NCBI RefSeq assembly: GCF_046119375.1
Contig: NW_027362764.1
Location: 293,074,001 to 293,138,000, forward strand
Reading direction: 5' to 3'
DNA length: 64,000 bases
DNA from: Phyllobates terribilis
Taxonomy: Eukaryota
Shown here: in pieces, positions 1 to 64,000 of the stretch
How positions within the stretch are numbered: the stretch's first letter is position 1
How the letters are laid out: every line of letters begins with the position of its first letter
Program-made: the position numbers and the translations under genes
The notes under the pieces: generated by a model
The model's database searches: none
The model's input: only the letters and a program-made list of their open reading frames with translations
Told to the model about the DNA's origin: nothing

Positions 1-34
1 TCTATAGGTCTCCGTACAGACTAGCTTAGGACTT

Positions 35-1028
35 TAAATACAAGCAGGTGTAGTACTATAAGAACTTAAAACTTAACGTTTATTACCATTAGATAAAATA
101 TGTGCAAAATGCAAGGACCTAAAAACACACAGTTTGACTGTCTGTGATATAGAATAGCCAAAAGAACTTCCATATATTGTTGCTTCCAGAGATCTAAATA
201 TATGTCATATAAGCATATTGTATCTCTAACACAAACCAAGGAAAAAATGGCAATAAGAAATAGTGGAGCCCACGGTACACTATATCAACTTATTGTACCC
301 CAAAATGTGAGAACATGAAAACACTCGCCCTGAGATATGGGAACATGAAAACACTCGCCCTACCAGTGGTGACCATTTAACTTTGTTATGTATAGAAATG
401 GAACATCCTCACCAATTTTGATATCTGTTCTTGCTCTCAGACTTCAGAGGGGGCTCCATATAATGGAGGTGAACCGAAACTCATGAGGTCACCAGCCAAA
501 TACCGCTCCCTAGATGCCGCTCCCGACGCGTTTCTTAGCCTTAGCTATTCATCAGGGGAAAAGGGAAGAGGACATGCGGTATGCACGCTGCCCAAAATCA
601 CGCAGCTCATTCAACAGACAGCGCTACTTAACGTTCTAATAGATCCTCTTTTAAATCCTGGTCGCGCTCTGTTCATAATCGTGTCACTTCCGGTTCCGGT
701 CACCTGACATCCGGTATGTGGAACGCAGATGCCGGCCGTGACACGCAAGCGTCACTTCCGGTGTGCGTGTCATAGACATGATGAAATCGCACACAACGGA
801 GCGACGGCCAGGGGGGACGCAGGATCGCCAATTGACATCCTACGTTGGATGGCACCATGGAAACCTCCCATCCATAAATACCCCAAGCCGGGGCAGGTGT
901 CCAGAGCATATAGTAGCTGACACTCATCCAGGCACATACCATATGTACCGCGGTATATATAACCGCGTCCATTCTGCCCCAGTGGTAAAAGAGCTGAAAA
1001 TACTTCATAGGTCCAGAACCGCACAGTG
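35..1028 (-). repeat. Inverted copy of the PLE pseudo-LTR (left arm)
   Basis: Reverse complement of 3672-4665; only about three mismatches seen by eye. Confidence 0.97.
521..559 (-). ncRNA. Minimal type I hammerhead ribozyme (copy in the inverted arm)
   Basis: Reverse complement of 4141-4179. Confidence 0.85.
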
Positions 1029-2573
1029 GAGGTCTTGAATAGGGGTCTGACTTTTGTACCGACAACAGATTATAATTCTTTTGAGGTCATAAAGGACGTA
1101 AATTTGTTTGTGCGCAAGTTGAAGTGGCGCAAGCACTACATTAAGATTGATAAACAGGCATGCGCGGAATTGGGGGTTCGTGAAGAACTCCTACCTGACA
1201 TTAGAACCCTTTTTCACCTCGGTGATGTTGATCCTAACCTTGAGGGTAATGGTCCATTCACCAATCTGAAACTGAAGAGTACCAAAATGCCACCTCCACA
1301 GAGTGATTTGAGTCCCATTGATGTATTCCTGAACATGGTGACTAAAGACTTGAGGGACCTGGAAAATGATTCCAGACGTTTTAGACACAATTTCACTCGT
1401 TGTGAGATGCAGGCATTGAGGTCCCTAGAAAATGATGAACAGATCACCATAAAACCTTCAGATAAAGGGGGTAACGTGGTGATCATGGATACCAGTGAGT
1501 ACTATTTGATGTGCAGTGTAATACTAAATGCTAAGGAGTGTTATAGCACATTAAAGGCGGACCCCACGAGGAGATTCTCTCAAGAATTAGAGGAATTGGC
1601 AAATGAGGCTATGAGGGATGGGATCTTAAATAAACAGGAGAGAGATTTTATCTGTCCAACCCATCCAGTTATGTCCACCTTCTATAGTCTTCCAAAGGTA
1701 CATAAGGGCCTGAACCCACTGAAGGGACGACCCATAATATCGGGAATAAACAATCTAACCCAAAATCTGGGAATATATTTGGAGAAGGTACTTAAACCCT
1801 TTGTCTTAAGCTTGAACTCATTTATCGGTGACACCAATGACCTGCTTCGCAAACTAGAAGGTATGACAGTTGATAAAGACGTGACTCTAGCCAGCATCGA
1901 TGTCGAGTCACTATACTCCTCAATACCCCATGATAGGGGTCTGGAGGCGATACGCTTTTTCCTTATGGGGAGAGGCAAACAATTTGAGCGACACAATCAC
2001 TTCGTGATGAAGGCCCTTCAGTTCTGCTTGACAAAAAATGTGTTCCTCTTCGGTGGGAAGTACTTCCACCAACTCAGGGGTACTGCGATGGGGAGCCCTT
2101 GTGCCCCATCGTATGCCAATTTGTACCTGGGTTGGTGGGAGGAAACCGTGGTGTTTGGAGACATCCCCATTGTAGGTGGTGAAAATATTTTGCTATGGGT
2201 TCGATATATTGACGACGTCCTAGTTCTGTGGAAAGGGGATAAAACATCCTTTGGTAACCTCGTGGAAAGGCTTAATCACAATGACCTTAACCTGCATTTC
2301 ACTTTTGAGTTTGACCCCCATGAGTTGCCCTTCCTGGACATTTTGATACGGATAGGGAAGGATGGAGAGATAGAGACCAGTACATATAGGAAAACAACCG
2401 CCTCAAATTCTCTCCTCAGGTGGGAAAGCAACCATCCAGTCCCGCTTAAGAGGGGCATACCGAAGGGGCAATTCATGAGGGTCCGGAGGAACTGTTCGGA
2501 CGATGCCATTTTAGAGCCCAGGCCATCGATCTTTGTCAAAGATTCTATGAGAGGGGTTATCCAAAGAAGGTGA
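1026..2573 (+). CDS. PLE reverse transcriptase; 5'-truncated at the inversion junction and frameshifted near 2509-2512
   Basis: Motifs LNRGLTFVPT, KPSDKGGNVV, PKVHK...GRPIISG, DVESLY, GTAMGS, YIDD, LPFLDI, TYRK. Adding one T to the T4 run gives DAIFRAQAIDLCQRFYERGYP, in frame with the next ORF. Confidence 0.92.
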   Translation: MEVLNRGLTFVPTTDYNSFEVIKDVNLFVRKLKWRKHYIKIDKQACAELGVREELLPDIRTLFHLGDVDPNLEGNGPFTNLKLKSTKMPPPQSDLSPIDVFLNMVTKDLRDLENDSRRFRHNFTRCEMQALRSLENDEQITIKPSDKGGNVVIMDTSEYYLMCSVILNAKECYSTLKADPTRRFSQELEELANEAMRDGILNKQERDFICPTHPVMSTFYSLPKVHKGLNPLKGRPIISGINNLTQNLGIYLEKVLKPFVLSLNSFIGDTNDLLRKLEGMTVDKDVTLASIDVESLYSSIPHDRGLEAIRFFLMGRGKQFERHNHFVMKALQFCLTKNVFLFGGKYFHQLRGTAMGSPCAPSYANLYLGWWEETVVFGDIPIVGGENILLWVRYIDDVLVLWKGDKTSFGNLVERLNHNDLNLHFTFEFDPHELPFLDILIRIGKDGEIETSTYRKTTASNSLLRWESNHPVPLKRGIPKGQFMRVRRNCSDDAILEPRPSIFVKDSMRGVIQRR

Positions 2574-3316
2574 TAGCCGAGGCCTATGGGGGGACTCTGG
2601 CCAGGGACCGCTCCTCCTTGTTACACCCATCCCCAAATTTGGATAAGGACAACACTTTCTGCAGACTCATCACTACTGTCACCAATCAGTCATATACAGT
2701 CCGTAGGATACTACAAAAACATTGGCCGATTTTACTAATGGACGAGGATATTGGTGACGTGGTCGATTCAAGACCTATGATTACCTATAAAAAGGGTAGA
2801 TCCCTTAGGGACAGATTGGTCCACAGTCACTATATGGGCCATATGGGGAACAAAAGGTTGAAAAGTTCCATAATCGGCTTTTTTAGATGCAGTGGATGCG
2901 TATCATGTAAAGTTATCACGCAAGGGAAAGACTTCATAAGTAATGTCACTGGAAAAACATTTGTTGTCAAACATTTCATTAACTGTAGATCCAAGGGAAT
3001 TATCTACATGGCTAAATGTGTCTGCGGAATGGAATATGTGGGGAAAACAAGGAGAGAATTGAGAAGAAGAGTAGGGGAGCACCAAAGGGATATTGTCCTG
3101 AAAAGAGATACCCCCCTGGCGAAACATGTGAACAACGTACACCCGAACAGTAGGGATATAATACGTTTCATGGGAATTGACAAAGTTACGGCCCCACCAA
3201 GAGGGGGCGACTGGGACAAACTGATCCTGCAAAGAGAGACGAAGTGGATCTTTAGACTGCGGACAATGGCTCCCTACGGCCTTAATGAGCAGCTGTCCTA
3301 CAGGCCATTCCTATAA
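2570..3316 (+). CDS. C-terminal part of the PLE protein: Cys-rich linker plus GIY-YIG endonuclease
   Basis: CSGCVSC linker, GIIYMAKCVCGMEYVGKT, RRVGEH, LQRETKWI, PYGLN. Confidence 0.92.
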   Translation: MIAEAYGGTLARDRSSLLHPSPNLDKDNTFCRLITTVTNQSYTVRRILQKHWPILLMDEDIGDVVDSRPMITYKKGRSLRDRLVHSHYMGHMGNKRLKSSIIGFFRCSGCVSCKVITQGKDFISNVTGKTFVVKHFINCRSKGIIYMAKCVCGMEYVGKTRRELRRRVGEHQRDIVLKRDTPLAKHVNNVHPNSRDIIRFMGIDKVTAPPRGGDWDKLILQRETKWIFRLRTMAPYGLNEQLSYRPFL

Positions 3317-3938
3317 TGTAGGGTGAATTAGGGAGAGGAGTGTAGGGACAGCCGTCGAGGAGTGGGGGCGCCACTTGCGCAGGTTCATAGGGTGCCAACC
3401 TCCACTGTCAGGTAGGGATATTACTCTAGCTGCTTAATAGGGCTTTTATAGGTCCCTTTGCCCCCCACATGAATCTCTCTAGCTCTCCATTCTTGTGAGG
3501 CGCGGTCCCTGCCCATTTTCCCTTATGCTCCCTCGCATTTCTTCATACCCCCCTTCCTTTCATATTTTTGTTTTTGTCACATATCCATATTTTCATTTTC
3601 ACCTTTACATTTTTATCATCATAATTCTTTATTTGGGTCTCAAGTGCGCTCTAGGGGCCGGGCCATAGCTTCACTGTGCGGTTCTGGACCTATGAAGTAT
3701 TTTCAGCTCTTTTACCACTGGGGCAGAATGGACGCGGTTATATATACCGCGGTACATATGGTATGTGCCTGGATGAGTGTCAGCTACTATATGCTCTGGA
3801 CACCTGCCCCGGCTTGGGGTATTTATGGATGGGAGGTTTCCATGGTGCCATCCAACGTAGGATGTCAATTGGCGATCCTGCGTCCCCCCTGGCCGTCGCT
3901 CCGTTGTGTGCGATTTCATCATGTCTATGACGCGCACA

Positions 3939-4052
3939 CCGGAAGTGACGCTTGCGTGTCACGGCCGGCATCTGCGTTCCACATACCGGATGTCAGGTGA
4001 CCGGAACCGGAAGTGACACGATTATGAACAGAGCGCGACCAGGATTTAAAAG
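3939..4052 (+). promoter_or_regulatory. Putative Pol II promoter in the pLTR
   Basis: ETS-type sites CCGGAAGT (3939, 4007) and CCGGATGT (3986), and TATA-like ATTTAAAAG (4044), about 90 bp upstream of the hammerhead. Motif-based only. Confidence 0.5.
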
Positions 4053-4140
4053 AGGATCTATTAGAACGTTAAGTAGCGCTGTCTGTTGAATGAGCTGCGT
4101 GATTTTGGGCAGCGTGCATACCGCATGTCCTCTTCCCTTT

Positions 4141-4179
4141 TCCCCTGATGAATAGCTAAGGCTAAGAAACGCGTCGGGA
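4141..4179 (+). ncRNA. Minimal type I hammerhead ribozyme
   Basis: TCCC-CTGATGA-aTAGCtaagGCTAa-GAAAC-GC-GTC-GGGA: intact core, stem I TCCC/GGGA, stem II TAGC/GCTA, palindromic ACGCGT stem III. Predicted cut after C4175. Confidence 0.87.
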
Positions 4180-4890
4180 GCGGCATCTAGGGAGCGGTAT
4201 TTGGCTGGTGACCTCATGAGTTTCGGTTCACCTCCATTATATGGAGCCCCCTCTGAAGTCTGAGAGCAGGAACAGATATCAAAATTGGTGAGGATGTTCC
4301 ATTTCTATACATAACAAAGTTAAATAGTCACCACTGGTAGGGCGAGTGTTTTCATGTTCCCATATCTCAGGGCGAGTGTTTTCATGTTCTCACATTTTGG
4401 GGTACAATAAGTTGATATAGTGTACCGTGGGCTCCACTATTTCTTATTGCCATTTTTTCCTTGGTTTGTGTTAGAGATACAATATGCTTATATGACATAT
4501 ATTTAGATCTCTGGAAGCAACAATATATGGAAGTTCTTTTGGCTATTCTATATCACAGACAGTCAAACTGTGTGTTTTTAGGTCCTTGCATTTTGCACAT
4601 ATTTTATCTAATGGTAATAAACGTTAAGTTTTAAGTTCTTATAGTACTACACCTGCTTGTATTTATATTTACTTTTGTGTAGTTATTTCTACAATCCCCG
4701 TTGCTGCATATTGATTTAGCTTAGGACTTTAGCAGGTCTGATCGCAGGATCAGGTCCCCTGTTACATCGTAGGGATTAAGCTGAATTCTATCGTAGGGAC
4801 AGATCTCCTCTCTTTCCTTAGCTCTGGTAGCAGAACATAACAGTAAGTCCAGCCAGCAAATTCTCTAAGGAAAGATTTTTCTGTTCCATC

Positions 4891-7800
4891 ATGGTGTCGG
4901 TTCAGGATTTGGTTCATCGCCTGCAGGGACTCTCTCTGGAGGTGGCCGAGCTCCGTCAGCACGTGAGTAACTGTCCTGGAGCACATTTCTTAGAGCCTAA
5001 GGTATGTTTGCCGGATTTATTTTTTGGTGAACACCGAGAATTTTTTTCATTTAAAAATGCTTGCTTATTGTATTTTCGTTTGAAACCTAAGTCCTCTGGG
5101 GATGAATCCCAGCGCGTAGGGTTCATAATGTCACTTTTGCGCAAAGAGCCTCAGGAGTGGGCCTTTTCTTTGCAACCTAGTGATACATGCTTCAGATCAG
5201 TGGATAGTTTTTTTTCTGCTTTGGGACTATTATATGATGATCCTGACCGTGTCGCATCAGCTGAGACTGAGTTGAGACGTTTAAAACAGGGATCAGGTAA
5301 TGTGGAAAAATATTGTACTCATTTCCGTCGTTGGTCTACTCAAACAGGGTGGAACGATTCTGCTCTGAAAAGTCTATTTCTTGCTGGGCTCAGTGAAAGG
5401 GTTAAAGACCTGCTAATTGCTTATCCTACACCTGAAGATTTGCAACAGGCTATGCAATTAGCTATACGGGTGGATAGAAGACTGCGTGCAAGGGTTAATG
5501 AGAGCAAATCCTCTGCTATGTCAGTTTCTGGTTATGAGAATGTGTGTACTAACAGTGGTGAACCGATGGAGATTGGATCGGTGGCACCTCGCTCTCAAGA
5601 AAAAGACCGTCGATTTTCTGAAGGCTTGTGTTTCTATTGCGGAAAATCTGGTCATTTGATTAAAGGCTGTGAGCTTCGTATGAAGAAAGAAAAAAATATG
5701 GTCAGTCACGCCCGTATTGCCTGTTTAAATTCCAAGGGTATATTTTTAGCTGCTTCCACGATTGCTCAGAAAAAATTAATGGAATTTCGGGTGTTTGTTG
5801 ATTGCGGGTCTACTCTGAATGTAATTGATGGGGGATTTGTGGAAAGACTCAATTTAAAACCTGAACCTTTATCATCCCCCATTGCTGTGGTTTCTGTGGA
5901 TGGTTCCCCTTTGAAGAATATTACTCTCAAGGTCTGTGAATTTCCTCTCACTATTAATGGTGTTCAAAATGAGAAATTGGATTTGGTAGTGTTGAATAAC
6001 TTGCCTTCTCCAGTAATATTGGGATTGCCCTGGTTAAAATTTCACAATCCTGTACTGGATTGGTCTACCAGTGAAATTAAATCCTGGAGCCATAAATGTT
6101 ATGACAAGTGTTGTAACGGGCGTATTGCAGCTTTGGATAGGGGAGAATTGCCTGTTCCTATTCAGGATTTTTGGAGAGTTTTTTCTGAGAAGGAATCGCA
6201 GGTTTTGCCTCCCCATAGAGACTATGATTGTTCTGTTGAATTTGTCCCTGGAGCGACTCTTCCTAAAAGTCGTTTATTTAACCTTACTATTCCTGAGAGG
6301 AAGGCTTTGGAGGAATACATACAGACAAGTTTGGCCGCCGGTCACATTAGGCCCTCTAAGTCTCCTGTGGCGGTTGGATTTTTTTTTGTAAAAAAAAAGG
6401 ACGGCGGTTTACGTCCTTGTCTGGATTTTCGTGAGATTAACAAAATTACTGTACGCAATCCTTACCCACTGCCATTGATTCCTGATCTGTTTAACCAGTT
6501 AATGGGGGCCAAGTGGTTCTCTAAAATTGACCTTAAGGGGGCATACAATCTGTTGCGCATGAAGGAGGGTGACGAATGGAAGACTGCTTTTAACACTCCT
6601 GTGGGTCATTTTGAGAATCTGGTTATGCCTTTTGGTCTTACTAATGCTCCTGCATTTTTTCAGAATCTGATTAATGACATCCTTAGACCTTTGATCGGCA
6701 AAAATGTGGTTGTGTATTTGGATGACATTTTGATTTATTCGCCGGATCTGGAGTCTCATTGGCGGAGCGTGCGTGAGGTATTACAGTTATTAATGGACAA
6801 TTCGCTTTTTGCTAAGCTGGAGAAATGTGAGTTCGCTGTACAGAGAATTAGTTTTTTGGGCTACATTATCTCCAGCAAAGGTTTTGAGATGGATCCGGTT
6901 AAGGTTCAGGCTGTGCAGGAATGGCCTAGGCCTATTGGTTTGAAATCGATACAGAGGTTTTTGGGTTTCGCCAATTACTACAGAAAATTCATAAAAAAAT
7001 TTTCTAGTATTGTCAAACCTCTGACTGATCTCACCAGGAAAGGTGCTGATGCGGTTCAGTGGTCTTCTGAGGCCATTGAAGCTTTTGTGTATCTCAAGGA
7101 GAGGTTCACCTCTGCTCCCATCCTTATGCAGCCTGATGTTACTAGGCCGTTTTTGGTTGAGGTTGATGCTTCCTCTGTGGGGGTTGGCGCAGTATTGTCT
7201 CAGGATAACGGGGATGGATTACATCCCTGTGCCTTTTTTTCAAAAATTTTTTCGGAGACTGAACTGAATTACGATATTGGTAATCGGGAATTATTGGCTA
7301 TTAAACTCGCATTTGAACACTGGCGCCACTTCTTGGAAGGTGCGGAATTTCCCGTTCAGGTTCTTACGGATCATAAAAATCTGATATATCTTGATGCTGC
7401 CAAGCGCCTGAATGCCCGTCAGGCTAGGTGGGCACTGTTTTTCTCGCGGTTTAATTTCTCCGTTACTTACATCCCTGGTACTAAGAATGTTAAGGCGGAT
7501 GCCTTGTCTCGCAGTTTTTCTCCCATAGTCGGTGCTGAGAAAGAGGAGAACATTTTACAAGAAGGTGTTGTGATAGCTGCTTTGGACTCCGTTTTGGAAA
7601 ATGAGATTCTTAAAGCACAGGAGAATGCCCCTTCTAACACTCCTCATGGGAGGTTGTTTGTGCCTGGGACCTTTAGGAGAGATTTGTTTGTTGAGTGTCA
7701 CGAATCTCGGTTGGCAGGTCATCCCGGAATCTCTGAGACCAAGAGACTGGTGGGTCGCAGTTTTTGGTGGCCTGGATGGCAGAAGGAAGTCATTAAGTGG

Positions 7801-8958
7801 GTGCGTCAATGTACTATATGTGCTAGATCTAAGTCCTCACATACTCCTGCTGCGGGGTTGCTTTGTCCTTTGGAGGTTCCCAGTGCTCCTTGGACACATT
7901 TGCCTATGGACTTTATAACTGACCTTCCCCCCTCTGAGGGTTTTACTGTCATCTGGGTGGTCGTGGACCGTTTTAGCAAGATGTGTCACTTGGTTCCTTT
8001 CGTCAAACTGCCCTGCGCTAAAACTCTCGCTAAGGCCTTTGTCAAGGAAATTGTCAGACTTCATGGCGTTCCTACTGACATTGTTTCTGATAGGGGTCCT
8101 CAGTTCGTGGCTCGTTTTTGGCGTGCCTTTTGTGATAGGTTGGGAGTTCATTTGTCGTTCTCGTCCGGATATCATCCTGAATCTAATGGCCAGACAGAAA
8201 GGAAAAACCAGGATGTTGAGCAGTTCTTGCGTTGTTTTGTGGCAGACAATCAAGAGGGGTGGTCTGAGTTTCTGCCACTTGCTGAATTTGCTCTGAACAA
8301 TCATACATCTTCTTCTGCTGGTTGTTCGCCTTTTTTTTGTTGTTCTGGGAGACATCCGTCGTATGGGTCGTTCTCCAAGTTGGGATCTGCCGTGCCTGAG
8401 GAGGAGAATTTTTCCGGTGATTTGGAGAGAGTTTGGACGGATGTGCGTGGTAATCTTCAGGAGGCCAACAGAAAATCTAAAGACTACTTTGATAGGAAAC
8501 GACAGGAGGTTTTGTTCGCTGTTGGTGACATGGTTTGGTTGTCCTCTAGGAATCTGCGGTTGAGGATTCCTTCAAAGAAATTGGGTCCCAAGTTTGTAGG
8601 GCCCTTTAAGGTGCTTCAGGTTGTCAACCAATCTGCTGTTAGGTTGGAGGTTCCTACCTCCTGGAGAATTAATCCGGTATTTCATGTCTCTCTGTTGAAA
8701 AAAGCTGTTGTATCGGATTGTGACGCCTCTGCCTCTGTTCCTCCGGTGGTGGAGGACGGGGAATATGAAATTTCTCGCATCCTTAACTCTAGACGGTATA
8801 GAGGTAGTTTGCAGTATCTTGTGGCCTGGAAAGGTTTCGGTCCCGAGGATAACTCTTGGGTGAGGTCGGATGATGTTTCCGCGTCCAGACTTATCAGAGC
8901 GTTTCACAGGAGATTTCCTGATAAGCCTGGTCCTAGGGGATCCGGAGGATCCTCTTAG
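4891..8958 (+). CDS. gag-pol: Intact Gag-Pol polyprotein (gag, CCHC knuckle, protease, RT, RNase H, integrase, chromodomain)
   Basis: 1355 aa uninterrupted. CFYCGKSGHLIKGC, VDCGS, YLDD, DAS...GAVL, GHPG...CTIC, VSDRGPQF, NGQTER, YLVAWKGFGPEDNSW. Confidence 0.97.
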   Translation: MVSVQDLVHRLQGLSLEVAELRQHVSNCPGAHFLEPKVCLPDLFFGEHREFFSFKNACLLYFRLKPKSSGDESQRVGFIMSLLRKEPQEWAFSLQPSDTCFRSVDSFFSALGLLYDDPDRVASAETELRRLKQGSGNVEKYCTHFRRWSTQTGWNDSALKSLFLAGLSERVKDLLIAYPTPEDLQQAMQLAIRVDRRLRARVNESKSSAMSVSGYENVCTNSGEPMEIGSVAPRSQEKDRRFSEGLCFYCGKSGHLIKGCELRMKKEKNMVSHARIACLNSKGIFLAASTIAQKKLMEFRVFVDCGSTLNVIDGGFVERLNLKPEPLSSPIAVVSVDGSPLKNITLKVCEFPLTINGVQNEKLDLVVLNNLPSPVILGLPWLKFHNPVLDWSTSEIKSWSHKCYDKCCNGRIAALDRGELPVPIQDFWRVFSEKESQVLPPHRDYDCSVEFVPGATLPKSRLFNLTIPERKALEEYIQTSLAAGHIRPSKSPVAVGFFFVKKKDGGLRPCLDFREINKITVRNPYPLPLIPDLFNQLMGAKWFSKIDLKGAYNLLRMKEGDEWKTAFNTPVGHFENLVMPFGLTNAPAFFQNLINDILRPLIGKNVVVYLDDILIYSPDLESHWRSVREVLQLLMDNSLFAKLEKCEFAVQRISFLGYIISSKGFEMDPVKVQAVQEWPRPIGLKSIQRFLGFANYYRKFIKKFSSIVKPLTDLTRKGADAVQWSSEAIEAFVYLKERFTSAPILMQPDVTRPFLVEVDASSVGVGAVLSQDNGDGLHPCAFFSKIFSETELNYDIGNRELLAIKLAFEHWRHFLEGAEFPVQVLTDHKNLIYLDAAKRLNARQARWALFFSRFNFSVTYIPGTKNVKADALSRSFSPIVGAEKEENILQEGVVIAALDSVLENEILKAQENAPSNTPHGRLFVPGTFRRDLFVECHESRLAGHPGISETKRLVGRSFWWPGWQKEVIKWVRQCTICARSKSSHTPAAGLLCPLEVPSAPWTHLPMDFITDLPPSEGFTVIWVVVDRFSKMCHLVPFVKLPCAKTLAKAFVKEIVRLHGVPTDIVSDRGPQFVARFWRAFCDRLGVHLSFSSGYHPESNGQTERKNQDVEQFLRCFVADNQEGWSEFLPLAEFALNNHTSSSAGCSPFFCCSGRHPSYGSFSKLGSAVPEEENFSGDLERVWTDVRGNLQEANRKSKDYFDRKRQEVLFAVGDMVWLSSRNLRLRIPSKKLGPKFVGPFKVLQVVNQSAVRLEVPTSWRINPVFHVSLLKKAVVSDCDASASVPPVVEDGEYEISRILNSRRYRGSLQYLVAWKGFGPEDNSWVRSDDVSASRLIRAFHRRFPDKPGPRGSGGSS

Positions 8959-8970
8959 AAGGGGGGGTAC

Positions 8971-9392
8971 TGTTAGAACCTTGCTCTTAGGTTTTTTTTC
9001 CTTTGCTGGTCACATGACCTTGTTGGCCTATTTAATCCTGCTCCGCCCTTCTGGCTTTGCTGGACTTCATTGTATATCTACTTTCTAGCTAGCCTGTGCT
9101 CTGTGTCTTGCTCTGTTAGTTTGCTTGGTCTACTGACCTCTATGTTCTATTTATTTTGTTTGTTCGTCTGTCTGCTACTATTTCTGTTAGGAGGTGTCCC
9201 ATATTCCTCCCAGTCCTTAGTACTTGTAGGGATTCCTTCCCCACATCTATAGGTCTCCGTACAGACTAGCTTAGGACTTTAGCAGGTCTGATCGCAGGAT
9301 CAGGTCCCCTGTTACATCGTAGGGATTAAGCTGAGTTCTATCGTAGGGACAGATCTCCTCTCTTTCCCTAGCTCTGGTAGCAGAACATAACA
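8971..9392 (+). repeat. 3' LTR of Gypsy-1 (422 bp)
   Basis: TGTTAG...TAACA termini, preceded by the PPT; matches the split 5' LTR. Confidence 0.95.
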
Positions 9393-10901
9393 CATAGCAG
9401 TTAGTCTCTAATGACCAGTTTACAAACCACTGAAAATTAGAGTCATGTAATGCACATGAGAAAACTGATGAAGACTGCAAGATGCATTTATACAACGCCC
9501 AGAAATGTTGTTATATAAACACACTAATAGACACACTCTAAAGCTTATTCTGAAAAGTCATCTGAAACAGCAGGTCTGATTTAAATCTAAGCTATGGGAA
9601 TTTTATGCCAAACCAATGATAGGCAAGAGTTAAATCTATATTACAGGTGTTGTCTCATCTTCTTAAATGGGTAAAATTGCAAAGTGCTTATAAGAACAAC
9701 TAACTTTGCAGTTTAACACTTGTTAAAAATCCTAGCTTTCTCAAAAACTGAGGGGTTTTCAACTCCATACTTTACTTCTCATTGTCTAGTTTATCAGCCA
9801 CTTCTGCAGTCTATCAGCAGTGGCCGGTCTCTAAGGAAAAGAGCTCAGCGCTTATAAGCTCTTTGCTGTAGATCTTTGCATCAAGCCACTTTTCGGTGAC
9901 CCTGCACCCCTCCATTGCTGCAGAGGTAAAGCAATCTCGGCTTGCAGTATGAGAGTGACCACAGTTCGGGACAATGGTGCAGCCATGCTGTTGGTCCAAA
10001 TTGTCAGTCATCATGAGTGTACCCACCTGCCCCACCTTTGGGAGGCTGAGGAGCAATGTATTCCTGAAAATAAAAGATGAGACAACCACCTTAAGTATTA
10101 ATGTCAAGATAGATAAAAGAAGCATAAAAGGAATGGTTACACAATAAGAGTTAAATGAAAGAATATTCAGATTCAAATACAATTCCTGAATGTAAAATGC
10201 GCAAGAAAGGAAATAGTATGTTTATGAGTAAGACGATAAGGAAATGGCCTTGCATATGCTATTTATGGAAACTTTAAGGAGTGTCTTTTCTTTATTTTTC
10301 ACATTAAAGCATTCCTTTGCACATGAACAAATGTCAAAAATAGAAAAAATTCTATAGCTATTGGGTAGTAGAGAACACTTTATACTCAGCAACCATTTGC
10401 TTATTTAGATTGAAAAAGATGGTCCATATTTGGTCATAGCAACATGAGAGGCCATGTTTTGTTTTCTTTGGCTGTTTAACGGGAACCTGTCATGTTGAAA
10501 ATGGTATCTGATCTGCAGGCCTGATGTTGTACAGAAGGTGGAGCTGATGAGATTCATACACTTTTTTGTGTGAAAAGTTTTATTGCATTTTTGCATTGCA
10601 ATCTTTGGTGTTTGTATGTCTATAAGTCAAGTGGGTGGGCCTATTCAGTGATTGACAGTGATTCCTGTATGACTCTGCATGTAGAGACAGCTGTCAATCA
10701 CTGGCTAGAACCACCCATTGTCCACTTACACATGCAAACACCAGGCATTTCAATGAATAAAATTCAAGTTATACTGAATCTTTTCCAACTAACCTGTTTC
10801 CATTCTATTCAGTTTCTCCTCTATACCATACTGTTCACAGATCAGACTGCATGTGTACCGCGAGAGATCCCCTTTAAAAAATGAAACTGAACTCCAATGT
10901 A

Positions 10902-12533
10902 CAGTTGTGCTCAAAAGTTTACATACCCCGGCAGAATTTTTCCTTTCTTGGCCTTGTTTCAGAGAATATGAATGATAGCAAAAAAACTTTTTCTCCACTC
11001 ATGGTTATTGGTTGATTGAAGCCATTTTTTGTCAAACCACTGTGTTTTCTCTTTTTAAATCTTAATGACAGCCAAAAACATCCAAATGACCCTGATCAAA
11101 AGTTCACATACCCCAGTTCTTAATACCGTGTATTGCCCCCTCTAACATCAATGACAGCTTGAAGTCTTTTGTGGTAGTTGTGGATGAAGTTCTTTAATTT
11201 TTCAGATGGTAAAGCTGCCCATTCTTCTTGGCAAAAATCGTCCAGTTCCTGTAAATTCCTGGGCTGTCAAGCATGAACTTCCTGCTTGAGATCTCCCGAG
11301 AGTGGCTCAATGATATTGAGGTCAGGAGACTGAGATGGCCACTCCAGAACCTTCACTTTGTTCTGCTGTAGCCAATGACAGGTCAACTTGGCCTTGTGTT
11401 TTGGATCGTTGTCATGTTGGAATGTCCAAGTACGTCCCATGCGCATCTTCCGGGCTGATGAGTGCAAATTTGCCTCCAGTATTTGCTGATAACGTGCTGC
11501 ATTCATCTTTCCATCAACTTTTACCAAGTTTCCTGTGCCTTTGTACCTCACACATCCCCAAAACATCAGCGATGCTTTACTGTAGGAATGGTGTTCCTTT
11601 CATCATAGGCCTTGTTGACCTCTCTCCAAATGTAACGTTTATGGTTGTGGACAAAAAGTTCAATTTTGGTCTCATCACTCCAAATTACCTTGTACCAGAA
11701 GTTCTGAGGCTTGTCTCTGTGCTGTTTGGCGTATTGTAGGAGAGATACTTTGTGGCATTTGCGCAGTAATGGCTTTCTTCTGGCGACTCGACCATGCAGC
11801 CCATTTTTCTTCAAGTGCCTCCTTATTGTGCATCTTGAAACAGCCACATCGCTGGTTTTCAGAGAGTACTGAATTTCAGCTGATGTTATTTGTGGGGTTT
11901 TTTTTGCATCCCGAACAATTTTCTTGGCAGTTGTGGCCTAAATTTTTGTTGGTCTACCTGACTGTGGTTTGGTTTTTACAGAGCCCCTGATTTTCCATTT
12001 GTTAATCACATTTTGAACACTGCTGACTGGCATTATCAATTCCTTGGATATTTTTTTGTATCCCTTTCCTGTGTTATGCAGTTTAACTACCTTTTCCCGT
12101 AGAACCATTGACAATTCTTTTGATTCCCCGTGACTCACAATCCAGAAACGTCAGTGGCTGGATGAAAGATCCCAGAGTCTGTCTGGATCCCAAAAACTCA
12201 CTCAGCTTTTATGCACGCACACTGATTACTAGCAAGCAGGTCACAGGTGAGGATGTTACCTTTAGTAGACATTCAAATCCCTTTGGGTCAAATTCTGTGC
12301 ATGTTATCAGGCCAAAATCACTAGGGTATGTGAACTTTTGATCAGGGTCATTTGGATGTTTTTGGTTGTCATTAAGATTTAAAAAGAGAAAACACAGTAG
12401 TCTGACAATAAATGGCTTAACCCAACCAATAACCATGAGTGGAGAAAAAATATTTTTGTTATCATTCATATTCTCTGAAACAAGGCCAAGAAAGGAAAAA
12501 TTCTTCCGGGGTATGTAAACTTTTGCACAACTG
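10902..12533 (-). mobile_element. Tc1 DNA transposon (Tc1-A) with a frameshifted transposase
   Basis: TIRs CAGTTGTGC..AAAAGTTTACATACCCCGG, TA flanks. Minus-strand fragments [31 protein letters not shown]. Confidence 0.93.
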
Positions 12534-13542
12534 TATATCCAATTATATTTGGAGCTCTGTTCACTTTTGCATCAAAGGTTCTTTTTCTGATGGCTCTGTT
12601 TTAACATATAAAAAGGGAAGTATTACAGATCCTAATGGATTCCATTGATTGCAATGGAAGCTATCAGAAGTCATTTCATGGGGTATTATAGTATAGATCA
12701 GTTGTTCTCAAACTCTGCAACACCACCCCTAATTCTTGGTGAGGTGCAGTTGGAGAAGCAGTATTTAAGTAGTTTAAGAGGTCGGCCACTATTCAGGCCA
12801 CCAGTTTATAAATATTCTATTGCCACTTGTAAAATAAAAACAGCTTATACTTCCCTTTCCCCTCCCCAAACCGGAGACGTCAGGTTTTCCAAAGCTCACT
12901 AATGGGCTGCAGGAAATGAGAGCACAATGGTCCATAATGTCCACTGATTGGATGTAGGGCTCACATGGAAAAAATACTGTATGTTATTTGAGCCTCTGAA
13001 GACTTGGCATCGACATTGCTGGAATATAGCCTGTATGAGAAGTATGTATAGTGTATTTTTATTTTACAGTGGGAAATGCAGTGATGAGCAAAATGGTAAC
13101 AATATTTTGAACTTTTGACTTTCACGCTCCATATCTCACCATCCACTACTGCTTGGAACGTGAGACTACCATAATTTTATAGACCTTCATCTTGGCCAGG
13201 GGTGGGCAATTAATTTTCCCGAGGGGCCACATGAGAGACTGTGACTGTTGGGGAGGGCCGAAGCAATAGGCTGAAATGAATTCTGCTCAATATTAATATT
13301 AACATATAATTCTAATTATTATATTATTAATGATTATGTTACTGTAAAAGTCAGAAGGCCGGTAAAACCTAGGATTTACCGGTCAATCTGGACATTTACC
13401 GAGGCCATCGGTAAAAGCTCAAAATGAAAAGTAAAATTGGACTTTTACCTGTGAAATCTTGGTAAATGTTAACATTTACCCTCGAGCGTGGTAAAAGTCA
13501 GAAATATCAGGTGTGAAGATGGAACATCTGACTTTAACCAAG

Positions 13543-13812
13543 CGCAGTTGGTAAATGTGCACATTTACCACGGCTTCTTGGTAAATGTAGCTGAGAAGGG
13601 TGTAAGCGCAGTTGGTAAATGTGCACATTAAAATGTAGCTGAGAAGGGTGTAAGCGCAGTTGGTAAATGTGCACATTAAAATGTAGCTGAGAAGGGTGTA
13701 AGCGCAGTTGGTAAATGTGCACATTAAAATGTAGCTGAGAAGGGTGTAAGCGCAGTTGGTAAATGTGCACATTTACCATGGCTTCTTGGTAAATGTAGCT
13801 GAGAAGGGTGTA
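13543..13812. repeat. 48-bp subterminal tandem repeat of the Ginger-like element
   Basis: Unit TGTAGCTGAGAAGGGTGTAAGCGCAGTTGGTAAATGTGCACATTAAAA in about 4-5 copies; contains the GGTAAA motif of the TIRs. Confidence 0.9.
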
Positions 13813-13820
13813 ATAAAAAG

Positions 13821-14724
13821 TGTAAGCCACCGCGGGAAAGGTGTCTGATTAGGCAGATACGGCGAGGAAATGGAGGACACAGTGTTCAAAGTTTTTATAA
13901 ATGTAATAAGAGTAAATGGGGAAAATATGGTAATAACAATGAACAAAATCTGCTACCCTGTAAGGTATCTGCTACCCTGTAACGTATATACGTTCTATAT
14001 ATACAGATGTCAATCCTGACTATCCTTAACGTATGTACGTTCTACATATACAGATGTCAATCCTGACTATCCTATGATTATTGTTCCGATCATACAAAAA
14101 GTGCCCACTTCCCGCTAACATACAACCACTAACCCCTCACTAAAATATGCAAAAGAGAACGTCCTATGAATCTTAGGGTATCAGTGTTCTGCAGCACCCT
14201 CTCACAAAAGTTACAAGAAGTACACACGCTGCCGGTGTAGTAGTGTAAAAATTGTCCTGTACTTAGCTTCCTGTAGAGCGCAGAGTCCAAAGTCTTTCCA
14301 AGGGCCCCTTGCAAGGTGGACGCTAACACTGCTCACACGATTTACCGTTGCCGCGCCAATGTGGTAGAACCAGAAGATATGCAGATAAGCTCTGAGCCGG
14401 AGTTGCTGGGTGCCATGAACGGTCTGTTCCACCCGAGCACCGTAGTCTCTGATCAGGGGAATCGGAAGACAGCGCATTCCGAGAAAAGGCTGGAAGGAAA
14501 CAGCGCAACAGCCCTGTCTGGGCTCAGTCTAGTCAGCACAGCACCAGTCCTCTCACTCTCCCTAAAATAGCTCCTGCCTCAAGTCCTAGTTTCCTGGGGT
14601 TCTCTTCTTAGATTGCTGCCCAATCACTGCCTGAAGAAAATCACTAACTCATCAATGGCAGTGTTAGACCAGTAGATGGTGCTGTTGTACAGTCTTTCAC
14701 ACAATGCTGAGTAACCCTATTACA
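13821..14724. mobile_element. Probable solo LTR inserted in the Ginger element
   Basis: TGTAA...TTACA termini with 4-bp flanking repeat AAAG (13817-13820, 14725-14728). The GGTAAA-rich host sequence resumes after it. Confidence 0.55.
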
Positions 14725-14891
14725 AAAGAACATGGGATTCTTGCCAAGCAGTGTGGGTAAATGGGCGTACTTCCGGTTTGTGTCCTCATGCTGGACGACT
14801 GCCTGAGTGTTTTGCAAGCTGCACATACTGCTCAAAACTGCATAGCCGACTGCCTGTCAAAGCTGCACAGGCACTAGCTGATTGTCAGATC

Positions 14892-16391
14892 ATGAGTGAG
14901 GAAATGAAAGATCGTTTTTCGGAGCTCTTGAATGAAGTGGTGGAGAAAAAGCGAGCTAATCATTTTTATCTCGCGGACGATAAATACGAGAATATATTGA
15001 AAGAAGTGAAGGAGGCTAAGGTGGCGGTACCTAAACGGAGTATTCACTACAGGCGTTTGAAGAGGTACGACATCATGACCGTCGGAAGTGATGAAAAGTT
15101 AATTGCACCAATCTCGTGTGAAAAAGACAACGTGTTGCATTACTTTCGGTGTGCAGAACTCTTTAGTGTCATTCATAATGCGCACATCAGTACCGGCCAC
15201 GGAGGGCGGACCAGGATCCTAAAGGAGGTGAACCGTAAGTTCAAAAATGTCACAACGGAGTCAATAGTTATTTATCTGCGACTCTGCCAGCCATGCCAGA
15301 AAAAACAGAAGATTACCAAAAAAGACCTTGTTGTGAAACCCATCCTACACAGTGAAATGAATTCTCATGCTCAAGTCGATCTCATTGACATGCAATCCAA
15401 TTGTGATAATGATTTCAAGCTCATATTCGTCTATCAAGACCACGTCACTAAATTTGTTCTTCTACGTGCTTTATGTGCTAAAAGAGCAGAAGAGGTTGCG
15501 TACCACCTCCTTGACATTTTTTCCACTTTTGGTGCCCGGTGTATTCTGCTTTCTGATAATGGGAGGGAATTTTGTAACAAGGTCATACAGAGTTTGTGCG
15601 CGATGTGGCCTGATATGAAAATAGTGCATGGTAAACCAAGACACAGCCAGTCCCAAGGCTCCGTGGAAAGAGCAAATCAAGACATTGAAAACATGTTGTC
15701 AACGTGGATGGAAACAAATAAGACACCCAAGTGGTCTGAGGGCCTTCGCTTTGTACAAGCAATGAAAAATAGAGTATACCATGAGGGAATTAAATGCTCG
15801 CCCTATGAAGCTATGTTCGAAGTACCAATGCAGATGGGTCTAGCTACCTCCAAAATTCCTAGTGATGGGATCAGAAATCTCTCTTCAGAAGAAGACCTTG
15901 AAAAAATGTTTGTTGGTTTGCAAGAGGAAGCTAGTGATCCGACATCACCAACAGAAGCCGAAGGGTCAGATGAATCTAACTTTCATCACACGTTAGCACC
16001 AACAGCAGCAGAAGCTTCGGATGAATCCAACTGTCATCAGCTGTTCACAACGGAAGGAGAAGCTTTGGACTTATCCAACTGTCCGCACACCTTAACAGCA
16101 TATGAAACTCCACCAATTTTGCCATCCAAGAATAATGAAGACCTAAAAGAAAAAAGTGTCGAGTCAAAGCCTTCTAAGAAAGATGGAGAACTTCATGATG
16201 ATCAGCAACCTGACGTTTTGATTTCGCATACAATCAATAGAAGAATTGGTGCGGTCAGAAGAGTTCGAAAAGCTGCAAGAGAAGGACTTGAAACACAGGC
16301 CAAGAAAATGTTGAAATGTTCCAGTCAAAAATTACCCGAACCTAACATTGGACAGAACATCAGAATCAGAATTTCAGACGTCGGCCGTTGA
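14892..16391 (+). CDS. KRBA2/SCAND3-like integrase-type transposase; premature TGA near the C-terminus
   Basis: HHCC (H..TGHGG...CQPC) and DDE core (QVDLID, SDNGREF, GSVERAN). Homology appears to continue past the stop (KMDPKSIIAIIIKKEDDFYQVGT). The likely start is ATG 14892, within track ORF 14751-16391. Confidence 0.85.
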   Translation: MSEEMKDRFSELLNEVVEKKRANHFYLADDKYENILKEVKEAKVAVPKRSIHYRRLKRYDIMTVGSDEKLIAPISCEKDNVLHYFRCAELFSVIHNAHISTGHGGRTRILKEVNRKFKNVTTESIVIYLRLCQPCQKKQKITKKDLVVKPILHSEMNSHAQVDLIDMQSNCDNDFKLIFVYQDHVTKFVLLRALCAKRAEEVAYHLLDIFSTFGARCILLSDNGREFCNKVIQSLCAMWPDMKIVHGKPRHSQSQGSVERANQDIENMLSTWMETNKTPKWSEGLRFVQAMKNRVYHEGIKCSPYEAMFEVPMQMGLATSKIPSDGIRNLSSEEDLEKMFVGLQEEASDPTSPTEAEGSDESNFHHTLAPTAAEASDESNCHQLFTTEGEALDLSNCPHTLTAYETPPILPSKNNEDLKEKSVESKPSKKDGELHDDQQPDVLISHTINRRIGAVRRVRKAAREGLETQAKKMLKCSSQKLPEPNIGQNIRIRISDVGR

Positions 16392-16489
16392 AAAATGGAC
16401 CCTAAGTCGATCATTGCGATTATTATAAAAAAAGAAGATGACTTCTACCAAGTGGGGACTACCGCTGGGATCCTAAATGCAGTAGGAAC

Positions 16490-16968
16490 TCCCCGCCCAC
16501 TAGGGTCATCCCGCCCTCTGGCCGGACCCCCCTTCTCCGCCACTTAAAGATCACTACTTACTGGAGGCTACCAGAGGCTTCCCAGGTCTCGTCGGCCGGC
16601 CGCATCCTCCTTCTTCCGGGTCACATGACTGCATACGTCACCACGAAATTGACAGGTGCATAAGTCATGTGACACAAGTTGTGTCACATGACTTACGCAT
16701 GCGTCACTTGCGTGGTGACGTATGCAGTCATGTGACTCGGAAGGAGAACGCGGACGGCGAGACCTGGGAAACCTCCGGTAAGTAGCAATTTAGCTTTATA
16801 CCTGTCTGCCCTGCACACTCTCACCATCCATGCCTTCCGATGATGCATGAAACATGCATTATGTGAAGGCACGGATATATCCGACAGATATCGGGATTAT
16901 CCGTATCCGTACAGCCCGTTATCCGCTCGGATAACGGGTCTGGACGGATCTATCCACTTATCCCTAGT
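16490..16968. mobile_element. MITE-like fragment with an internal palindrome, truncating the Ginger transposase 3' end
   Basis: Hairpin centred on GACACAAGTTGTGTC (~16670-16685); ends CTTATCCCTAG. The left boundary is approximate. Confidence 0.5.
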
Positions 16969-17759
16969 CATAATTACAGAATTACATAGTTTTGAAGTTG
17001 CGTTATTCATGTATTTGCGTTAATTTGACATTTTTGAGAAGTATTTTCCTACATAAATGTTTCGTATTTGAATTCAGAATTACATAGTTTTGAAGTTGCG
17101 TTATTCTTGTATTTGCGGTAATTTGTCATTTTTGAGAAGTATTTTCCTACATAAATGTTTTCTATTTGCATTTTCCTATTTGCATTCAGAATTACATAGT
17201 TTTGAAGTTGTGTTATTCTTGTATTTGCGGTAATTTGTCATTTTTGAGAAGTATTTTCCTACATAAATGTGTTCTATTTGCATTTTCCTATTTGCATTTG
17301 TTCATTTGCATTTGCATTTTGAAGAATAAAAATATTTCTAACGATTAAGGCCTTCATCAGAGTGGGAAATTGCGTTTAGTTAACTTTTACCACCATCATC
17401 TGCTGGTAAGAGTCAGAATTCTGTGACTCAAAGTTACTTTTACCAACACATGCTGGTAGTTACTTTTACCAACACATGCTGGTAAATGTAAACATTTACC
17501 AATTCGCCCAGGTAAAAGTCCAAAATCGTTCGTTTATATGGAATACATCTGACTTTTACCAACGCTGTTGAGAAATGTTAAGATTTACCAAGACTTCACC
17601 GGTAAAAGTCCAATTTTACTTTTCATTTTGAGCTTTTACCGACTGCCTCGGTAAATGTCCAGATTGACCGGTAAATCCTAGGTTTTACCGGCCTTCTGAC
17701 TTTTACAGTAACAATTACATTAATATTAATTGTATAACTTAATATTGAGCAGACATCCC

Positions 17760-18925
17760 CCTATATACAGCTTGAGCCCCCCACACAGCCTCTCTATATA
17801 CAGCATGAGCCCCACACAGCCCCCCTATGTCCAGCATGAGCCCCACACAACCCTCCCGTGTCCAGCATGAGGCCCACAAAGCCTCTCCGTGTCCAGCATG
17901 AGCCCCACAAAGCCTCTCCATGTCCAGCATGAGCCCCACACAGCCCCCCCATGTCCAGCATGAGCCCCACACAGCCCACATGTCCAGCAGGAGCCCCACA
18001 CAGCCCCCCTCCATTTCCAGCATGAGCCCCACAGAGCCCCCCATGTCCAGCATAAGCCCCACACAGCCCCCCCATGTCCAGCATGAGCCACACACATCCC
18101 CCCCATGTCCAGCATGAGCCCCACACAGCCCCCCATGACCATCATGAGCCCCACACAGCCCCCCATGTCCAGAATGAGCCCCACAAAGCCCCCCCCCATG
18201 TCCAGGATGAGCCCCACACAGCCACCCTATGTACAGCATGAGCCCCACACAGCCCTCCAAGTCCAGCATGAGCCTCACACAGCCCCCCATGTCCAGCAAG
18301 AGCCCCACACAGCCCCCCCGTGATCAGCATGAGCCCCACACAGCCCTCCCGTGTCCAGCATGAGCCCCACACAGCCACCCATGTCCAGCATGAGCCCCAC
18401 ACAGCCCTCCCGTGTCCAGCATGAGCACCACCCACCACCCCATGTCCATTATGAGAGCCCGAGAGCCTCCCCAGTGTCCAGCAAGAGAGCCCTCCCCAGT
18501 GTCCGGCATGACAGCCCTCCCCAGTGTCCAGCATGACTGCCCTCCTCAGTGTCCAGCATGACAGCCCTCCCCAGTGTCCAGCATGACAGCCCTCCCCAGT
18601 GTCCAGCATGACAGCCCTCCAGTGTCCAGCATTAAACCCCCAGTGTCCAACATGAGATCTCCCCCTGTGTCCAGAATGAGAGCTCCCCCTGTGTCCAGCA
18701 TGAGAGCTCCCCTGTGTCCAGCATGACAGCACTCCCTGTGTCCAGCATGAGAATCCCCCTATGTACAGCATGAGAGCCCCCATGTGTCCAGCATGAGAGT
18801 CCCCCTCTGTGTTCAGCATGAGAGCCCCCCTGTGTCCAGCATGACAGGCCTCCCTGTGTCCAGCATGAGAGCCCCCGTGTCCAGCATTAAAGCCCCCCCT
18901 GTGTCCAGCATTAAAGCCCCCCCGT
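17760..18925. repeat. C-rich minisatellite (TGTCCAGCATGAGCCCCACACAGCCCCCCCA-type, ~22-31 bp units), copy 1
   Basis: Dozens of degenerate units whose consensus drifts along the array; accounts for the many low-complexity ORFs here. Confidence 0.95.
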
Positions 18926-18927
18926 GT

Positions 18928-20945
18928 CCGTATCCGTATCCGTACAGCCCGTTATCCGCTCGGATAACGGGTCTGGACGGATCTATCCGCTTATCCCTAG
19001 TCATAATTACAGAATTACATAGTTTTGAAGTTGCGTTATTCATGTATTTGCGTTAATTTGACATTTTTGAGAAGTATTTTCCTACATAAATGTTTCGTAT
19101 TTGAATTCAGAATTACATAGTTTTGAAGTTGCGTTATTCTTGTATTTGCGGTAATTTGTCATTTTTGAGAAGTATTTTCCTACATAAATGTGTTCTATTT
19201 GCATTTTCCTATTTGTATTTGTTCATTTGCATTTGCATTTTGAAGAATAAAAATATTTCTAACGATTAAGGCCTTCATCAGAGGCGGAAATTGCGTTTAG
19301 TTAACTTTTACCACCATCATCTGCTGGTAAGAGTCAGAATTCTGTGACTCAAAGTTACTTTTACCAACACATGCTGGTAGTTACTTTTACCAACACATGC
19401 TGGTAAATGTAAACATTTACCAATTCGCCCAGGTAAAAGTCCAAAATCGTTCGTTTATATGGAATACATCTGACTTTTACCAACGCTGTTGAGAAATGTT
19501 AAGATTTACCAAGACTTCACCGGTAAAAGTCCAATTTTACTTTTCATTTTGAGCTTTTACCGATTGCCTCGGTAAATGTCCAGATTGACCGGTAAATCCT
19601 AGGTTTTACCGGCCTTCTGACTTTTACAGTAACAATTACATTAATATTAAATGTATAACTTAATATTGAGCAGACATCCCCCTATATACAGCTTGAGCCC
19701 CCCACACAGCCTCTCTATACACAGCATGAGCCCCACACAGCCCCCCTATGTCCAGCATGAGCCCCACACAACCCTCCCGTGTCCAGCATGAGGCCCACAA
19801 AGCCTCTCCGTGTCCAGCATGAGCCCCACAAAGCCTCTCCATGTCCAGCATGAGCCCCACACAGCCCCCCCATGTCCAGCATGAGCCCCACACAGCCCAC
19901 ATGTCCAGCAGGAGCCCCACACAGCCCCCCTCCATTTCCAGCATGAGTCCCACAGAGCCCCCCATGTCCAGCATAAGCCCCACACAGCCCCCCCATGTCC
20001 AGCATGAGCCACACACATCCCCCCCATGTCCAGCATGAGCCCCACACAGCCCCCCATGACCATCATGAGCCCCACGCAGCCCCCCATGTCCAGAATGAGC
20101 CCCACAAAGCCCCCCCATGTCCAGGATGAGCCCCACACAGTCACCCTATGTACAGCATGAGCCCCACACAGCCCTCCAAGTCCAGCATGAGCCTCACACA
20201 GCCCCCCATGTCCAGCAAGAGCCCCACACAGCCCCCCCGTGATCAGCATGAGCCCCACACAGCCCTCCCGTGTCCAGCATGAGCCCCACACAGCCACCCA
20301 TGTCCAGCATGAGCCCCACACAGCCCTCCCGTGTCCAGCATGAGCACCACCCACCCCCCCATGTCCATTATGAGAGCCCGAGAGCCTCCCCAGTGTCCAG
20401 CAAGAGAGCCCTCCCCAGTGTCCGGCATGACAGCCCTCCCCAGTATCCAGCATGACTGCCCTCCTCAGTGTCCAGCATGACAGCCCTCCCCAGTGTCCAG
20501 CATGACAGCCCTCCCCAGTGTCCAGCATGACAGCCCTCCAGTGTCCAGCATTAAACCCCCAGTGTCCAACATGAGATCTCCCCCTGTGTCCAGAATGAGA
20601 GCTCCCCCTGTGTCCAGCATGAGAGCTCCCCTGTGTCCAGCATGACAGCACTCCCTGTGTCCAGCATGAGAATCCCCCTATGTACAGCATGAGAGCCCCC
20701 ATGTGTCCAGCATGAGAGTCCCCCTCTGTGTTCAGCATGAGAGCCCCCCTGTGTCCAGCATGACAGGCCTCCCTGTGTCCAGCATGAGAGCCCCCCCTAT
20801 GTCCAGCATGAGAGCCCCCTGTGTCCAACATGAGAGAGCCCCCTGTGTCCAGCATGAGAGCCCACCTGTGTCCAGCATTAAAGCCCCCGTGTCCAGCATT
20901 AAAGCCCCCCCTGTGTCCAGCATTAAAGCCCCCCCTTGTCCAGCA
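18928..20945. repeat. Tandem duplicate of ~16898-18927 (Ginger right end plus minisatellite)
   Basis: The sequence restarts at TCCGTATCCGTACAGCCC. A second right TIR with ATTA ends at 19634-19638. It has one fewer ~112-bp subrepeat and several substitutions. Confidence 0.92.
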
Positions 20946-21020
20946 TGAGAGCCCCCCTGTGTCCAGCATGAGAGACCCCCCCTGTGTCCAGCATGAGAGC
21001 CCCCCCCACTGTGTCCAGCA
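19680..21020. repeat. C-rich minisatellite, copy 2
   Basis: Same unit succession as 17760-18925, extended by several units. Confidence 0.95.
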
Positions 21021-21483
21021 TATACTTACCTCACTCCCTGTTCTCCTGGCGCTCCTGTCTGCGATGCACTGACTCTCCGCAGTGCGCAGGCTGATGTCAT
21101 CACGTCAGCTGTTTCTAACGCTGATTGGTGGAAGAGGGAGGCGGTGGCCCCTCCTCCACCAATGCATTCACCGCTGATTGAGACAGTCGTGACGGCGTGC
21201 GTGCAGGCGGGGAAGGGTACAGTGCGGCCACTGTTACCAGCCCCTCGGCTGTCTCGGTCCGCGGGCAGGTCTGGAACAGCCAGAGGGCCGGATGTGGCCC
21301 GCGGGCCGCACTTTGCCCAGGTCTGATCTTGGCTATCTCATACATGAATTTGACTTGCAACTATTTAGCATATGATTAATTATGTTGATTCTTATCATGT
21401 CACTGTATTGTTACTATTTTGCTTCTGGTGGTGGAAAAATCTTTTTCTGTCTGCATACTACAAAATACAACCTGTTCTCACAT

Positions 21484-21556
21484 TCCCTAATAGCTCAGTG
21501 TGTTATTAGGTTGATTCCCAATCAAAAGGTCACTAGTTCAAATCGAGGAGCAGCCA
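21484..21556 (+). other. Degenerate tRNA-like (A-box/B-box) sequence inside the old Tc1
   Basis: TAGCTCAGTG (A-box-like), TTGA-TTCCCAA-TCAA anticodon-like hairpin, AGTTCAAATC (B-box-like). The acceptor stem does not pair. Confidence 0.4.
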
Positions 21557-22156
21557 TGAAGAATATTTCACAAGAAAAGTGAAACAGTTTCATCATAGCT
21601 GTCTCTCGGCCAAGAAAATTGACAAACTGCATCATGTGAGTGCCATGATCGTTGGAAGAATATGAAATGAAGTCTGTCCATCCATTCAAAAGCCAAGAGG
21701 TGGACATCCAGGCAAAATATCGGAGTCAACAAGTCGGCTTATCACAAAGTCTATCAATTATGGCGTGACAAACACGGCAATGGAGGTGGTTCATATGCTT
21801 TATAATAGTGAGATCATAGACGTCCATGCAAGCACCGTGAGACATAAGTTACATAAGTCTGGAATGGTGGCCTGAGAAAAGGTGAAGAAACCTTGACTTC
21901 AACATCGTCATAAAAAGCATCGGATCGAGTTTGCAAAAAGGTACGAGAAGCGATAGAGCGATGAGACAAAAGTCAATAAACTGGCCTCTGATGAGTGCAA
22001 ACGGGACCGGAAAAAACAAGGGAAAAGGGGCTAATGGATCGATAAATTGAAGGAACTGTCAACTTCAGTGGAGGGAGCCTGATGATATAGGGTTGTTTCA
22101 CAACGAAAGTCGTTGGATACTTGACCAGGATTGATGGTGTTCTCAAAACAGAGCTA

Positions 22157-22410
22157 CAGTGGCATGTAAAAGTTTGGGCACCCCTGGTCAAAATTACTAT
22201 GTCATTGTTAATATAAACATTTCCTTTGTATTTTAGGCAAAATATATAGTCATTTTTTACAGTTTAAAAATCACAAAAAGGAAAATGGGCCGATGCAAAA
22301 GTTGGGGCACCCTTGGAGATTTGTGTGCTCAGAGAACTTTGAACAAGGTTTCAGACCTTAATTAGCCTGTTAAGGTTATGGCTTGTACACTATCAACGTT
22401 AGGAAAGGCC
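22157..22410. mobile_element. Left-end fragment of another Tc1
   Basis: TA|CAGTGGCATGTAAAAGTTTGGGCACCCCTGG terminus with an internal direct repeat AAAGTTGGGGCACCC. Confidence 0.7.
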
Positions 22411-22419
22411 TGTTCTTTG

Positions 22420-22487
22420 CAGAACTCACACTTCGCACTGACGAGGGGCTGCACTGCGAAACACAGTGTCTGCAAATTGAGGTTCTG
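22420..22487 (+). ncRNA. Extended type I hammerhead ribozyme in a retrozyme/satellite-2-like monomer (~22411-22700)
   Basis: CTGACGA (22438-22444) ... GAAACACAGTGTC (22458-22470). Stem I GCA/TGC plus distal CAGAAC/GTTCTG. Stem II is imperfect. Confidence 0.7.
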
Positions 22488-23823
22488 GCTTTTATCCTAA
22501 GTCATGTGATAAGGCTCGTTAAAGGGTCAATATTGACTTTTAGGATTGCTACTTCCTATAGGTGGCACTAGAGTTCTAGTTCTCTTCCTCTCTGAAGAGA
22601 CAATTTGCATATTTTCCAGAGGAGCATTGCGGCTTAAAAAGTCTCCTCACCTTGACATGCTTAGCATGTCACTCTCCACAAGGAGAAAAGTTACCCCTTA
22701 GATACCAATCTGATCGAAAGCATGCCCAGAAGGATTAAGGTAGTGTTGAAAGCCAAAGGTGGATTTACAAAATACTAACAAAATAATAAAAATTTAAATT
22801 TAGATTTTTAGAAGCAAAACAGTAACCATGCAGTGACATGACAAGAATCTGCATAACTAATCATATGCTAAATAGTTGCATGTCAAATTTATGTATGAGA
22901 TAGCCAAGATGACTGTCTATAAAATGATGTAGTCTCACGTTCAAAGCAGTAGTGGATGGCGAGATATGGAGCCTGAAATTCAAAAGTTCAAACCATTGTT
23001 ATCCTTTTGCTCATCACTGAATGATAGTAAAGAATGGTTTATCCTAGTAATGGACAGCTCATTTAAAATTTGAGCAGTCCTTTCTCTGGCTGTAGCAATC
23101 TTTGCTGTATCAACATTCAAAGGACAAATGAAAAGTAAATTGAGCAATTTTTTTACTTTTCACATGGACTTCCACTATACATAGGGAGTCCCAGGATTCT
23201 TCTTAGTCTATCAGCTGAAATCAGGCATCTCCGTGGTCTGGTGAGTCCCAAGAAGAAAAAGTTTGGGATTTGGTATGGACAGGTATGCTGTTCTGCCTGC
23301 TATCAACAGAAACCTTAGGGTACGTGCCTACAATCAGGAATAGTAGCGTTTTGAACGTAGTGTATTTTCGCTGCTTCCAAAATGCTACATTCTACATTAC
23401 AAGCACAGTGGAAGGGATCTATAGAAATCCAATGCCCATTGTGCTTCTTTTTAATGTTGCGAAAAATTGCCTGTGGTGCAGGTTTGCGAGCCGTAGCATG
23501 TAAATTTCTGTAGCGGAGACGCTTTTCTCCAGTGCATATTTTCCCCAATAGACTGTCATTAGATGCGGTAAATCAGTGTAGTTCAAAAAAACATGCGTTT
23601 AATGTAGAATGCAGCGCTTTGGACGCAGTGAAAATACGCCACTATTCCTGACCGTAACCCATACATACATTTTAGATGAAAGATAATAAATAAAAAAAAG
23701 TTCAAACCAAATAATATGCTACAACATTTAATAGAGTGCTTGACACACTATTATGGGGGATGTATAGACCACACTGCTATAGGCATATGTGTGGCTGCCA
23801 CATAGAGGATATATGCATATTAA

Positions 23824-25905
23824 CCACTTAAAAGCCCAAAGCGTACTAATACGTACCTGTGCCCTGGGACTTAAGAGCCAGGTACGTATTAGTACGCCTT
23901 TGCAATTTCGCCCGCACACAGGCTGCGGGGGGCGAGATCTCTGCCGGATGTCAGCTGATTGCTACAGCTGACACCCGGTTCTATGTGCTGGGAGCTCCCG
24001 GCACATTAACCCCCGCAATGCTGCGATCGAAGTATTGCGGTGGCAAGGGGAGGTGATCGCGATACTCACCTCTCCTGCCGGCGTCCAACGCTGTCTGCCG
24101 CGGCTTCCCGGAATTTGCCATGACGACCCGATGTCATCATGACAACATCCGGGTCAACAGACTGCAGGAAGATACTTTGGTCATGCGCAGTGCATGACCA
24201 AAGTATCTTCTGTCTCTGCAGTGCTGACAGCCTGTATAGCACAGGGATGGTGCTCCATCCCTATTCTATACAAGCTATCAGAATAAAAAAAGTGAAAGTC
24301 CCATAGTAGGACAAAGAATAAAAGTAAAAAAAGTGTTAAAAAATGAAAAAAAAAATAATTTGTAAAAATATTTAAAAAAAATAAATAAATAATCCACCAA
24401 AAATAAAAATATAATGTACCCATCAATAAATATTATTATAAAAAAAAACAATAAAGTACACATATTTGGTATCGCAGCAAACAACCTGACCTATAAAACT
24501 GTCCCACTATTTAACCCCTTTAGTGAACACGGTAAAAAAAAAAAAAAAAAAAACGAAGCAAAAAACAATGCTTTATCATCATACTGCCAAACAAAAAATG
24601 GAATAACACGCGATCAAAAAGACGAATATAAATAAAAATGGTACGGCTGAAAACGGCATCTTGTCCTGCAAAAAAAAGCCACCATACTGCTCCAACGACC
24701 GAAAAATAAAAAAGTTATAGCTCTCAGAACAAAGCGGTGCAAAAAAATAATTTTTTCGATAAAATAGTAGTAAAAGCAAAACATAGAAAAACAATATAAA
24801 TGTGGTACCGTTGTAAACGTATGTGCAATTTTTCCTGTTACCCTCATGAAAATGCAAAATTGGAGGCTGAAAAACATTTTTGTTGCAAAAATGTGAAAAT
24901 TTTATTTTTACGGCTCAATGTTCTAAATTTCTGCGAAGCACCTGGTGGTTCAAGGTGCTCACCACACATCTATATAAGTTCCCTGAGGGGTCTAGTTTCC
25001 AAAATGGTGTCACTTGTGGGGGGTTTCCACTGTTTAGGCACATCAGGGGCTCCCCAAACACAACATGGCGTCCGCTAATTATTCAAGCAAATTTTGCAAT
25101 CAAAAAGTCAAATGGTGCTCCTTCCCTTCCGAACCCTGCCGTACGCCCAAACAGTGGTTTTCTCCCACATATGGGGTATCTGCATGCTCAGGGGAAATTG
25201 CACAACAATTTTTTGGGTCCATTGTTTCCTGTTACCCCTGCGAAAATAAAAAAAATTGGGTCTAAAGTAACATTTTTGTGAAAAAAGTTAAATGTTAATT
25301 TTTTTCTTCCACATTCCAAAAATTCTTGTGAAGCACCTGAAGGGTTAATAAACTTCTTGAATGCTGTTTTGAGCACCTTGAGGGGTGCAGTTTTTAGAAT
25401 GGTGTCACTTTTGGGTATTTTCTATCATAAAGACCCCTCAAAGTGACTTCAAATGAGGTGTGGTCCCTAAAAAAATGGTTTTGTAAATTTTGTTGGAAAA
25501 ATGAGAAATCGCTGGTCAACGTTTAACCCTTATAGCTCCCTAATAAAAAAAAAAAATTTGGTTCCAAAATTGTGCTGATGTAAAGTAGACATGTGGTAAA
25601 TGTTATTTATTAACTATTTTGTGTGACATATCTCTCTGATTTAAGGGAATAAAAATTCAAATTTGGAAAATTGCAACATTTTTAAAATTTTCGCCAAATT
25701 TCCATTTTTTTCACAAATAAACGCAAATGATATGGAAGAAATTTTACCACAATCATGAAGTACAATATGTCATGAAAAAACAATCTCAGAATCAGGGGGA
25801 TCCGTTGAAGCGTTCCAGAGTAATTATCTCATAAAGTGACAGTGGTCAGAATTGTAAAAATTGGCCTCGTCATTAACGTGCAAACCACCTTGGGGGGTAA
25901 AGGGG
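23824..25905. mobile_element. Non-autonomous piggyBac-like element
   Basis: TTAA|CCACTT ... AAAGGGG|TTAA with internal repeats typical of the family; no transposase. Confidence 0.8.
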
Positions 25906-27747
25906 TTAAGGAGTTGGTGGAAAAAGGGATATTTATACCATAGTGGAATAATGCATCTTATATTTACCAATATCTAGCTTGCCTGTGTGATAATAGGGAA
26001 CAAACTTGTACTGTATTGGCAGATTCCTATTGTTATTTAAATAGGCAGGCTGAGTAATCAGGAAAAGTTTTGTGGCAGAACAGTTTAAGGGTATGTGCCC
26101 ATGATGCGTACCAGTCTGCGGCTCTGACGCTGCGGAATAGCCGCCGGCGGCTTCCTCTCTTTATGCAAATGAGTAGTGCCATTTTTTTTTCACCTGTGGA
26201 CATTCCTCAAAGATGTTAGGTCTCTGGAGAAAGCGGACCCGCAAGAAAAATTGACATGCTGCAGTCTGGAAAGACGCGCCGCATGTCAGTTTCCGCGGGT
26301 GATCCGCAGATGCCCAGATACGCATAGTGGACATGGGATTTCTACAAATCCACTATACTGTAACATCTGGCCACTGCGGGTTTGATGCTGCATAACACGC
26401 AGCGTCAAACCCGCAGTGGCTCCGAAGCGTTTGCCAATACCCTAAGGCTATGTGCATACAAAATCTTTTTGCTGAGTTATCGTAGCAGAAATTTACCAAA
26501 AACTCAAAGTATTTGAGATTTCAGATTTGGGGGAAGATTTGGAGAGTTTCCAGTAAGTTACAAAAGCTCCTAAAAACATAGTGTGCACATAGCCTAAGGT
26601 GTGTTGCACTGACAGAAAGAAGAGCTTTCTATACTTATGGCATTGTCAGCTCTTGGAATTGGACATGGCTGCAGGCTTAGATGGCGAAAGGCATCCAGCT
26701 GTCAATGGCAGATCTCAAAGTAACCCTCCAGTTTGGTTGCTGCATAATATAGTTTGGCAATTCTTTACACTGCTGGTAGAGTCACTCCAACATATGCAGC
26801 ATTGAATTCCAAAGCATGACTGCACAGTTAAATGTCTCAATTTAGTGTAATTTCTTTTTAGACTTTGTGTTGAGCAAATTAAATCCCCCTGGTCAAAAAG
26901 AATAATTTAATAACAAATGCTGGCTAGGCACACAGCTTCCAAATGTGGCAAAAGCCCACAGTGTAGTTGAGTGGTGTTCGGTTGCCTAAATGGACTAATG
27001 AAACAAGTATACAAAATGTTTTAATGTGTTTATTTGTTGTAGATTTTTTTATCTAATTTTAAACACTATTCTAACCAAGAATGCTATGTTGGTAGGTACA
27101 TTATGGAAGATGCCGCAGGAGTCTTTGGTATTTTGTGCTGTGTATGGTTGTTTAACTGGGATAATAAAACAATTATGTAAAATGTAAAACTTTTTTTTCC
27201 CGTTTATTCCCCTTCCCTTGGAAAAATATTCCATAGTCAAAAATAGCTGAGTTGCTAGATAGATACACGACTGTAAACGAACAGCATGCAGTTTTGTCGT
27301 AGAGTGTACGATTGCTAAATTGGACTACGACCCCCCCTTTTTAAAAAGAACTTGTCAAGAAAATCTAGGCAGACACACAACCTAAAAGCCAGTACCTCCA
27401 ACAGGCCACAGTATTCATGTACTATTGACCTATTAAAACAAGTGTGCAAAAAAACTGAGAATTTTTTAAAACACACATGTTTTGAGATAGACATTTGCAT
27501 TTAAGTTTTTGAAATGTTGGGAATTTTTTTTTTGTCTTTTTTTTAAATTATTAATAAATAAATAAAATTGAAAAAATAATTTTCAAAAGATGTCAGCCAC
27601 ACAAATAAGGAAGCATACTTTCTCAGACAGACAAGCCTTAATTTCAGTATTTTCCTTCAGTAGTAAAATTGGGATTGAGGGAACTTAAACCGCACTCTTT
27701 GTTTTGTATTGTGTCAAGAATGAAAAAAAAAAATCAGGTATTATTAA

Positions 27748-30200
27748 CCCCTTCACGACCTTTGACATACCTATACGTCATGGTCTGGAAGGGGTTCCCA
27801 ACCTTTGGTGTATAGGAGCTGTACCCGCGCGCGCCGCTGCTTAAATGATAGCCAAGCTCCGGCTGTCACAGCCAGGAGTGGAGCCTGCACTGCTCTGGGC
27901 CAATTAACCCCTTAAATGCCACGGTATCTGTATCGATCGCAGCATTTAGAAGGCTGGGAGAGGCTGGGGGCTCCCTCTCCCTTCTGATCGTCGCCCCAAC
28001 GATGTCATTGCAAGGGCTCGATGGTTGCCATGGCAACCCGAAGTCATAATGACGACCTCCAGGTCAGCCAGCTGCAACAAGCCTGTTAGACCATGCCAGG
28101 AGCATATTCTAAGAGGCTTCTGTCAGTGAAGCACTAACAGGTATACTGTATTGCAATGCAGGTGCATTGCCATGCATTATACCAGCTATCAAGAGTATTA
28201 GAAGTTAAAGTAAAATATTATCAATAAATACACATATTTATGTAAAAAAATGAACAAAAATAGTTATCACCGAAACGTGTGTTGGGGTGGACGTGCGCCC
28301 ACCCAGAGAATCTATTGCCCCTTTGGTCACATTCCATCAGGTATATGATACATTGATCTGCCTAATATTTGTCATCAGTTTCTTTCAGCTACTGATATAT
28401 GGGTTATGTATTGTATTAACATTACACGTGGAGCTGTAAATCAAATGGGGTGTTGCAATATGGCATAATTAGAATACTGACACATTTTGGTGTCCACAAT
28501 TTTATGTGATGTATAGGATATCTTGATTTAGTCCTGTGTGGTACGTACGTCCTTCGTGTCACGTGCATGTTTTTCTGTCACCATTTACCTGTAATTTTTA
28601 ATATTGTTTGAATAAAATTTAATGTATTAAATTAGATATTTTATGGTATTTGGGATTTTTTGATCGTTTTTCATCCTTCCGCTTGTTCATATGTGCTTTA
28701 GCGATGATGTCCCTTTGTTTGATTAAAGTCCACTAGTGCATATAAATTGGGTATTATTACTATGTACTATTTATAATGATGCACAAGTATCCGTTGAGTA
28801 GTTTATACTGTGCCTGAAAAGTAGTTCCGATTACATGTAGGGTATTGGCACACTCAGGACAGATTGCACAACAAACTGTGAGGTCCATTTTTTTCCTGTT
28901 AACCCATATAAAAATTAAAAACAACATTATAGTGGTAAAAATATATTATTTCTTCACCGCCCAATGGCATAAAATTCTGTGTGGCACTGATAGGTGTAGT
29001 TTGTAAAATGGGGTCACTTATGGAATGTATTCTACTGTTCTGGCACCTCAGGGTCTCTGCCAATGTTACATGGCTCCCTAAAAACATTTCAGCAAAATTT
29101 GAGCTTCAATATGGCGTTCCTTCCCATCTGAGCTTTTCACTGTGCCTCAAAAGTAGTTTTCGACCAAAAAGTTTGGTGTACTTAGGAGAAATTGCGTAAC
29201 AAATTGTAAGGTCCATTTTCTCCTATTACCTCTTTGGAAAATTAAAAACTTGGGGCCAAAGCACCATTTTAGTGGAAAAATTGTAATTTTCCATTGACTC
29301 AGCCCAATTTTATACAATTCTTGAAACTTGTTAAAGATGCTCATTGCACTCCTAGATGAAATCCTCAAGAGGTGTAGTTTCAAAAATGGGGTCACTTGTG
29401 GAGATTTTTACTGTTTTGGCATGTCAGGGGCTCTTCAAATGTGACATGGCATCCTCCATCTATTCCAGCCAAAATTGCAGAATTTAATTGGCGCTCCTTC
29501 ACTTCCAAGCCCTGCCATGTGCCCAAACAGTAGTTTCCCATCACATATAGGGTATTAGTGTACAGCATATTTTGGGGTCCATTTTCTCCTGTTATCCCTG
29601 TGAAAGGGAAAAATCTGGGGCTAAAGCAACATTTTTGCAGGAAAAATATATTTTTTTCATTTTCATGACTCAACGTTCTAAAGTTTTGGGAAGCACCTGT
29701 GGGTTCAAGGAGCTCACCACACCTCTAGATAAGTTTCTTAAGGGGTGCAGTTTCCAAAATGGGGTAAATTGTGGGAGGTTTCCACTGTTTAGGCACATCA
29801 GGGGCTTTGCAAATGCGACATGGCATCCGCTATCTATTCTAGCCAATTTTGCGCTCCAGAAGTCAAATGGTGCTCCTTCCCTTCTAGCCCTGCTGGGCAC
29901 CCAAACAGTAGTTTTCCCTCACATATGGGGTATCAGCATACTCAGGAGAAACTGCACAACAAATTGTATGGTCCATTTTCTCCTGTTACCCTTTTGAAAA
30001 TTCAAAATTTGGGGCTAAATCAATATTTTGATGGGAAAAGGTAAAATATTAATTTTTTCTTTCCACATTGCTTTAATTCTGTTGAAGTCCTAAACGGTTA
30101 ATAAACTTCTTGAATGTAGTTTTGAGCACTTTGAGGGGTGCATTTTTTAATATGGTGTCACTTTTGGGTAATTTCTGTCACATAGGGCCCTCAAAGCCAC
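27748..30200. mobile_element. Truncated piggyBac-like non-autonomous element with ~370-410 bp internal repeats
   Basis: TTAA|CCCCTTCACGACC left end. Repeated blocks (TTTCCAAAATGGGGT..., GGTCCATTTTCTCCTGTTACC) shared with 24900-25450. The right end was not found. Confidence 0.65.
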
Positions 30201-30597
30201 TTCAAATGGTGCAAAAGGCTGTAAAACCCTAAAATGTTTTTATCCATTTGATGTAATAGCTGATAGGCATTATGGGAAAGCCACATGACTGTGCCGGACA
30301 TGATACGAGCCCTCTCTTTAATGCCATCTTCAGCAATGTGTGAGATGGCACTGTGCATAATATTAGCGATCTGCGCAAATTCACAAATTGTACAAAAGCA
30401 TCGGGATCTGTGAAATTATTTAATTTCAACTAGAAGTTGATTCAGAGCTGAGCAATTCGACGATCATCTCTATCTGCTAACCTTTTCTGAAAACAATGTG
30501 AAATAACCTTTTTAAGTGAAATAATGTTGCTACTCTTAGCCTTGTAGTTCTAATTGGACAATTAATATTATTAAAATAAATGGATTTTTTTTTGCAG

Positions 30598-30681
30598 AAT
30601 GAGGGAAGCATAGGGAATGTCGAAAGTGATGATTATGAGGAGGTTTTCAGAACTGCACCCACCAGTGGAAACAGATGTGAG
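30598..30681 (+). CDS. Candidate host coding exon (84 bp, phase 0-0): NEGSIGNVESDDYEEVFRTAPTSGNRCE
   Basis: Acceptor TTTTTTTTTGCAG| and donor GAG|GTGAGT. Only one frame is open, the length is divisible by 3, and it lies in non-repeat DNA. Gene not recognised. Confidence 0.6.
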
Positions 30682-30998
30682 GTGAGTGTGACAAATTAGA
30701 CACACTGGAACGTTAAACTATTAGAAATAAGGAAAATATGTAAGAAAAGGCTGATTTGTGAAAAAAAATAATTCCTGACCTCATCTGAAATAGTTTTCCG
30801 AACTGTCATACACAATTGACATATATACAGTTCTGCCCCATAATGTATTTTATAAGGATTGTCTGCATGTTTTTAGCTTAAGCGTATATACGGGTGAATA
30901 GAGAGAATGTTTACAAGCGAGTACATGAAAACCCCCAAAATGTATAGACTCAATGAAATGCTCCAGTTCATAGAGGTATTTGCATTGGTGGAAATATA

Positions 30999-32616
30999 CA
31001 GTGCCTTGTGAAAGTATTTGGCCCCCTTGAACTTTTCTACCTTTTGCCACATTTCTGGCTTCAAACATAAAGATATAAAATTCTAATTTTTTGGGGAAGA
31101 ATCAACAACAAGTGGGAAACAATCGTAAAATGGAACGAAATTTATTGGATATTTTAAACTTTTTTAAAAAAATTAAAAACTGAAAAGTGAGACGTGCAAT
31201 ATTATTCGGCCCCTTTACTTTCACTCCAGAAGTTCAGTGAGGATCTCTGAATGATCCAATGTTGTCCTAAATGACTGGTAATGATAAATGGAATCCACCT
31301 GTGTGTAATCAAGTCTCCGTGTAAATGCACCTGCTCTGTGATAGTCTCAGGGTTCTGTTTCAAGTGCAGAGAGCATCATGAAGACCAAGGAACACACCAG
31401 GCAGGTCCGAGATACTGTTGTGGCGAAGTTTAAAGCCGGATTTGGATACAAAAAGATTTCCCAAGCTTTAAACATCTCAAGGAGCACTCTGCAAGCGATC
31501 ATATTGAAATGGAAGGAGTATCAGACCACTGCAAATCTACCAAGACCCGGCTGTCCCTCTAAACTTTCATCTCGAACAAGGAGAAGACTGATCAGAGATG
31601 CAGCCAAAAGGCTCATGATCACCCTGGATGAACTGCAGAGATCTACAGCTGAGGTGGGAGAGTCTGTCCATAGGACAACAATCAGTCGTACACTGCACAA
31701 ATCTGGCCTTTATGGAAGAGTGGCAAGAAGAAAGCCATTTTTCAAAGATATCCATGAAAAGTCTCGTTTGAAGTTTGCCACAAGCCACCTGGGAGACACA
31801 CCAAACATGTGGAATAAGGTGCTCTGGTCAGATGAAACCAAAATCAACTTTTTAGCCACAATTCAAAACGATATGTTTGGCATAAATGCAACACAGTTCA
31901 TCACCCTCAAAATACCATCCCCACTGTCAAACATGGTGGTGGCAGCATCATGGTTTGGGCCTGCTTTTCTTCAGCAGAGACAGGGAAGATGGTTAAAATT
32001 GATGGGATGATAGACGGAGTCAAATACAGGACCATTCCGGAAGAAAACCTGTTGGAGTCTGCAAAAGACCTGAGACTGGGACGGAGATTTATCTTCCAAC
32101 AAGACAATGATGCCAAACATAAAGCAAAATCTACAATGGAATGGTTCAAAAATAAATGTATCCAGGTGTTAGAATGGCCAAGTCAAAGTCCAGACCTGAA
32201 TCCAATTGAGAATCTGTGGAAAGAGCTGAAAACTGCTGTTCACAAACGCCCTCCATCCAACCTCACTGAGCTCGAGCTGTTTTGCAAGTAAGAATGGGCA
32301 AGAATTTCAGCCTCTCGATGTGCAAAACTGATAGAGACATACCCCAAGCGACTTGCAGCTGTAATCGCAGCAAAAGGTGGTGCTACAAAGTATTAACTTA
32401 AGGGGGCTGAATAATATTGCACACCCCACTTTTCAGTTTTTAATTTTTTTTAAAAGTTTAAAATATCCAATAAATTTCGTTCCACTTCACGATTGTGTCC
32501 CACTTGTTGTTGATTCTTCCCCCCAAAAATAGAATTTTATATCTTTATGTTTGAAGCCAGAAATGTGGCAAAAGGTAGAAAAGTTCAAGGGGGCCAAATA
32601 CTTTCACAAGGCACTG
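30999..32616 (+). mobile_element. Tc1 transposon (Tc1-B) with a disrupted transposase (31378-~32396)
   Basis: Long TIRs CAGTGCCTTGTGAAAGTATTTGGCCCCCTTGAAC, TA flanks. [31 protein letters not shown]; has a frameshift and a TAA. Confidence 0.95.
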
Positions 32617-32952
32617 TATATATATTTTCCTTTCATACTGGATAATAAATTCTCATTGAAATTTTTAAGCTGTGAAAACTGCAGTAATTGTAAATTTAAA
32701 AAATTAAATGCTCTCTAAATAAACTTTTCTAAATACAGATTTATACTGAGGCGTGCTCATTCCCCAGAAACATTGCTTCTAAGGCCACGGCCCCACTATC
32801 AGTATTTGGTCAGTATTCGGTCAGTATTTTTTCTCAGGAGAGGGAGCCAAAACCAGGAGTGGGTGATAAATGCAGAATTGGTGCACTTGTTTCTATTATA
32901 CCTTTTATCTGATTGTTCCTCACCTGGTTTATTATTTATCCATCAGTTCAGG

Positions 32953-35671
32953 TGTCACGCTGGGTATTGTGAGAGCCCAGCGTATAACACCGGGAAAAGG
33001 GGAGGGAGCCCTACAACTAGGGAAAGGGAGAGTGAAGACCCATAAACAGATCTAACGACAAACCCTGACTCCCCTATTGCCAAGCAGGAAACCTGGCCCT
33101 AGCTGACCCCATGGCTAGGCCCTAGGCATGGATACGGAGGGGTGAGTACTAAGTCAGCCCCACTACAAACTAAAGTACACACAGGGGAAACAAATAGGGG
33201 AATACATTTAGATCCGAAATGACACCGGAGAAAGCACAGCTACAATCCATGAAGGAACTCCAAGGTAACTCTAGTCGACTACTAGAATCCCAGGCCTGAA
33301 TTGGTATAACACGCAATCACCAGCAACTCTCTGAGGATCTCAGTGTATTTAAGGACACAGCAATTTAGTGCTGATTAACCGCGGAAAGGTGAGGATACCT
33401 CAGGGTCCTAAAGGTAAAGGTATAATCCCCAAGCAAGGTGAGGATCACTGCTTTGTCCTAAAGAGAGAGGAATCATAAAAGGAACTGGGAGATGTTTGTA
33501 AGGCCAAACGCAGCGACCTTCTACAGCTGAACACCAAATGACTGTCTGTCAACCCTGACACACCAGCAGTGTCGGACTGAGGTGTCTGGGGCCCACAGGA
33601 GGAATTGATCCTCGGGGCCCACCCTACTGCTATATGCAAATACCTGTTAACCGTTATCCTTGTTATAGTGGAGCGTCGACTGTAAATCACAGGCGGCTCC
33701 TGCACATCTACTGTGCGCCACCATTACTGGGATGTACAATTACTTTAGCTTGCATTAAAGGGGTTCTTTGGTTAAAAGAAGTTATCACCGATCCATGGGC
33801 TCCACAAAATAGGTGATAACTTATTGATCGTTTAGGTTCGAACATTGGAAAACGCACTGATCGGAAGAATGGGGAAGTTTTATCCCTGTCAGGACACTTA
33901 TCCCCATTTTAAAATGCAGCAGCAGGTGGGACGTCTGACCACAGCCTCATTCATTCTCTTTGTGGCTTCCAGAAAAAAACAAGAACAGTCACTGAGGGAA
34001 TGAATGGATCAGTGGTCAAGTCGCACATGATCTCCAGTCTAATGGGATAAAAACTCCACATTCTACCAATCGGTGCTGGTTTCAGCAGTCAGACCCTCAC
34101 CAATCAATAATTTATAACTTATCCTGTTGAGAGGCAATTACTTGTTTTCCCCAGAGAACCCCTGTAAGCGCATCTTATTCGACATTTGAACACAGTACGA
34201 AATGCTGGCAAACCGGAGGTGCATTGGTGAGACCAAAAGGCATAACCCGACTCTCGAAATGCCCCTCAGTGGTATTGAAAGCCATTTTCCATTTATCCCC
34301 CTCTTTGATTCTAACCAGATTGTAGGCTCCCCTTAAATCCAACTTGGAGGGCACTTTAGCTCCGACAATATGGTTGAATAAATCCAGAATCAGTGGAAGA
34401 GGATACAGATCTTGGACGGTAATTTGATTATGTTCCCGGAAATCTAAACAGAGACGGAGACCTCCATCTTTCTTCTTCACAAAGAAGAACCCTGCCGTCA
34501 CGGGTGAGGAGAACGGTCTGATATGTCCCTTGTCCAGACTCTCAGCAATGAAATCCTTCATGGCTTGTTTCTCAGGCCCAGAAAGATTTGGATTTGGGTA
34601 GTTTAGCTTCCTCAGACCGCCCCCCGGCAATGAGGTGTTTCCCCGCAAAAGGGCTCCGGAGAAGGTGGCCTCACCCTCCTATACCTCGTAGGCATCTATC
34701 CACGCGTATAGCCAACAACATGGCAGCCTCCAAAGACCCAGGGGTTTCGTAAACTACCAAGGCATCCTTCAACCTTTCTGAAAGACCCTGACAAAATTGG
34801 CTTCTAAGAGCCGGGTCATTCCACTTGGTATCAGTTGTCCATCTACGAAATTCAGAGCTATAAGTCTCTGCTGACCGATCCCCCTGCTGAAGGCGACGCA
34901 GCCTGGATTCAGCCAAGGAGATTCGGTCAGGATCATCATAGATGAGAGCCAGAGGCCCGAAAAATCCTTCAACTGATCGGAGACAAACAGAGCCCTTAGG
35001 CAAAGAGAAAACCCAGGATTGAGGATCTCCTTGTACACGTGAGCTCACAATCCCCACTAGCTTCTCCTCATCTCCAGAAGAGAAGGGTCAAAGCTTAAAG
35101 TATAATTTACAAGCTTCTTTAAACAGTAAAAATGTATCTCTACCTCCTGAAAACCTGTCTGGGAGGGCAATTTTGGGCTCAAGCTGGGCCGGCCTTCCCG
35201 CAGAATCCCCAACATTAGGAGTCTGCTGCTGCTGCTGTTGCTGCTGAACGGGAGGGGTGAGCACTAAGTTAGCCCCACTACAAGCTAAAGTACACACGGG
35301 AAACAAATGGGAATACACTTAGCTCCAAGATGACACCGGAGAAAGCTGAGCAACAATCCACAAAGGAACTCCAAGGTAATTCTGGTCGACTACTAGAATC
35401 CCAGGCCTGAATAGGTATAATACGCTATCACCAGCAACTCTCTGAGGATCTCAATGTATTTAAGGACACAGCAAGGAAGTGCTGATTAACAGCAGAAAGG
35501 TGAGGATACCTCAGGGTCCTAAAGGGAAAGGTATAATCCCCAAACAAGATGAGGATCACCGCTGGTCCCTAAACAGAGAGGAATCATAAAAGGATCTGGG
35601 AGATGTTTGTAAGGCCAAACGCAGCGACCTTCTACAGCCGGACACCAAATGACTATCTGTCAACCCTGACA
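32953..35671 (-). mobile_element. Degraded Gypsy remnant (Gypsy-4): one full LTR, one truncated LTR, gag and RT fragments
   Basis: 32953-33560 (TG...CA) resembles 35251-35671. Minus-strand gag (EPKIALPDRFSG, IYDDPDR, WNDPAL) is joined by deletion to RT ([25 protein letters not shown]). No TSD found. Confidence 0.85.
33759..34163. mobile_element. T2-type (Kolobok-like) MITE
   Basis: TTAA|AGGGGTTCT ... AGAACCCCT|GTAA. Confidence 0.65.
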
Positions 35672-36228
35672 CATCCGTGACTGCAGGTTACTTCCATTAC
35701 CCTTAGTATGAAGCATGTTGCCTTCACTGTACACATTTTGTAATAAAAAATATTTAATGTTTTATGTCACTTTTTAATTGTATATATTCATTACAAATGT
35801 AGAGCTTTAGTCGATTACAAGATAACATTTTGGAGCTCTAGGCCTACAAAGCCTGGATCCCTTTGACCAAAATACTTACAATTGAAAGTCACGTTGTAAA
35901 ATAACATTACAGTTCTATTCACTACAGCATATCAACATTAAGATAATAAAGATTACAGGGGATAAATATAATAATCTGGCTAGGAGCATGTTGTCAGCCA
36001 AAACAAAATGATCCCTCTTAATGTCAAAAAATATAAGAATACACTCCGTCGAATACTAAGCCTACAATTGTCTGACAGAATGAAGTACTGTATTCAATTA
36101 ATGTAAGAAATTCATTTTTATTGGTGTACAAAACATAGAAATATACAGAAATAAGAAAAAATATTATGAGGGTTACTAAGGAGGAATCCAAGAAAATCCC
36201 CCAGTTGCACCAAAAAGCAATGGGGAAG

Positions 36229-37286
36229 TGTAGTGCCGGCGTCCCTGCCCTCTGCTAGGCAGGGACGCTGTTCCCCTCACCGCTCTGCTCCGTGCCCGGC
36301 GTCCCTCTCCCGCTCTGCTGGCAGCGCGCGCTCCTTCCCGGCCACTGTGCTTAGGGCGCGCGCGCGCGCCCTCCCTCCCTCTTAAAGGGGCCGCGCGCGC
36401 CGTCCTAAGGAGTCCCCGGCCAATGGCCGGAGGACTTTACCATATATAAGGCACCTCCTCCAAAATGGAGGTGCCCGAGCAATGTTGTTGCACCGTTCTA
36501 CTCTGCTTCAGCCCTCAGGTCCCGTTGCCAGTTACCTGCCAGATTCCTGCCAGCTTGCTGTCCTAATCCTGCCTGATTTCCTGTTACCTGCCTGCCTGCC
36601 TGAGGTCCGACGGTCTGCCTTACAACTCCGGTCAGTCTGTCTATGGACCAGCTTGCCCGCTCACCTGGGAGCGCTTCTCCGCTACCTGCCTGCTTGCCTG
36701 CCCGGAGGCTCCGCTGTCACGTGCTGTGACCACCAGCTATTCCAGACTCTTGCCCGCTCACCTGGGAGCGCTTCTCCGCTACCTGCCTGCTTGCCTGCCC
36801 GGGGGTTCCGCTGTCACGTGCTGGGACCACCAGCTATTCCAGAGACTCTTGCTCGCTCACCTGGGAGCGCTTCTCCGCTACCTGCCTGCTTGCCTACCTG
36901 GAGGCTCCGCCGTCACGTGCTGTGACCACCTGCTATTCCAGAGACTCTCGCTTGCTCACCTGGGAGCACACATCCTCCATCTGCCTTGCTAGCCTACCTG
37001 GAGGTTCAGCCATCACAGGTCGTACCTACCCTTTACCTAGAGACTGCCCCGGTCACTTGCCGTGACCTCCAGCCCGTTCTTCCAGAGACTGCCCCGGTCA
37101 CTTGCCGTGACCTCCAGCCCGTTCTTCCAGAGACTGCCCTGATCACTTGCCGTGACCTCCTGCCCGTACACCCAGAGACTGTCCCGGTCACCTGCTGTGA
37201 CTGCCTGCCTGGTCGCCACCCGCTCCCTTACAAGGACCGCTCCCTTGTATAGTAGCCCAGAGGTTCCGCCTCCCAGACCCGTTACA
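36229..37286 (+). repeat. 5' LTR of Gypsy-2
   Basis: TGTAGT...TTACA. TATATAA at 36443. Internal 97-99 bp and ~39 bp tandem units. Confidence 0.96.
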
Positions 37287-37299
37287 GTTTGCTCGGGCC

Positions 37300-38250
37300 A
37301 TGGAACCCGGTGGCACCCAAGCTCCCTCGCTCTCGGACCTGTGTCATGAACTGTCCCGTCAAAGGTCCCAACAGGAGTCCATCCTGGGTCACCTGCGGAA
37401 TGTCAATACTCGCCTGGACACTCTGACTGTTCCACCAACAACCTCCGCCAGTGCCATGTCTCGCAATCCGGCAGCTCCGCTGTCCAATAACACCATGATA
37501 TCCTACCCCGGACCTCGGCTTTCTGCACCTCCTCGCTTCGGAGGCGACTCAGCCCAGGCTCGGGGCTTCATAAATCAGTGCACCCTGCACTTTGAACTAA
37601 TGTCCCACCAGTTTAACTCCGACCGAGCCAAAATTGCATTCATCATGTCCCATCTCACCGGGGAGGCCCTGGCCTGGCTAAATCCTCTATGGGAGAGAGG
37701 AGACCCCCTGGTGTCCAACTTGCCTGCTTTTCTCACGGCTTTCCAGAAAGTCTTCGACGAACCCGGACGGAAGACCTCATCCGCATCATCGTTGCTACGC
37801 CTCCGTCAGGAAAGTCTCACCGTGGGCCAATATGCCATACGGTTCCGTACCCTTGCCTCGGAGCTGGCCTGGGATAACGACGCTCTGGTTTCCGTCTTCT
37901 GGGAGGGTCTGTCCGGCCGTATTAAAGATGAACTTGCCGGTCGGGACATTCCTACCACTCTCGATGACTTAATAACTCTTGCCACCCGGATTGACCTACG
38001 GTTCCAGGAGCGTGCCAGAGAGGTCACCCGTGAGAGGAGGTTACCACGTCTAGCTCCTACTTTTCAGAAACCCGTCACTCCTTCTGTCTCTAACCATGTA
38101 CACCCTCCTGAGCCTATGCAGGTCGACCAGACCAAGATGGTCAAGACCCGTCAGGACTTACGCCGTGCCGAGGGGACCTGCTTCTACTGTGGCAGTAAGG
38201 AGCACCGGATCCGTGCCTGCCCGGAGAGGTCGGGAAACGCCTGTGTCTAG
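37300..38250 (+). CDS. gag: Gag (PEG10/RTL-like capsid plus CCHC knuckle)
   Basis: PPRFGG, FINQC, WLNPLWE, FWEGLS, EPMQVD, CFYCGSKEHRIRAC. Confidence 0.95.
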   Translation: MEPGGTQAPSLSDLCHELSRQRSQQESILGHLRNVNTRLDTLTVPPTTSASAMSRNPAAPLSNNTMISYPGPRLSAPPRFGGDSAQARGFINQCTLHFELMSHQFNSDRAKIAFIMSHLTGEALAWLNPLWERGDPLVSNLPAFLTAFQKVFDEPGRKTSSASSLLRLRQESLTVGQYAIRFRTLASELAWDNDALVSVFWEGLSGRIKDELAGRDIPTTLDDLITLATRIDLRFQERAREVTRERRLPRLAPTFQKPVTPSVSNHVHPPEPMQVDQTKMVKTRQDLRRAEGTCFYCGSKEHRIRACPERSGNACV

Positions 38251-38277
38251 GTTCGCTCAGAGAGGTCCACCTAGACA
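38232..38277 (+). promoter_or_regulatory. -1 programmed ribosomal frameshift signal
   Basis: G GGA AAC in the gag frame (38232-38238), 5-nt spacer, 8-bp stem TGTCTAGG/CCTAGACA. The -1 frame is open into the protease. Confidence 0.88.
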
Positions 38278-41200
38278 AGAATAAATCCTCTCCATCCCTG
38301 CTGTTGTCAGTTTCAATCGTCTACGGGGAGAACCGTTATTTCGAACTAGCCCAACTGGACTCTGGAGCAGCCGGGAATCTTATTTCACAGTCCCTGGTAG
38401 AGAAATACCGCATCCCCACCAAACCTCTGGCTGTACCCTTGTCTGTTGCTGCCGTGGATGGGGGGCTCTTACCACGCCCCATCCAACTCATCACCGAATC
38501 CATTACTCTGCAGGTGGGAATGCTGCATTCTGAAAGTATCTCCTTCCATGTTCTGCCTGGACTCTCTCACGCCCTCTTGCTAGGCCTACCTTGGCTCCAG
38601 AAACATGCACCCGTTCTTGACTGGCAGACCGGAGAAGTCCTTCGCTGGGGACAGGGCTGCCATAAGACCTGTCTGGTTCCCGTTCATCCCGTCCGTCCTT
38701 CTCCTACCCCAGCTAATCTACCTGGACTTCCGATTCCTTATTGGTCTTATGCTGATATCTTTAATAAAAAGGAGGCAGAGACACTACCCCCTCATAGACC
38801 ATACGACTGCCCTATCGACCTGTTACCTGGTACTTCTCCTCCCCGTGGGCGTATTTATCCATTATCCGCTGCTGAGACCCGGTCGATGTCCGAATATATT
38901 GAGGAGAGTCTGGCCAGGGGATTCATCCGGAACCTACCTCCCCGGCGGGAGCAGGCTTCTTTTTCGTCAAAAAGAAGGACGGCTCTCTCCGTCCCTGTAT
39001 AGACTATAGAGGCCTTAACCAGATCACGGTGAAGAATAAGTACCCCCTTCCGCTCATTCCGGAGTTATTTGATCGTCTGAGGGGGGCTAGAATCTTCACC
39101 AAACTGGACCTCCGTGGGGCGTACAACCTGGTTCGTATCCGTCAGGGGGATGAATGGAAGACGGCATTCAACACCCGGGACGGCCACTATTAATATCTGG
39201 TAATGCCCTTTGGCCTCTGTAACGCTCCTGCCGTCTTTCAAGAGTTGGTCAATGACATCTTCCGGGACCTTCTCTACTCCTGCGTAGTGGTGTACCTGGA
39301 CGACATCTTGGTCTTCTCTCCGGATCTCCAGACTCACCGGAGGGATGTTCGTCAGGTCCTGCTCAGGCTCAGGCAGAACCATCTCTACGCTAAATGTGAG
39401 AAGTGCCTCTTTGAGCAGACCTCGCTTCCGTTTCTGGGCTACATTATCTCTCAGACCGGCCTACAAATGGATCCTGAGAAACTGTCTGCCATCGAGAAAT
39501 GGCCCCGACCAGAGGGGTTGAAGGCTATTCAACGGTTCCTGGGCTTCGCCAACTATTACCGCCTCTTCATCCCGCACTTCTCTTCCCGGACTGCCCCAAT
39601 TTCCGCGCTCACCCGTAAGGGTACTAATCCCAAAGAGTGGCCGCCCGAAGCAGAGGAGGCCTTTCTTTCCCTAAAACAGGCCTTCTCTTCCGCCCCGGTG
39701 CTGCATCGCCCGGACGGCAACAAGCAGTTCTTCCTGGAAGTTGACGCCTCCTCCTCTGGAGCCGGAGCGGTACTTACTCAAAAATCATCTTCCGGGAGAA
39801 TGGTAACTTGTGGCTTCTTCTCCAAACTCTTCTCCTCTTCTGAGCGCAACTATTCCATAGGAGACCGAGAGTTATTGGCCATCAAGCTGGCGTTGGAGGA
39901 GTGGCGTTACCTACTCGAGGGGTCTCTTCATCCGGTAATAATTTACACTGACCACAAGAACTTGGCTTACCTCCAGCATGCCCAGAGACTTAACCCGCGC
40001 CAAGCCCGGTGGTCCTTGTTTTTTGCTCGCTTTGATTTTGTTCTTCATTTTCGCCCGGCTGACAAAAACGTCAAAGCAGACGCCTTGTCCCGATCATTTC
40101 TGGTGTCCGATCTCGAGGAAGAACCTAAACATATCATCGATCCCGCCAGAGTAATGCAGGTGGCTCCCGTGAGTCTAAATCGTCTCCCTCCCGGTAAGAC
40201 GTTTGTTTCAGTACCTGATCGGGAGAAGATCCTACACTGGGGCCATTCGTCTAAACTAGCTGGCCACGTCGGTCAGAAAAAGACCCTCCAGCTTATTGCC
40301 CGGCACTGTTGGTGGCCTACCCTGCACAAGGACATAATAGACTTTGTTTCTGCCTGTGTGTCCTGCGCCCGCAACAAAGTCCCGAGACATCTGCCAGCCG
40401 GACGCCTCCTTCCGCTTCCTGTACCTGCTGCCCCCTGGCAGCATATAGCAATGGACTTTATAACTGATCTCCCCGTCTCTGCCGGTTGTACGGTCATTTG
40501 GGTGGTCGCTGACCGCTTTTCCAAGATGGCTCACTTTATTCCCCTGCCAGGCCTTCCGTCTGCACCCGAGCTGGCTAAAGACTTTATCCGCCACATCTTC
40601 CGTCTTCATGGCTTGCCCCTCCACATCGTGTCGGATCGTGGGGTACAGTTCACCTCACGTTTCTGGAGAGCCACTTGTAAACTACTAGACGTCACCCTGG
40701 ACTTCTCTTCCGCTTACCACCCACAGTCCAATGGTCAAGTGGAGCGGATCAATCAGAACCTGACCAGTTACCTCCGGCACTTCGTTAATGCCCACCATTC
40801 TGACTGGGTGGATCTCCTACCATGGGCCGAGTTCTCTTATAATAATCACGAGAGCGAATCCTCCTCCAAATCCCCGTTTTTTGTAGTCTTTGGTCAGCAT
40901 CCTCGGATTCCTTTTCCTGTCTCCACCTCTGTGGACAACCCGGCTGCGGAATCTCTCGTTAGCAAATTTTCCTCCATATGGGAGAGTACCCGGTCCGCAC
41001 TCCTTCTGTCATCCGAGCGTATGAAAAGACACGCTGACAAAAAACGCCTGGATCCTCCACAATTTCGTCCAGGAGATAAAGTCTGGCTCTCATCTAAATA
41101 TGTTCGACTCAAGATACCGTCTTACAAGTTAGGGCCTCGGTTCATCGGTCCTCTGGAGGTCATCAGTCAGATCAACCCGGTGGCCTATAAATTGAAACTC

Positions 41201-41656
41201 CCGGCCAACTTACGGATCCCTAACTCCTTCCATGTATCTCTCCTCAAACCCGTGGTGCTTAACTCTTTTTCCAAGTCTACAGGTACGCTTCCTGCTCCGG
41301 TTTCTGCTGAGGACGAGTTTGAGGTAGAGAACATTCTTGCCACCAAAAGGGTAAGAGGAAAGACCTTTTTTCTGGTAGATTGGAAGGGGTTTGGTCCTGA
41401 GGAGAGAACGTGGGAGCCCCGGGAGAACATCCATGCCCCTCTCATCCTAGCTAAATTTCTATCTGGCCTAAAAAAGGGGGGGCCTAAAGTGGGGGGTACT
41501 GTAGTGCCGGCGTCCCTGCCCTCTGCTAGGCAGGGACGCTGTTCCCCTCACCACTCTGCTCCGTGCCCGGCGTCCCTCTCCCGCTCTGCTGGCAGCGCGC
41601 GCTCCTTCCCGGCCACTGTGCTTAGGGCGCGTGCGCGCGCCCTCCCTCCCTCTTAA
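38238..41656 (+). pseudogene. pol: pol (protease, RT, RNase H, integrase, chromodomain) with two lesions
   Basis: LDSGA, YLDD, VSDRGVQF, NGQVER, FLVDWKGFGPEERTW. A 1-bp deletion near 38932 and TAA at 39191-39193 replacing E in GHYEYLVMP. Confidence 0.93.
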
Positions 41657-42557
41657 AGGGGCCGCGCGCGCCGTCCTAAGGAGTCCCCGGCCAATGGCCG
41701 GAGGACTTTACCATATATAAGGCACCTCCTCCAAAATGGAGGTGCCCGAGCAATGTTGTTGCACCGTTCTACTCTGCTTCAGCCCTCAGGTCCCGTTGCC
41801 AGTTACCTGCCAGATTCCTGCCAGCTTGCTGTCCTAATCCTGCCTGATTTCCTGTTACCTGCCTGCCTGCCTGAGGTCCGACGGTCTGCCTTACAACTCC
41901 GGTCAGTCTGTCTATGGACCAGCTTGCCCGCTCACCTGGGAGCGCTTCTCCGCTACCTGCCTGCTTGCCTGCCCGGAGGCTCCGCTGTCACGTGCTGTGA
42001 CCACCAGCTATTCCAGACTCTTGCCCGCTCACCTGGGAGCGCTTCTACGCTACCTGCCTGCTTGCCTGCCCGGGGGTTCCGCTGTCACGTGCTGGGACCA
42101 CCAGCTATTCCAGAGACTCTTGCCCGCTCACCTGGGAGCGCTTCTCCGCTACCTGCCTGCTTGCCTACCTGGAGGCTCCGCCGTCACGTGCTGTGACCAC
42201 CTGCTATTCCAGAGACTCTCGCTTGCTCACCTGGGAGCACACATCCTCCATCTGCCTTGCTAGCCTACCTGGAGGTTCAGCCATCACAGGTCGTACCTAC
42301 CCTTTACCTAGAGACTGCCCCGGTCACTTGCCGTGACCTCCAGCCCGTTCTTCCAGAGACTGCCCCGGTCACTTGCCGTGACCTCCAGCCCGTTCTTCCA
42401 GAGACTGCCCTGATCACTTGCCGTGACCTCCTGCCCGTACACCCAGAGACTGTCCCGGTCACCTGCTGTGACTGCCTGCCTGGTCGCCACCCGCTCCCTT
42501 ACAAGGACCGCTCCCTTGTATAGTAGCCCAGAGGTTCCGCCTCCCAGACCCGTTACA
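41500..42557 (+). repeat. 3' LTR of Gypsy-2
   Basis: Near-identical to 36229-37286. Confidence 0.96.
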
Positions 42558-43579
42558 GGAAGTATATCGCAATAATCAGAAAATAGGAGGAATGATCCAG
42601 CGTATCAGGCTATGAACTTGAATAAAACATAGCTTTTATTGAGCCATTAAAAAATGCTGCTACCACCATAATAAGTCTTAGTGCACACAAGGATCACAGC
42701 TGTCTTGACCTACTCGTTTCAACGTGCAGTCTTAATCATGGTCCATGATAAAGACTGCACGTCCAAACGCGTAGGTCAAGATAGCTGTGATCCTTGTGTG
42801 CACTAAGACTTATTATGGTAATAGCAGCATTTTTTAATGGCTGTAACATCCCTGGCGGCGTGCTGGCATGGCTTACCACCTCCCACCATGCAAGACCGCC
42901 ATCTTACCTATCAGTCCAGGCTGCACACTTTGCTCCAGTACCTGCTGTGTGCATGTCTCTTGTCTGATTGCTTAGGGCGGCGGCGCGGTTACTGCCTGAT
43001 TCTTATAGTTACTGTGTGCGCACTCCTAATGCGTCCCCAGCCTATTGCTGTGAGTCACTGGATACTTAAACTCCCTCCACCCAGTAGGAGGTGCCTGGGG
43101 AACACTTTCTTTCAGTGTGTTCTGTGCAACTGAGTTGCCAGGTCCTATCCTGTATCTTGTCTGTTTCCGCCACCCTGGGGGCTGAATACCCAGGCCTGTT
43201 ACCTGTATCTGTAACTTCTAGTCTGCTCCGCCACCATGGGGGCTGTATACCCAGGCCCGTTATCTGTATCTTTGACTTCTAGTCTGTTCTGCCACCCTGG
43301 GGGCTGTATACCCAGGCCTGTTACCTGTATCTGTGACTTCTAGTCTGTTTCCGCCACCCTGGGGGCTGAGTTCCCAGGCTCGTTCCTATATTTTGTTTCT
43401 GGTTCAGTTCCTGTCTGAACTGTGTCCTAGCCTGTTACCTGTTTTGTCTCTATGTCCGAACCTTCCCTTTTCCTGCAGTGTCTGAACCTGCACCTAACTC
43501 CTACTCGTTGTCTCTGTACTTTTGTTTGTGAGTTTTGCGTCCACTTGCTATTTCATTGCAAGTACCTTGTGTGTAGCTG

Positions 43580-44100
43580 GTTCTGTTTGTCCACCGCACC
43601 TGCGGTTTCGCTTTGCTCTGCATGTCCACCGCATCTGCGGTTTCGCTCTGCTCTGCTTGTCCACCGCACCTGCGGTTTCGCTCTGCTCTGCTTGTCCACC
43701 GCACCTGCGGTTTCGCTCTGCTCTGCTTGTCCACCCCACCTGCGGTTTTGCTCCGCTCTGCTTGTCCACCGCACCTGCGGTTTCGCTCCGCTCTGCTTGT
43801 CCACCGCACCTGCGGTTTCGCTCTGCTCTGCTTGTCCACCGCACCTGCGGTTTCGCTCTGCTCTGCTTGTCCACCGCACCTGCGGTTTCACTCTGCTCTG
43901 CTTGTCCATCGCACCTGCGGTTTTGATTTGCTCTGCTTGCCCACCGCACCTGCGGTTTTGCTCTGCTCTGCTTGCCCACAGCACCTGTGGTTTCGCTCTG
44001 CACTGCTTGTCCACCGCACCTACGGTTTCGCTCTGCTCTGCTCCGCTTGTCCTCCGCGCCTGTGGTTCTGCTCTGCTAGTCCACCGCACCCGCGGCTCTG
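43580..44100. repeat. 35-bp minisatellite in the Gypsy-3 5' LTR
   Basis: Unit CCACCGCACCTGCGGTTTCGCTCTGCTCTGCTTGT; the equivalent array is at ~47165-47650 in the 3' LTR. Confidence 0.93.
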
Positions 44101-44538
44101 TACCTGTATCCCAGTCTGTACTGGTCCCTATCCAGCCTGTGTTCCTACCTGCCAGTATCTGCCAGTGTGCATACTAGCCGTGCCTGCCAGCACCCGTCTG
44201 TCTGCATACCAGCTGTGCCTGCCAGTACCCACCTGTCTGCATGCCAGCCGTGCCTGCCAGTACCCACCTGTCTGCATACCAGCTGTGCCTGCCCATTCCT
44301 GCATTCCCCGGTGTGGGTCAACAGCTGTGACCGAGGTCTGACCTGTAGTAGCACCTGGTCCCTCTGCTCGGTTCCTCCCTGGTTCACGGAGTCGACTGAG
44401 ACGCCGTGCGACCTTGGTCGGACCGAGTTGATACTTAGTCACGCCCCTCCAGGCACTCCTCGGTTCATGGTCCAGTGGGATCACTAACCACGCTCACGCC
44501 AGTCAGTCTGGGCGTGTGCGTAACAGTTTGCTCAGGCC

Positions 44539-46614
44539 ATGGTCCCCTTTGAGCCCCACGGCCCTTTGCTCTCGGAGACATTTGAATCCTTGTCTGGCGA
44601 ATACGTGCACCAAGGAAAAAAATTTTCTCAAGCTGAAGTCCAGGCGATTTACGCACCAGCCCAAATGGAACTATCAGCACTCGTTCCTTCGGATCCACCA
44701 CGGTACTATGGGGATCCAAAACAAAGTCGTGCATTTGTGGAGCAATGCATGCTGCATTACAAATTCTATGCTCACTATTTTCCCACCGATCGGGTTAAAG
44801 TAGCATTTCTGATGTCCTACTTAGCGGGTGATGCCTTGAATTGGATCACCCCCCTATGGGAAGCATGGGATCCTATCGTCTCTGACCTGCAGGCCTTCCT
44901 GGTGGCCTTTCTAATGGTCTTCGATGACCCTAACCCTGAAGCTTCTGCTAAAGCTTCCCTTCCCAATGTCGTGGAGCAGTTCCGATGGGTGATGCGTGTA
45001 GGTAGCCCACCAGTTCCCCAGCCAGAAGAGGCTGCTGCCAACACAGCATCCACACAGGATGACAATGCTCCACAGAATACTTCCCTTCCCAGCCTCAAGA
45101 GGCAGTCCAGACGTGCAAGGCGTAGAGGTAAACCGTCACGTCAGGTTCTGTCCTCCCAAAGACCTCCTGTTCCCCAGCCTGTAGAGGCAGCTATCCGCAC
45201 AGAATCCATGAAGGTTGACCATGTTCGTCAGGCAAAGCAGAGGCCGGAACTCAGTCACAAAATCGGATTGCGGTCCCGCTGCAGTTGTTTGGACCACCCT
45301 GACGGTCTTTGTCCTGTGAAGGTTGAAGAATCCCAAGACATTAGGCCTGTAGGAGAGGCTGCCCTTGGCGTTAGTGTTTCCTCCCCACAGATGACCATGA
45401 CTGTCTCCATGGCAAGTGAAGGCCTCGGATTAACCGGAAGTTTCGGGCTTAAAGCCTTGAAGAGTCGGTGTCTGATTCCCGTCCGAGAACTCCAGAATCC
45501 GGTTTGGGCATTGTCAGCGGAAGGACGAGCCCTACTCAGAAACAGTCAGAATATGTCTGTACAAATTAAGCTCCAGATTGGAGCATTACACATGAAGAAG
45601 TTCACATTCCAGGTGCTGTCTGGTTTACCCAAAGGTCGTCCAGAGCCGAGAGATCTAGTGCCCGCTCAGGTCTGGAGATCCTGCATGGTGATTCCTGGGG
45701 GACTGCTGAGGTACAAGGGTTGTCCAGTCCCCATATCTTCAGGACAGTCAGCAGTGTCTTCTTCTTCTTCTTCACCAGATCAGCTAGTCGCTGACTCGCT
45801 GGGCGCTGAAGTCTCCGAAGGAAGGGAAGCGGAGGCAATGTCCCCACACAATCTCGACGATTGTACCAATGATCTGACTTCAGGTACTGCCCCGCCTCGC
45901 AGACGTGTCATCTCTGAAACCAGACTGAAGTTGGTCCCAAAGCAAGGATACTCCATCCCTAATAAATCTGGCAATAAGTCCATCAAGGCGGTGGCTTCCT
46001 CCAAGTCTCTGCACCCCTCCAACCAGGTGGAGGACCTCCAGTTGTCTCCTGAATCCTCCGGGGTGCTACCTGATAACAAAGGGAGAGAGACTTTTCTACA
46101 CCCTGTACCTAATACTTCACCCACTTCTTCCAGTAAGCTTGGCAAAGTGTACGTCAAGGCGGTGGTTCCCCCCGAGTCTCTGCACCCCTCCAACCTGGTG
46201 GAGGATCTCCAGTTGTCCCGTGAATCTTCTGGGGTGCTACCCAATATTAATAAATGGAGAGAGACTTTCCTGTGTCCTGTTCCTGGTACTTCACCCACTT
46301 CATCTGTTGCTGAGGATGGCTCGATGGGAGAAAGCATCCTAGTCACCAAGATGATGAGACCGGATTCGTTCCCTCTAGTGGACAGAAGAGGTAATCTTCT
46401 TGAAGAGAAGGATCGGCCTCCAAATTCTCTGCAGAAAATCCTTGCAGGCTTGAAGAAGAGCAGGCGTAAGGGGGGGGTACTGGAACATCCCTGGAGGCGT
46501 GCTGGCATGGCTTACCACCTCCCACCATGCAAGACCGCCATCTTACCTATCAGTCCAGGCTGCACACTTTGCTCCAGTACCTGCTGTGTGCATGTCTCAT
46601 GTCTGATTGCTTAG
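44539..46614 (+). CDS. 691-aa Gag fused in frame to eroded protease, RT N-tip, duplicated integrase C-terminus and chromodomain relic
   Basis: PPRYYGDP..SRAFVEQC, FLMSYLAGDALNWITPLWE are gag-like. IKLQIGALH..FTFQVLSGL is protease-like without DSG. PHNLDDCTNDLTSGTAPPRRRV and SILVTK...FPLVD align with Gypsy-2 pol. Confidence 0.8.
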   Translation: MVPFEPHGPLLSETFESLSGEYVHQGKKFSQAEVQAIYAPAQMELSALVPSDPPRYYGDPKQSRAFVEQCMLHYKFYAHYFPTDRVKVAFLMSYLAGDALNWITPLWEAWDPIVSDLQAFLVAFLMVFDDPNPEASAKASLPNVVEQFRWVMRVGSPPVPQPEEAAANTASTQDDNAPQNTSLPSLKRQSRRARRRGKPSRQVLSSQRPPVPQPVEAAIRTESMKVDHVRQAKQRPELSHKIGLRSRCSCLDHPDGLCPVKVEESQDIRPVGEAALGVSVSSPQMTMTVSMASEGLGLTGSFGLKALKSRCLIPVRELQNPVWALSAEGRALLRNSQNMSVQIKLQIGALHMKKFTFQVLSGLPKGRPEPRDLVPAQVWRSCMVIPGGLLRYKGCPVPISSGQSAVSSSSSSPDQLVADSLGAEVSEGREAEAMSPHNLDDCTNDLTSGTAPPRRRVISETRLKLVPKQGYSIPNKSGNKSIKAVASSKSLHPSNQVEDLQLSPESSGVLPDNKGRETFLHPVPNTSPTSSSKLGKVYVKAVVPPESLHPSNLVEDLQLSRESSGVLPNINKWRETFLCPVPGTSPTSSVAEDGSMGESILVTKMMRPDSFPLVDRRGNLLEEKDRPPNSLQKILAGLKKSRRKGGVLEHPWRRAGMAYHLPPCKTAILPISPGCTLCSSTCCVHVSCLIA

Positions 46615-47164
46615 GGCGGCGGCGCGGTTACTGCCTGATTCTTATAGTTACTGTGTGCGCACTCCTAATGCGTCCCCAGCCTATTGCTGTGAGTCACTGG
46701 ATACTTAAACCCCCTCCACCCAGTAGGAGGTGCCTGAGCAACACTTTCTTTCAGTGTGTTCTGTGCAACTGAGTTGCCAGGTCCTATCCTGTATCTTGTC
46801 TGTTTCCGCCACCCTGGGGGCTGAATACCCAGGCCTGTTACCTGTATCTGTGACTTCTAGTCTGCTCCGCCACCCTGGGGGCTGTATACCCAGGCCTGTT
46901 ACCTGTATCTGTGACTTCTAGTCTGTTTCCGCCACCCTGGGGGCTGAGTTCCCAGGCTCGTTCCTGTATCTTGTTCCTGGTTCAGTTCCTGTTTGAACTG
47001 TGTCCTAGCCTGTTACCTGTTTTGTCTCTATGTCCGAACCTTCCCTTTTCCTGCAGTGTCTGAACCTGCACCTAACTCCTACTCGTTGTCTCTGTACTTC
47101 TGTTTGTGAGTTTTGTGTCCACTCGCTACTTCATTGCAAGTACCTTGTTTGTATCTGGTTCTGC

Positions 47165-47650
47165 TTGTCCACCGCACCTGCGGTTTCGCTCTGCTCTGCT
47201 TGTCCACCGCACCTGTGGTTTCACTCTGCTCGTCCACCGCACCTGCGGTTTCTCTCTGCTCTGCTTGTCTACCGCACCTGCGGTTTCGCTCTGCTTGTTC
47301 ACTGCACCTGCGGTTTCACTCTGCTCTGCTTGTCCACCGCACCTGCAGTTTCGCTCTGCTCTGCTTGTTCACCGCACCTGCGGTTTGGCTCTGCTCTGCT
47401 TGTCCACCTCACCTGCGGTTTCGCTCTGCTCTGCTTGTCCACCACACCTGCAGTTTTGCTCTGCTTGTCCACCGCACCTGCGGTTTCGCTCCGCTCTGCT
47501 TGTCCACTGCACCTGCGGTTTCGCTCTGCTCTGCTTGCCCACCGCACCTGCAGTTTCGCTCTGCTCTTCTTGTCCACCGCACCTACGGTTTCGCTCTGTT
47601 CTGCTCCACTTGTCCTCCGCGCCTGCGGTTCTGCTCTGCTAGTCCACCGC
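47165..47650. repeat. 35-bp minisatellite in the Gypsy-3 3' LTR
   Basis: Same unit with different copy number and unit variants. Confidence 0.93.
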
Positions 47651-48504
47651 ACCCGAGGCTCTGTACCTGTATCCCAGTCTGTACTGGTCCCTATCCAGCC
47701 TGCGTTCCTACCTGCCAGTATCTGCCAGTCTGCATACTAGCCGTGCCTGCCAGTAGCCGCTTGCCTGCATACCAGCCGTGCTTGCCAGTACCCACCTGTC
47801 TGCATACCAGCTGTGCCTGCCCATTCCTGCATTCTCCAGTGTGGGTCAACAGCTGTCACCGGGGTCTGACCTGTAGTAGCACCTGGTCCCTCTGCTCGGT
47901 TCCTCCCTGGTTCACGGAGTCGACTGAGCCGCCGTGCGACCTTGGTCGGACCGAGTTGATACTTAGTCACGCCCCTCCAGGCACTCCTCGGTTCATGGTC
48001 CAGTGGAATCACTAACCACGCTCACGCCAGTCAGTCCGGGCGTGTGCGTAACAATGGCTCAATAAAAGGTATGTTTTATTCAAGTTTATAGCCTGATACG
48101 GTGGATCATTCCTCCTATTTTCTGATTCATGAACCAGCCTGCTCTCGCTGGATCCGAGCGAGGCTGAGACTGCACACCCCAATAGTGAGCGGACTTTACT
48201 TACCTTTTTTTCTTATATCGCAATAATGGTACATACTGTATATAGCAAAGTCTCATAGGATATGTAGTCTCATAGTAAACAATTAAATAAATAAATATAA
48301 GTGCTAAATGCAATGTGAACCATAATGACATTGACTGGAAAAAATACATCAAAGTATATCTGTGACATAATAAATGCAAGACCTTATATAAATGGGAAGC
48401 TGGCCCATAGAAATGATGAATAGTAGCTAATGGTAAATAGATAAATATGGGACAGAGGGCATAACAACAATTCACAGTGATGGAAAAGTGAAAAAAGTGA
48501 TAAA

Positions 48505-48635
48505 ATGATAAAATGCTGGTGCAAGGTCAAGGGGGAGACCCCAACGCACGTTTTGCGTTTGCTTTCCCATGAGAAAGCACATGCAAATTGCGCATTGGGA
48601 GTCTCCCCATGGACCTTGCACCAGCACTTTATCAT
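48505..48635. repeat. Older imperfect palindrome centred on a hammerhead-like CATG core
   Basis: ATGATAAAATGCTGGTGCAAGGTC...GCTTTCC-CATG-AGAAAGC...GACCTTGCACCAGCACTTTATCAT; centre 48569/48570. Confidence 0.75.
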
Positions 48636-50089
48636 TATAGCATCATTATAGTCATTGGCCCCGTCCATGCATATGCCCGAATCTAGTTTTTGGACGTGAA
48701 CCTCTACAGAGCCATTGAATGTAGTGGCAAATGCTACGTGAATCCATCCTTAATCACTTAGTCACTGTGTTTTCCAAATTTTACAAACCATATTATTTAT
48801 GTGCCATAACGTTTGTCCATGCTTGCAATAAAAAACACTTGTTCTCTAGATATCTAGTTTCTTATTTTTCCCTTCAATGTCCATGTATTTTACATTTATA
48901 CATCTTGCCACTAGAGGACGATCTATTATTACAAATAGCCTCATTGTTGACTGCAGTAAAATGTGTTACTTCATTCTAAAAGAAGGTGCACAGAAGCAAT
49001 ATATCAACGATATACTGTAAAAGCATAGTAGAACGGGAGACTTCTCTTACATACTGTTGATGTTCGTCATGAATCAATATAGGTACTTATTCAGACAGTT
49101 ATTTTGGTTCGTACTCCTATGATGGAAGCCAAAACAACTGTGACTGGATACTCAGTGTGAAAGTGTTTATGATTATGCTACTGAACTAGTAGCAGTACTG
49201 AGAACTAAAGTCTGCTTCCAGGAATAAAATACTCGGATTTGTGTCTACCATATTGTACGATAACACTAGAGATTATTCCTGCTTTATTGTGATGTTTATT
49301 AAAAGCATACAATTATAAACATGGTTGAAAATTATTATTAATAATACTGTTATCTTACCATGAAGCCCTGGTTTAGACTGACTAAGAACAACAGATGCAT
49401 GGAGTTTGTATGTTCTCACTGGTTATATTCAGTTTCCTCTCACACTCCAGAATCATGGACTAAATGTTAAGCGGTTACTGTATTGTAGAATATTCTATTG
49501 TAGAATGTATTGATCAGCCATTATAGTGATGTTTTTTTCTTCTTATCAGTGGTTTGCACAAACATGTCTCTCTGTTGACCGATTTGTGGGCCTTACTCTG
49601 CCATTCAAATGAGTGGGTCTGAGAAAAAGACCACACGTGGATGTCATCTTTGTTGCACCTATTTGCTGTTTGGATTTCACTGATTGGTTCCTAGGGGAAG
49701 CTTGGTAGACATCCATCAGTTGTTGTTGTTTTTTGCATACTTGAAAAGTGAATCTTTACTTGCAACAAAAACAGGTCTGACCCATTGAGGCACACACTTC
49801 ACAAGCGCTCTGAAGATGTCAAACCCCAAAATTTTGCAGCTGATTCTTTACATTTTTTGAGTTGCAAAGTGGAGCCTTTATGACTTGTCTTAACATATCC
49901 CGCAGATGCTTAATAAGATTGAGATCTAGGGAATTTGGAAGCCAAGTCAGCACCTTGAAGTTGTTGTTAAACTATACAATTTTTGCAATGTGGCTGAGAT
50001 CATTCTTCTCAGAGAGGCCATTGTTATTAGTGTGTCAATTTTCGTAAAATGCCTGTGAGAATTCCAGAAAAAGGAGTGACCTTCTGGAC

Positions 50090-50523
50090 TCCTTGATGAT
50101 TCTGTAAATCTCCAAGTCCCACCAAAATCCCCCAGAAACAAGGGATTCTGGAAGATTTCTTGAGCCCTAGTATTTAATTGCATATTCAGGGAAACCTAGA
50201 ATATGTAGACATATGGGAAATGTTATTTATTAACTATTTTGTGTGACATATCTCTCTGATTTAAGGGCATAAGAATTCAAAGTTTGAAAATTGCAAAATT
50301 GTCAACATTTTTGCCAAATTTCCATTTTTTTTCACAAATAAATAAGTCATATCTATTAAATTTTACCACTATCATGAAGTACAATATGTCACGAAAAAAC
50401 AGTCCGAGAATCAGTGGGATCCATTGAAATGTTCCAAAGTTATTCCCTCTTAAAGTGACAATGGTCAGAATTGTAAAATTTGGCTTGGTCATTAAGGACA
50501 TAATTGGTTCCATCACTAAGGGG
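50090..50523. mobile_element. Right-end fragment of a piggyBac-like element
   Basis: Similar to 25560-25905; ends AAGGGG|TTAA. The left boundary is approximate. Confidence 0.7.
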
Positions 50524-51240
50524 TTAAAATGCACCACATTCATCCTAGTGGTTCATGCAGGTCAATAAATCTGGCATATTTTAGTGCTGTCTAGTCTAAG
50601 GTCCTGATTCATTAAGACCCCAATGTTCATGCCAGTGGTGATGGGCGGGCGAGCTGGAGTCAGACGCTCCTGATTCATTATGTGGCGTACACTTATTAAT
50701 GAATCAGAGGCATTTGACAAGTGGTGTACTTGTCCATGTGCCACATCACCAATCTTACTCCAGTCAGAGACTGGAGTAAGATTTCTGGTGTAACTTACAC
50801 CATAGCTCGTCATGAATTAGACAACCAGTGGCGTCATGCCACCCCCGCTCTGCATAATTTCTGCCCCATTTTGGCAGAGATGGGTAAAATTCCCATGAAA
50901 ACTCTGAGTTGCGCAAAAATGTGACTTTTTAAAGCAATTTACTTGCATAATTGCGTGTAGGTCACACCCCTTTTCAAGCTAAATGTGACAGAATTCTGGC
51001 ATAATTTGTGCCCAAAACTGTCATCATATTTATTATTTATTTTAGGCACTTTTTGAGCCTTGCTCGCTTAGACCATGCCCCCTCATTGGGCGAAACAAAG
51101 AAAGTGCCTAAAATAATTAATTTGGTGAAAGACACACAAGACACTTTTTTGCGAATTATACCAGAATTCTGGCACATTAAGCTTGATAAAACTCCCCACT
51201 GTGTTCATTAGTTTATTATACTGCCATTATGCAACCATAA

Positions 51241-52186
51241 GGCTAAGTGCCCACGATGCAGAAATGCTGCAGATTTTTCCTCATCTCCCTGGCAGGAAAA
51301 ACGCATGCAGATTTCACATGCGTCTTTCCTGCCAGGTAGAAGCGTTTGTCAAGCGTTTTTGCATGCATTTCTGCATGCAGGTTATCAAGCGCTTTTCCAA
51401 GCGATTTTAGCATCACTTGGAAAAGTGCTTGACAACTTGGTCACACTATATAAATCCATGCAACCGGCATGGATTTATATAGGGTGACCAAGTTAATAGT
51501 TAAAAAAAAGAATAAAAATGGTAAAAAATAAAAAATCAACATTATACTTACCTTCCGATGGCCCCCGGTCTTTTCTCCGCTGCGTCCGGTCTCTTGTACG
51601 GATCGCGATGGTCTAAAAGGATAAAAGGACCTGCGGTGATGTCATTTAGTCATGTGTCAGGTCACGCGACCGCTGACGTCGGCGGTCGCGTGACCTGTCA
51701 CATGACTAAATGACATCACCGCAGGTCCTTTTAGACCATGGCGAGCCATACAAGAGACCGGACGCAGCGAAAAGACCGGGGGCCATCAGAAGGTAAGTAT
51801 AATGTTTATTTTTTATTTTAAATTCTTTTTTCAGCAGGTACTATGGTACCTGGGTCTGGAGGAGAGTCTCCTCTTCTCCAAACCCGGGTACCATCCGCAC
51901 ATTGAATCACTTAATATCCGCATGTTCACATGTAGTCATGCAGATATTAAGCGATTCAATGCAAGTCAATGGCGGCAATTACGCTGCGTGTCTGCAAAAT
52001 TAATGGACATGCTGCGGATTTTTCCGCAATGATAATCCGCAGTGGAAATTTCCGCAGCATGTGCACAGTACATGCGGATTATCATTGGGGACCATGGGGC
52101 ACGTATTACCAAGCGTTTTTTAAGCGTTTTCGCTGCGGAAATTCCACAGCAAAAACACTTAAAAAACGCATAGTAGGCACGCAGCC
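51241..52186. mobile_element. PIF/Harbinger-type MITE with nested palindromes
   Basis: TAA flanks on both sides, imperfect TIRs GGCT..GTGCC.AC.ATGC, and an internal ~265-bp palindrome 51540-51804. Confidence 0.7.
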
Positions 52187-53191
52187 TAAGGGTATTTTTT
52201 ATTTATTTGCCATGTGTGTTAAATTGCCTAGGACTGAGGAGAAGACACAGCAGTGCAGGAACATTCAGTCATGCCCAGGGGATGTGACTGTAGCAGCTGA
52301 GGCCGGACTAGTCTCTGTGTGTAAACATCCAGACCAATCTGTCTTCATTTCCATACAGCGAATGGAATTTTAACATAATGTGTCCATGTATTGTATATAA
52401 CAATAAACACTATATAGCAGAAAAAGGCTCTAAAATGTGATGGAACCAGTTTCATTACAATTATGGAACCAGACAGGTTCCCTTGGGCTTTTTGGAGAAG
52501 ACAAATTAAAATATTTTGCTGTTTGTGCAACATCCAAAAGTTTTGGGGAGAAATTTAAAATATTTATTTGCAGTTCTGAACACCTCAACCAGGGTTAAAA
52601 AATCTGGATGATATGAGGTCTACATTTAGAGATGCTCAATTCAATTTGACCTGCCCTGGCCACAGTCCGCTCCTCTGTAGCAAGGTTTCTTCACTTCTGC
52701 AGATGGCATCCTAAGCCCTTCATACACTGACTCCAGGGGCTGCGAGATTGTTAGTATTTTAGGAATGAGGACTGGTTAAGTGAGGGATGGAGCTTCCTAT
52801 AAAACAATGTATTGGAAAATGTGGCTATATGGACATTAGATACTGCCATGCTGATTCAGTGGATTTACTTTGCCCCGTGACCGGGGGACTCTATGTAATC
52901 CAATACAAACAATAAAAATAGGATATATAATTTATAGGATAATTAGACAAAAAGGCAGTGGCCATGCAATGAGAACTTCTAATTACTATTCGGAAGCTGT
53001 TCTCACCACATAAGTCTTGCAGGTTCTTGATTAAAAGTCTAAAGTATTCTCAGTGCAGTTTGTACATAAGATTTATGTCATTGCATGTCCATGACTGGCA
53101 TATAAATCAGTCAGTAATGAGTCACATCGTTCTTAAACCTGAACTGCTTAATGCCTGTAATATAGTAATAAGATATTGTAAACTTTTACAG

Positions 53192-53299
53192 CTCTGAAAA
53201 TCGAGACATTTTCACTCAGGTCAGGGATGAAGTCATCGTCAGTTGTTCAATAACCTGTCTCGCCTTCATTTTCTCTTGGCATCAGGGATACGCAGAGAT
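53192..53299 (+). CDS. Candidate host coding exon (108 bp, phase 2-2): SENRDIFTQVRDEVIVSCSITCLAFIFSWHQGYAE
   Basis: Acceptor AAACTTTTACAG| and donor AT|GTATGT. Only one frame is open and the length is divisible by 3. Gene not recognised. Confidence 0.5.
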
Positions 53300-53415
53300 G
53301 TATGTTTTTGTCTTAACTATAAATGGTTAAAGATCTGCAATTAGACTTATAATAGCCTTTGTTCTAGTCTTCTCAATATAAGAGGAGGGTGAGGGTAAAG
53401 GTCACTTAAGATATA

Positions 53416-54988
53416 CAGTACAGACCAAAAGTTTGGACACACCTCATTTAAAGATTTTTCTGTATTTTCATGACTATGAAAATTGTACATTCACACTGAA
53501 GGCATCAAAACTATGAATTAACGCATGTGGAATTATATACTTAACAAAAAAGTGTGAAACAACTGAAAATATGTCTTATATTCTAGGTTCTTCAAAGTAG
53601 CCACCTTTTGCTTTGATGACTGCTTTGCACAGTCTTGGCATTCTCTTGATGAGCTTCAAGAGGTAGCCACCGGAAATGGTCTTCCAACAATCTTGAAGGA
53701 GTTCCCAGAGATGCTTAGCACTTGTTGGCCCTTTTGCCTTCACTCTGCGGTCCAGCTCACCCCAAACCATCTCGATTGGGTTCTGGTTTGGTGACTGTGG
53801 AGGCCAGGTCATCTGGCGTAGCACCCCATCACTCTCCTTCTTGGTCAAATAGCCCTTACACAGCCTGGAGGTGTGTTTGGGGTCATTGTCCTGTTGAAAA
53901 ATAAATGATGGTCCAACTAAACGCAAACCGGATGGAATAGCATGTCGCTGCAAGATGCTGTGGTTCAGTATGCCTTCAGTTTTGAATAAATCCCCAACAG
54001 TGTCACCAGCAAAGCACCCCCACACCATCACACCTCTTCCATGCTTCACGGTGAGAACCAGGCTTGTAGAGTCCATCCGTTCACCTTTTTTGCGTCGCAC
54101 AAAGACATGGTGGTTGGAACCAAAGATCTCAAATTTGGACTCATCAGACCAAAGCACGGATTTCCACTGGTCTAATGTCCATTCCTTGTGTTCTTTAGCC
54201 CAAACAAGTCTCTTCTGCGTGTTGCCTGTCCTTAGCAGTGGTTTCCTAGCAGCTATTTTACCATAAAGGCCTGCTGCACAAAGTCTCCTCTTAACAGTTG
54301 TTGTAGAGATGTTTCTGCTGCTAGAACTCTGTGTGGCATTGACCTGGTCTCTAATCTGTGCTGCTGTTAACCTGCGATTTCTGAGGCTGGTGACTCGGAT
54401 AAACTTATCCTCAGAAGCAAAGATGACTCTTGGTCTTCCTTTCCTGGAGCGGTCCTCATGTGAGCCAGTTTCTTTGTAGCGCTTGATAGTTTTTGCAACT
54501 GTACTTGGGGACACTTTCAAAGTTTGCCCAATTTTTCGGACTGACTCGTTTTTCTTTACTTAGCTGCTTTTTTCTTGCCATAATGCAAATTCTAACAGTC
54601 TATTCAGTAGGACTATCAGCTGTGTATCCACCTGACTTCTGCACAACACAACTGATGGTCCCAACTCCATTTATAAGGCATGAAATCCCACTTATTAAAC
54701 CTGACAGGGCACACCTGTGAAGTGAAAACCATTTCTGGTGACTACCTCTTGAAGCTCATCAAGAGAATGCCAAGAGTGTGCAAAGCAGTCATCAAAGCAA
54801 AAGGTGGCTACTTTGAAGAATATAAGACATATTTTCAGTTGTTTCACACTTTTTTGTTAAGTATATAATTCCACATGTGTTAATTCATAGTTTTGATGCC
54901 TTCAGTGTGAATGTACAATTTTCAAAGTCATGAAAATACAGAAAAATCTTTAAATGAGAAGGTGTGTCCAAACTTTTGGTCTGTACTA
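53416..54988 (-). mobile_element. Tc1 transposon (Tc1-C); transposase ORF 53576-54520 lacks its N-terminus
   Basis: TIRs CAGTACAGACCAAAAGTTTGGACACACC. WSDESKFEIFG, FQQDNDPKH, WPPQSPNQNPIE. Confidence 0.93.
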
Positions 54989-56019
54989 TAGGTTATAGCT
55001 TTGTTAGCAAGAAATATCAAAAAGCTGCCAACAAATATTTCACGTATGTGGAGATCATAATGTAAGCATTTTAGGAATGCTGTCCATTTATGACTTTCTT
55101 ATAAACATAAAGATCTTTATCTCAAAGCTAGGGGTTTCCAGGCTTCACAGAAAATATATGCTGCTACATATACTTGCCCAAATATTCTTAAAGGGGTTTT
55201 ATACTTTTAGGCCCTTATTCATCAAAGCAGTTTCACCAGAATTCTCGTCAGCCACTCCTGATTCATGAAGAAGCGTGTGTCTGACTCCACCACGCCCCCT
55301 CATCAAGGCCAACGTTTTTTTGATGAATCAGGTCCTTAGACCTAGGGGTGGATTAAGAGTAGCCAGGGCCCCTGGCAGTTTAGAAGGCGTGGCCCCTCCC
55401 CGCTGACAGAAATAGCGGTGAGCGTATCGCGGCGCCCACATTTTTCCCTTATGTACAGAACTATATATAACATAGCGCCATACATAATATTATTTGTATC
55501 ACTTAATATTGAGCAGAATTAATATATTGACATACCCTATATACAGTACGAGCCCCCACATAGCCCCCTCAATCAACAACCAAAACAATCAGCCTACACG
55601 TAAACCATTTAAAAAAAAACTAAAAAAAATTCTCTTTATTTGAAAAACTCAATTCATAAAGGCATTAGTGATGAGCAAACGTGCTCAGATAACTTGTTAT
55701 CCCTGCACGCTCGTATCTTGTAGTGCTTGGATAATATATTCGAGTCCCTGCGGCTGCATGTTATGTTTTTGTCTGTTAGACAACCACAACACTTAACAAA
55801 CAGGCAATCCCCGCATGTGTTGCATCTGTCTAACAGCAGATACAACACTATATATATAGACCCTATAGGGCCTGAACAGTTGTGTACTTAGCTTAATGGC
55901 GTCTTCTTCTGATGCTTTTTCTCCTCCTTTGGTCATTCAGGGATCCATCAGGGAATTCCTTCAATCAGGACAAGAAAAGGAGACTATAAGCCGAACGGCA
56001 ATGAGAATAACAGCTCACA

Positions 56020-58260
56020 GGTCCAGGCAATATGCCCCCACAAAGTCTCTACATACAATATGAGCCCCGAGCACCCACACAGTCCTGTACATACAGTATG
56101 AGCCCACACATAGCACCCAATATACAGTTGTGCTCAAAAGTTTACATACCCTGGCAGAATTTTTGCTTTCTTGGCCTTGTTTCAGAGAATATGAATGATA
56201 ACAAAAACAAATTTTTCTCCACTTATGGTTATTGGTTGGGTGAAGCCATTTATTGTCAGACTACTGTGTTTTCTCTTTTTAAATCTTAATGACAACCAAA
56301 AACATCCAATTGACCCTGATCAAAAGTTCACATACCCCAGTTCTTAATACCGTGTATTGCCCCCTCTAACATAAATGATAGCTTGAAGTCTTTTGTGGTA
56401 GTTGTGGATGAGGTTCTTTATTTTCTCAGATGATTAAGCTGCCCATTCTTCTTCGCAAAAAGCCTCCAGTTCCTGTAAATTCCTGGGCTGTCTAGCATGA
56501 ACTGCGCGCTTGAGATATCCCCAGAGTGGCTCAATGATATTGAGGTCAGGAGACTGAGATGGTCACTCCAGAACCTTCATTTATTCTGCTGTAGCCAATG
56601 ACAGGTCGACTTGGCCTTGTGTTTTGGATCATTGTCATGTCCAAGTACGTCCAATGCGCAGCTTCTGGGCTGATGAGTGCAAATTTGGCTCCAGTATTTG
56701 CTGATAACGTGCTGCATTTATCTTTCTTTCAACTTTGACCAAGTTTCCTGTGCCTTTGTAGCTTACACATCCCCAAACATCAGCGATCCACCTCCGTGCT
56801 TTACCTTAGGAATGGTGTTCCTTTCATCATAGGCCTTGTTGACCTCTCTCCAAATGTAACGTTTATGGTTGTGGCCAAAAAGTTCAATTTTGGTCTCATC
56901 ACTCCAAATTACCTTGTACCAGAAGTTTTGAGGCTTGTCTCTGTGCTGTTTGGCGTATTGTAAGCGAGATACTTTGTGGCATTTGCGCAGTAATAGCTTT
57001 CTTCTGGCGACTCGACCATGCAGCCCATTTTTCTTCAAGTGCTTCCTTATTGTGCATCTTGAAACAGCCACACTGCTAGTTTTCAGAGAGTACTGAATTT
57101 CAGCTGATGTTCTTTGTGGGTGTTTCTTTGCATCCCGAACAATTTTCCTGGCAGTTGTGGCCCGAAATTTTTGTTGGTCTACCTGACCGTGGTTTGGTTT
57201 TTACAGAGCTCCTGATTTTCTATTTGTTAATCAAAGTTTGAACGCTGCTGACTGGCATTATCCTTGGATATCTTTTTGTATCCCTTTCCTGTGTTATAAA
57301 GTTCAACTACCTTTTCCCGTAGATCCGTTGACAATTCTTTTGCTTTCCCTATGACTCACAACCCAGAAACGTCAGTGGCTGTATGAAAGGTGCAAGAGTC
57401 TGTCTGGATCCCAGAAACTCACTCAGCTTTTATGCACACACACTGATTACAAGCAAACAGGTCACAGATGAGGATGTTACCTTTATAGCCATTCAAACCC
57501 ATTTGTGTCAAATTCTGTACTTGTTATCAGGCCAAAATCACCAGGGTATGTTAACTTTTGATCAGGTCATTTGGATGTATTTGGTTGTCATTAAGATTTA
57601 AAAAGAGAAAACACAGTAGTTTGACAATAAATGACTTCACCCAACCAATAACCATGAGTGGAGAAAAAGTTTTTTGTTATCCCTCATATTCTCTGAAACA
57701 AGGCCAAGAAAGGAAAAATTCTGCCGGGGTACGTAAACTTTTGAGCACAACTGTACAGTATGAGCCCCTACATAGCTATGGTAAAAACCCTCACACAGCC
57801 CCATAGATACAGTATGAGCACCCACTTAACTCCCTTTATATAGTATGAATCCACCCAAAGTCCCCTATTTACAATGACACCACACAGTCCCCCAATATAC
57901 AGTATGAGCCACCAACATAGCCCCCTACATACAACCTGAGCCCCCACACAGCCATATACATACAGTATGAGTCCTCACATAGCTCCCAATGTATAGTATG
58001 AGCCCCCACATAGCTCCTTGCAGCCCCCAAGCCCACAGGATAACATTAATATGTAGCCCCAAGGTAATATACTATGCAGCCACTAGCAGCCCCCATGGTC
58101 ACATACCCTGTGGCCCCGCCATGGACACATACCTTGCGCCCCTCCTCATGGTCACATACCCTGCAGCCCCCCCATGGTCACATACCCTGTGGCTCCCCCC
58201 ATGGTCGTATACCCTGTGGCTCCCCATGGTCACATACCCTGCTGCCCACAGGGTGACATG
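56020..58260. repeat. TACAGTATGAGCCCCCAC- and ATGGTCACATACCCTG-type minisatellites interrupted by Tc1-A'
   Basis: Degenerate units on both sides of 56125-57753; related to hAT-internal sequence near 55500-55570. Confidence 0.7.
56125..57753 (-). mobile_element. Tc1 transposon (Tc1-A'), same family as 10902-12533
   Basis: TIRs CAGTTGTGCTCAAAAGTTTAC, TA flanks; degenerate minus-strand transposase (WSDETKIELFG). Confidence 0.93.
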
Positions 58261-58622
58261 CCCAAGTCACTCTCTCACAGAACAGTATTCTAATTTACTG
58301 AGATAATGACTTTTGTGTTTTCATTGACTGTAAGCCATAATCATCAACATTAACAGAAATAAACACTTGAAATAGATCACTCTGTTTGCAATGACTCTAT
58401 ATAATATATGAGTTTCACTTTTTGGATTGAAGAACTGAAATAAATTAACTTTTTGATGATATTCTAATTTTGTGAGATGCACCTGTAACAGATTATTTTG
58501 TAAATTGATCTGAAAGTGCAGTTACACTTTGACTTCCATGTTATAAAAGCATTCCAATGAGAGGGATATTCAGGTCTAAATAAAACCGTTTCATTAAAAT
58601 GTCTCCACTCATTGTTAGTTAA

Positions 58623-59775
58623 CCCCTTCATGACCTTTCAGGTATATTTACGTCAAAGAACAAGTCCCTGCCTTTGATGAGGGCTTGCATGCCGAGCCCA
58701 CATCTTTCCCTGAACTGAACTGATTTAATCATGTGCTCCACCCTCCACTGTTAACCAGTTAAATCCCACTATCAATCACAGACATTGGAATTTAACGCGC
58801 GCCAGCAGAAAGCACGTCATACATCCCACCCATTGGATTGTGATTGCGGGACACCAATGGGTCTTCATGACAGCTAACGGTCTGCTGAAGACCCCCATGC
58901 CTGTCATTGTGATACTTCTGTGAACACCTGCTCATGGCCGGCGTTCATAGGAGATCATGATTTCGTCTTTAAGTAGGAGGGCTGAAGCACTGCTATTGTA
59001 TAGCACAGGTGATCAGACGATCGCAGCTTAAATTCTCCTAAGGGGATGATTGATGTGATTAAAAAGTGAGAAATTAAAAAATTATATATATGAAAAAAAA
59101 AACAAAAAAACACAAGTTCAAATCACCCCGTTTGCCCCATTAAAAATAAAACAAAAAAATACAAATGTTTGGTATCGCTGCATTTAGAAATGTCCGATCT
59201 GTCAAAATATAAAATAAATTAATCCAATTGGTAAACAGCGTAACAGAAAAAGAAAATCAAAACTCCAGAATTACGTTTTTTAGCCTCTGCAACGTTGCAA
59301 TAAAATGCAATAACAGGCAGTTAAAACATTGTATCTACCCCAAAATGGTATCAATAAAAACGAAAAAATAAGCCCTCACACAGACCCATATGCCAAAAAA
59401 GATGAAAATGCTACTGGTTTTGGAAAATGGTGACATGAGCAAATTTTTTTTACTTTCAAATTTCCCCCCAAAATGTTAACCACTTAAATAAAAAAAACTA
59501 TACATTTTTGGTATCTGCATACTTGTACTAACCTGGAGAATCATATTGTCAGGCCAGTTTTACCATATAGTGAACATGGTAAATTAAATACCCCAAAAAA
59601 CTTTGTGGAATTGCACTTTTTTTTGCAATTTCAGCACACTTGGAATTTTTTTCCCGCTTTCCAGTGCACTATATGGTAAAATGAATGGTGCCATTCAAAA
59701 GTGCAACTCGGCTCTTGGAATAAGGGGAGGAAAAACAAAAGCGCAAAAGCGGAAAATCACAAGGTCATGAAGGGG
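58623..59775. mobile_element. Complete non-autonomous piggyBac-like element
   Basis: Perfect 15-bp TIR CCCCTTCATGACCTT with TTAA on both sides. Confidence 0.9.
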
Positions 59776-61029
59776 TTAAGCATATTATGTGTAATGTAGT
59801 ACCAGATAATGTTGCCTGCAGTTTTCTGTAATGCCACTTGTAGACACATAATTGATTCGCTATAAATCTTGGGAGTCCAATGGATGAGACCCTTGTTTAT
59901 TTTGCTGCTGTAATATTTATTGGGATTCCAGAATCTGTTGCATGCTGCACGATTTCATACCAGTTTCTTCATTTCCTAAGAAAGCTAATGTTAGTTTATT
60001 GCAGTGGGCTCGTTTGGTCCGATCAGAATTAGCATATACTTCCATACATACTAAATTATATATATATTAGATACATTAGTTATGAAGTAGTGTATTGTCT
60101 GTAAAATATTCTTTAACTATCTAACTAATCTAATTGCTTTATAGGAAATACATGCTTGTGGGAATATGGTTTACTTGGCACATATAAGCAAGTATAAATC
60201 AAGTCAAAATCTGTTTTCTACCATATTCAAGGTTTAGTGTTATGCCTGGTAGAAATGTACTCAGAAATACCGGAGTAACCTTATTTTAGAGTCATGTAAG
60301 GTCTCTTCCTTATTCTGAGACCTCACATGCTCTCAGGTTTTTGTTTGTTCAGAAGCATGACTGTCATTCTTCTTGCAGTGACTCTCAAGATAAATTTAGT
60401 TGCTGACTTAAAACTTAATGTGCACATGAGCTTTGCCATCATGCTGTAAAATCAGATCCTTTAGTGACCACATACATGTTGCTGACATAAGATTATTCAC
60501 CAGAAGGTTGTATGTCTCTTTTCTAAAGATTATTTAGTCGGTAGCCAACCCCTTGCAGAGTAAAAGCCATGATAGTTATGGACCCTATCTAAAACCTATC
60601 CAATTAGCTTACCTAATTTGCATATGCAGATTCCTACCTTACCAACAGCTAATTTGGCAATATTACAGCAGCAAAATAAACAAGGGTTTCATCCATTAGA
60701 CTCCCAAGATTTATAGCGAATCAATTATATGTCCACAATATTATTGGTTAATATGCCCCAGTGTGTCAGTTTTGTTCTGACTGCTCCTCTTGTGCAGTTG
60801 CTAACTATTGGTGTAAAAAATAATCCACCAAATAATACCTTAAAATGCTGAACAAATATGTCTAATTGTTTAGATCAGTGAAGGTGAAACACCCAACCAT
60901 AAATTTATCATTCAGAAAAAAATAAAATTTAAAATAGTGTGGTAGAGTGGAACCATATTATTATTATTCTTATTACTATTACTATTTCACTCACTTATAT
61001 AGCACCATTAATTCCACAGCACTGTCCCC

Positions 61030-63930
<2,901 letters not shown>

Positions 63931-64000
63931 GTGTATGGCCTTTCCTATTTTTGGACCGCCACATGGCCAAATATATGCAGACATCCTTCTGATTATTGAG

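What the first reader, a model, noticed from the sequence alone, without database searches (positions are those of the whole stretch)
22..4731. Young Penelope-like element with 994-bp inverted arms, mirrored hammerheads and a 15-bp TSD inside a Gypsy LTR
Seen: TSD - inverted arm - truncated RT/GIY-YIG - arm - 51-bp tail - TSD, with near-identical arms. The arm start overlaps the TSD by 2 nt (TA). Established: inverted pLTRs, tails and hammerheads occur in PLEs, and a Cys-rich RT-endonuclease linker marks Neptune-type elements. Inference: this is a very recent and cleanly bounded insertion, good for studying how the inverted arm is primed.
Basis: partly seen in the sequence, partly recalled or inferred. 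Interest (0 to 1): 0.7.

Follow-up and report, generated by a model that had tools for sequence, protein, structure and literature searches.

The report
Double-primed Penelope insertion inside Gypsy LTR
This is a real, young, shortened copy of a known kind of jumping gene (a Penelope-like retroelement) sitting inside another retrotransposon; its mirror-image ends are the family's normal layout, and the regular ends of its sister copies suggest both sides of a 14-15-base staggered cut are likely used to start copying the same source RNA.

Summary
Confirmed: 994-bp inverted arms (35-1028/3672-4665, 3 differences), 51-nt tail, mirrored minimal hammerheads, and a 15-bp TSD present once at the empty site in 30 of 30 sister LTR loci. 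It is not a fold-back artefact. The copy is 5'-truncated (lacks ORF1 and the start of ORF2) and frameshifted, so likely inactive. The layout is the published EN+ PLE pattern and the family norm: 36 of 51 sites are head-to-head. New detail from sister copies: all 32 TSD-bounded inverted sites have TSDs of 14-16 bp (19/11/2) and exactly one tailed plus one tail-less end. Nicks favour TA^(C/G)(C/T)A on both strands, not microsatellites. The arms of one insertion share one source haplotype, and in 8 of 24 neither arm can be a sub-copy of the other. Best reading (inferred): both 3' overhangs prime reverse transcription at two start sites about 50 nt apart, and the two cDNAs join head to head. Neptune membership is likely but no phylogeny was built. 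The scan reached similar double-priming readings before, in this genome and others. New member of a known kind; moderate interest.

The parts
1..21 (+). Gypsy 5' LTR, part upstream of the insertion (the LTR begins about 275 nt before the window)
   Evidence: Matches the 3' LTR; upstream stretch L031
22..36 (+). Left target-site duplication, 15 bp
   Evidence: Identical to 4717-4731; single copy at 9267-9281
35..1028 (-). Inverted, tail-less arm (994 nt): reverse copy of the element's 3' UTR/pLTR; 2-nt overlap with the TSD
521..559 (-). Mirrored minimal type I hammerhead motif
   Evidence: Pattern scan
1027..1028 (.). Head-to-head junction with 2-nt microhomology
   Evidence: Comparison with full-length copy L039
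1029..3316 (+). Remnant of ORF2 (RT-linker-GIY-YIG), N-terminally truncated, 1-nt frameshift at 2509-2512
   Evidence: several sister copies carry an uninterrupted ORF of about 808 aa stop-to-stop
1458..2339 (+). RT motifs DKG ... DVESLY ... GTAMG ... YIDD ... FLD
   Evidence: Pfam RVT_1 E 3.4e-06, below the curated cut-off
2888..2908 (+). Cys linker, CX2CX2C
2996..3289 (+). GIY-YIG endonuclease with CxC and two His (CCHH type)
   Evidence: Motif positions; no Pfam hit
3672..4665 (+). Sense arm (3' UTR/pseudo-LTR)
4044..4084 (+). TATA-like box (4044-4051) and inferred RNA 5' end (4072-4084)
   Evidence: 9 of 77 family 5' ends fall within 13 nt; 0 of 20000 uniform simulations match this; 3 more in later loci. 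No RNA data.
4141..4179 (+). Minimal type I hammerhead; palindromic helix III; predicted cut after 4175
4666..4716 (+). Tail: 50 nt from just upstream of ORF1, plus 1 extra T
4717..4731 (+). Right target-site duplication
4732..4842 (+). Rest of the Gypsy 5' LTR
   Evidence: 2 differences from the 3' LTR
4831..8958 (+). Host Gypsy gag-pol-chromodomain frame, 1375 aa stop-to-stop
8971..9392 (+). Gypsy 3' LTR holding the empty site (9267-9281)

Best explanation
This is a 5'-truncated, frameshifted insertion of an endonuclease-bearing Penelope-like retroelement in the 5' LTR of a Gypsy element, likely made when the element's enzyme nicked both target strands 14-15 nt apart and each 3' overhang likely primed reverse transcription on RNA from one source element. 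Steps. (1) Shown: TSD, arms, tail, and family-wide regularity of TSD length, nick context and end positions. (2) Inferred: a GIY-YIG/RT dimer makes two symmetric nicks at TA^(C/G)(C/T)A-like sites. (3) Inferred: one primer starts at the distal end of the 50-nt tail and the other at its proximal end, as for the two in vitro start sites of PAc. Here this gave a 3.7-kb tailed cDNA and a 1-kb tail-less cDNA. (4) Inferred: the two truncated cDNAs were joined 5'-to-5' through 2 nt of microhomology and filled in. The strict one-tail rule suggests the two starts are coupled, most simply on one RNA read twice (about 55% within this model), otherwise on two RNAs from the same locus. The mirrored hammerheads are a by-product: they lie on opposite strands and could not pair as a dimer within one transcript.
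For: 36 of 51 distinct family sites are head-to-head; 32 of the 36 have a TSD: 14 bp x19, 15 bp x11, 16 bp x2. With the two single-orientation 14-mers the split is 21/11/2; a fixed 14 plus chance extension predicts 19.1/9.6/5.3. All 32 have one tailed and one tail-less end. Under independent choice, no double-tailed case has p about 6e-5 for the first 24 and 1.5e-6 for 33 including L120. All 5 new inverted sites from the tail-free query also had one tail. Half-site preference: (C/G)(C/T) right after the nick in 23 of 32 half-sites against 0.217 background, p 2e-9, and in 7 of 10 held-out half-sites, p 0.0014. Two insertions of different subfamilies sit at the same 14-nt site of a host repeat. 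Same source: the window's arms differ at 0 family-polymorphic sites over 980 nt and share 4 rare variants, while 47 other arms differ at 3 or more (median 26); 14 of 24 insertions have no such difference. In 8 of 24 the tail-less arm holds sequence absent from the tailed arm, so neither is a sub-copy of the other. 18 of 24 tail-less ends lie within -13..+5 of the tail start, and extra or stuttered T/TA occurs at both kinds of end. PAc cuts and extends both strands, starts at two sites bracketing the tail, and is predicted to be a dimer (PMC11167929).
Against: No biochemical or RNA evidence for this family. In about 15 of 24 the tail-less arm is contained in the tailed side, as in this window, so the fold-back rival fits this copy taken alone. 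Later deletions across the palindrome centre do occur (L049 against its duplicates L050, L059, L060) and could mimic reciprocal uniqueness. 6 of 24 tail-less ends lie 31-86 nt short of the tail start. 10 of 24 insertions have 1-8 arm differences at family-polymorphic sites; those in L052, L053 and L055 sit mostly in one low-complexity patch and look like alignment offsets. Arm identity could also come from later gene conversion. Three inverted sites had no TSD and one was not closed; 13 of 15 single-orientation sites had no 14-bp TSD, three of them showing 7-10-nt repeats. Two of the four genome searches had the tail in the query, so tail-less/tail-less insertions are under-sampled, and each search scored only 40 candidates. 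PAc in vitro prefers AT-rich cuts and was reported to need no primer-template homology, unlike the G/C preference after the nick seen here.
Confidence: 0.72

Rival explanations
1. Fold-back: a single TPRT from the tail end stalls, the cDNA jumps onto itself by microhomology and copies its own 5' part, stopping at the tail start.
For: Geometrically fits this copy; explains identical arms at birth and the one-tail rule; inner junctions often show short microhomology.
Against: In 8 of 24 sites the tail-less arm is longer than the tailed one. It needs a separate reason for the precise stop at the tail start. Stutter is seen at both kinds of end. PAc extends both strands in vitro.
Confidence: 0.12
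2. L1-type twin priming on one tandem or circular RNA: one primer at the downstream tail, the other at the end of the upstream pLTR.
For: Tandem units exist (L041, L052, L054, L058, L103). It gives one tailed and one tail-less end. Circular templates were proposed in PMC4209133.
Against: Both arms cover the same interval for up to 4.25 kb (L121). In L091 both arms stop at the inferred RNA 5' end. Tail-less arms often run past that 5' end, as here.
Confidence: 0.09
3. Self-priming on an antisense template, as proposed for Adineta Penelope elements (PMC3846280).
For: Published model for head-to-head repeats.
Against: It predicts palindromes at the junction; this junction has 2-nt microhomology only. 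Family 5' ends cluster downstream of a sense-strand TATA-like box.
Confidence: 0.04
4. Assembly fold-back artefact.
For: No read spanning the locus could be examined.
Against: The flanks are not mirrored and the TSD restores an intact LTR. The arms differ at 3 sites. 31 other sites show the same layout with their own TSDs.
Confidence: 0.02

Closest known systems
EN+ PLE insertion unit with inverted pLTR, tail and TSD (Pen2a_Av, PMC3846280; scheme in PMC8557442 / bioRxiv 2021.04.23.441226; D. virilis Penelope, PMC2377424; passages read)
   Same: Head-to-head inverted 5'-truncated copy, tail at one end, TSD, hammerhead and promoter-like region in the pLTR.
   Different: Tail about 50 nt against 30-40; TSD 14-15 bp and narrowly fixed against 8-10 bp in Adineta and 'variable' in Craig et al.; arms up to 4.25 kb in the family.
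Neptune-clade PLEs (defined in Arkhipova 2006, not read; seen through PMC8557442 passages; Fundulus Neptune, PMC12602865 passages)
   Same: C-terminal GIY-YIG with CCHH, CX2-5CxxC linker, DKG motif, separate upstream ORF.
   Different: No microsatellite targeting at the 34 TSDs of 14-16 bp; no tree with named references was built.
PAc (Poseidon_Ac), PMC11167929 (parts 1-2 of 4 read)
   Same: Two start positions bracketing the tail; both strands used; hammerhead upstream of the start sites.
   Different: PAc is a single-ORF Penelope/Poseidon element preferring ATT cuts, with start sites inside the ORF; here the tail ends about 18 nt before the ORF1 ATG and nicks favour TA^(C/G)(C/T)A.
Minimal hammerheads of metazoan PLEs (PMC4209133, parts 1-2 of 4 read)
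   Same: Type I core, short palindromic helix III, located in the pLTR.
   Different: Helix II of 4 bp and no G10.1-C11.1 pair (an A.A mismatch instead); activity untested.

Membership tests
EN+ Penelope-like element | RT with DKG and core motifs followed by C-terminal GIY-YIG | tested here: met
   Motifs located; uninterrupted ORF of about 808 aa in sister copies; Pfam RVT_1 weak, no Pfam GIY-YIG hit
EN+ Penelope-like element | CCHH motif with CxC between GIY and YIG | tested here: met
   2996-3130
EN+ Penelope-like element | pLTRs from partial tandems, inverted 5' copy, tail at one end | tested here: met
EN+ Penelope-like element | Hammerhead motif in the pLTR | tested here: met
   (44 of 57 motif copies identical); Rfam no hit
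EN+ Penelope-like element | RT phylogeny with PLE/TERT references | not tested
   No named reference sequences were available from the tools; PDB search gave no TERT hit
Neptune clade | CX2-5CxxC linker before the endonuclease (shared with Nematis) | tested here: met
   2888-2908
Neptune clade | RT groups with Neptune references | not tested
   No tree built; nearest named hit is a frog gene model, 47% identical over 363 aa
Neptune clade | Microsatellite insertion bias (reported tendency, not strictly defining) | tested here: not met
   None of the 34 TSDs of 14-16 bp is a microsatellite; one is TA-rich, and two other sites abut TA or TAA runs
Minimal type I hammerhead | Core boxes, helices I-II, palindromic helix III | tested here: met
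Minimal type I hammerhead | G10.1-C11.1 pair (reported as highly conserved) | tested here: not met
   A.A at that position, read from the sequence
Minimal type I hammerhead | Self-cleavage | not testable with these tools
   One arm (L035) starts exactly at the predicted cut, 1 of 77 ends, about 3% by chance

The most novel reading that the evidence does not exclude
The tail is a ruler. A dimeric RT-endonuclease nicks a pseudo-palindromic site 14 nt apart, and its two RT centres sit about 50 nt apart on one RNA. Both copy that same RNA in tandem with strand displacement, so every complete event yields one tailed and one tail-less arm of identical sequence. This Neptune-type family would also have a defined non-microsatellite nick motif.
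Probability: 0.38. Interest if true: 0.7.

Novelty: new member of a known kind. Interest (0 to 1): 0.42.

Why it matters
How PLEs, the closest relatives of telomerase, form inverted pLTRs and a one-sided tail is described as unresolved (PMC11167929, PMC8557442). This family supplies numbers that any model must meet: a 14-nt stagger, a symmetric nick motif, exactly one tail per insertion, and arms from one source. These can be tested in the published in vitro system. The single insertion itself is ordinary and likely inactive.

Tried and rejected
Rfam found no hammerhead at E<=1. MFE folding of the motif region was no better than shuffles, z 0.40, and the tail region likewise. Sequencing runs: no RNA holder listed, so expression, the RNA start and ribozyme cutting are untested. 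Contigs of 6 runs were laid. The unique flank joined to the Gypsy 5' LTR was seen in X4 and X5. No listed contig bridged the inner junction in X3, X4, X5 or X7; this hole proves nothing about presence or polymorphism. The ESM Atlas gave no answer for ORF1; Pfam gave no significant ORF1 family. A simple search for a pseudoknot after the slippery heptamer found nothing convincing. PDB search gave nothing significant. Script one search stopped on an indexing error and was rerun; the hammerhead pattern matched nothing and was replaced. Literature searches found no paper giving a fixed 14-bp PLE TSD or applying twin priming to PLEs; Repbase, Arkhipova 2006 and all supplements were not seen and may hold such data. 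Absolute dating was dropped because no mutation rate came from a call. A formal test of primer-template pairing was dropped because the TA nick preference and the UA-rich start sites confound it.
Full report
Observation. The structure is as described. The arms are 35-1028 and 3672-4665, 994 nt with three mismatches. The 15-mer at 22-36 recurs at 4717-4731 and overlaps the left arm by 2 nt; the tail is 4666-4716. A pattern scan of both strands of 1-4800 found only the hammerhead core at 4145-4175 and its mirror. The host is a chromodomain Gypsy element with a 5-bp TSD, whose LTRs differ at 2 of 422 nt. Its 3' LTR carries the 15-mer once, as does the aligned site in 30 of 30 LTR loci. The Penelope-like element is in one LTR only, so it arrived after the Gypsy copy integrated (inference). 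An assembly fold-back would mirror the flanks and would not leave a TSD; it is rejected at about 2%, though no spanning read could be seen.

What the element is. The window holds RT motifs, a CX2CX2C linker and a CCHH-type GIY-YIG domain. These match the features given for Neptune and Nematis in PMC8557442 and its preprint (passages). The genome is 10.6 Gb. Full-length sister copies show a unit of about 4.5 kb: tail, an ORF1 of about 257 aa, then ORF2 in the -1 frame with a U-UUU-UUA heptamer in all 14 junctions printed. The window copy starts at unit position 891, lacks ORF1 and about 18 codons after the first Met of ORF2, and has a 1-nt frameshift at 2509-2512. It is 98.7% identical to the nearest of six copies compared, so its direct source was probably not among them. 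It is likely inactive.

Age. The three arm differences are G-to-A changes on the sense strand. The new letter was seen in 2 of 55, 0 of 73 and 0 of 75 other aligned arms. Arm divergence is 0.30% (range 0.06-0.88%) and LTR divergence 0.47%. The insertion is young, but it has had time for three changes, or carries RT errors.

Family census. Four searches (40 candidates scored in each) and five fetches gave 66 family stretches plus the window. After merging adjacent stretches and counting duplicated sites once (L049/050/059/060; L101/105-108; L102/116/127; L124/125; L109 was empty), 51 sites remain. Not every hit was fetched. 36 sites are head-to-head and 15 single-orientation. Of the 36, 32 have a TSD (14 bp x19, 15 bp x11, 16 bp x2), three have none (L047/093, L095, L120) and one was not closed. 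Of the 15, two have a 14-bp TSD, three have 7-10-nt repeats and ten none. The 21/11/2 split of the 34 TSDs fits a fixed 14 with chance extension, expected 19.1/9.6/5.3. In the window both nicks match the preferred motif only in the 15-nt register, so some true 15s may exist.

One tail per insertion. All 32 have one end near tail position 46-54 and one at or before the tail start; 18 of the first 24 tail-less ends lie within -13..+5 and six lie 31-86 nt short. The tail is on the sense copy in some and on the inverted copy in others. No double-tailed case was seen (p 6e-5 for 24; 1.5e-6 for 33, under independent 50:50 choice given at least one tail). Two queries contained the tail, so double-tail-less events are under-sampled; the five new inverted sites from the tail-free query all had one tail. 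L047/093 has neither a full tail nor a TSD.

Nick preference. In 32 half-sites from the 16 exact 14-bp TSDs: A at -1 in 18, T at -2 in 16, C/G at +1 in 27, C/T at +2 in 27, A at +3 in 20. (C/G)(C/T) occurs in 23 of 32 against 0.217, p 2e-9. In ten held-out half-sites it was 7 of 10, p 0.0014. L056 and L058, of different subfamilies and on different contigs, occupy the same 14-nt site in a common host repeat, with different end details. I read them as independent hits, though a shared history through the host repeat is not excluded.

Same source for both arms. The window's arms differ at no family-polymorphic site over 980 nt and share four rare variants, whereas 47 other arms differ at 3 or more, median 26. 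Across 24 insertions, 80 of 109 arm differences are private and 14 insertions have no shared-site difference. The other ten have 1-8, the larger counts in one low-complexity patch. In eight (L035, L037, L038, the L050 site, L053, L056, L092, L096) the tail-less arm has sequence absent from the tailed side, and the tailed side has the tail. Later deletion can mimic this, as L049 shows.

RNA start and hammerhead. Nine of 77 5' ends fall at window-equivalent 4072-4084, about 30 nt after a TATA-like box; 0 of 20000 uniform simulations matched this, and three more appeared later. One copy has extra G residues there. This likely marks the RNA start, in line with a pLTR promoter in Penelope (PMC2377424 passages). 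The hammerhead has the minimal layout of PMC4209133 (parts 1-2 read) but lacks the G10.1-C11.1 pair. 44 of 57 copies are identical. One arm starts exactly at the predicted cut, which is weak evidence.

Mechanism. A TSD on both sides means two 3' overhangs. Both outer junctions are 3' ends of the element at two preferred positions, with stutter at both. PAc cuts and extends both strands, starts at two sites that bracket the tail, and is predicted to dimerise (PMC11167929, parts 1-2 read). The simplest account is two primings at one staggered cut, then head-to-head joining by microhomology (confidence 0.72, all steps inferred). The one-tail rule and the shared haplotype favour one RNA read twice over two RNAs, but do not prove it. 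Fold-back (0.12), twin priming on a tandem or circular RNA (0.09) and antisense self-priming (PMC3846280 passages; 0.04) fit less well.

Novelty. The architecture is published. Searches found no paper stating a fixed 14-bp TSD, this nick motif or twin priming for PLEs; Repbase, Arkhipova 2006 and supplements were not seen. Also consulted: PMC12602865 and PMC5408684 (passages) and bioRxiv 2026.07.22.740005 (part 1 of 5). The scan's notes hold 167 findings with these words in at least 24 genomes, several with the same double-priming reading. I had that reading before looking; the notes are not independent support. Verdict: real, new member of a known kind, interest 0.42.

Noticed in passing
L039:4201-4968 (-), L052, L058 and other full-length copies: The full-length family has a separate ORF1 of about 257 aa with an Arg/Gly-rich end overlapping ORF2 in the -1 frame at a conserved U-UUU-UUA heptamer; no convincing downstream pseudoknot; a homologue occurs in a frog gene model.
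   Followed up: partly
L121:695-9285: An 8.6-kb palindromic insertion with both arms about 4.25 kb, whose 5' ends lie 9 nt apart, with a 14-bp TSD.
   Followed up: partly
L056 and L110/L058: Two insertions of different subfamilies at the same 14-nt site and in the same orientation in a common host repeat; L057 and L097 also hit one shared repeat about 100 nt apart.
   Followed up: partly
L049 versus L050, L059, L060: Four duplicates of one site; L049 has lost about 1.2 kb across the palindrome centre.
   Followed up: partly
L105-L108 and L101: One 0.9-kb insertion repeated seven times within 35 kb on C4 and once on C16, with identical flanks where checked.
   Followed up: no
L040 outer ends: Reiterated short T-rich and TA units at both junctions, resembling repeated template copying at initiation.
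   Followed up: no
window 4732-9392: The host Gypsy family is young: 40 LTR matches at 98-100% identity; one LTR difference here is polymorphic in the family, 23 T and 7 C.
   Followed up: partly
window 11267-11937 (-): Fragmented Tc1/mariner-like transposase frames (family label from recall).
   Followed up: no
window 298-357 and 4339-4398: A 30-nt direct repeat inside each arm.
   Followed up: no
window 34217-34336, 39144-39259, 40451-40536: Further Gypsy-like fragments at 74-81% identity to the host element.
   Followed up: no

What the first reader, a model, noticed from the sequence alone, without database searches (positions are those of the whole stretch)
13333..17717. TIR-bounded Ginger2-type transposon with a near-intact KRBA2/SCAND3-like integrase in a vertebrate
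Seen: TGT...ACA ends, ~165-bp TIRs, 4-bp TSD and a 500-aa HHCC+DDE ORF. Established: Ginger transposases are related to LTR integrases, and mammalian SCAND3/KRBA2 integrase domains are reported to derive from Ginger2-like elements. Inference: this may be a recently mobile vertebrate relative of those donors, possibly horizontally acquired. I cannot tell whether the family is already catalogued.
Basis: partly seen in the sequence, partly recalled or inferred. Interest (0 to 1): 0.72.

Follow-up and report, generated by a model that had tools for sequence, protein, structure and literature searches.

The report
Young Ginger2 transposon family in frog
This is a broken copy of a jumping-gene family with hundreds of near-identical copies in a vertebrate (likely frog) genome, from a group once reported absent from vertebrates; it likely arrived from invertebrates, but it is only a cousin, not the source, of the mammalian genes SCAND3 and KRBA2.

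Summary
Real element: window 13337-17713, TGTTA...TAACA, ~166-bp TIRs, 4-bp TSD ATTA, H2C2+DDE ORF. It meets every published Ginger2 criterion tested (TGTNR ends, TIR length, 4-bp TSD, RTATAY target, no GPY/F or YPYY, no RT). The family is large and young: 860 exact TIR tips, 146 exact catalytic-core matches, copies 1.1% from their majority sequence, star tree, 38 of 43 two-ended copies with exact 4-bp TSD. The host is a vertebrate (KRAB and MHC-I genes); frog is inferred. The window copy is not near-intact: a private stop plus a 560-bp deletion, shared by at least 88 copies, remove the Cys-rich C-terminus of the 608-aa transposase; 2 of 40 sampled coding copies are fully intact. Closest relatives: poison frog Ranitomeya (91%), an unnamed protein (78% core), a psyllid (69% core). 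The tree rejects a clade with SCAND3/KRBA2 (AU p~1e-61); their sister group holds a different frog element (Hyperolius). Frog Ginger2 proteins fall in at least three lineages among invertebrate ones, which suggests repeated horizontal entry. New member of a known superfamily that overturns the 2012 'absent in vertebrates' statement; Dfam and current Repbase could not be searched.

The parts
13333..13336 (.). Left target-site duplication ATTA
13337..13502 (+). Left TIR, TGTTA..., 166 bp core (degenerate to about 13592), with repeated GGTAAAWGY motifs
13535..13821 (+). Subterminal 48-bp tandem array, copy number varies between copies
13822..14891 (+). 5' internal non-coding region, shared by long copies (207 candidates, 40 scored at 98-100%); origin unexplained
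14892..16391 (+). Truncated Ginger2 transposase ORF, 499 aa of 608: H2C2 (15183-15296), D163 15378, D222 15555, E259 15666, acidic disordered linker, ends at a private stop
16392..16481 (+). Remaining coding remnant up to the junction of a 560-bp deletion (4-bp microhomology at 16478-16481) shared by at least 88 copies
16482..17547 (+). 3' internal region with hairpins (16569-16780) and a 98-112-bp tandem array (16962-17283); present in full-length copies too
17548..17713 (-). Right TIR ending ...TAACA
17714..17717 (.). Right target-site duplication ATTA
18931..20850 (+). Tandem duplicate (97.5%) of the element's 3' part and right flank, giving a second right end at 19634 with the same ATTA flank; later than the insertion (inferred)
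13197..21325 (.). Host hAT-type non-autonomous element (CAGGGGTGGGCAA ends, 8-bp TSD ATCTTGGC) into whose AT-rich part the Ginger2 inserted; hAT label recalled from ends and TSD length

Best explanation
This is a defective copy of a young, multi-copy Ginger2 DNA transposon family in a vertebrate (likely frog) genome, which likely moved by cut-and-paste using an integrase-like transposase supplied by intact copies and likely entered the host lineage horizontally from an invertebrate. Shown: ends, TIRs, exact 4-bp TSDs at a palindromic TR-TATA-YA target, hundreds of copies, intact 608-aa ORFs elsewhere, the shared deletion of this copy. Inferred mechanism: the transposase binds the repeated GGTAAAWGY motifs of both TIRs, cuts at the terminal CA, and joins both 3' ends to a symmetric target with a 4-bp stagger, as in PFV and Ty3 intasomes; gap repair makes the TSD. 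Deletion derivatives (this one, a second deletion class, and 525-600-bp MITEs) were mobilised in trans. One burst a few million years ago (rate recalled), then decay. It is a cousin of the SCAND3/KRBA2 donor lineage, not that lineage.
For: Ends and TSD. 32 of 40 fetched coding loci have both TIRs, 28 of those 32 an exact 4-bp TSD; with 10 short copies and the window 38 of 43; flanks R....Y in 37 of 38, T at -2 in 36 of 38, A at +2 after the TSD in 38 of 38, RTATAY in 24 of 38, the published Ginger2 target. TIR tip matches insect Ginger2 TGTTACGGTAAAAGTA at 14 of 16. Exact 22-mers: TIR tip 860, DDE core 146, C-terminus 52, this deletion junction 88; reversed controls 0. K2P to majority 1.1% (0.5-2.0), pairwise 2.2%, 95% of tree length in tips. 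Full 608-aa ORFs in 3 of 40 loci, 2 with intact H2C2 and DDE, both TIRs and TSD. Model pLDDT 82; best folds PFV and Ty3 integrase. Tree: family + Ranitomeya (100), then an unnamed protein and psyllid (100/99), within insect and scorpion proteins. One clade of all frog rows rejected, p 1e-85; with SCAND3/KRBA2 rejected, p 1e-61.
Against: No excision, empty site or polymorphic insertion was shown, so cut-and-paste rests on structure and family knowledge. No close invertebrate donor: the nearest named one is 69% identical in the core, the 78% protein has no taxon, and no synonymous-distance test was possible. Absence from other vertebrates was not surveyed (120 of 841 hits were listed). Named Repbase Ginger2 proteins are not in my tree; I compared their printed cores by eye only. 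AU tests used LG+G4 without the mixture model, and the groups were named after a first tree was seen. The 40 loci are the best-scoring of 87 matches, so older copies are under-sampled.
Confidence: 0.85

Rival explanations
2. Same Ginger2 element, but inherited vertically from an old vertebrate Ginger2 lineage, with losses in most lineages, rather than acquired horizontally.
For: Ginger2-type proteins are annotated in four named frogs (Ranitomeya, Hyperolius, Pelobates, Discoglossus); no near-identical invertebrate donor was found; print mentions traces in fish and birds.
Against: The frog proteins do not form a clade and each nests among invertebrates; the family shows one homogeneous recent burst without older layers among the copies sampled; the Ranitomeya and host masters differ at only 7 of 330 residues. 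Horizontal transfer of Ginger2 is reported between insects.
Confidence: 0.15
3. The family is still transposing today.
For: 2 of 40 sampled loci are intact; sparse stranded poly(A) reads over the ORF, all in the sense orientation under the usual library chemistry, in 3 of 4 runs of organism A.
Against: No two sampled copies are closer than 1.0% and none is closer than 0.5% to the majority; intact ORFs carry private substitutions; read depth is about 1-3 and the runs carry only a species label shared with a holder.
Confidence: 0.12
4. It is a fragment of an LTR retrotransposon or Polinton, or a domesticated single-copy integrase gene.
For: Best solved matches are retroviral and Ty3 integrases.
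Against: TIRs not LTRs, no RT or other ORF in the element, hundreds of dispersed copies with their own TSDs, far from two Gypsy integrases of this window in the tree; Polintons lack H2C2 and make 6-bp TSDs.
Confidence: 0.01

Closest known systems
Ginger2/Tdd DNA transposons (Bao, Kapitonov, Jurka 2010, PMC2836005; passages read), e.g. Ginger2-1_AP
   Same: TGTNR ends, TIR within 50-180 bp (Ginger2-1_AP 166 bp), 4-bp TSD, RTATAY target, H2C2+DDE, no GPY/F or YPYY; printed cores of aphid families (Ginger2-5_MyPe, -3_MyPe) share the same motifs by eye.
   Different: Vertebrate host; about 430 or more copies against the 1-50 listed in that paper's table; 4.7-4.8 kb full length; target preference extends to TRTATAYA.
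Ginger2 and Ginger2_NA of Bombyx mori and Rhodnius prolixus (PMC3845634; passages read)
   Same: TIR tip 14 of 16 identical, TATA target, 530-650-bp MITE derivatives, horizontal transfer proposed.
   Different: Those autonomous copies are partial; here intact ORFs survive. Protein relationship not tested.
Mammalian SCAND3 (ZBED9) and KRBA2 (Llorens et al. 2012, PMC3575427; parts 1-2 of 3 read)
   Same: Integrase core from the same broad insect-type Ginger2 clade, 42-48% identical.
   Different: Single-copy domesticated genes with SCAN/KRAB; their sister lineage carries Znf_SCAND3 and is a different branch, represented in another frog.
Ranitomeya imitator 'KRAB-A domain-containing protein 2-like' gene models (P0004, P0015, P0016)
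   Same: 91% identical; a sister subfamily of this element.
   Different: Annotated as genes, truncated (345-440 aa); TIRs there not examined.
GingerRoot / IS3EU (PMC6839031; parts 2-3 of 7 read)
   Same: Integrase-related DDE DNA transposon, reported in fish.
   Different: 6-bp TSD, mostly TA...TA ends, no HHCC.

Membership tests
Ginger2/Tdd | TGTNR termini | tested here: met
   TGTTA...TAACA in the window and most copies; definition
Ginger2/Tdd | TIRs of about 50-180 bp | tested here: met
   166-bp core, degenerate to about 256
Ginger2/Tdd | 4-bp TSD | tested here: met
   38 of 43; 13 of 13 non-TATA flanks at exactly 4 bp
Ginger2/Tdd | AT-rich RTATAY target preference | tested here: met
   24 of 38 exact, 37 of 38 R....Y
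Ginger2/Tdd | H2C2 zinc finger plus DDE core | tested here: met
   Pfam over cut-off for P0002; H103, C132, C135, D163, E259 invariant in 70 homologues
Ginger2/Tdd | No GPY/F and no YPYY motif | tested here: met
   no literal match in the three full ORFs
Ginger2/Tdd | Phylogenetic grouping with named Repbase Ginger2 transposases | tested here: inconclusive
   Groups with insect homologues and SCAND3/KRBA2 away from Gypsy; Repbase sequences seen only as printed alignment, not in the tree
Ginger2/Tdd | Excision and reinsertion | not testable with these tools
   needs an assay or population data
Ginger1 | CCGG/CCGT TSD, YPYY and GPY/F motifs, OTU or Ulp1 domain | tested here: not met
SCAND3/KRBA2 donor lineage | Sister position to SCAND3+KRBA2 | tested here: not met
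   AU p 1e-61
SCAND3/KRBA2 donor lineage | Internal Znf_SCAND3 domain (shared by SCAND3 and its sister elements) | tested here: not met
   absent here, present in P0238 and P0032
Gypsy LTR retrotransposon | LTRs, gag-pol with RT | tested here: not met
Polinton/Maverick | 6-bp TSD, polymerase B, integrase without H2C2 | tested here: not met
   no Polinton integrase was in the tree
GingerRoot/IS3EU | 6-bp TSD, TA ends, no HHCC | tested here: not met

The most novel reading that the evidence does not exclude
Frogs have been invaded at least three separate times by invertebrate Ginger2 transposons; this family is the first described young, high-copy vertebrate Ginger2 with intact transposases, while another frog carries the sister lineage of SCAND3/KRBA2 and a third a KRAB-zinc-finger gene model fused to a Ginger2 core. 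Frogs would thus replay, in recent time, the invasion and capture that gave mammals these two genes.
Probability: 0.45. Interest if true: 0.68.

Novelty: new member of a known kind. Interest (0 to 1): 0.52.

Why it matters
The insect-to-mammal transfer proposed for SCAND3/KRBA2 rested partly on finding no Ginger2 transposon in any vertebrate (PMC3575427). A young family with hundreds of copies in a vertebrate shows that Ginger2 can colonise and amplify in vertebrate germ lines, and the Hyperolius proteins offer a vertebrate route to the mammalian genes. Naturally intact copies with TIRs and a sharply defined TRTATAYA target make it possible to test how an integrase-like DNA transposase excises and inserts, which bears on the link between DNA transposases and LTR integrases. 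It also shows that 'KRBA2-like' gene models in frog annotations are at least in part transposon copies.

Tried and rejected
Searching the own genome with the SCAND3-sister protein P0032 found no second family (stricter first look, not proof of absence). The 5' internal region gave no Pfam match for two short ORFs, no open frame kept across four copies, and a loose-end motif from RNA reads has no exact match in the genome: origin unresolved. No RNA holder was listed among indexed runs. pN/pS of private changes was 0.57 (0.67 without CpG) with 29 stops, uncorrected for transition bias: not used as evidence of selection. The 50%-cluster search added no names or closer relatives; the Atlas look-up of the Ranitomeya homologue gave arthropod KRBA2-like and chordate KRBA2 clusters only. 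Literature searches found no description of a vertebrate Ginger2 family; three frog papers were false hits on an author name. Passing mentions exist: DNA/Ginger2 at 0.001% in one Xiphophorus genome, 0 after filtering; a few mostly domesticated Ginger2-related sequences in birds; unresolved 'Ginger' in a salamander transcriptome and in zebrafish (Repbase zebrafish entries are Ginger1). First impression that the 3' hairpin region was a later MITE insertion into the ORF was wrong: full-length copies carry it, and the window copy has a deletion. Trees left out redundant mammal rows and rows covering under 270 of 335 core residues (157 of 235 kept; Discoglossus dropped so); searches used 47 and 45 chosen rows.
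Full report
Observation. The element runs from 13337 (TGTTA) to 17713 (TAACA) and is flanked by ATTA on both sides. The ends pair at 152 of 166 positions without gaps and more loosely to about 256 bp; both carry repeated GGTAAAWGY motifs. One ORF, 14892-16391, gives 499 aa with an H2C2 finger and D163/D222/E259. The element sits in the AT-rich part of a hAT-type MITE (13197-21325, 8-bp TSD), and its right end plus flank was duplicated in tandem (second end at 19634). The genome has 10.6 Gb and many KRAB and MHC-I genes, some KRAB boxes on the same contig, so the host is a vertebrate; frog is my inference.

The family. Exact 22-mer counts over the genome: 860 TIR tips (at least about 430 copies), 146 catalytic cores, 52 C-termini, 88 copies of this copy's deletion junction, with 0 for each reversed control (some small contigs may be duplicates). 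I fetched 40 of the 87 best protein matches: 32 have both TIRs and 28 of these an exact 4-bp TSD. With 10 two-ended short copies (525-1312 bp) from 29 other TIR loci and the window itself, 38 of 43 have the TSD; all 13 with non-TATA flanks repeat exactly 4 bp; shuffled pairing gives 18 on average, 24 at most. The target is palindromic, TR-TATA-YA. Of the 32 two-ended coding copies, 10 are full length (about 4.6-5.6 kb), 16 share the window's deletion and 6 a second one. Over 1500 bp of ORF, 41 copies lie 1.1% (0.5-2.0) from their majority sequence and 2.2% from each other, in a star tree: one burst, roughly 4-11 million years ago at recalled rates of 1-3e-9 per site and year, and no sign of very young copies in this sample.

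The window copy is defective. Full-length copies encode 608 aa ending in a Cys-rich tail; 3 of 40 loci keep that frame and 2 (L091, L092) also keep all H2C2 and DDE residues, both TIRs and a TSD. The window copy lacks the last 78 codons through a 560-bp deletion with 4-bp microhomology and has a private stop 30 codons before it. Since the deletion class has its own TSDs at many loci, it was mobilised in trans (inference).

Mechanism. The AlphaFold model from 70 homologues (pLDDT 82, linker 352-435 disordered) matches PFV and Ty3 integrases best (sequence match to PFV E 3e-15). With CA-3' ends, a 4-bp TSD and a symmetric target, the likely route is a symmetric transpososome that cuts at the terminal CA and joins both ends with a 4-bp stagger. 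Excision itself is not shown. Sparse stranded poly(A) reads cover the ORF in one orientation, sense under usual chemistry, in 3 of 4 runs of organism A: weak evidence of low transcription.

Relatives. Best hits are three Ranitomeya imitator gene models (91%), an unnamed protein and a psyllid protein (78% and 69% in the core), then many arthropod and unnamed proteins; Ranitomeya is the only named vertebrate among the 120 listed of 841. The Ranitomeya and host versions differ consistently at 7 of 330 residues. Contigs of four runs under three coded organism labels hold the same family, with TIRs and C-terminus in two of them and the 560-bp deletion in one (one label may be the source of the assembly). 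SCAND3 is 41-44% identical. From the SCAND3 side the nearest non-mammalian proteins are an unnamed one (60%), Hyperolius (56%) and Physella (54%). Three trees agree: this family with Ranitomeya, the unnamed protein and the psyllid; SCAND3+KRBA2 sister to the Hyperolius/Physella group; Pelobates in a third place; Gypsy far outside. AU tests reject this family with SCAND3/KRBA2 (p 1e-61), all frog rows together (1e-85) and all vertebrate rows together (4e-55). The Znf_SCAND3 domain follows the same split. Horizontal entry is therefore the likely origin, but no donor is identified and no dS test was possible.

Comparison with the known. All structural criteria of Ginger2 in PMC2836005 are met (passages), and the TIR tip, TATA target and MITE size match insect Ginger2 in PMC3845634 (passages). 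PMC3575427 (parts 1-2 of 3 and the Ginger2 rows of supplement 1) found no Ginger2 transposon in any vertebrate. PMC10045372 says Repbase held 30 autonomous Ginger2 entries in May 2022 (passages); the 24 names printed in its Data S3 (parts 11-12 of 18) have no vertebrate suffix as I recall the codes; 6 entries were not seen. Nine literature searches found no described vertebrate family, only passing mentions (passages of PMC4705583, PMC11835228, PMC9998948, PMC4746887). PMC6839031 (parts 2-3 of 7), PMC5753468, PMC3670739 and PMC12400950 (passages) added definitions only. Subscription papers, Repbase Reports, Dfam and unseen supplements may already list such a family. Two unchecked notes of this scan describe old Ginger2-like remnants in other vertebrates, so vertebrate Ginger2 may be less rare than print suggests.

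Verdict. A genuine, young Ginger2 family in a vertebrate; the window copy is a dead deletion derivative; the link to SCAND3/KRBA2 is that of a cousin. New member of a known kind, of real interest to transposon specialists because it corrects a stated absence, keeps intact copies that can be assayed, and points to Hyperolius and Pelobates as better leads for the SCAND3/KRBA2 question. Interest 0.52.

Noticed in passing
P0188, P0238 (Hyperolius riggenbachi gene models), with P0032, P0206, P0207: Frog proteins in the sister clade of SCAND3+KRBA2 (100/99), with Znf_SCAND3; P0238 is 592 aa with the Cys-rich C-terminus, and the two models lie on different contigs. The printed core of Repbase Ginger2-1_LMi (locust, recalled) looks nearly identical to P0032 by eye.
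   Followed up: partly
P0124 (Pelobates fuscus 'zinc finger protein 420-like'): Gene model joining a Ginger2 core, a KRAB box and C2H2 fingers: an independent KRBA2-like fusion or a model artefact. A Penaeus model (P0125) joins a Ginger2 core to zinc fingers too.
   Followed up: partly
window 13197-21325: hAT-type non-autonomous element with 8-bp TSD and minisatellites that hosts the Ginger2; it is itself inside another repeat (13100-13196 inverted-similar to 22903-22998).
   Followed up: partly
window 16898-20850: About 2-kb tandem duplication (97.5%) across the right end of the element.
   Followed up: yes
L092:4654-5400: Poly(A) reads on both strands over the 5' internal region, some with shared differences and loose ends, which suggests a diverged homologue transcribed elsewhere.
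   Followed up: partly
G000:C1:1075186099-1078275302 (L029, L030): A cluster of segmentally repeated units with several Ginger2 pieces head to tail and nested.
   Followed up: no
window 4831-8958 and 37201-41656: Chromodomain-bearing Gypsy-type retrotransposon ORFs; the first is one open gag-pol frame of 1375 aa.
   Followed up: no
window 1011-3316: RT ORF followed by a GIY-YIG-like frame, Penelope-like (RVT_1 E 3e-6; label recalled).
   Followed up: no
window 31345-32291, 53576-54559, 61848-62666: Tc1-like transposase frames (label recalled from the translation).
   Followed up: no
G000:C1:579796664 and 579811089 (L113, L114): MHC-I-like matches inside open frames of 2926 aa, unusually long for such exons.
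   Followed up: no

Follow-up and report, generated by a model that had tools for sequence, protein, structure and literature searches.

The window analyzed here is a stretch of 64,000 nucleotides from the genome of Phyllobates terribilis (NW_027362764.1, positions 293,074,001-293,138,000). It contained an ORF-less fold-back element, 448 bp in total once a nested LTR element was skipped, with the following order: 14-bp TSD, 168-bp arm, 1-nt centre, 168-bp inverted arm, 86-bp tail, and TSD (Table 1). The two TSD copies were identical (14/14 bp), the end of the left one overlapped the start of the left arm by 3 nt, and the arms differed at 10 positions (94% identity). The TSD, arm, and tail lengths and the overlap had been given in an earlier note on this DNA and were confirmed at 42563-48227. 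A chance origin of the fold-back is excluded because the arm recurs in the 10.5-Gb genome (463 first-look candidates, 40 scored, 83 matches). The element is a real stub of a Penelope-like element (PLE) with a known layout. Its stem was interrupted by a 5.2-kb insertion; the copy is old, broken, and without evident function, most likely inert and decaying. Family positions are numbered from the last base of the arm (-1), the tail being +1 to +91.

The nested LTR element had LTRs of ~1.6 kb each, ~95.5% identical and containing internal tandem arrays of 35 bp and 61 bp; this identity is in line with an element younger than the fold-back arms. The sole match of its single ORF was DUF4939 (gag-like), no RT match was found in this ORF, and the element looks non-autonomous. 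A chromodomain Ty3/Gypsy element (36221-42557; LTRs 99% identical, 5-bp TSD) directly abutted the left TSD of the fold-back. Elsewhere in the window, short palindromes at 16610-16746 and 51514-51830, without similarity to the fold-back arm, are probably centres of MITE-like elements, and a 1.9-kb direct duplication at 17172-21005 contained minisatellites of 23, 25, and 31 bp.

Table 1. The fold-back element, its parts, and two further elements of the window.
Feature	Position	Strand	Description
Left TSD	42563-42576		14 bp; final 3 nt double as arm start
Inverted pLTR arm	42574-42741	-	168 bp; family positions -1 to -168; putative cDNA from the inner RT start site
Minimal type I hammerhead	42706-42743	-	A3-U8 core intact; loop 3 altered at 42714; predicted cut after 42711
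Fold-back centre	42742-42742		<=3 nt from the presumed pLTR transcription start (family position -171)
Sense pLTR arm, inner 99 bp	42743-42841	+	Contains second hammerhead, 42743-42778, core changes at 42750 and 42764
Nested LTR element	42842-48053	+	TG..CA ends; later insertion; own 5-bp TSD, 42837-42841 / 48054-48058
Sense pLTR arm, outer 69 bp	48059-48127	+	Right arm = 42743-42841 plus 48059-48127, 168 bp
Tail	48128-48213	+	86 bp here, ~90 bp in the family
Right TSD	48214-48227		14 bp
Second PLE	22-4731	+	997-bp inverted arms, RT and GIY-YIG-type ORF pieces, C3-G8 hammerhead near 4142, 51-bp tail

The second PLE of the window, at 22-4731, is young: its inverted arms were 100% identical, its TSD was ~15 bp, and its ORF was broken by a frameshift near 2510. 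The fold-back follows the same plan without a coding core, as had been noted before, but its arm had no similarity to 22-4731 in a blastn search with word size 7. The proposed link of the arms to a PLE pLTR was recovered with a different family. Judged from sequence context, the fold-back arm is the pLTR of a Penelope-like family with RT and GIY-YIG domains found elsewhere in the genome. It adjoined tblastn matches to the RT/endonuclease pieces of the 22-4731 PLE in 9/16 long loci (22-54% identity), of which one (L034) had a single short match and many went back to a single insertion, duplicated as part of a larger repeated segment. The Pfam GIY-YIG match in the parent family was weak (E 0.005), and a protein search with the parent RT piece gave one match among 553 candidates. 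Locus L247 is a partial tandem consisting of a TSD, a short inverted arm, a tail running into the 5' UTR and ORF, a 3' pLTR, a tail, and a 14-bp TSD; this layout identifies arm plus tail as the pLTR region upstream of the ORF in the tandem. The features of EN+ PLEs were thus present, RT with a C-terminal GIY-YIG in the parent family, all seen copies of which were broken, and a hammerhead-bearing pLTR in partial tandem upstream of the ORF in L247; the stub itself has no ORF. From the resemblance of an N-terminal motif, the parent family may belong to the Neptune clade.

A near-full-length parental insertion was amplified dozens of times in a larger repeated segment (L031-L033, L038-L040, L042-L045, and many unplaced contigs); its tail sat on the short arm, in antisense orientation relative to the ORF. 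The tail of L247 contained, from +61, a splice-donor-like site, with a T tract at the end and then AG in the tandem copy; an intron bounded by these sites would measure only ~41 nt, which is small by vertebrate standards.

The hammerhead of the fold-back family has a 4-bp helix I, the core A3-U4-G5-A6-U7-U8-A9, one extra A, a 3-bp helix II, G12-A13-A14, and a palindromic loop 3. The marks of the minimal type I motif (conserved core, Watson-Crick 3-8 pair, paired helices I and II) were present in the family and in the - strand copy of the window, which kept the core with a non-palindromic loop 3. The + strand copy of the window did not show them: changes at core positions 8 (42750) and 12 (42764) removed the 3-8 pair and G12, the general base of the hammerhead. 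Both strings that the earlier note had read as variant minimal hammerheads at the centre were found, but only the one on the - strand has an intact core. The + strand changes were rare in sister arms (42750 in 1/39, 42764 in 2/44), and the variation within the family, mostly at CpG sites, resembles neutral decay. In a read-through hairpin RNA, each hammerhead would pair with its own antisense and would be unable to fold.

The core-only pattern had 181 matches genome-wide vs 0 in the reversed control. Among the 100 matches listed, many different helix II/loop II sequences occurred, in which both stem strands had changed; this covariation of helix II across families argues for a selected fold, and the matches point to a putative clade of PLE families with the A3-U8 variant. 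In an Rfam scan of the window with E up to 5, no hammerhead family matched, the C3-G8 motif near 4142 being missed too; only hairpin-type microRNA models matched, weakly.

Sister copies were collected with three exact patterns at or in the tail, without selection on a fold-back centre. Matches to the patterns numbered 41, 17, and 50; 30, 17, and 30 of these were fetched, giving 77 loci that corresponded to 58 distinct places and, after removal of 11 duplicates, to 47 loci. An inverted arm was present in 27/47 loci, and the tail was one-sided. The outer end of the inverted arm fell within -8 to +7 in 21/27 loci, and the fixed outer ends of the two arms were ~90 nt apart. TSDs of 9-16 bp, each different, were called in 19/27 loci with an inverted arm (script calls without a shuffled control); they are variable and not of a fixed short length, in agreement with the PLE origin suggested earlier.

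The inverted arm was the longer one in 11/25 loci and the sense arm in 8/25, the two being within 10 nt of each other in 6/25; their lengths, which are blurred by deletions at palindrome centres after insertion, were uncorrelated (rho 0.16). Centre junctions differed at all loci inspected. The mean number of non-CpG variants shared between loci was 0.14 for left-left, 0.12 for right-right, and 0.15 for left-right comparisons. The two arms of one locus shared a mean of 1.08 such variants (13 loci), with one locus giving 6/14 and the window copy none. Because the centres differ, the arm lengths are independent, and there is no side-specific arm lineage, the hairpin is built anew at each insertion and not copied as a unit. 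The shared junction and side-specific arm lineages of a non-autonomous family copied as a unit were not found in these loci. The part of the earlier note that envisaged a self-standing class of hairpins, mobilised as hairpins, is not supported: each copy has its own centre, and either arm may be the longer. The role as a dsRNA source that the note suggested likewise found no support in the analyses made.

Ends were scored for 43 sense arms; 4/47 loci were left out, three of them starting inside the tail and one being complex. Among the sense arms reaching -169, 12/23 ended in -173 to -169 (0.21 expected from the background), and 5/10 inverted arms did so (0.13 expected). The range was picked after data inspection, and ends were assigned manually, bridging internal deletions; with unedited blast ends the sense count is 10 instead of 12. 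A second sample, anchored on the hammerhead in contigs 1-11, consisted of 31 rows: 12 ended in -173 to -167 (7 of these were absent from the first sample), 18 extended past the pile, and one was cut by another insertion. The pile of arm ends sits at the 5' edge of the hammerhead, and the stubs of this family centre there. Stubs of the 22-4731 family centre ~65 nt upstream of the ribozyme, where 8 arm ends in 7/28 loci were found at -594 to -582; two ORF-less fold-backs of this family (L154 and L242) were centred in the same range. In the wider 22-4731 group, the motif at the presumed start had 526 matches; among the first 100, 6 ended at the pile and 94 ran past it. Partial tandems of 4.55 kb, arranged as head-to-head arrays, also occurred in this group.

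A TATA-like box is found in both families; it starts exactly 30 nt ahead of a pyrimidine-purine step located at the pile, and this spacing was constant in four subfamilies of the 22-4731 family while the spacer varied. The same distance from box to hammerhead was found in L258, L259, and L260, which have other A3-U8 hammerheads; their spacers differ and are unrelated in L258 and L260. Other A3-U8 hammerheads were examined at 20 fetched loci: the box was 2 nt closer in five loci of one further family, and in five loci an inverted remnant lay immediately upstream. The same hammerhead edge was the centre of three head-to-head pairs (L270-L272) that belong to other A3-U8 sequence types. We infer that the pile near -171 marks the transcription start of the pLTR promoter. 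A few junctions contained an untemplated G, possibly from cap copying, most of them ambiguous.

A splice acceptor at -170 was rejected as the cause of the pile, since the ends include the AG and there is no shared upstream exon; a spliced template was rejected as well, since no missing intron shows up when short arms are aligned with long ones. One copy started at -174 and was directly preceded by same-strand ORF sequence ending at -515 (L245:1301-1302); this junction reflects a deletion or, alternatively, a template jump following run-off.

Some arm ends also fell on the predicted ribozyme cut, in -138 to -133: 3/32 sense (0.43 expected) and 3/18 inverted arms (0.29 expected), two loci being in both counts. 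In L083 both arms ended at -137, and L165 of the 22-4731 family begins exactly at its own predicted cut. This small excess weakly suggests ends made by the ribozyme; stalling or microhomology deletion would be alternatives.

These results are probably best explained by a Penelope-like enzyme that used both nicks of a single staggered cut as primers and began reverse transcription at two fixed RNA sites, the cDNAs running off the RNA 5' end and being joined head to head to form the ORF-less stub. In such a process, the GIY-YIG domain would make two nicks ~14 bp apart, and the 3' end of each nick would prime reverse transcription, one at the tail end and the other at -1. The solo arm at L243, with a 13-bp TSD and no tail, indicates that this inner RT start site works alone. 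Priming on the 5' pLTR of the transcript would yield cDNAs of only ~260 and ~170 nt, both running off at the RNA 5' end near -171, and thus a stub; priming on the 3' pLTR would give long arms and ORF-bearing copies. Host repair would then join the cDNA ends, with microhomology or filler, and gap filling would yield the TSD. The presumed transcription start is where the ribozyme begins, which would explain why the two hammerheads meet at the centre.

A twin-primed stub could also arise if reverse transcription stalled at -171 on RNA structure in a longer transcript, either on the upstream stem-loop or on helix I of the hammerhead, which starts at -170. The stem-loop is located at about -245 to -184 and has a 12-bp RNA stem (whole-fold z -1.9), but it stops 11 nt before reaching the pile, and near the stem end only 1/43 sense ends was found (L052, -186). 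Moreover, the pile of the second family lies away from its ribozyme, yet again 30 nt after a TATA-like box. Stalling at the stem-loop fits less well than a transcription start, and we regard stalling as unlikely. We give equally little weight to a self-renewing non-autonomous element, in which stubs would keep an internal promoter and outward transcription from the centre would template new stubs, the palindrome being remade in each round and its centre not inherited. An internal promoter is described for Drosophila Penelope (PMC2377424), both presumed RT start sites are present in the sense arm plus tail, and stubs are about as frequent as long copies in the family of the fold-back. However, none of the variants distinguished the 18 short copies from the 11 long ones (best P 0.037 in 23 tests), short and long copies were equally diverged (4.9% vs 5.0%), and the conserved TATA-like box lies outside the stub.

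Still less probable is that the hairpin was transcribed and retrotransposed whole, or that one cDNA snapped back to copy itself. Such copying would account for the private variants shared by arms of the same locus (1.08 vs 0.15 between loci), a mean to which one locus contributed 6/14 and the window copy none, and self-priming is proposed for head-to-head junctions in PMC3846280. It is largely contradicted by the different junctions at the inspected loci, by left-left and right-right sharing no higher than left-right sharing, and by the loci with a longer inverted arm, which snap-back could not produce without later deletion. The short, non-coding, palindromic form of the fold-back and the many TIR elements in the window recall a MITE or foldback DNA transposon, to which we assign a negligible probability. 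That candidate is refuted by the tail on one side, the TSDs of variable length and sequence, and the contiguity of the arm with an RT plus GIY-YIG ORF: neither a short fixed TSD nor inverted repeats at both termini, common to a transposase element, were found, and the arm belongs to a PLE. The earlier proposal of an origin by PLE retrotransposition is thereby supported.

The layout of the fold-back and the proximity of minimal hammerheads on opposite strands are already published (PMC3846280, PMC8557442, and PMC4209133). EN+ insertions with an inverted pLTR, tail, and TSD are described for Pen2a of Adineta vaga (PMC3846280), and a general scheme is given in PMC8557442. Our fold-back shares with these insertions an inverted 5'-truncated copy beside a sense copy, a head-to-head junction, a one-sided tail, and a TSD of ~8-10 bp or more. 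It differs in lacking any ORF, in its longer tail (~90 nt vs 30-40), and in junctions concentrated at one position; the passages of the two papers on such junctions propose self-priming or endonuclease resolution, whereas two run-off cDNAs are proposed here.

The PLE protein of a lizard (Poseidon of Anolis, PAc) cuts and extends both strands in vitro and starts at two internal RNA sites bounding the tail, according to PMC11167929. The same traits, with a hammerhead upstream of both RT start sites, are found or proposed for our family, which is a different PLE with start sites upstream of the ORF and not inside it as in PAc (PMC11167929). In that study, RNA-seq reads at the ribozyme cut were absent; here, a few genomic ends do coincide with the predicted cut. 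In Schistosoma, hammerhead motif pairs lie 100-700 bp apart on opposite strands (PMC4209133, main text). The motif of our family resembles the minimal metazoan PLE hammerheads described there in its type I core, the extra nucleotide before helix II, and the palindromic loop 3; the main text gives only C3-G8 and U3-A8 as the core pair vs A3-U8 here. Like animal non-LTR retrozymes, as outlined in bioRxiv 10.64898/2026.07.22.740005 and PMC7229834, the fold-back is non-coding, hammerhead-bearing, and PLE-linked. Those are head-to-tail tandem units, whereas our element is one head-to-head pair without sign of unit propagation, and no head-to-tail hammerhead array was found in the tail-anchored loci.

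No description of a fold-back formed by run-off was found in the literature searched. PLE hammerhead variants that cleave as dimers were reportedly described by Lunse, Weinberg and Breaker, whose work is cited in PMC6765202. The A3-U8 core was not found in the literature searched either; it may be listed in that work or in the supplements of PMC4209133.

The interest of the finding is moderate and lies in what the ends of the family reveal. Fold-back stubs may be pairs of cDNAs resembling strong-stop products, in which case the genome would map, for each PLE family, the two RT start sites, the point where transcription begins, and, with a weak signal, the ribozyme cut in vivo; the A3-U8 clade would carry its hammerhead at the very 5' end of the RNA, and stubs may rebuild themselves via an internal promoter. 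We advance this wider reading tentatively, as slightly short of an even chance. For annotation, such palindromes belong under PLE remnants, not MITEs, and the A3-U8 core is a natural test of the tolerance of the hammerhead core. Should each stub indeed consist of two run-off cDNAs, RNA 5' ends would be predictable within a few bases, a full-length copy could arise only through a template jump or through priming on the 3' pLTR, and the in vitro findings on priming at two sites and on two strands would extend to a living genome.

What the first reader, a model, noticed from the sequence alone, without database searches (positions are those of the whole stretch)
44539..46614. Non-autonomous LTR element keeping a 691-codon Gag-pol-relic fusion open
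Seen: the ORF is collinear with Gypsy-2 gag-pol, but the frameshift is hard-wired, the Zn knuckle and protease DSG are lost, RT/RNase H/integrase core are deleted, a ~50-aa segment is duplicated and the chromodomain aromatics are eroded. It has no stops, while LTRs, PPT and TSD are intact. Inference: translation is under selection (Gag-supplying parasite, analogous to plant TR-GAG elements, or a dominant-negative or RTL-like proto-gene).
Basis: partly seen in the sequence, partly recalled or inferred. Interest (0 to 1): 0.7.

Follow-up and report, generated by a model that had tools for sequence, protein, structure and literature searches.

The report
Half-capsid parasitic LTR retrotransposon family
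This is one decaying copy of a jumping-gene family with about two thousand copies that has lost its copying enzymes, yet whose jumping ancestors kept one long reading frame open and conserved half of a capsid protein, likely to hitch a ride in the particles of a related complete element.

Summary
The 691-codon ORF and its Gag-Pol-relic anatomy are real. It lies in a non-autonomous, self-priming (Tf1/Sushi-type) Gypsy LTR element, one of about 2,000 copies or more in a 10.6-Gb genome. This copy is not itself under selection: most copies are broken (3 of 40 and 4 of 37 open, about what chance gives), its private changes are neutral, and its last 45 codons are read-through into the 3' LTR. The transposing lineage did keep the frame. 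No stop is shared between old and young subfamilies (6-22 in the other five frames), and subfamily indels are in frame. Amino-acid constraint is detected only on the capsid N-lobe (dN/dS about 0.3-0.55); the C-lobe is deleted, so the element cannot supply whole Gag. It shares PBS, PPT and a U5 segment with a complete helper family. The same architecture occurs in poison-frog proteins. Best reading: a cis-acting half-capsid adaptor that gets its own RNA into helper particles (inferred, untested). It is a new variant of Gag-only parasites (TR-GAG, Xenopus 1A11, zebrafish Bik), with an RTL8/LDOC1-like half capsid. The scan noted a gag-only element in another genome, not this DNA.

The parts
42837..42841 (+). 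left target-site duplication (5 bp)
   Evidence: identical to 48054-48058
42842..44525 (+). 5' LTR, with 61-bp repeats and a 35-bp tandem array (43583-44112)
43093..43102 (+). self-primer site after the TATA-like box, degraded in this LTR
44526..44537 (+). self-priming PBS, complementary to the LTR site at 46732-46741 and identical to the PBS of helper-type gag-pol elements
44539..46614 (+). single ORF, 691 codons in this copy (family ORF about 645 codons, ending at the PPT/LTR border)
44683..44964 (+). capsid N-lobe (aa 49-142; DUF4939), the only part with detected amino-acid constraint; the C-lobe is deleted downstream
45001..45126 (+). 42-codon in-frame insertion of the young subfamilies, carrying a basic patch (aa 185-200); looks like a tandem duplication by eye
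45271..45312 (+). eroded zinc-knuckle relic
45340..45924 (+). protease relic without LDSG, plus pre-RT linker relic, fused in frame to gag; no detectable amino-acid constraint in the protease relic
45958..46305 (+). two 56-57-aa repeat units (1-6 across the family), lying where the integrase C-terminal SH3 region lies in complete elements (homology weak)
46306..46467 (+). chromodomain relic ending in a basic tail
46452..46477 (+). polypurine tract, same as in the helper family
46481..48053 (+). 3' LTR; self-primer 46732-46741; U5 segment 47810-47988 is 74-88% identical to helper LTRs
48054..48058 (+). right target-site duplication
42574..48127 (.). palindromic MITE-like element into which the LTR element inserted (arms 42574-42648 / 48053-48127; inner palindrome 42642-42842)
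   Evidence: I12, I19
36229..42557 (+). neighbouring complete-type Gypsy (broken pol), relative of the helper family (72% Gag identity to L084); separate insertion with its own TSD

Best explanation
This is a neutrally decaying copy of a high-copy non-autonomous Tf1/Sushi-type Gypsy LTR retrotransposon whose transposing masters kept one reading frame open and conserved a capsid N-lobe, and that half-capsid protein likely acts in cis to get its own RNA into particles built by a complete helper family. Shown: LTRs, TSDs and about 2,000 dispersed copies; PBS, PPT and a U5 segment shared with complete gag-pol elements; an open frame and N-lobe constraint in shared (master-lineage) changes; neutral decay after insertion. 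Inferred: the helper supplies capsid C-lobe, protease, RT and integrase. The N-lobe docks into helper capsomer rings by N-lobe:N-lobe contact, as RTL8 does with PEG10. The long, basic, probably disordered remainder holds the RNA it was translated from and/or carries ribosomes to the end of the internal region. A cis benefit is needed because selection that acts only on transposing lineages has to favour the RNA that encodes the protein.
For: Family: 2,100 exact matches to the 21-nt LTR-end+PBS+ATG motif, control 0. In the first 60 fetched, 55 have the non-autonomous start and 5 the helper start. TSDs are exact in 13 of 15 scorable copies. Helper link: identical PBS+ATG, same PPT and a U5 segment at 74-88%, against 66-68% DNA identity in the N-lobe. 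Neutral after insertion: singleton dN/dS 1.00 in 82 young copies. Selection in masters: alleles shared by 4 or more copies give dN/dS 0.62, N-lobe 0.34 (12 N/15 S against 125/40; Fisher p = 0.002). The signal is frame-specific: only the true frame and its antisense mirror show it, and shared stop changes are 0 in the true frame against 5-13 in each other frame at that threshold. Old versus young subfamilies: 0 group-specific stops in frame against 6-22 in the other five frames; 5.1 expected, P = 0.006. In-frame subfamily indels: 126 nt (20 of 28 old copies), 870 nt (4 of 4 deletion-subfamily copies), repeat spacing a multiple of three in 66 of 72. A shared +1 at codon 15 goes with a new in-frame ATG in 22 of 25 copies against 0 of 28 without it. 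Relative rates against 7 outgroup elements: N-lobe identity 38% (helper) v 36% (this ORF), protease 35 v 26, pre-RT 50 v 31. N-lobe model pLDDT 91, best match dArc1 capsid residues 41-130, Z 9.3, rmsd 2.9 over 84. The same deletions and fusion occur in open frames of 290-330 codons in Ranitomeya imitator and Dendrobates tinctorius proteins at about 40% identity. Precedent: RTL8, an N-lobe-only protein, binds the PEG10 N-lobe and enters its particles (PMC11684626, passages seen).
Against: There is no evidence here of transcription, translation or binding. The net old-versus-young N-lobe dN/dS interval nearly reaches 1 (0.55, 0.33-0.97), and its ratio to the neutral baseline includes 1 (0.38-1.18). 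In that contrast the N-lobe signal comes from more synonymous change (net dS 0.58 v 0.23), not from less amino-acid change (0.150 v 0.163). At the strictest sharing threshold p = 0.056. Shared alleles are not independent events, and the new-ATG coupling may be one event; an in-frame ATG at codon 43 is present in nearly all copies anyway. The D. tinctorius protein is only 40% identical (16 of 40) where it overlaps the N-lobe. The 870-nt deletion subfamily transposed without the basic linker patch. In the one tested precedent (RTL8) the half capsid inhibits particles rather than exploiting them.
Confidence: 0.5

Rival explanations
1. The frame is kept open for the RNA's sake. Ribosomes must run to the PPT so that the genomic RNA escapes nonsense-mediated decay or silencing, and the protein is mostly a by-product.
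For: Outside the N-lobe the frame is kept with little or no amino-acid constraint (protease relic shared dN/dS 1.41, net 0.95; non-capsid net 0.86; aa 151-470 not significant). Large in-frame deletions and repeat expansions are tolerated. That premature stops destabilise unspliced retroelement RNA is recalled knowledge, not from a call.
Against: It does not explain why the N-lobe evolves as slowly as in complete elements or the frame-specific N-lobe signal. It may act together with the best explanation.
Confidence: 0.25
2. The half capsid is a dominant-negative modulator of helper particles (RTL8- or Ty1 p22-like) that limits or out-competes the helper, and it is kept by element-level or host-level selection.
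For: RTL8 and an isolated PEG10 N-lobe lower particle yield (PMC11684626). Non-autonomous starts outnumber helper starts 55 to 5.
Against: A trans-acting inhibitor would hurt its own carrier and could be lost by freeloading copies, yet constraint appears in shared, transposed changes and not in inserted copies.
Confidence: 0.12
3. The protein serves the host (like zebrafish Bik Gag or an RTL proto-gene), and a few host-selected open copies seed new insertions.
For: Xenopus 1A11 (71-kDa Gag-like ORF, no pol) is developmentally expressed (PMC4585706). Bik-1/2 Gags are needed for development while still mobile (PMC12067270).
Against: Open copies are no more frequent than chance. The private changes of this copy (13 N/4 S) match the neutral ratio, and those of the other open copies counted are no lower.
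Confidence: 0.08
4. There is no selection: the open frame is a recent accident inherited from a single master.
For: This copy's openness is chance-level, and the confidence intervals of the dN/dS tests are wide.
Against: About 93 net amino-acid differences between old and young masters with no fixed stop, a frame-specific absence of shared stops, and the same open architecture at about 40% identity in poison-frog proteins.
Confidence: 0.05

Closest known systems
TR-GAG elements of plants (Chaparro et al. 2015, PMC4350172; abstract and passages seen; PMC8704663 passages)
   Same: LTRs, PBS, PPT, TSD; one ORF of Gag origin; no RT/RNase H/integrase; multiple dispersed copies
   Different: 5.2 kb rather than under 4 kb; the capsid is only the N-lobe (no Retrotrans_gag hit); the knuckle is eroded; the ORF runs through protease, integrase-tail and chromodomain relics; animal host
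Xenopus laevis 1A11 and Xretpos (described in PMC4585706, passages seen; original papers not read)
   Same: Frog LTR elements without pol; 1A11 encodes a 71-kDa Gag-like protein, close to this family's 70 kDa
   Different: Homology untested (sequence not obtained); 1A11 has 20-30 ORF copies against about 2,000 here; domain make-up of 1A11 not seen
Zebrafish Bhikhari Bik-1/Bik-2 (PMC12067270, passages seen)
   Same: Mobile non-autonomous vertebrate LTR families that encode only a Gag; a minority of copies intact
   Different: Bik encode a full-length Gag, are treated in that paper as endogenous retroviruses and have a shown host role; no host selection is seen here
Mammalian half-capsid genes RTL8 and LDOC1 of the SIRH/RTL family (PMC11011659, PMC10516033, PMC11684626; passages seen)
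   Same: Same metaviral kind; N-lobe conserved, C-lobe lost, flanking parts diverged
   Different: Those are fixed single-locus host genes; this is a transposed family with LTRs whose inserted copies decay neutrally
Tf1/Sushi self-priming chromoviruses (PMC6317226, passages seen)
   Same: PBS complementary to an LTR site just after the TATA-like box; chromodomain relic; helper has gag, pol and chromodomain
   Different: Non-autonomous derivative; RT phylogeny of the helper not built

Membership tests
Non-autonomous LTR retrotransposon | Two LTRs, PBS, PPT, TSD | tested here: met
   TSD exact in 13 of 15 scorable copies
Non-autonomous LTR retrotransposon | No RT, RNase H or integrase core | tested here: met
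Non-autonomous LTR retrotransposon | Dispersed copies and a helper sharing cis signals | tested here: met
Non-autonomous LTR retrotransposon | Mobilisation by the helper shown directly | not testable with these tools
   inferred from shared PBS, PPT and U5
Tf1/Sushi group | Self-priming PBS | tested here: met
   10-nt complement in the LTR of this family and of helpers; motif present upstream or downstream in 46 of 60 loci
Tf1/Sushi group | RT phylogeny within Tf1/Sushi | not tested
   the element has no RT; helper RT tree not built; Gag hits are fish and frog PEG10-like elements
TR-GAG | Single ORF with Gag similarity and no enzyme domains | tested here: met
TR-GAG | Whole Gag precursor (Retrotrans_gag/UBN2 signature) | tested here: not met
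   no Retrotrans_gag hit at E up to 1; C-lobe deleted in the alignment with helper Gag
TR-GAG | Length under 4 kb | tested here: not met
   5,212 bp (42842-48053)
Metaviral capsid N-lobe | Capsid-lobe fold | tested here: met
   pLDDT 91; dArc1 41-130 Z 9.3, Ty3 N-terminal domain Z 7.5; C-lobes score alike (Z 8.4), so the N assignment rests on sequence; no Foldseek match at E up to 0.001
Domesticated RTL/SIRH-like gene | Purifying selection on the inserted copy | tested here: not met
   private N/S 13/4 v neutral 3.2
Domesticated RTL/SIRH-like gene | Orthologous locus kept across species | not testable with these tools
   no related genomes held
1A11/Xretpos | Sequence homology to their ORFs | not tested
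   their sequences were not returned under those names by any search

The most novel reading that the evidence does not exclude
A transposing vertebrate LTR parasite that encodes only a capsid N-lobe on a long tether and uses it as a cis-acting adaptor to load its own RNA into helper capsids. It would be a mobile counterpart of mammalian half-capsid genes (RTL8, LDOC1), showing that the half-capsid form can arise and be kept by selfish selection before any domestication.
Probability: 0.35. Interest if true: 0.75.

Novelty: new variant of a known kind. Interest (0 to 1): 0.5.

Why it matters
Gag-only non-autonomous LTR elements are known, but the usual view is that they supply a whole capsid. 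Here the C-lobe is missing in every subfamily examined and in poison-frog homologues, yet the N-lobe and the frame were kept through roughly 60% protein divergence. If the N-lobe is a cis adaptor, this is a distinct way to parasitise a retrotransposon and suggests a selfish origin for half-capsid genes. The family's many copies make the evolutionary test easy to extend. The single locus that was flagged is ordinary decaying DNA.

Tried and rejected
Whole-ORF word search found nothing, and a search with alignment A4 covered only 30-76-residue proteins and found nothing; neither says anything on absence. Uncorrected dN/dS of about 0.6 among copies was rejected as evidence because CpG and transition bias produce it; the corrected singleton value is 1.00. 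Expression: no RNA holder listed; contigs of 4 of 5 listed runs were laid, RNA status is a guess, so no conclusion. Complex prediction of the N-lobe with helper capsid was not available: no verdict. PDB sequence search gave no real match; Foldseek none at E up to 0.001. A set of near-identical copies with shared stops looked like a subfamily that transposed without an ORF; 14 of 20 loci fetched are one 5'-truncated copy carried in a larger duplicated unit (same 3' flank in the 12 where it could be read), so it is no counter-example. Shared 1-nt indels at codons 26, 60 and 104 sit in homopolymer runs, and those at codons 26, 60, 104, 109 and 441 are scattered over clades; they were read as recurrent slippage or alignment noise. 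Each repeat unit alone does not align significantly to the integrase SH3 region (z about 1 or less); my test of the linker duplication overlapped itself and is void. The LTR hairpin before the self-primer is strong in the neighbour (z -5.0) but not in this element (z -0.4, -0.8).

Full report
Anatomy. The ORF at 44539-46614 (691 codons) lies in an LTR element. It has a 5' LTR at 42842-44525 and a 3' LTR at 46481-48053, with TSD ATGGC, and is inserted in a palindromic MITE-like repeat about 280 bases after a separate complete-type Gypsy. The ORF is collinear with that neighbour's gag-pol: capsid N-lobe, linker, eroded knuckle, protease relic without LDSG fused in frame, pre-RT linker, then a jump to repeats and a chromodomain relic (z about 10.6 against shuffles). 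Pfam sees only DUF4939. Alignment with complete Gags shows that the capsid C-lobe is deleted. The N-lobe folds confidently (pLDDT 91) and matches capsid lobes (dArc1 41-130, Z 9.3); Foldseek gave no match at E up to 0.001. The last 45 codons are in the 3' LTR; 28 of 29 other copies have a stop at codon 649 of this frame, so the family protein is about 645 aa, 70 kDa.

Family. The genome is 10.6 Gb. A 21-nt motif spanning LTR end, PBS and ATG has 2,100 exact matches, control 0. I fetched 60 of the first 62 listed (two skipped: a tandem neighbour and one already held). Of these, 55 begin like this element and 5 like complete gag(-pol) elements. The two kinds share the PBS+ATG, the PPT and a U5 segment at 74-88%, while N-lobe DNA is only 66-68% alike. 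This suggests continued co-packaging or recombination with the helper (inference). The PBS is complementary to a site just after the TATA-like box, the self-priming arrangement reported for Tf1/Sushi elements (PMC6317226, passages). LTR pairs differ by a median 5% in 30 copies and TSDs are exact in 13 of 15 scorable copies. This copy's 3.3% outside the arrays gives roughly 7 million years at the rate used in 10.1101/2023.11.06.565769 (passages); this is a rough figure.

This copy is neutral. Of the 40 closest copies, 3 (the window included) are open over codons 1-643. The mean is 2.36 breaks, P(0) = 0.095. In the unbiased set, 37 of 60 had both ends of the internal region and 4 of 37 are open. 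Raw dN/dS of 0.6 is a mutation-bias effect: without CpG-type changes, singletons give 1.00. The window copy's private changes are 13 N/4 S against 788/246 family-wide.

The masters were not neutral. I used 82 young and 28 old copies. Three duplicate loci were dropped, L141 equals L093, and loci covering under 700 nt of codons 1-470, including the four deletion-subfamily copies, were left out. Alleles shared by 4 or more young copies give dN/dS 0.62: N-lobe 0.34 (p = 0.002), protease relic 1.41. In a six-frame control only the true frame and its antisense mirror show the N-lobe signal (p = 0.007, 0.002, 0.056 at thresholds 3, 4, 6). Shared stop changes are 0 in frame and 5-13 in each other frame at threshold 4, and aa 151-470 is not significant in any frame. 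Old and young masters differ by about 93 net residues over 435 codons with no group-specific stop (5.1 expected, P = 0.006; 6-22 in other frames). Subfamily indels are in frame: 126 nt in 20 of 28 old copies, 870 nt in 4 of 4 deletion-subfamily copies, and repeats of 168/171 nt in 63 of 72 spacings, 1-6 units. The one shared frameshift that follows clades, +1 at codon 15, goes with a new in-frame ATG at about codon 33 in 22 of 25 copies against 0 of 28; this may be a single event. Against this reading: net old-young dN/dS is 0.55 (0.33-0.97) for the N-lobe and 0.86 (0.62-1.26) elsewhere, and the N-lobe ratio to baseline includes 1. The N-lobe value also reflects higher dS rather than lower dN. 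The deeper test agrees with constraint. Against 7 outgroup elements that hold all regions (of 11 computed; three lack a region, and P0002 shows 60/51, 48/33, 62/37), mean identity helper/ORF is 38/36% for the N-lobe, 35/26 for protease and 50/31 for pre-RT.

Other genomes. Proteins annotated in Ranitomeya imitator and Dendrobates tinctorius carry the same C-lobe deletion, gag-protease fusion and loss of LDSG in open frames, at 36-40% identity overall. Identity in the N-lobe part is 70% (35 of 50) for one and 40% (16 of 40) for the other. Their best matches in this genome reach only 39-53%, so they form a deeper branch. Gene models are biased to open frames, which weakens this point.

Mechanism. 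Selection seen in transposed changes but not in inserted copies means the protein, or its translation, benefits the RNA that encodes it (inference). A whole-capsid role is excluded by the missing C-lobe; capsomers are joined by C-lobe contacts (PMC11684626, passage). The same paper shows that an N-lobe-only protein, RTL8, binds the PEG10 N-lobe and enters its particles, where it lowers yield. I therefore favour a cis-acting adaptor (0.5) over pure RNA protection (0.25), inhibitor (0.12), host function (0.08) and accident (0.05). Binding and expression are untested.

Comparison. The element works like TR-GAG, 1A11 and Bik in being a coding parasite without pol, but fails TR-GAG's whole-Gag and length features. 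It resembles RTL8 and LDOC1 in protein form but is not a fixed gene. Eight library searches listed no paper that describes this family or a half-capsid mobile element, judged from listings and abstract starts. The D. tinctorius genome preprint has no occurrence of 'gag' or 'non-autonomous'. The original 1A11, Xretpos and Tf1/Sushi papers, Repbase and Dfam were not seen, no supplements were read, and preprint supplements are closed, so the family may be catalogued there. An earlier scan note on a gag-only element in another genome (e1-7274826) supplied the TR-GAG paper id. Verdict: a real family-level phenomenon, an ordinary locus; new variant of a known kind; interest 0.5.

Noticed in passing
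window 35-4665: Penelope-like RT (1287-2573) and GIY-YIG (2738-3316) ORFs between 997-nt inverted repeats that are 100% complementary; apparently very young.
   Followed up: partly
window 4891-8958: Gypsy element with one uninterrupted 1,355-aa gag-pol ORF and all domains through the chromodomain; a different family from the helper (27% identity over the N-lobe region).
   Followed up: partly
window 14892-16391: 499-aa integrase-only ORF (H2C2 + rve); Ginger/GIN-like by recall, not tested.
   Followed up: no
window 16898-21005: A roughly 1.9-2.0-kb unit of 23-31-bp minisatellites present twice at 98-99% identity.
   Followed up: no
window about 31000-32600, 53400-55000, 61400-63000 and 10900-12500/56100-57750: Several Tc1/mariner-like elements with inverted terminal repeats.
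   Followed up: no
window 36229-42557: Complete-type Gypsy with near-identical LTRs (99%), broken pol, and a strong hairpin just before its self-primer (z -5.0) that is weak in the non-autonomous family.
   Followed up: partly
L201-L216, L220: A 5'-truncated copy of the family with two stops is amplified passively inside a larger duplicated unit, in 14 of 20 loci fetched, many on unplaced contigs, some identical over 1.4 kb.
   Followed up: partly
L101, L105, L132, L133: Deletion subfamily: N-lobe joined in frame directly to an expanded repeat array and the chromodomain relic, i.e. a minimal form of the protein.
   Followed up: partly
P0001, P0006: Ranitomeya imitator gene models fuse this family's ORF to host enzyme exons (decarboxylase, short-chain dehydrogenase); probably annotation artefacts, exonisation not excluded.
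   Followed up: no
L110:1819-3250: A helper-type element with whole-type Gag start but most of pol deleted: an independent, younger internal deletion.
   Followed up: no
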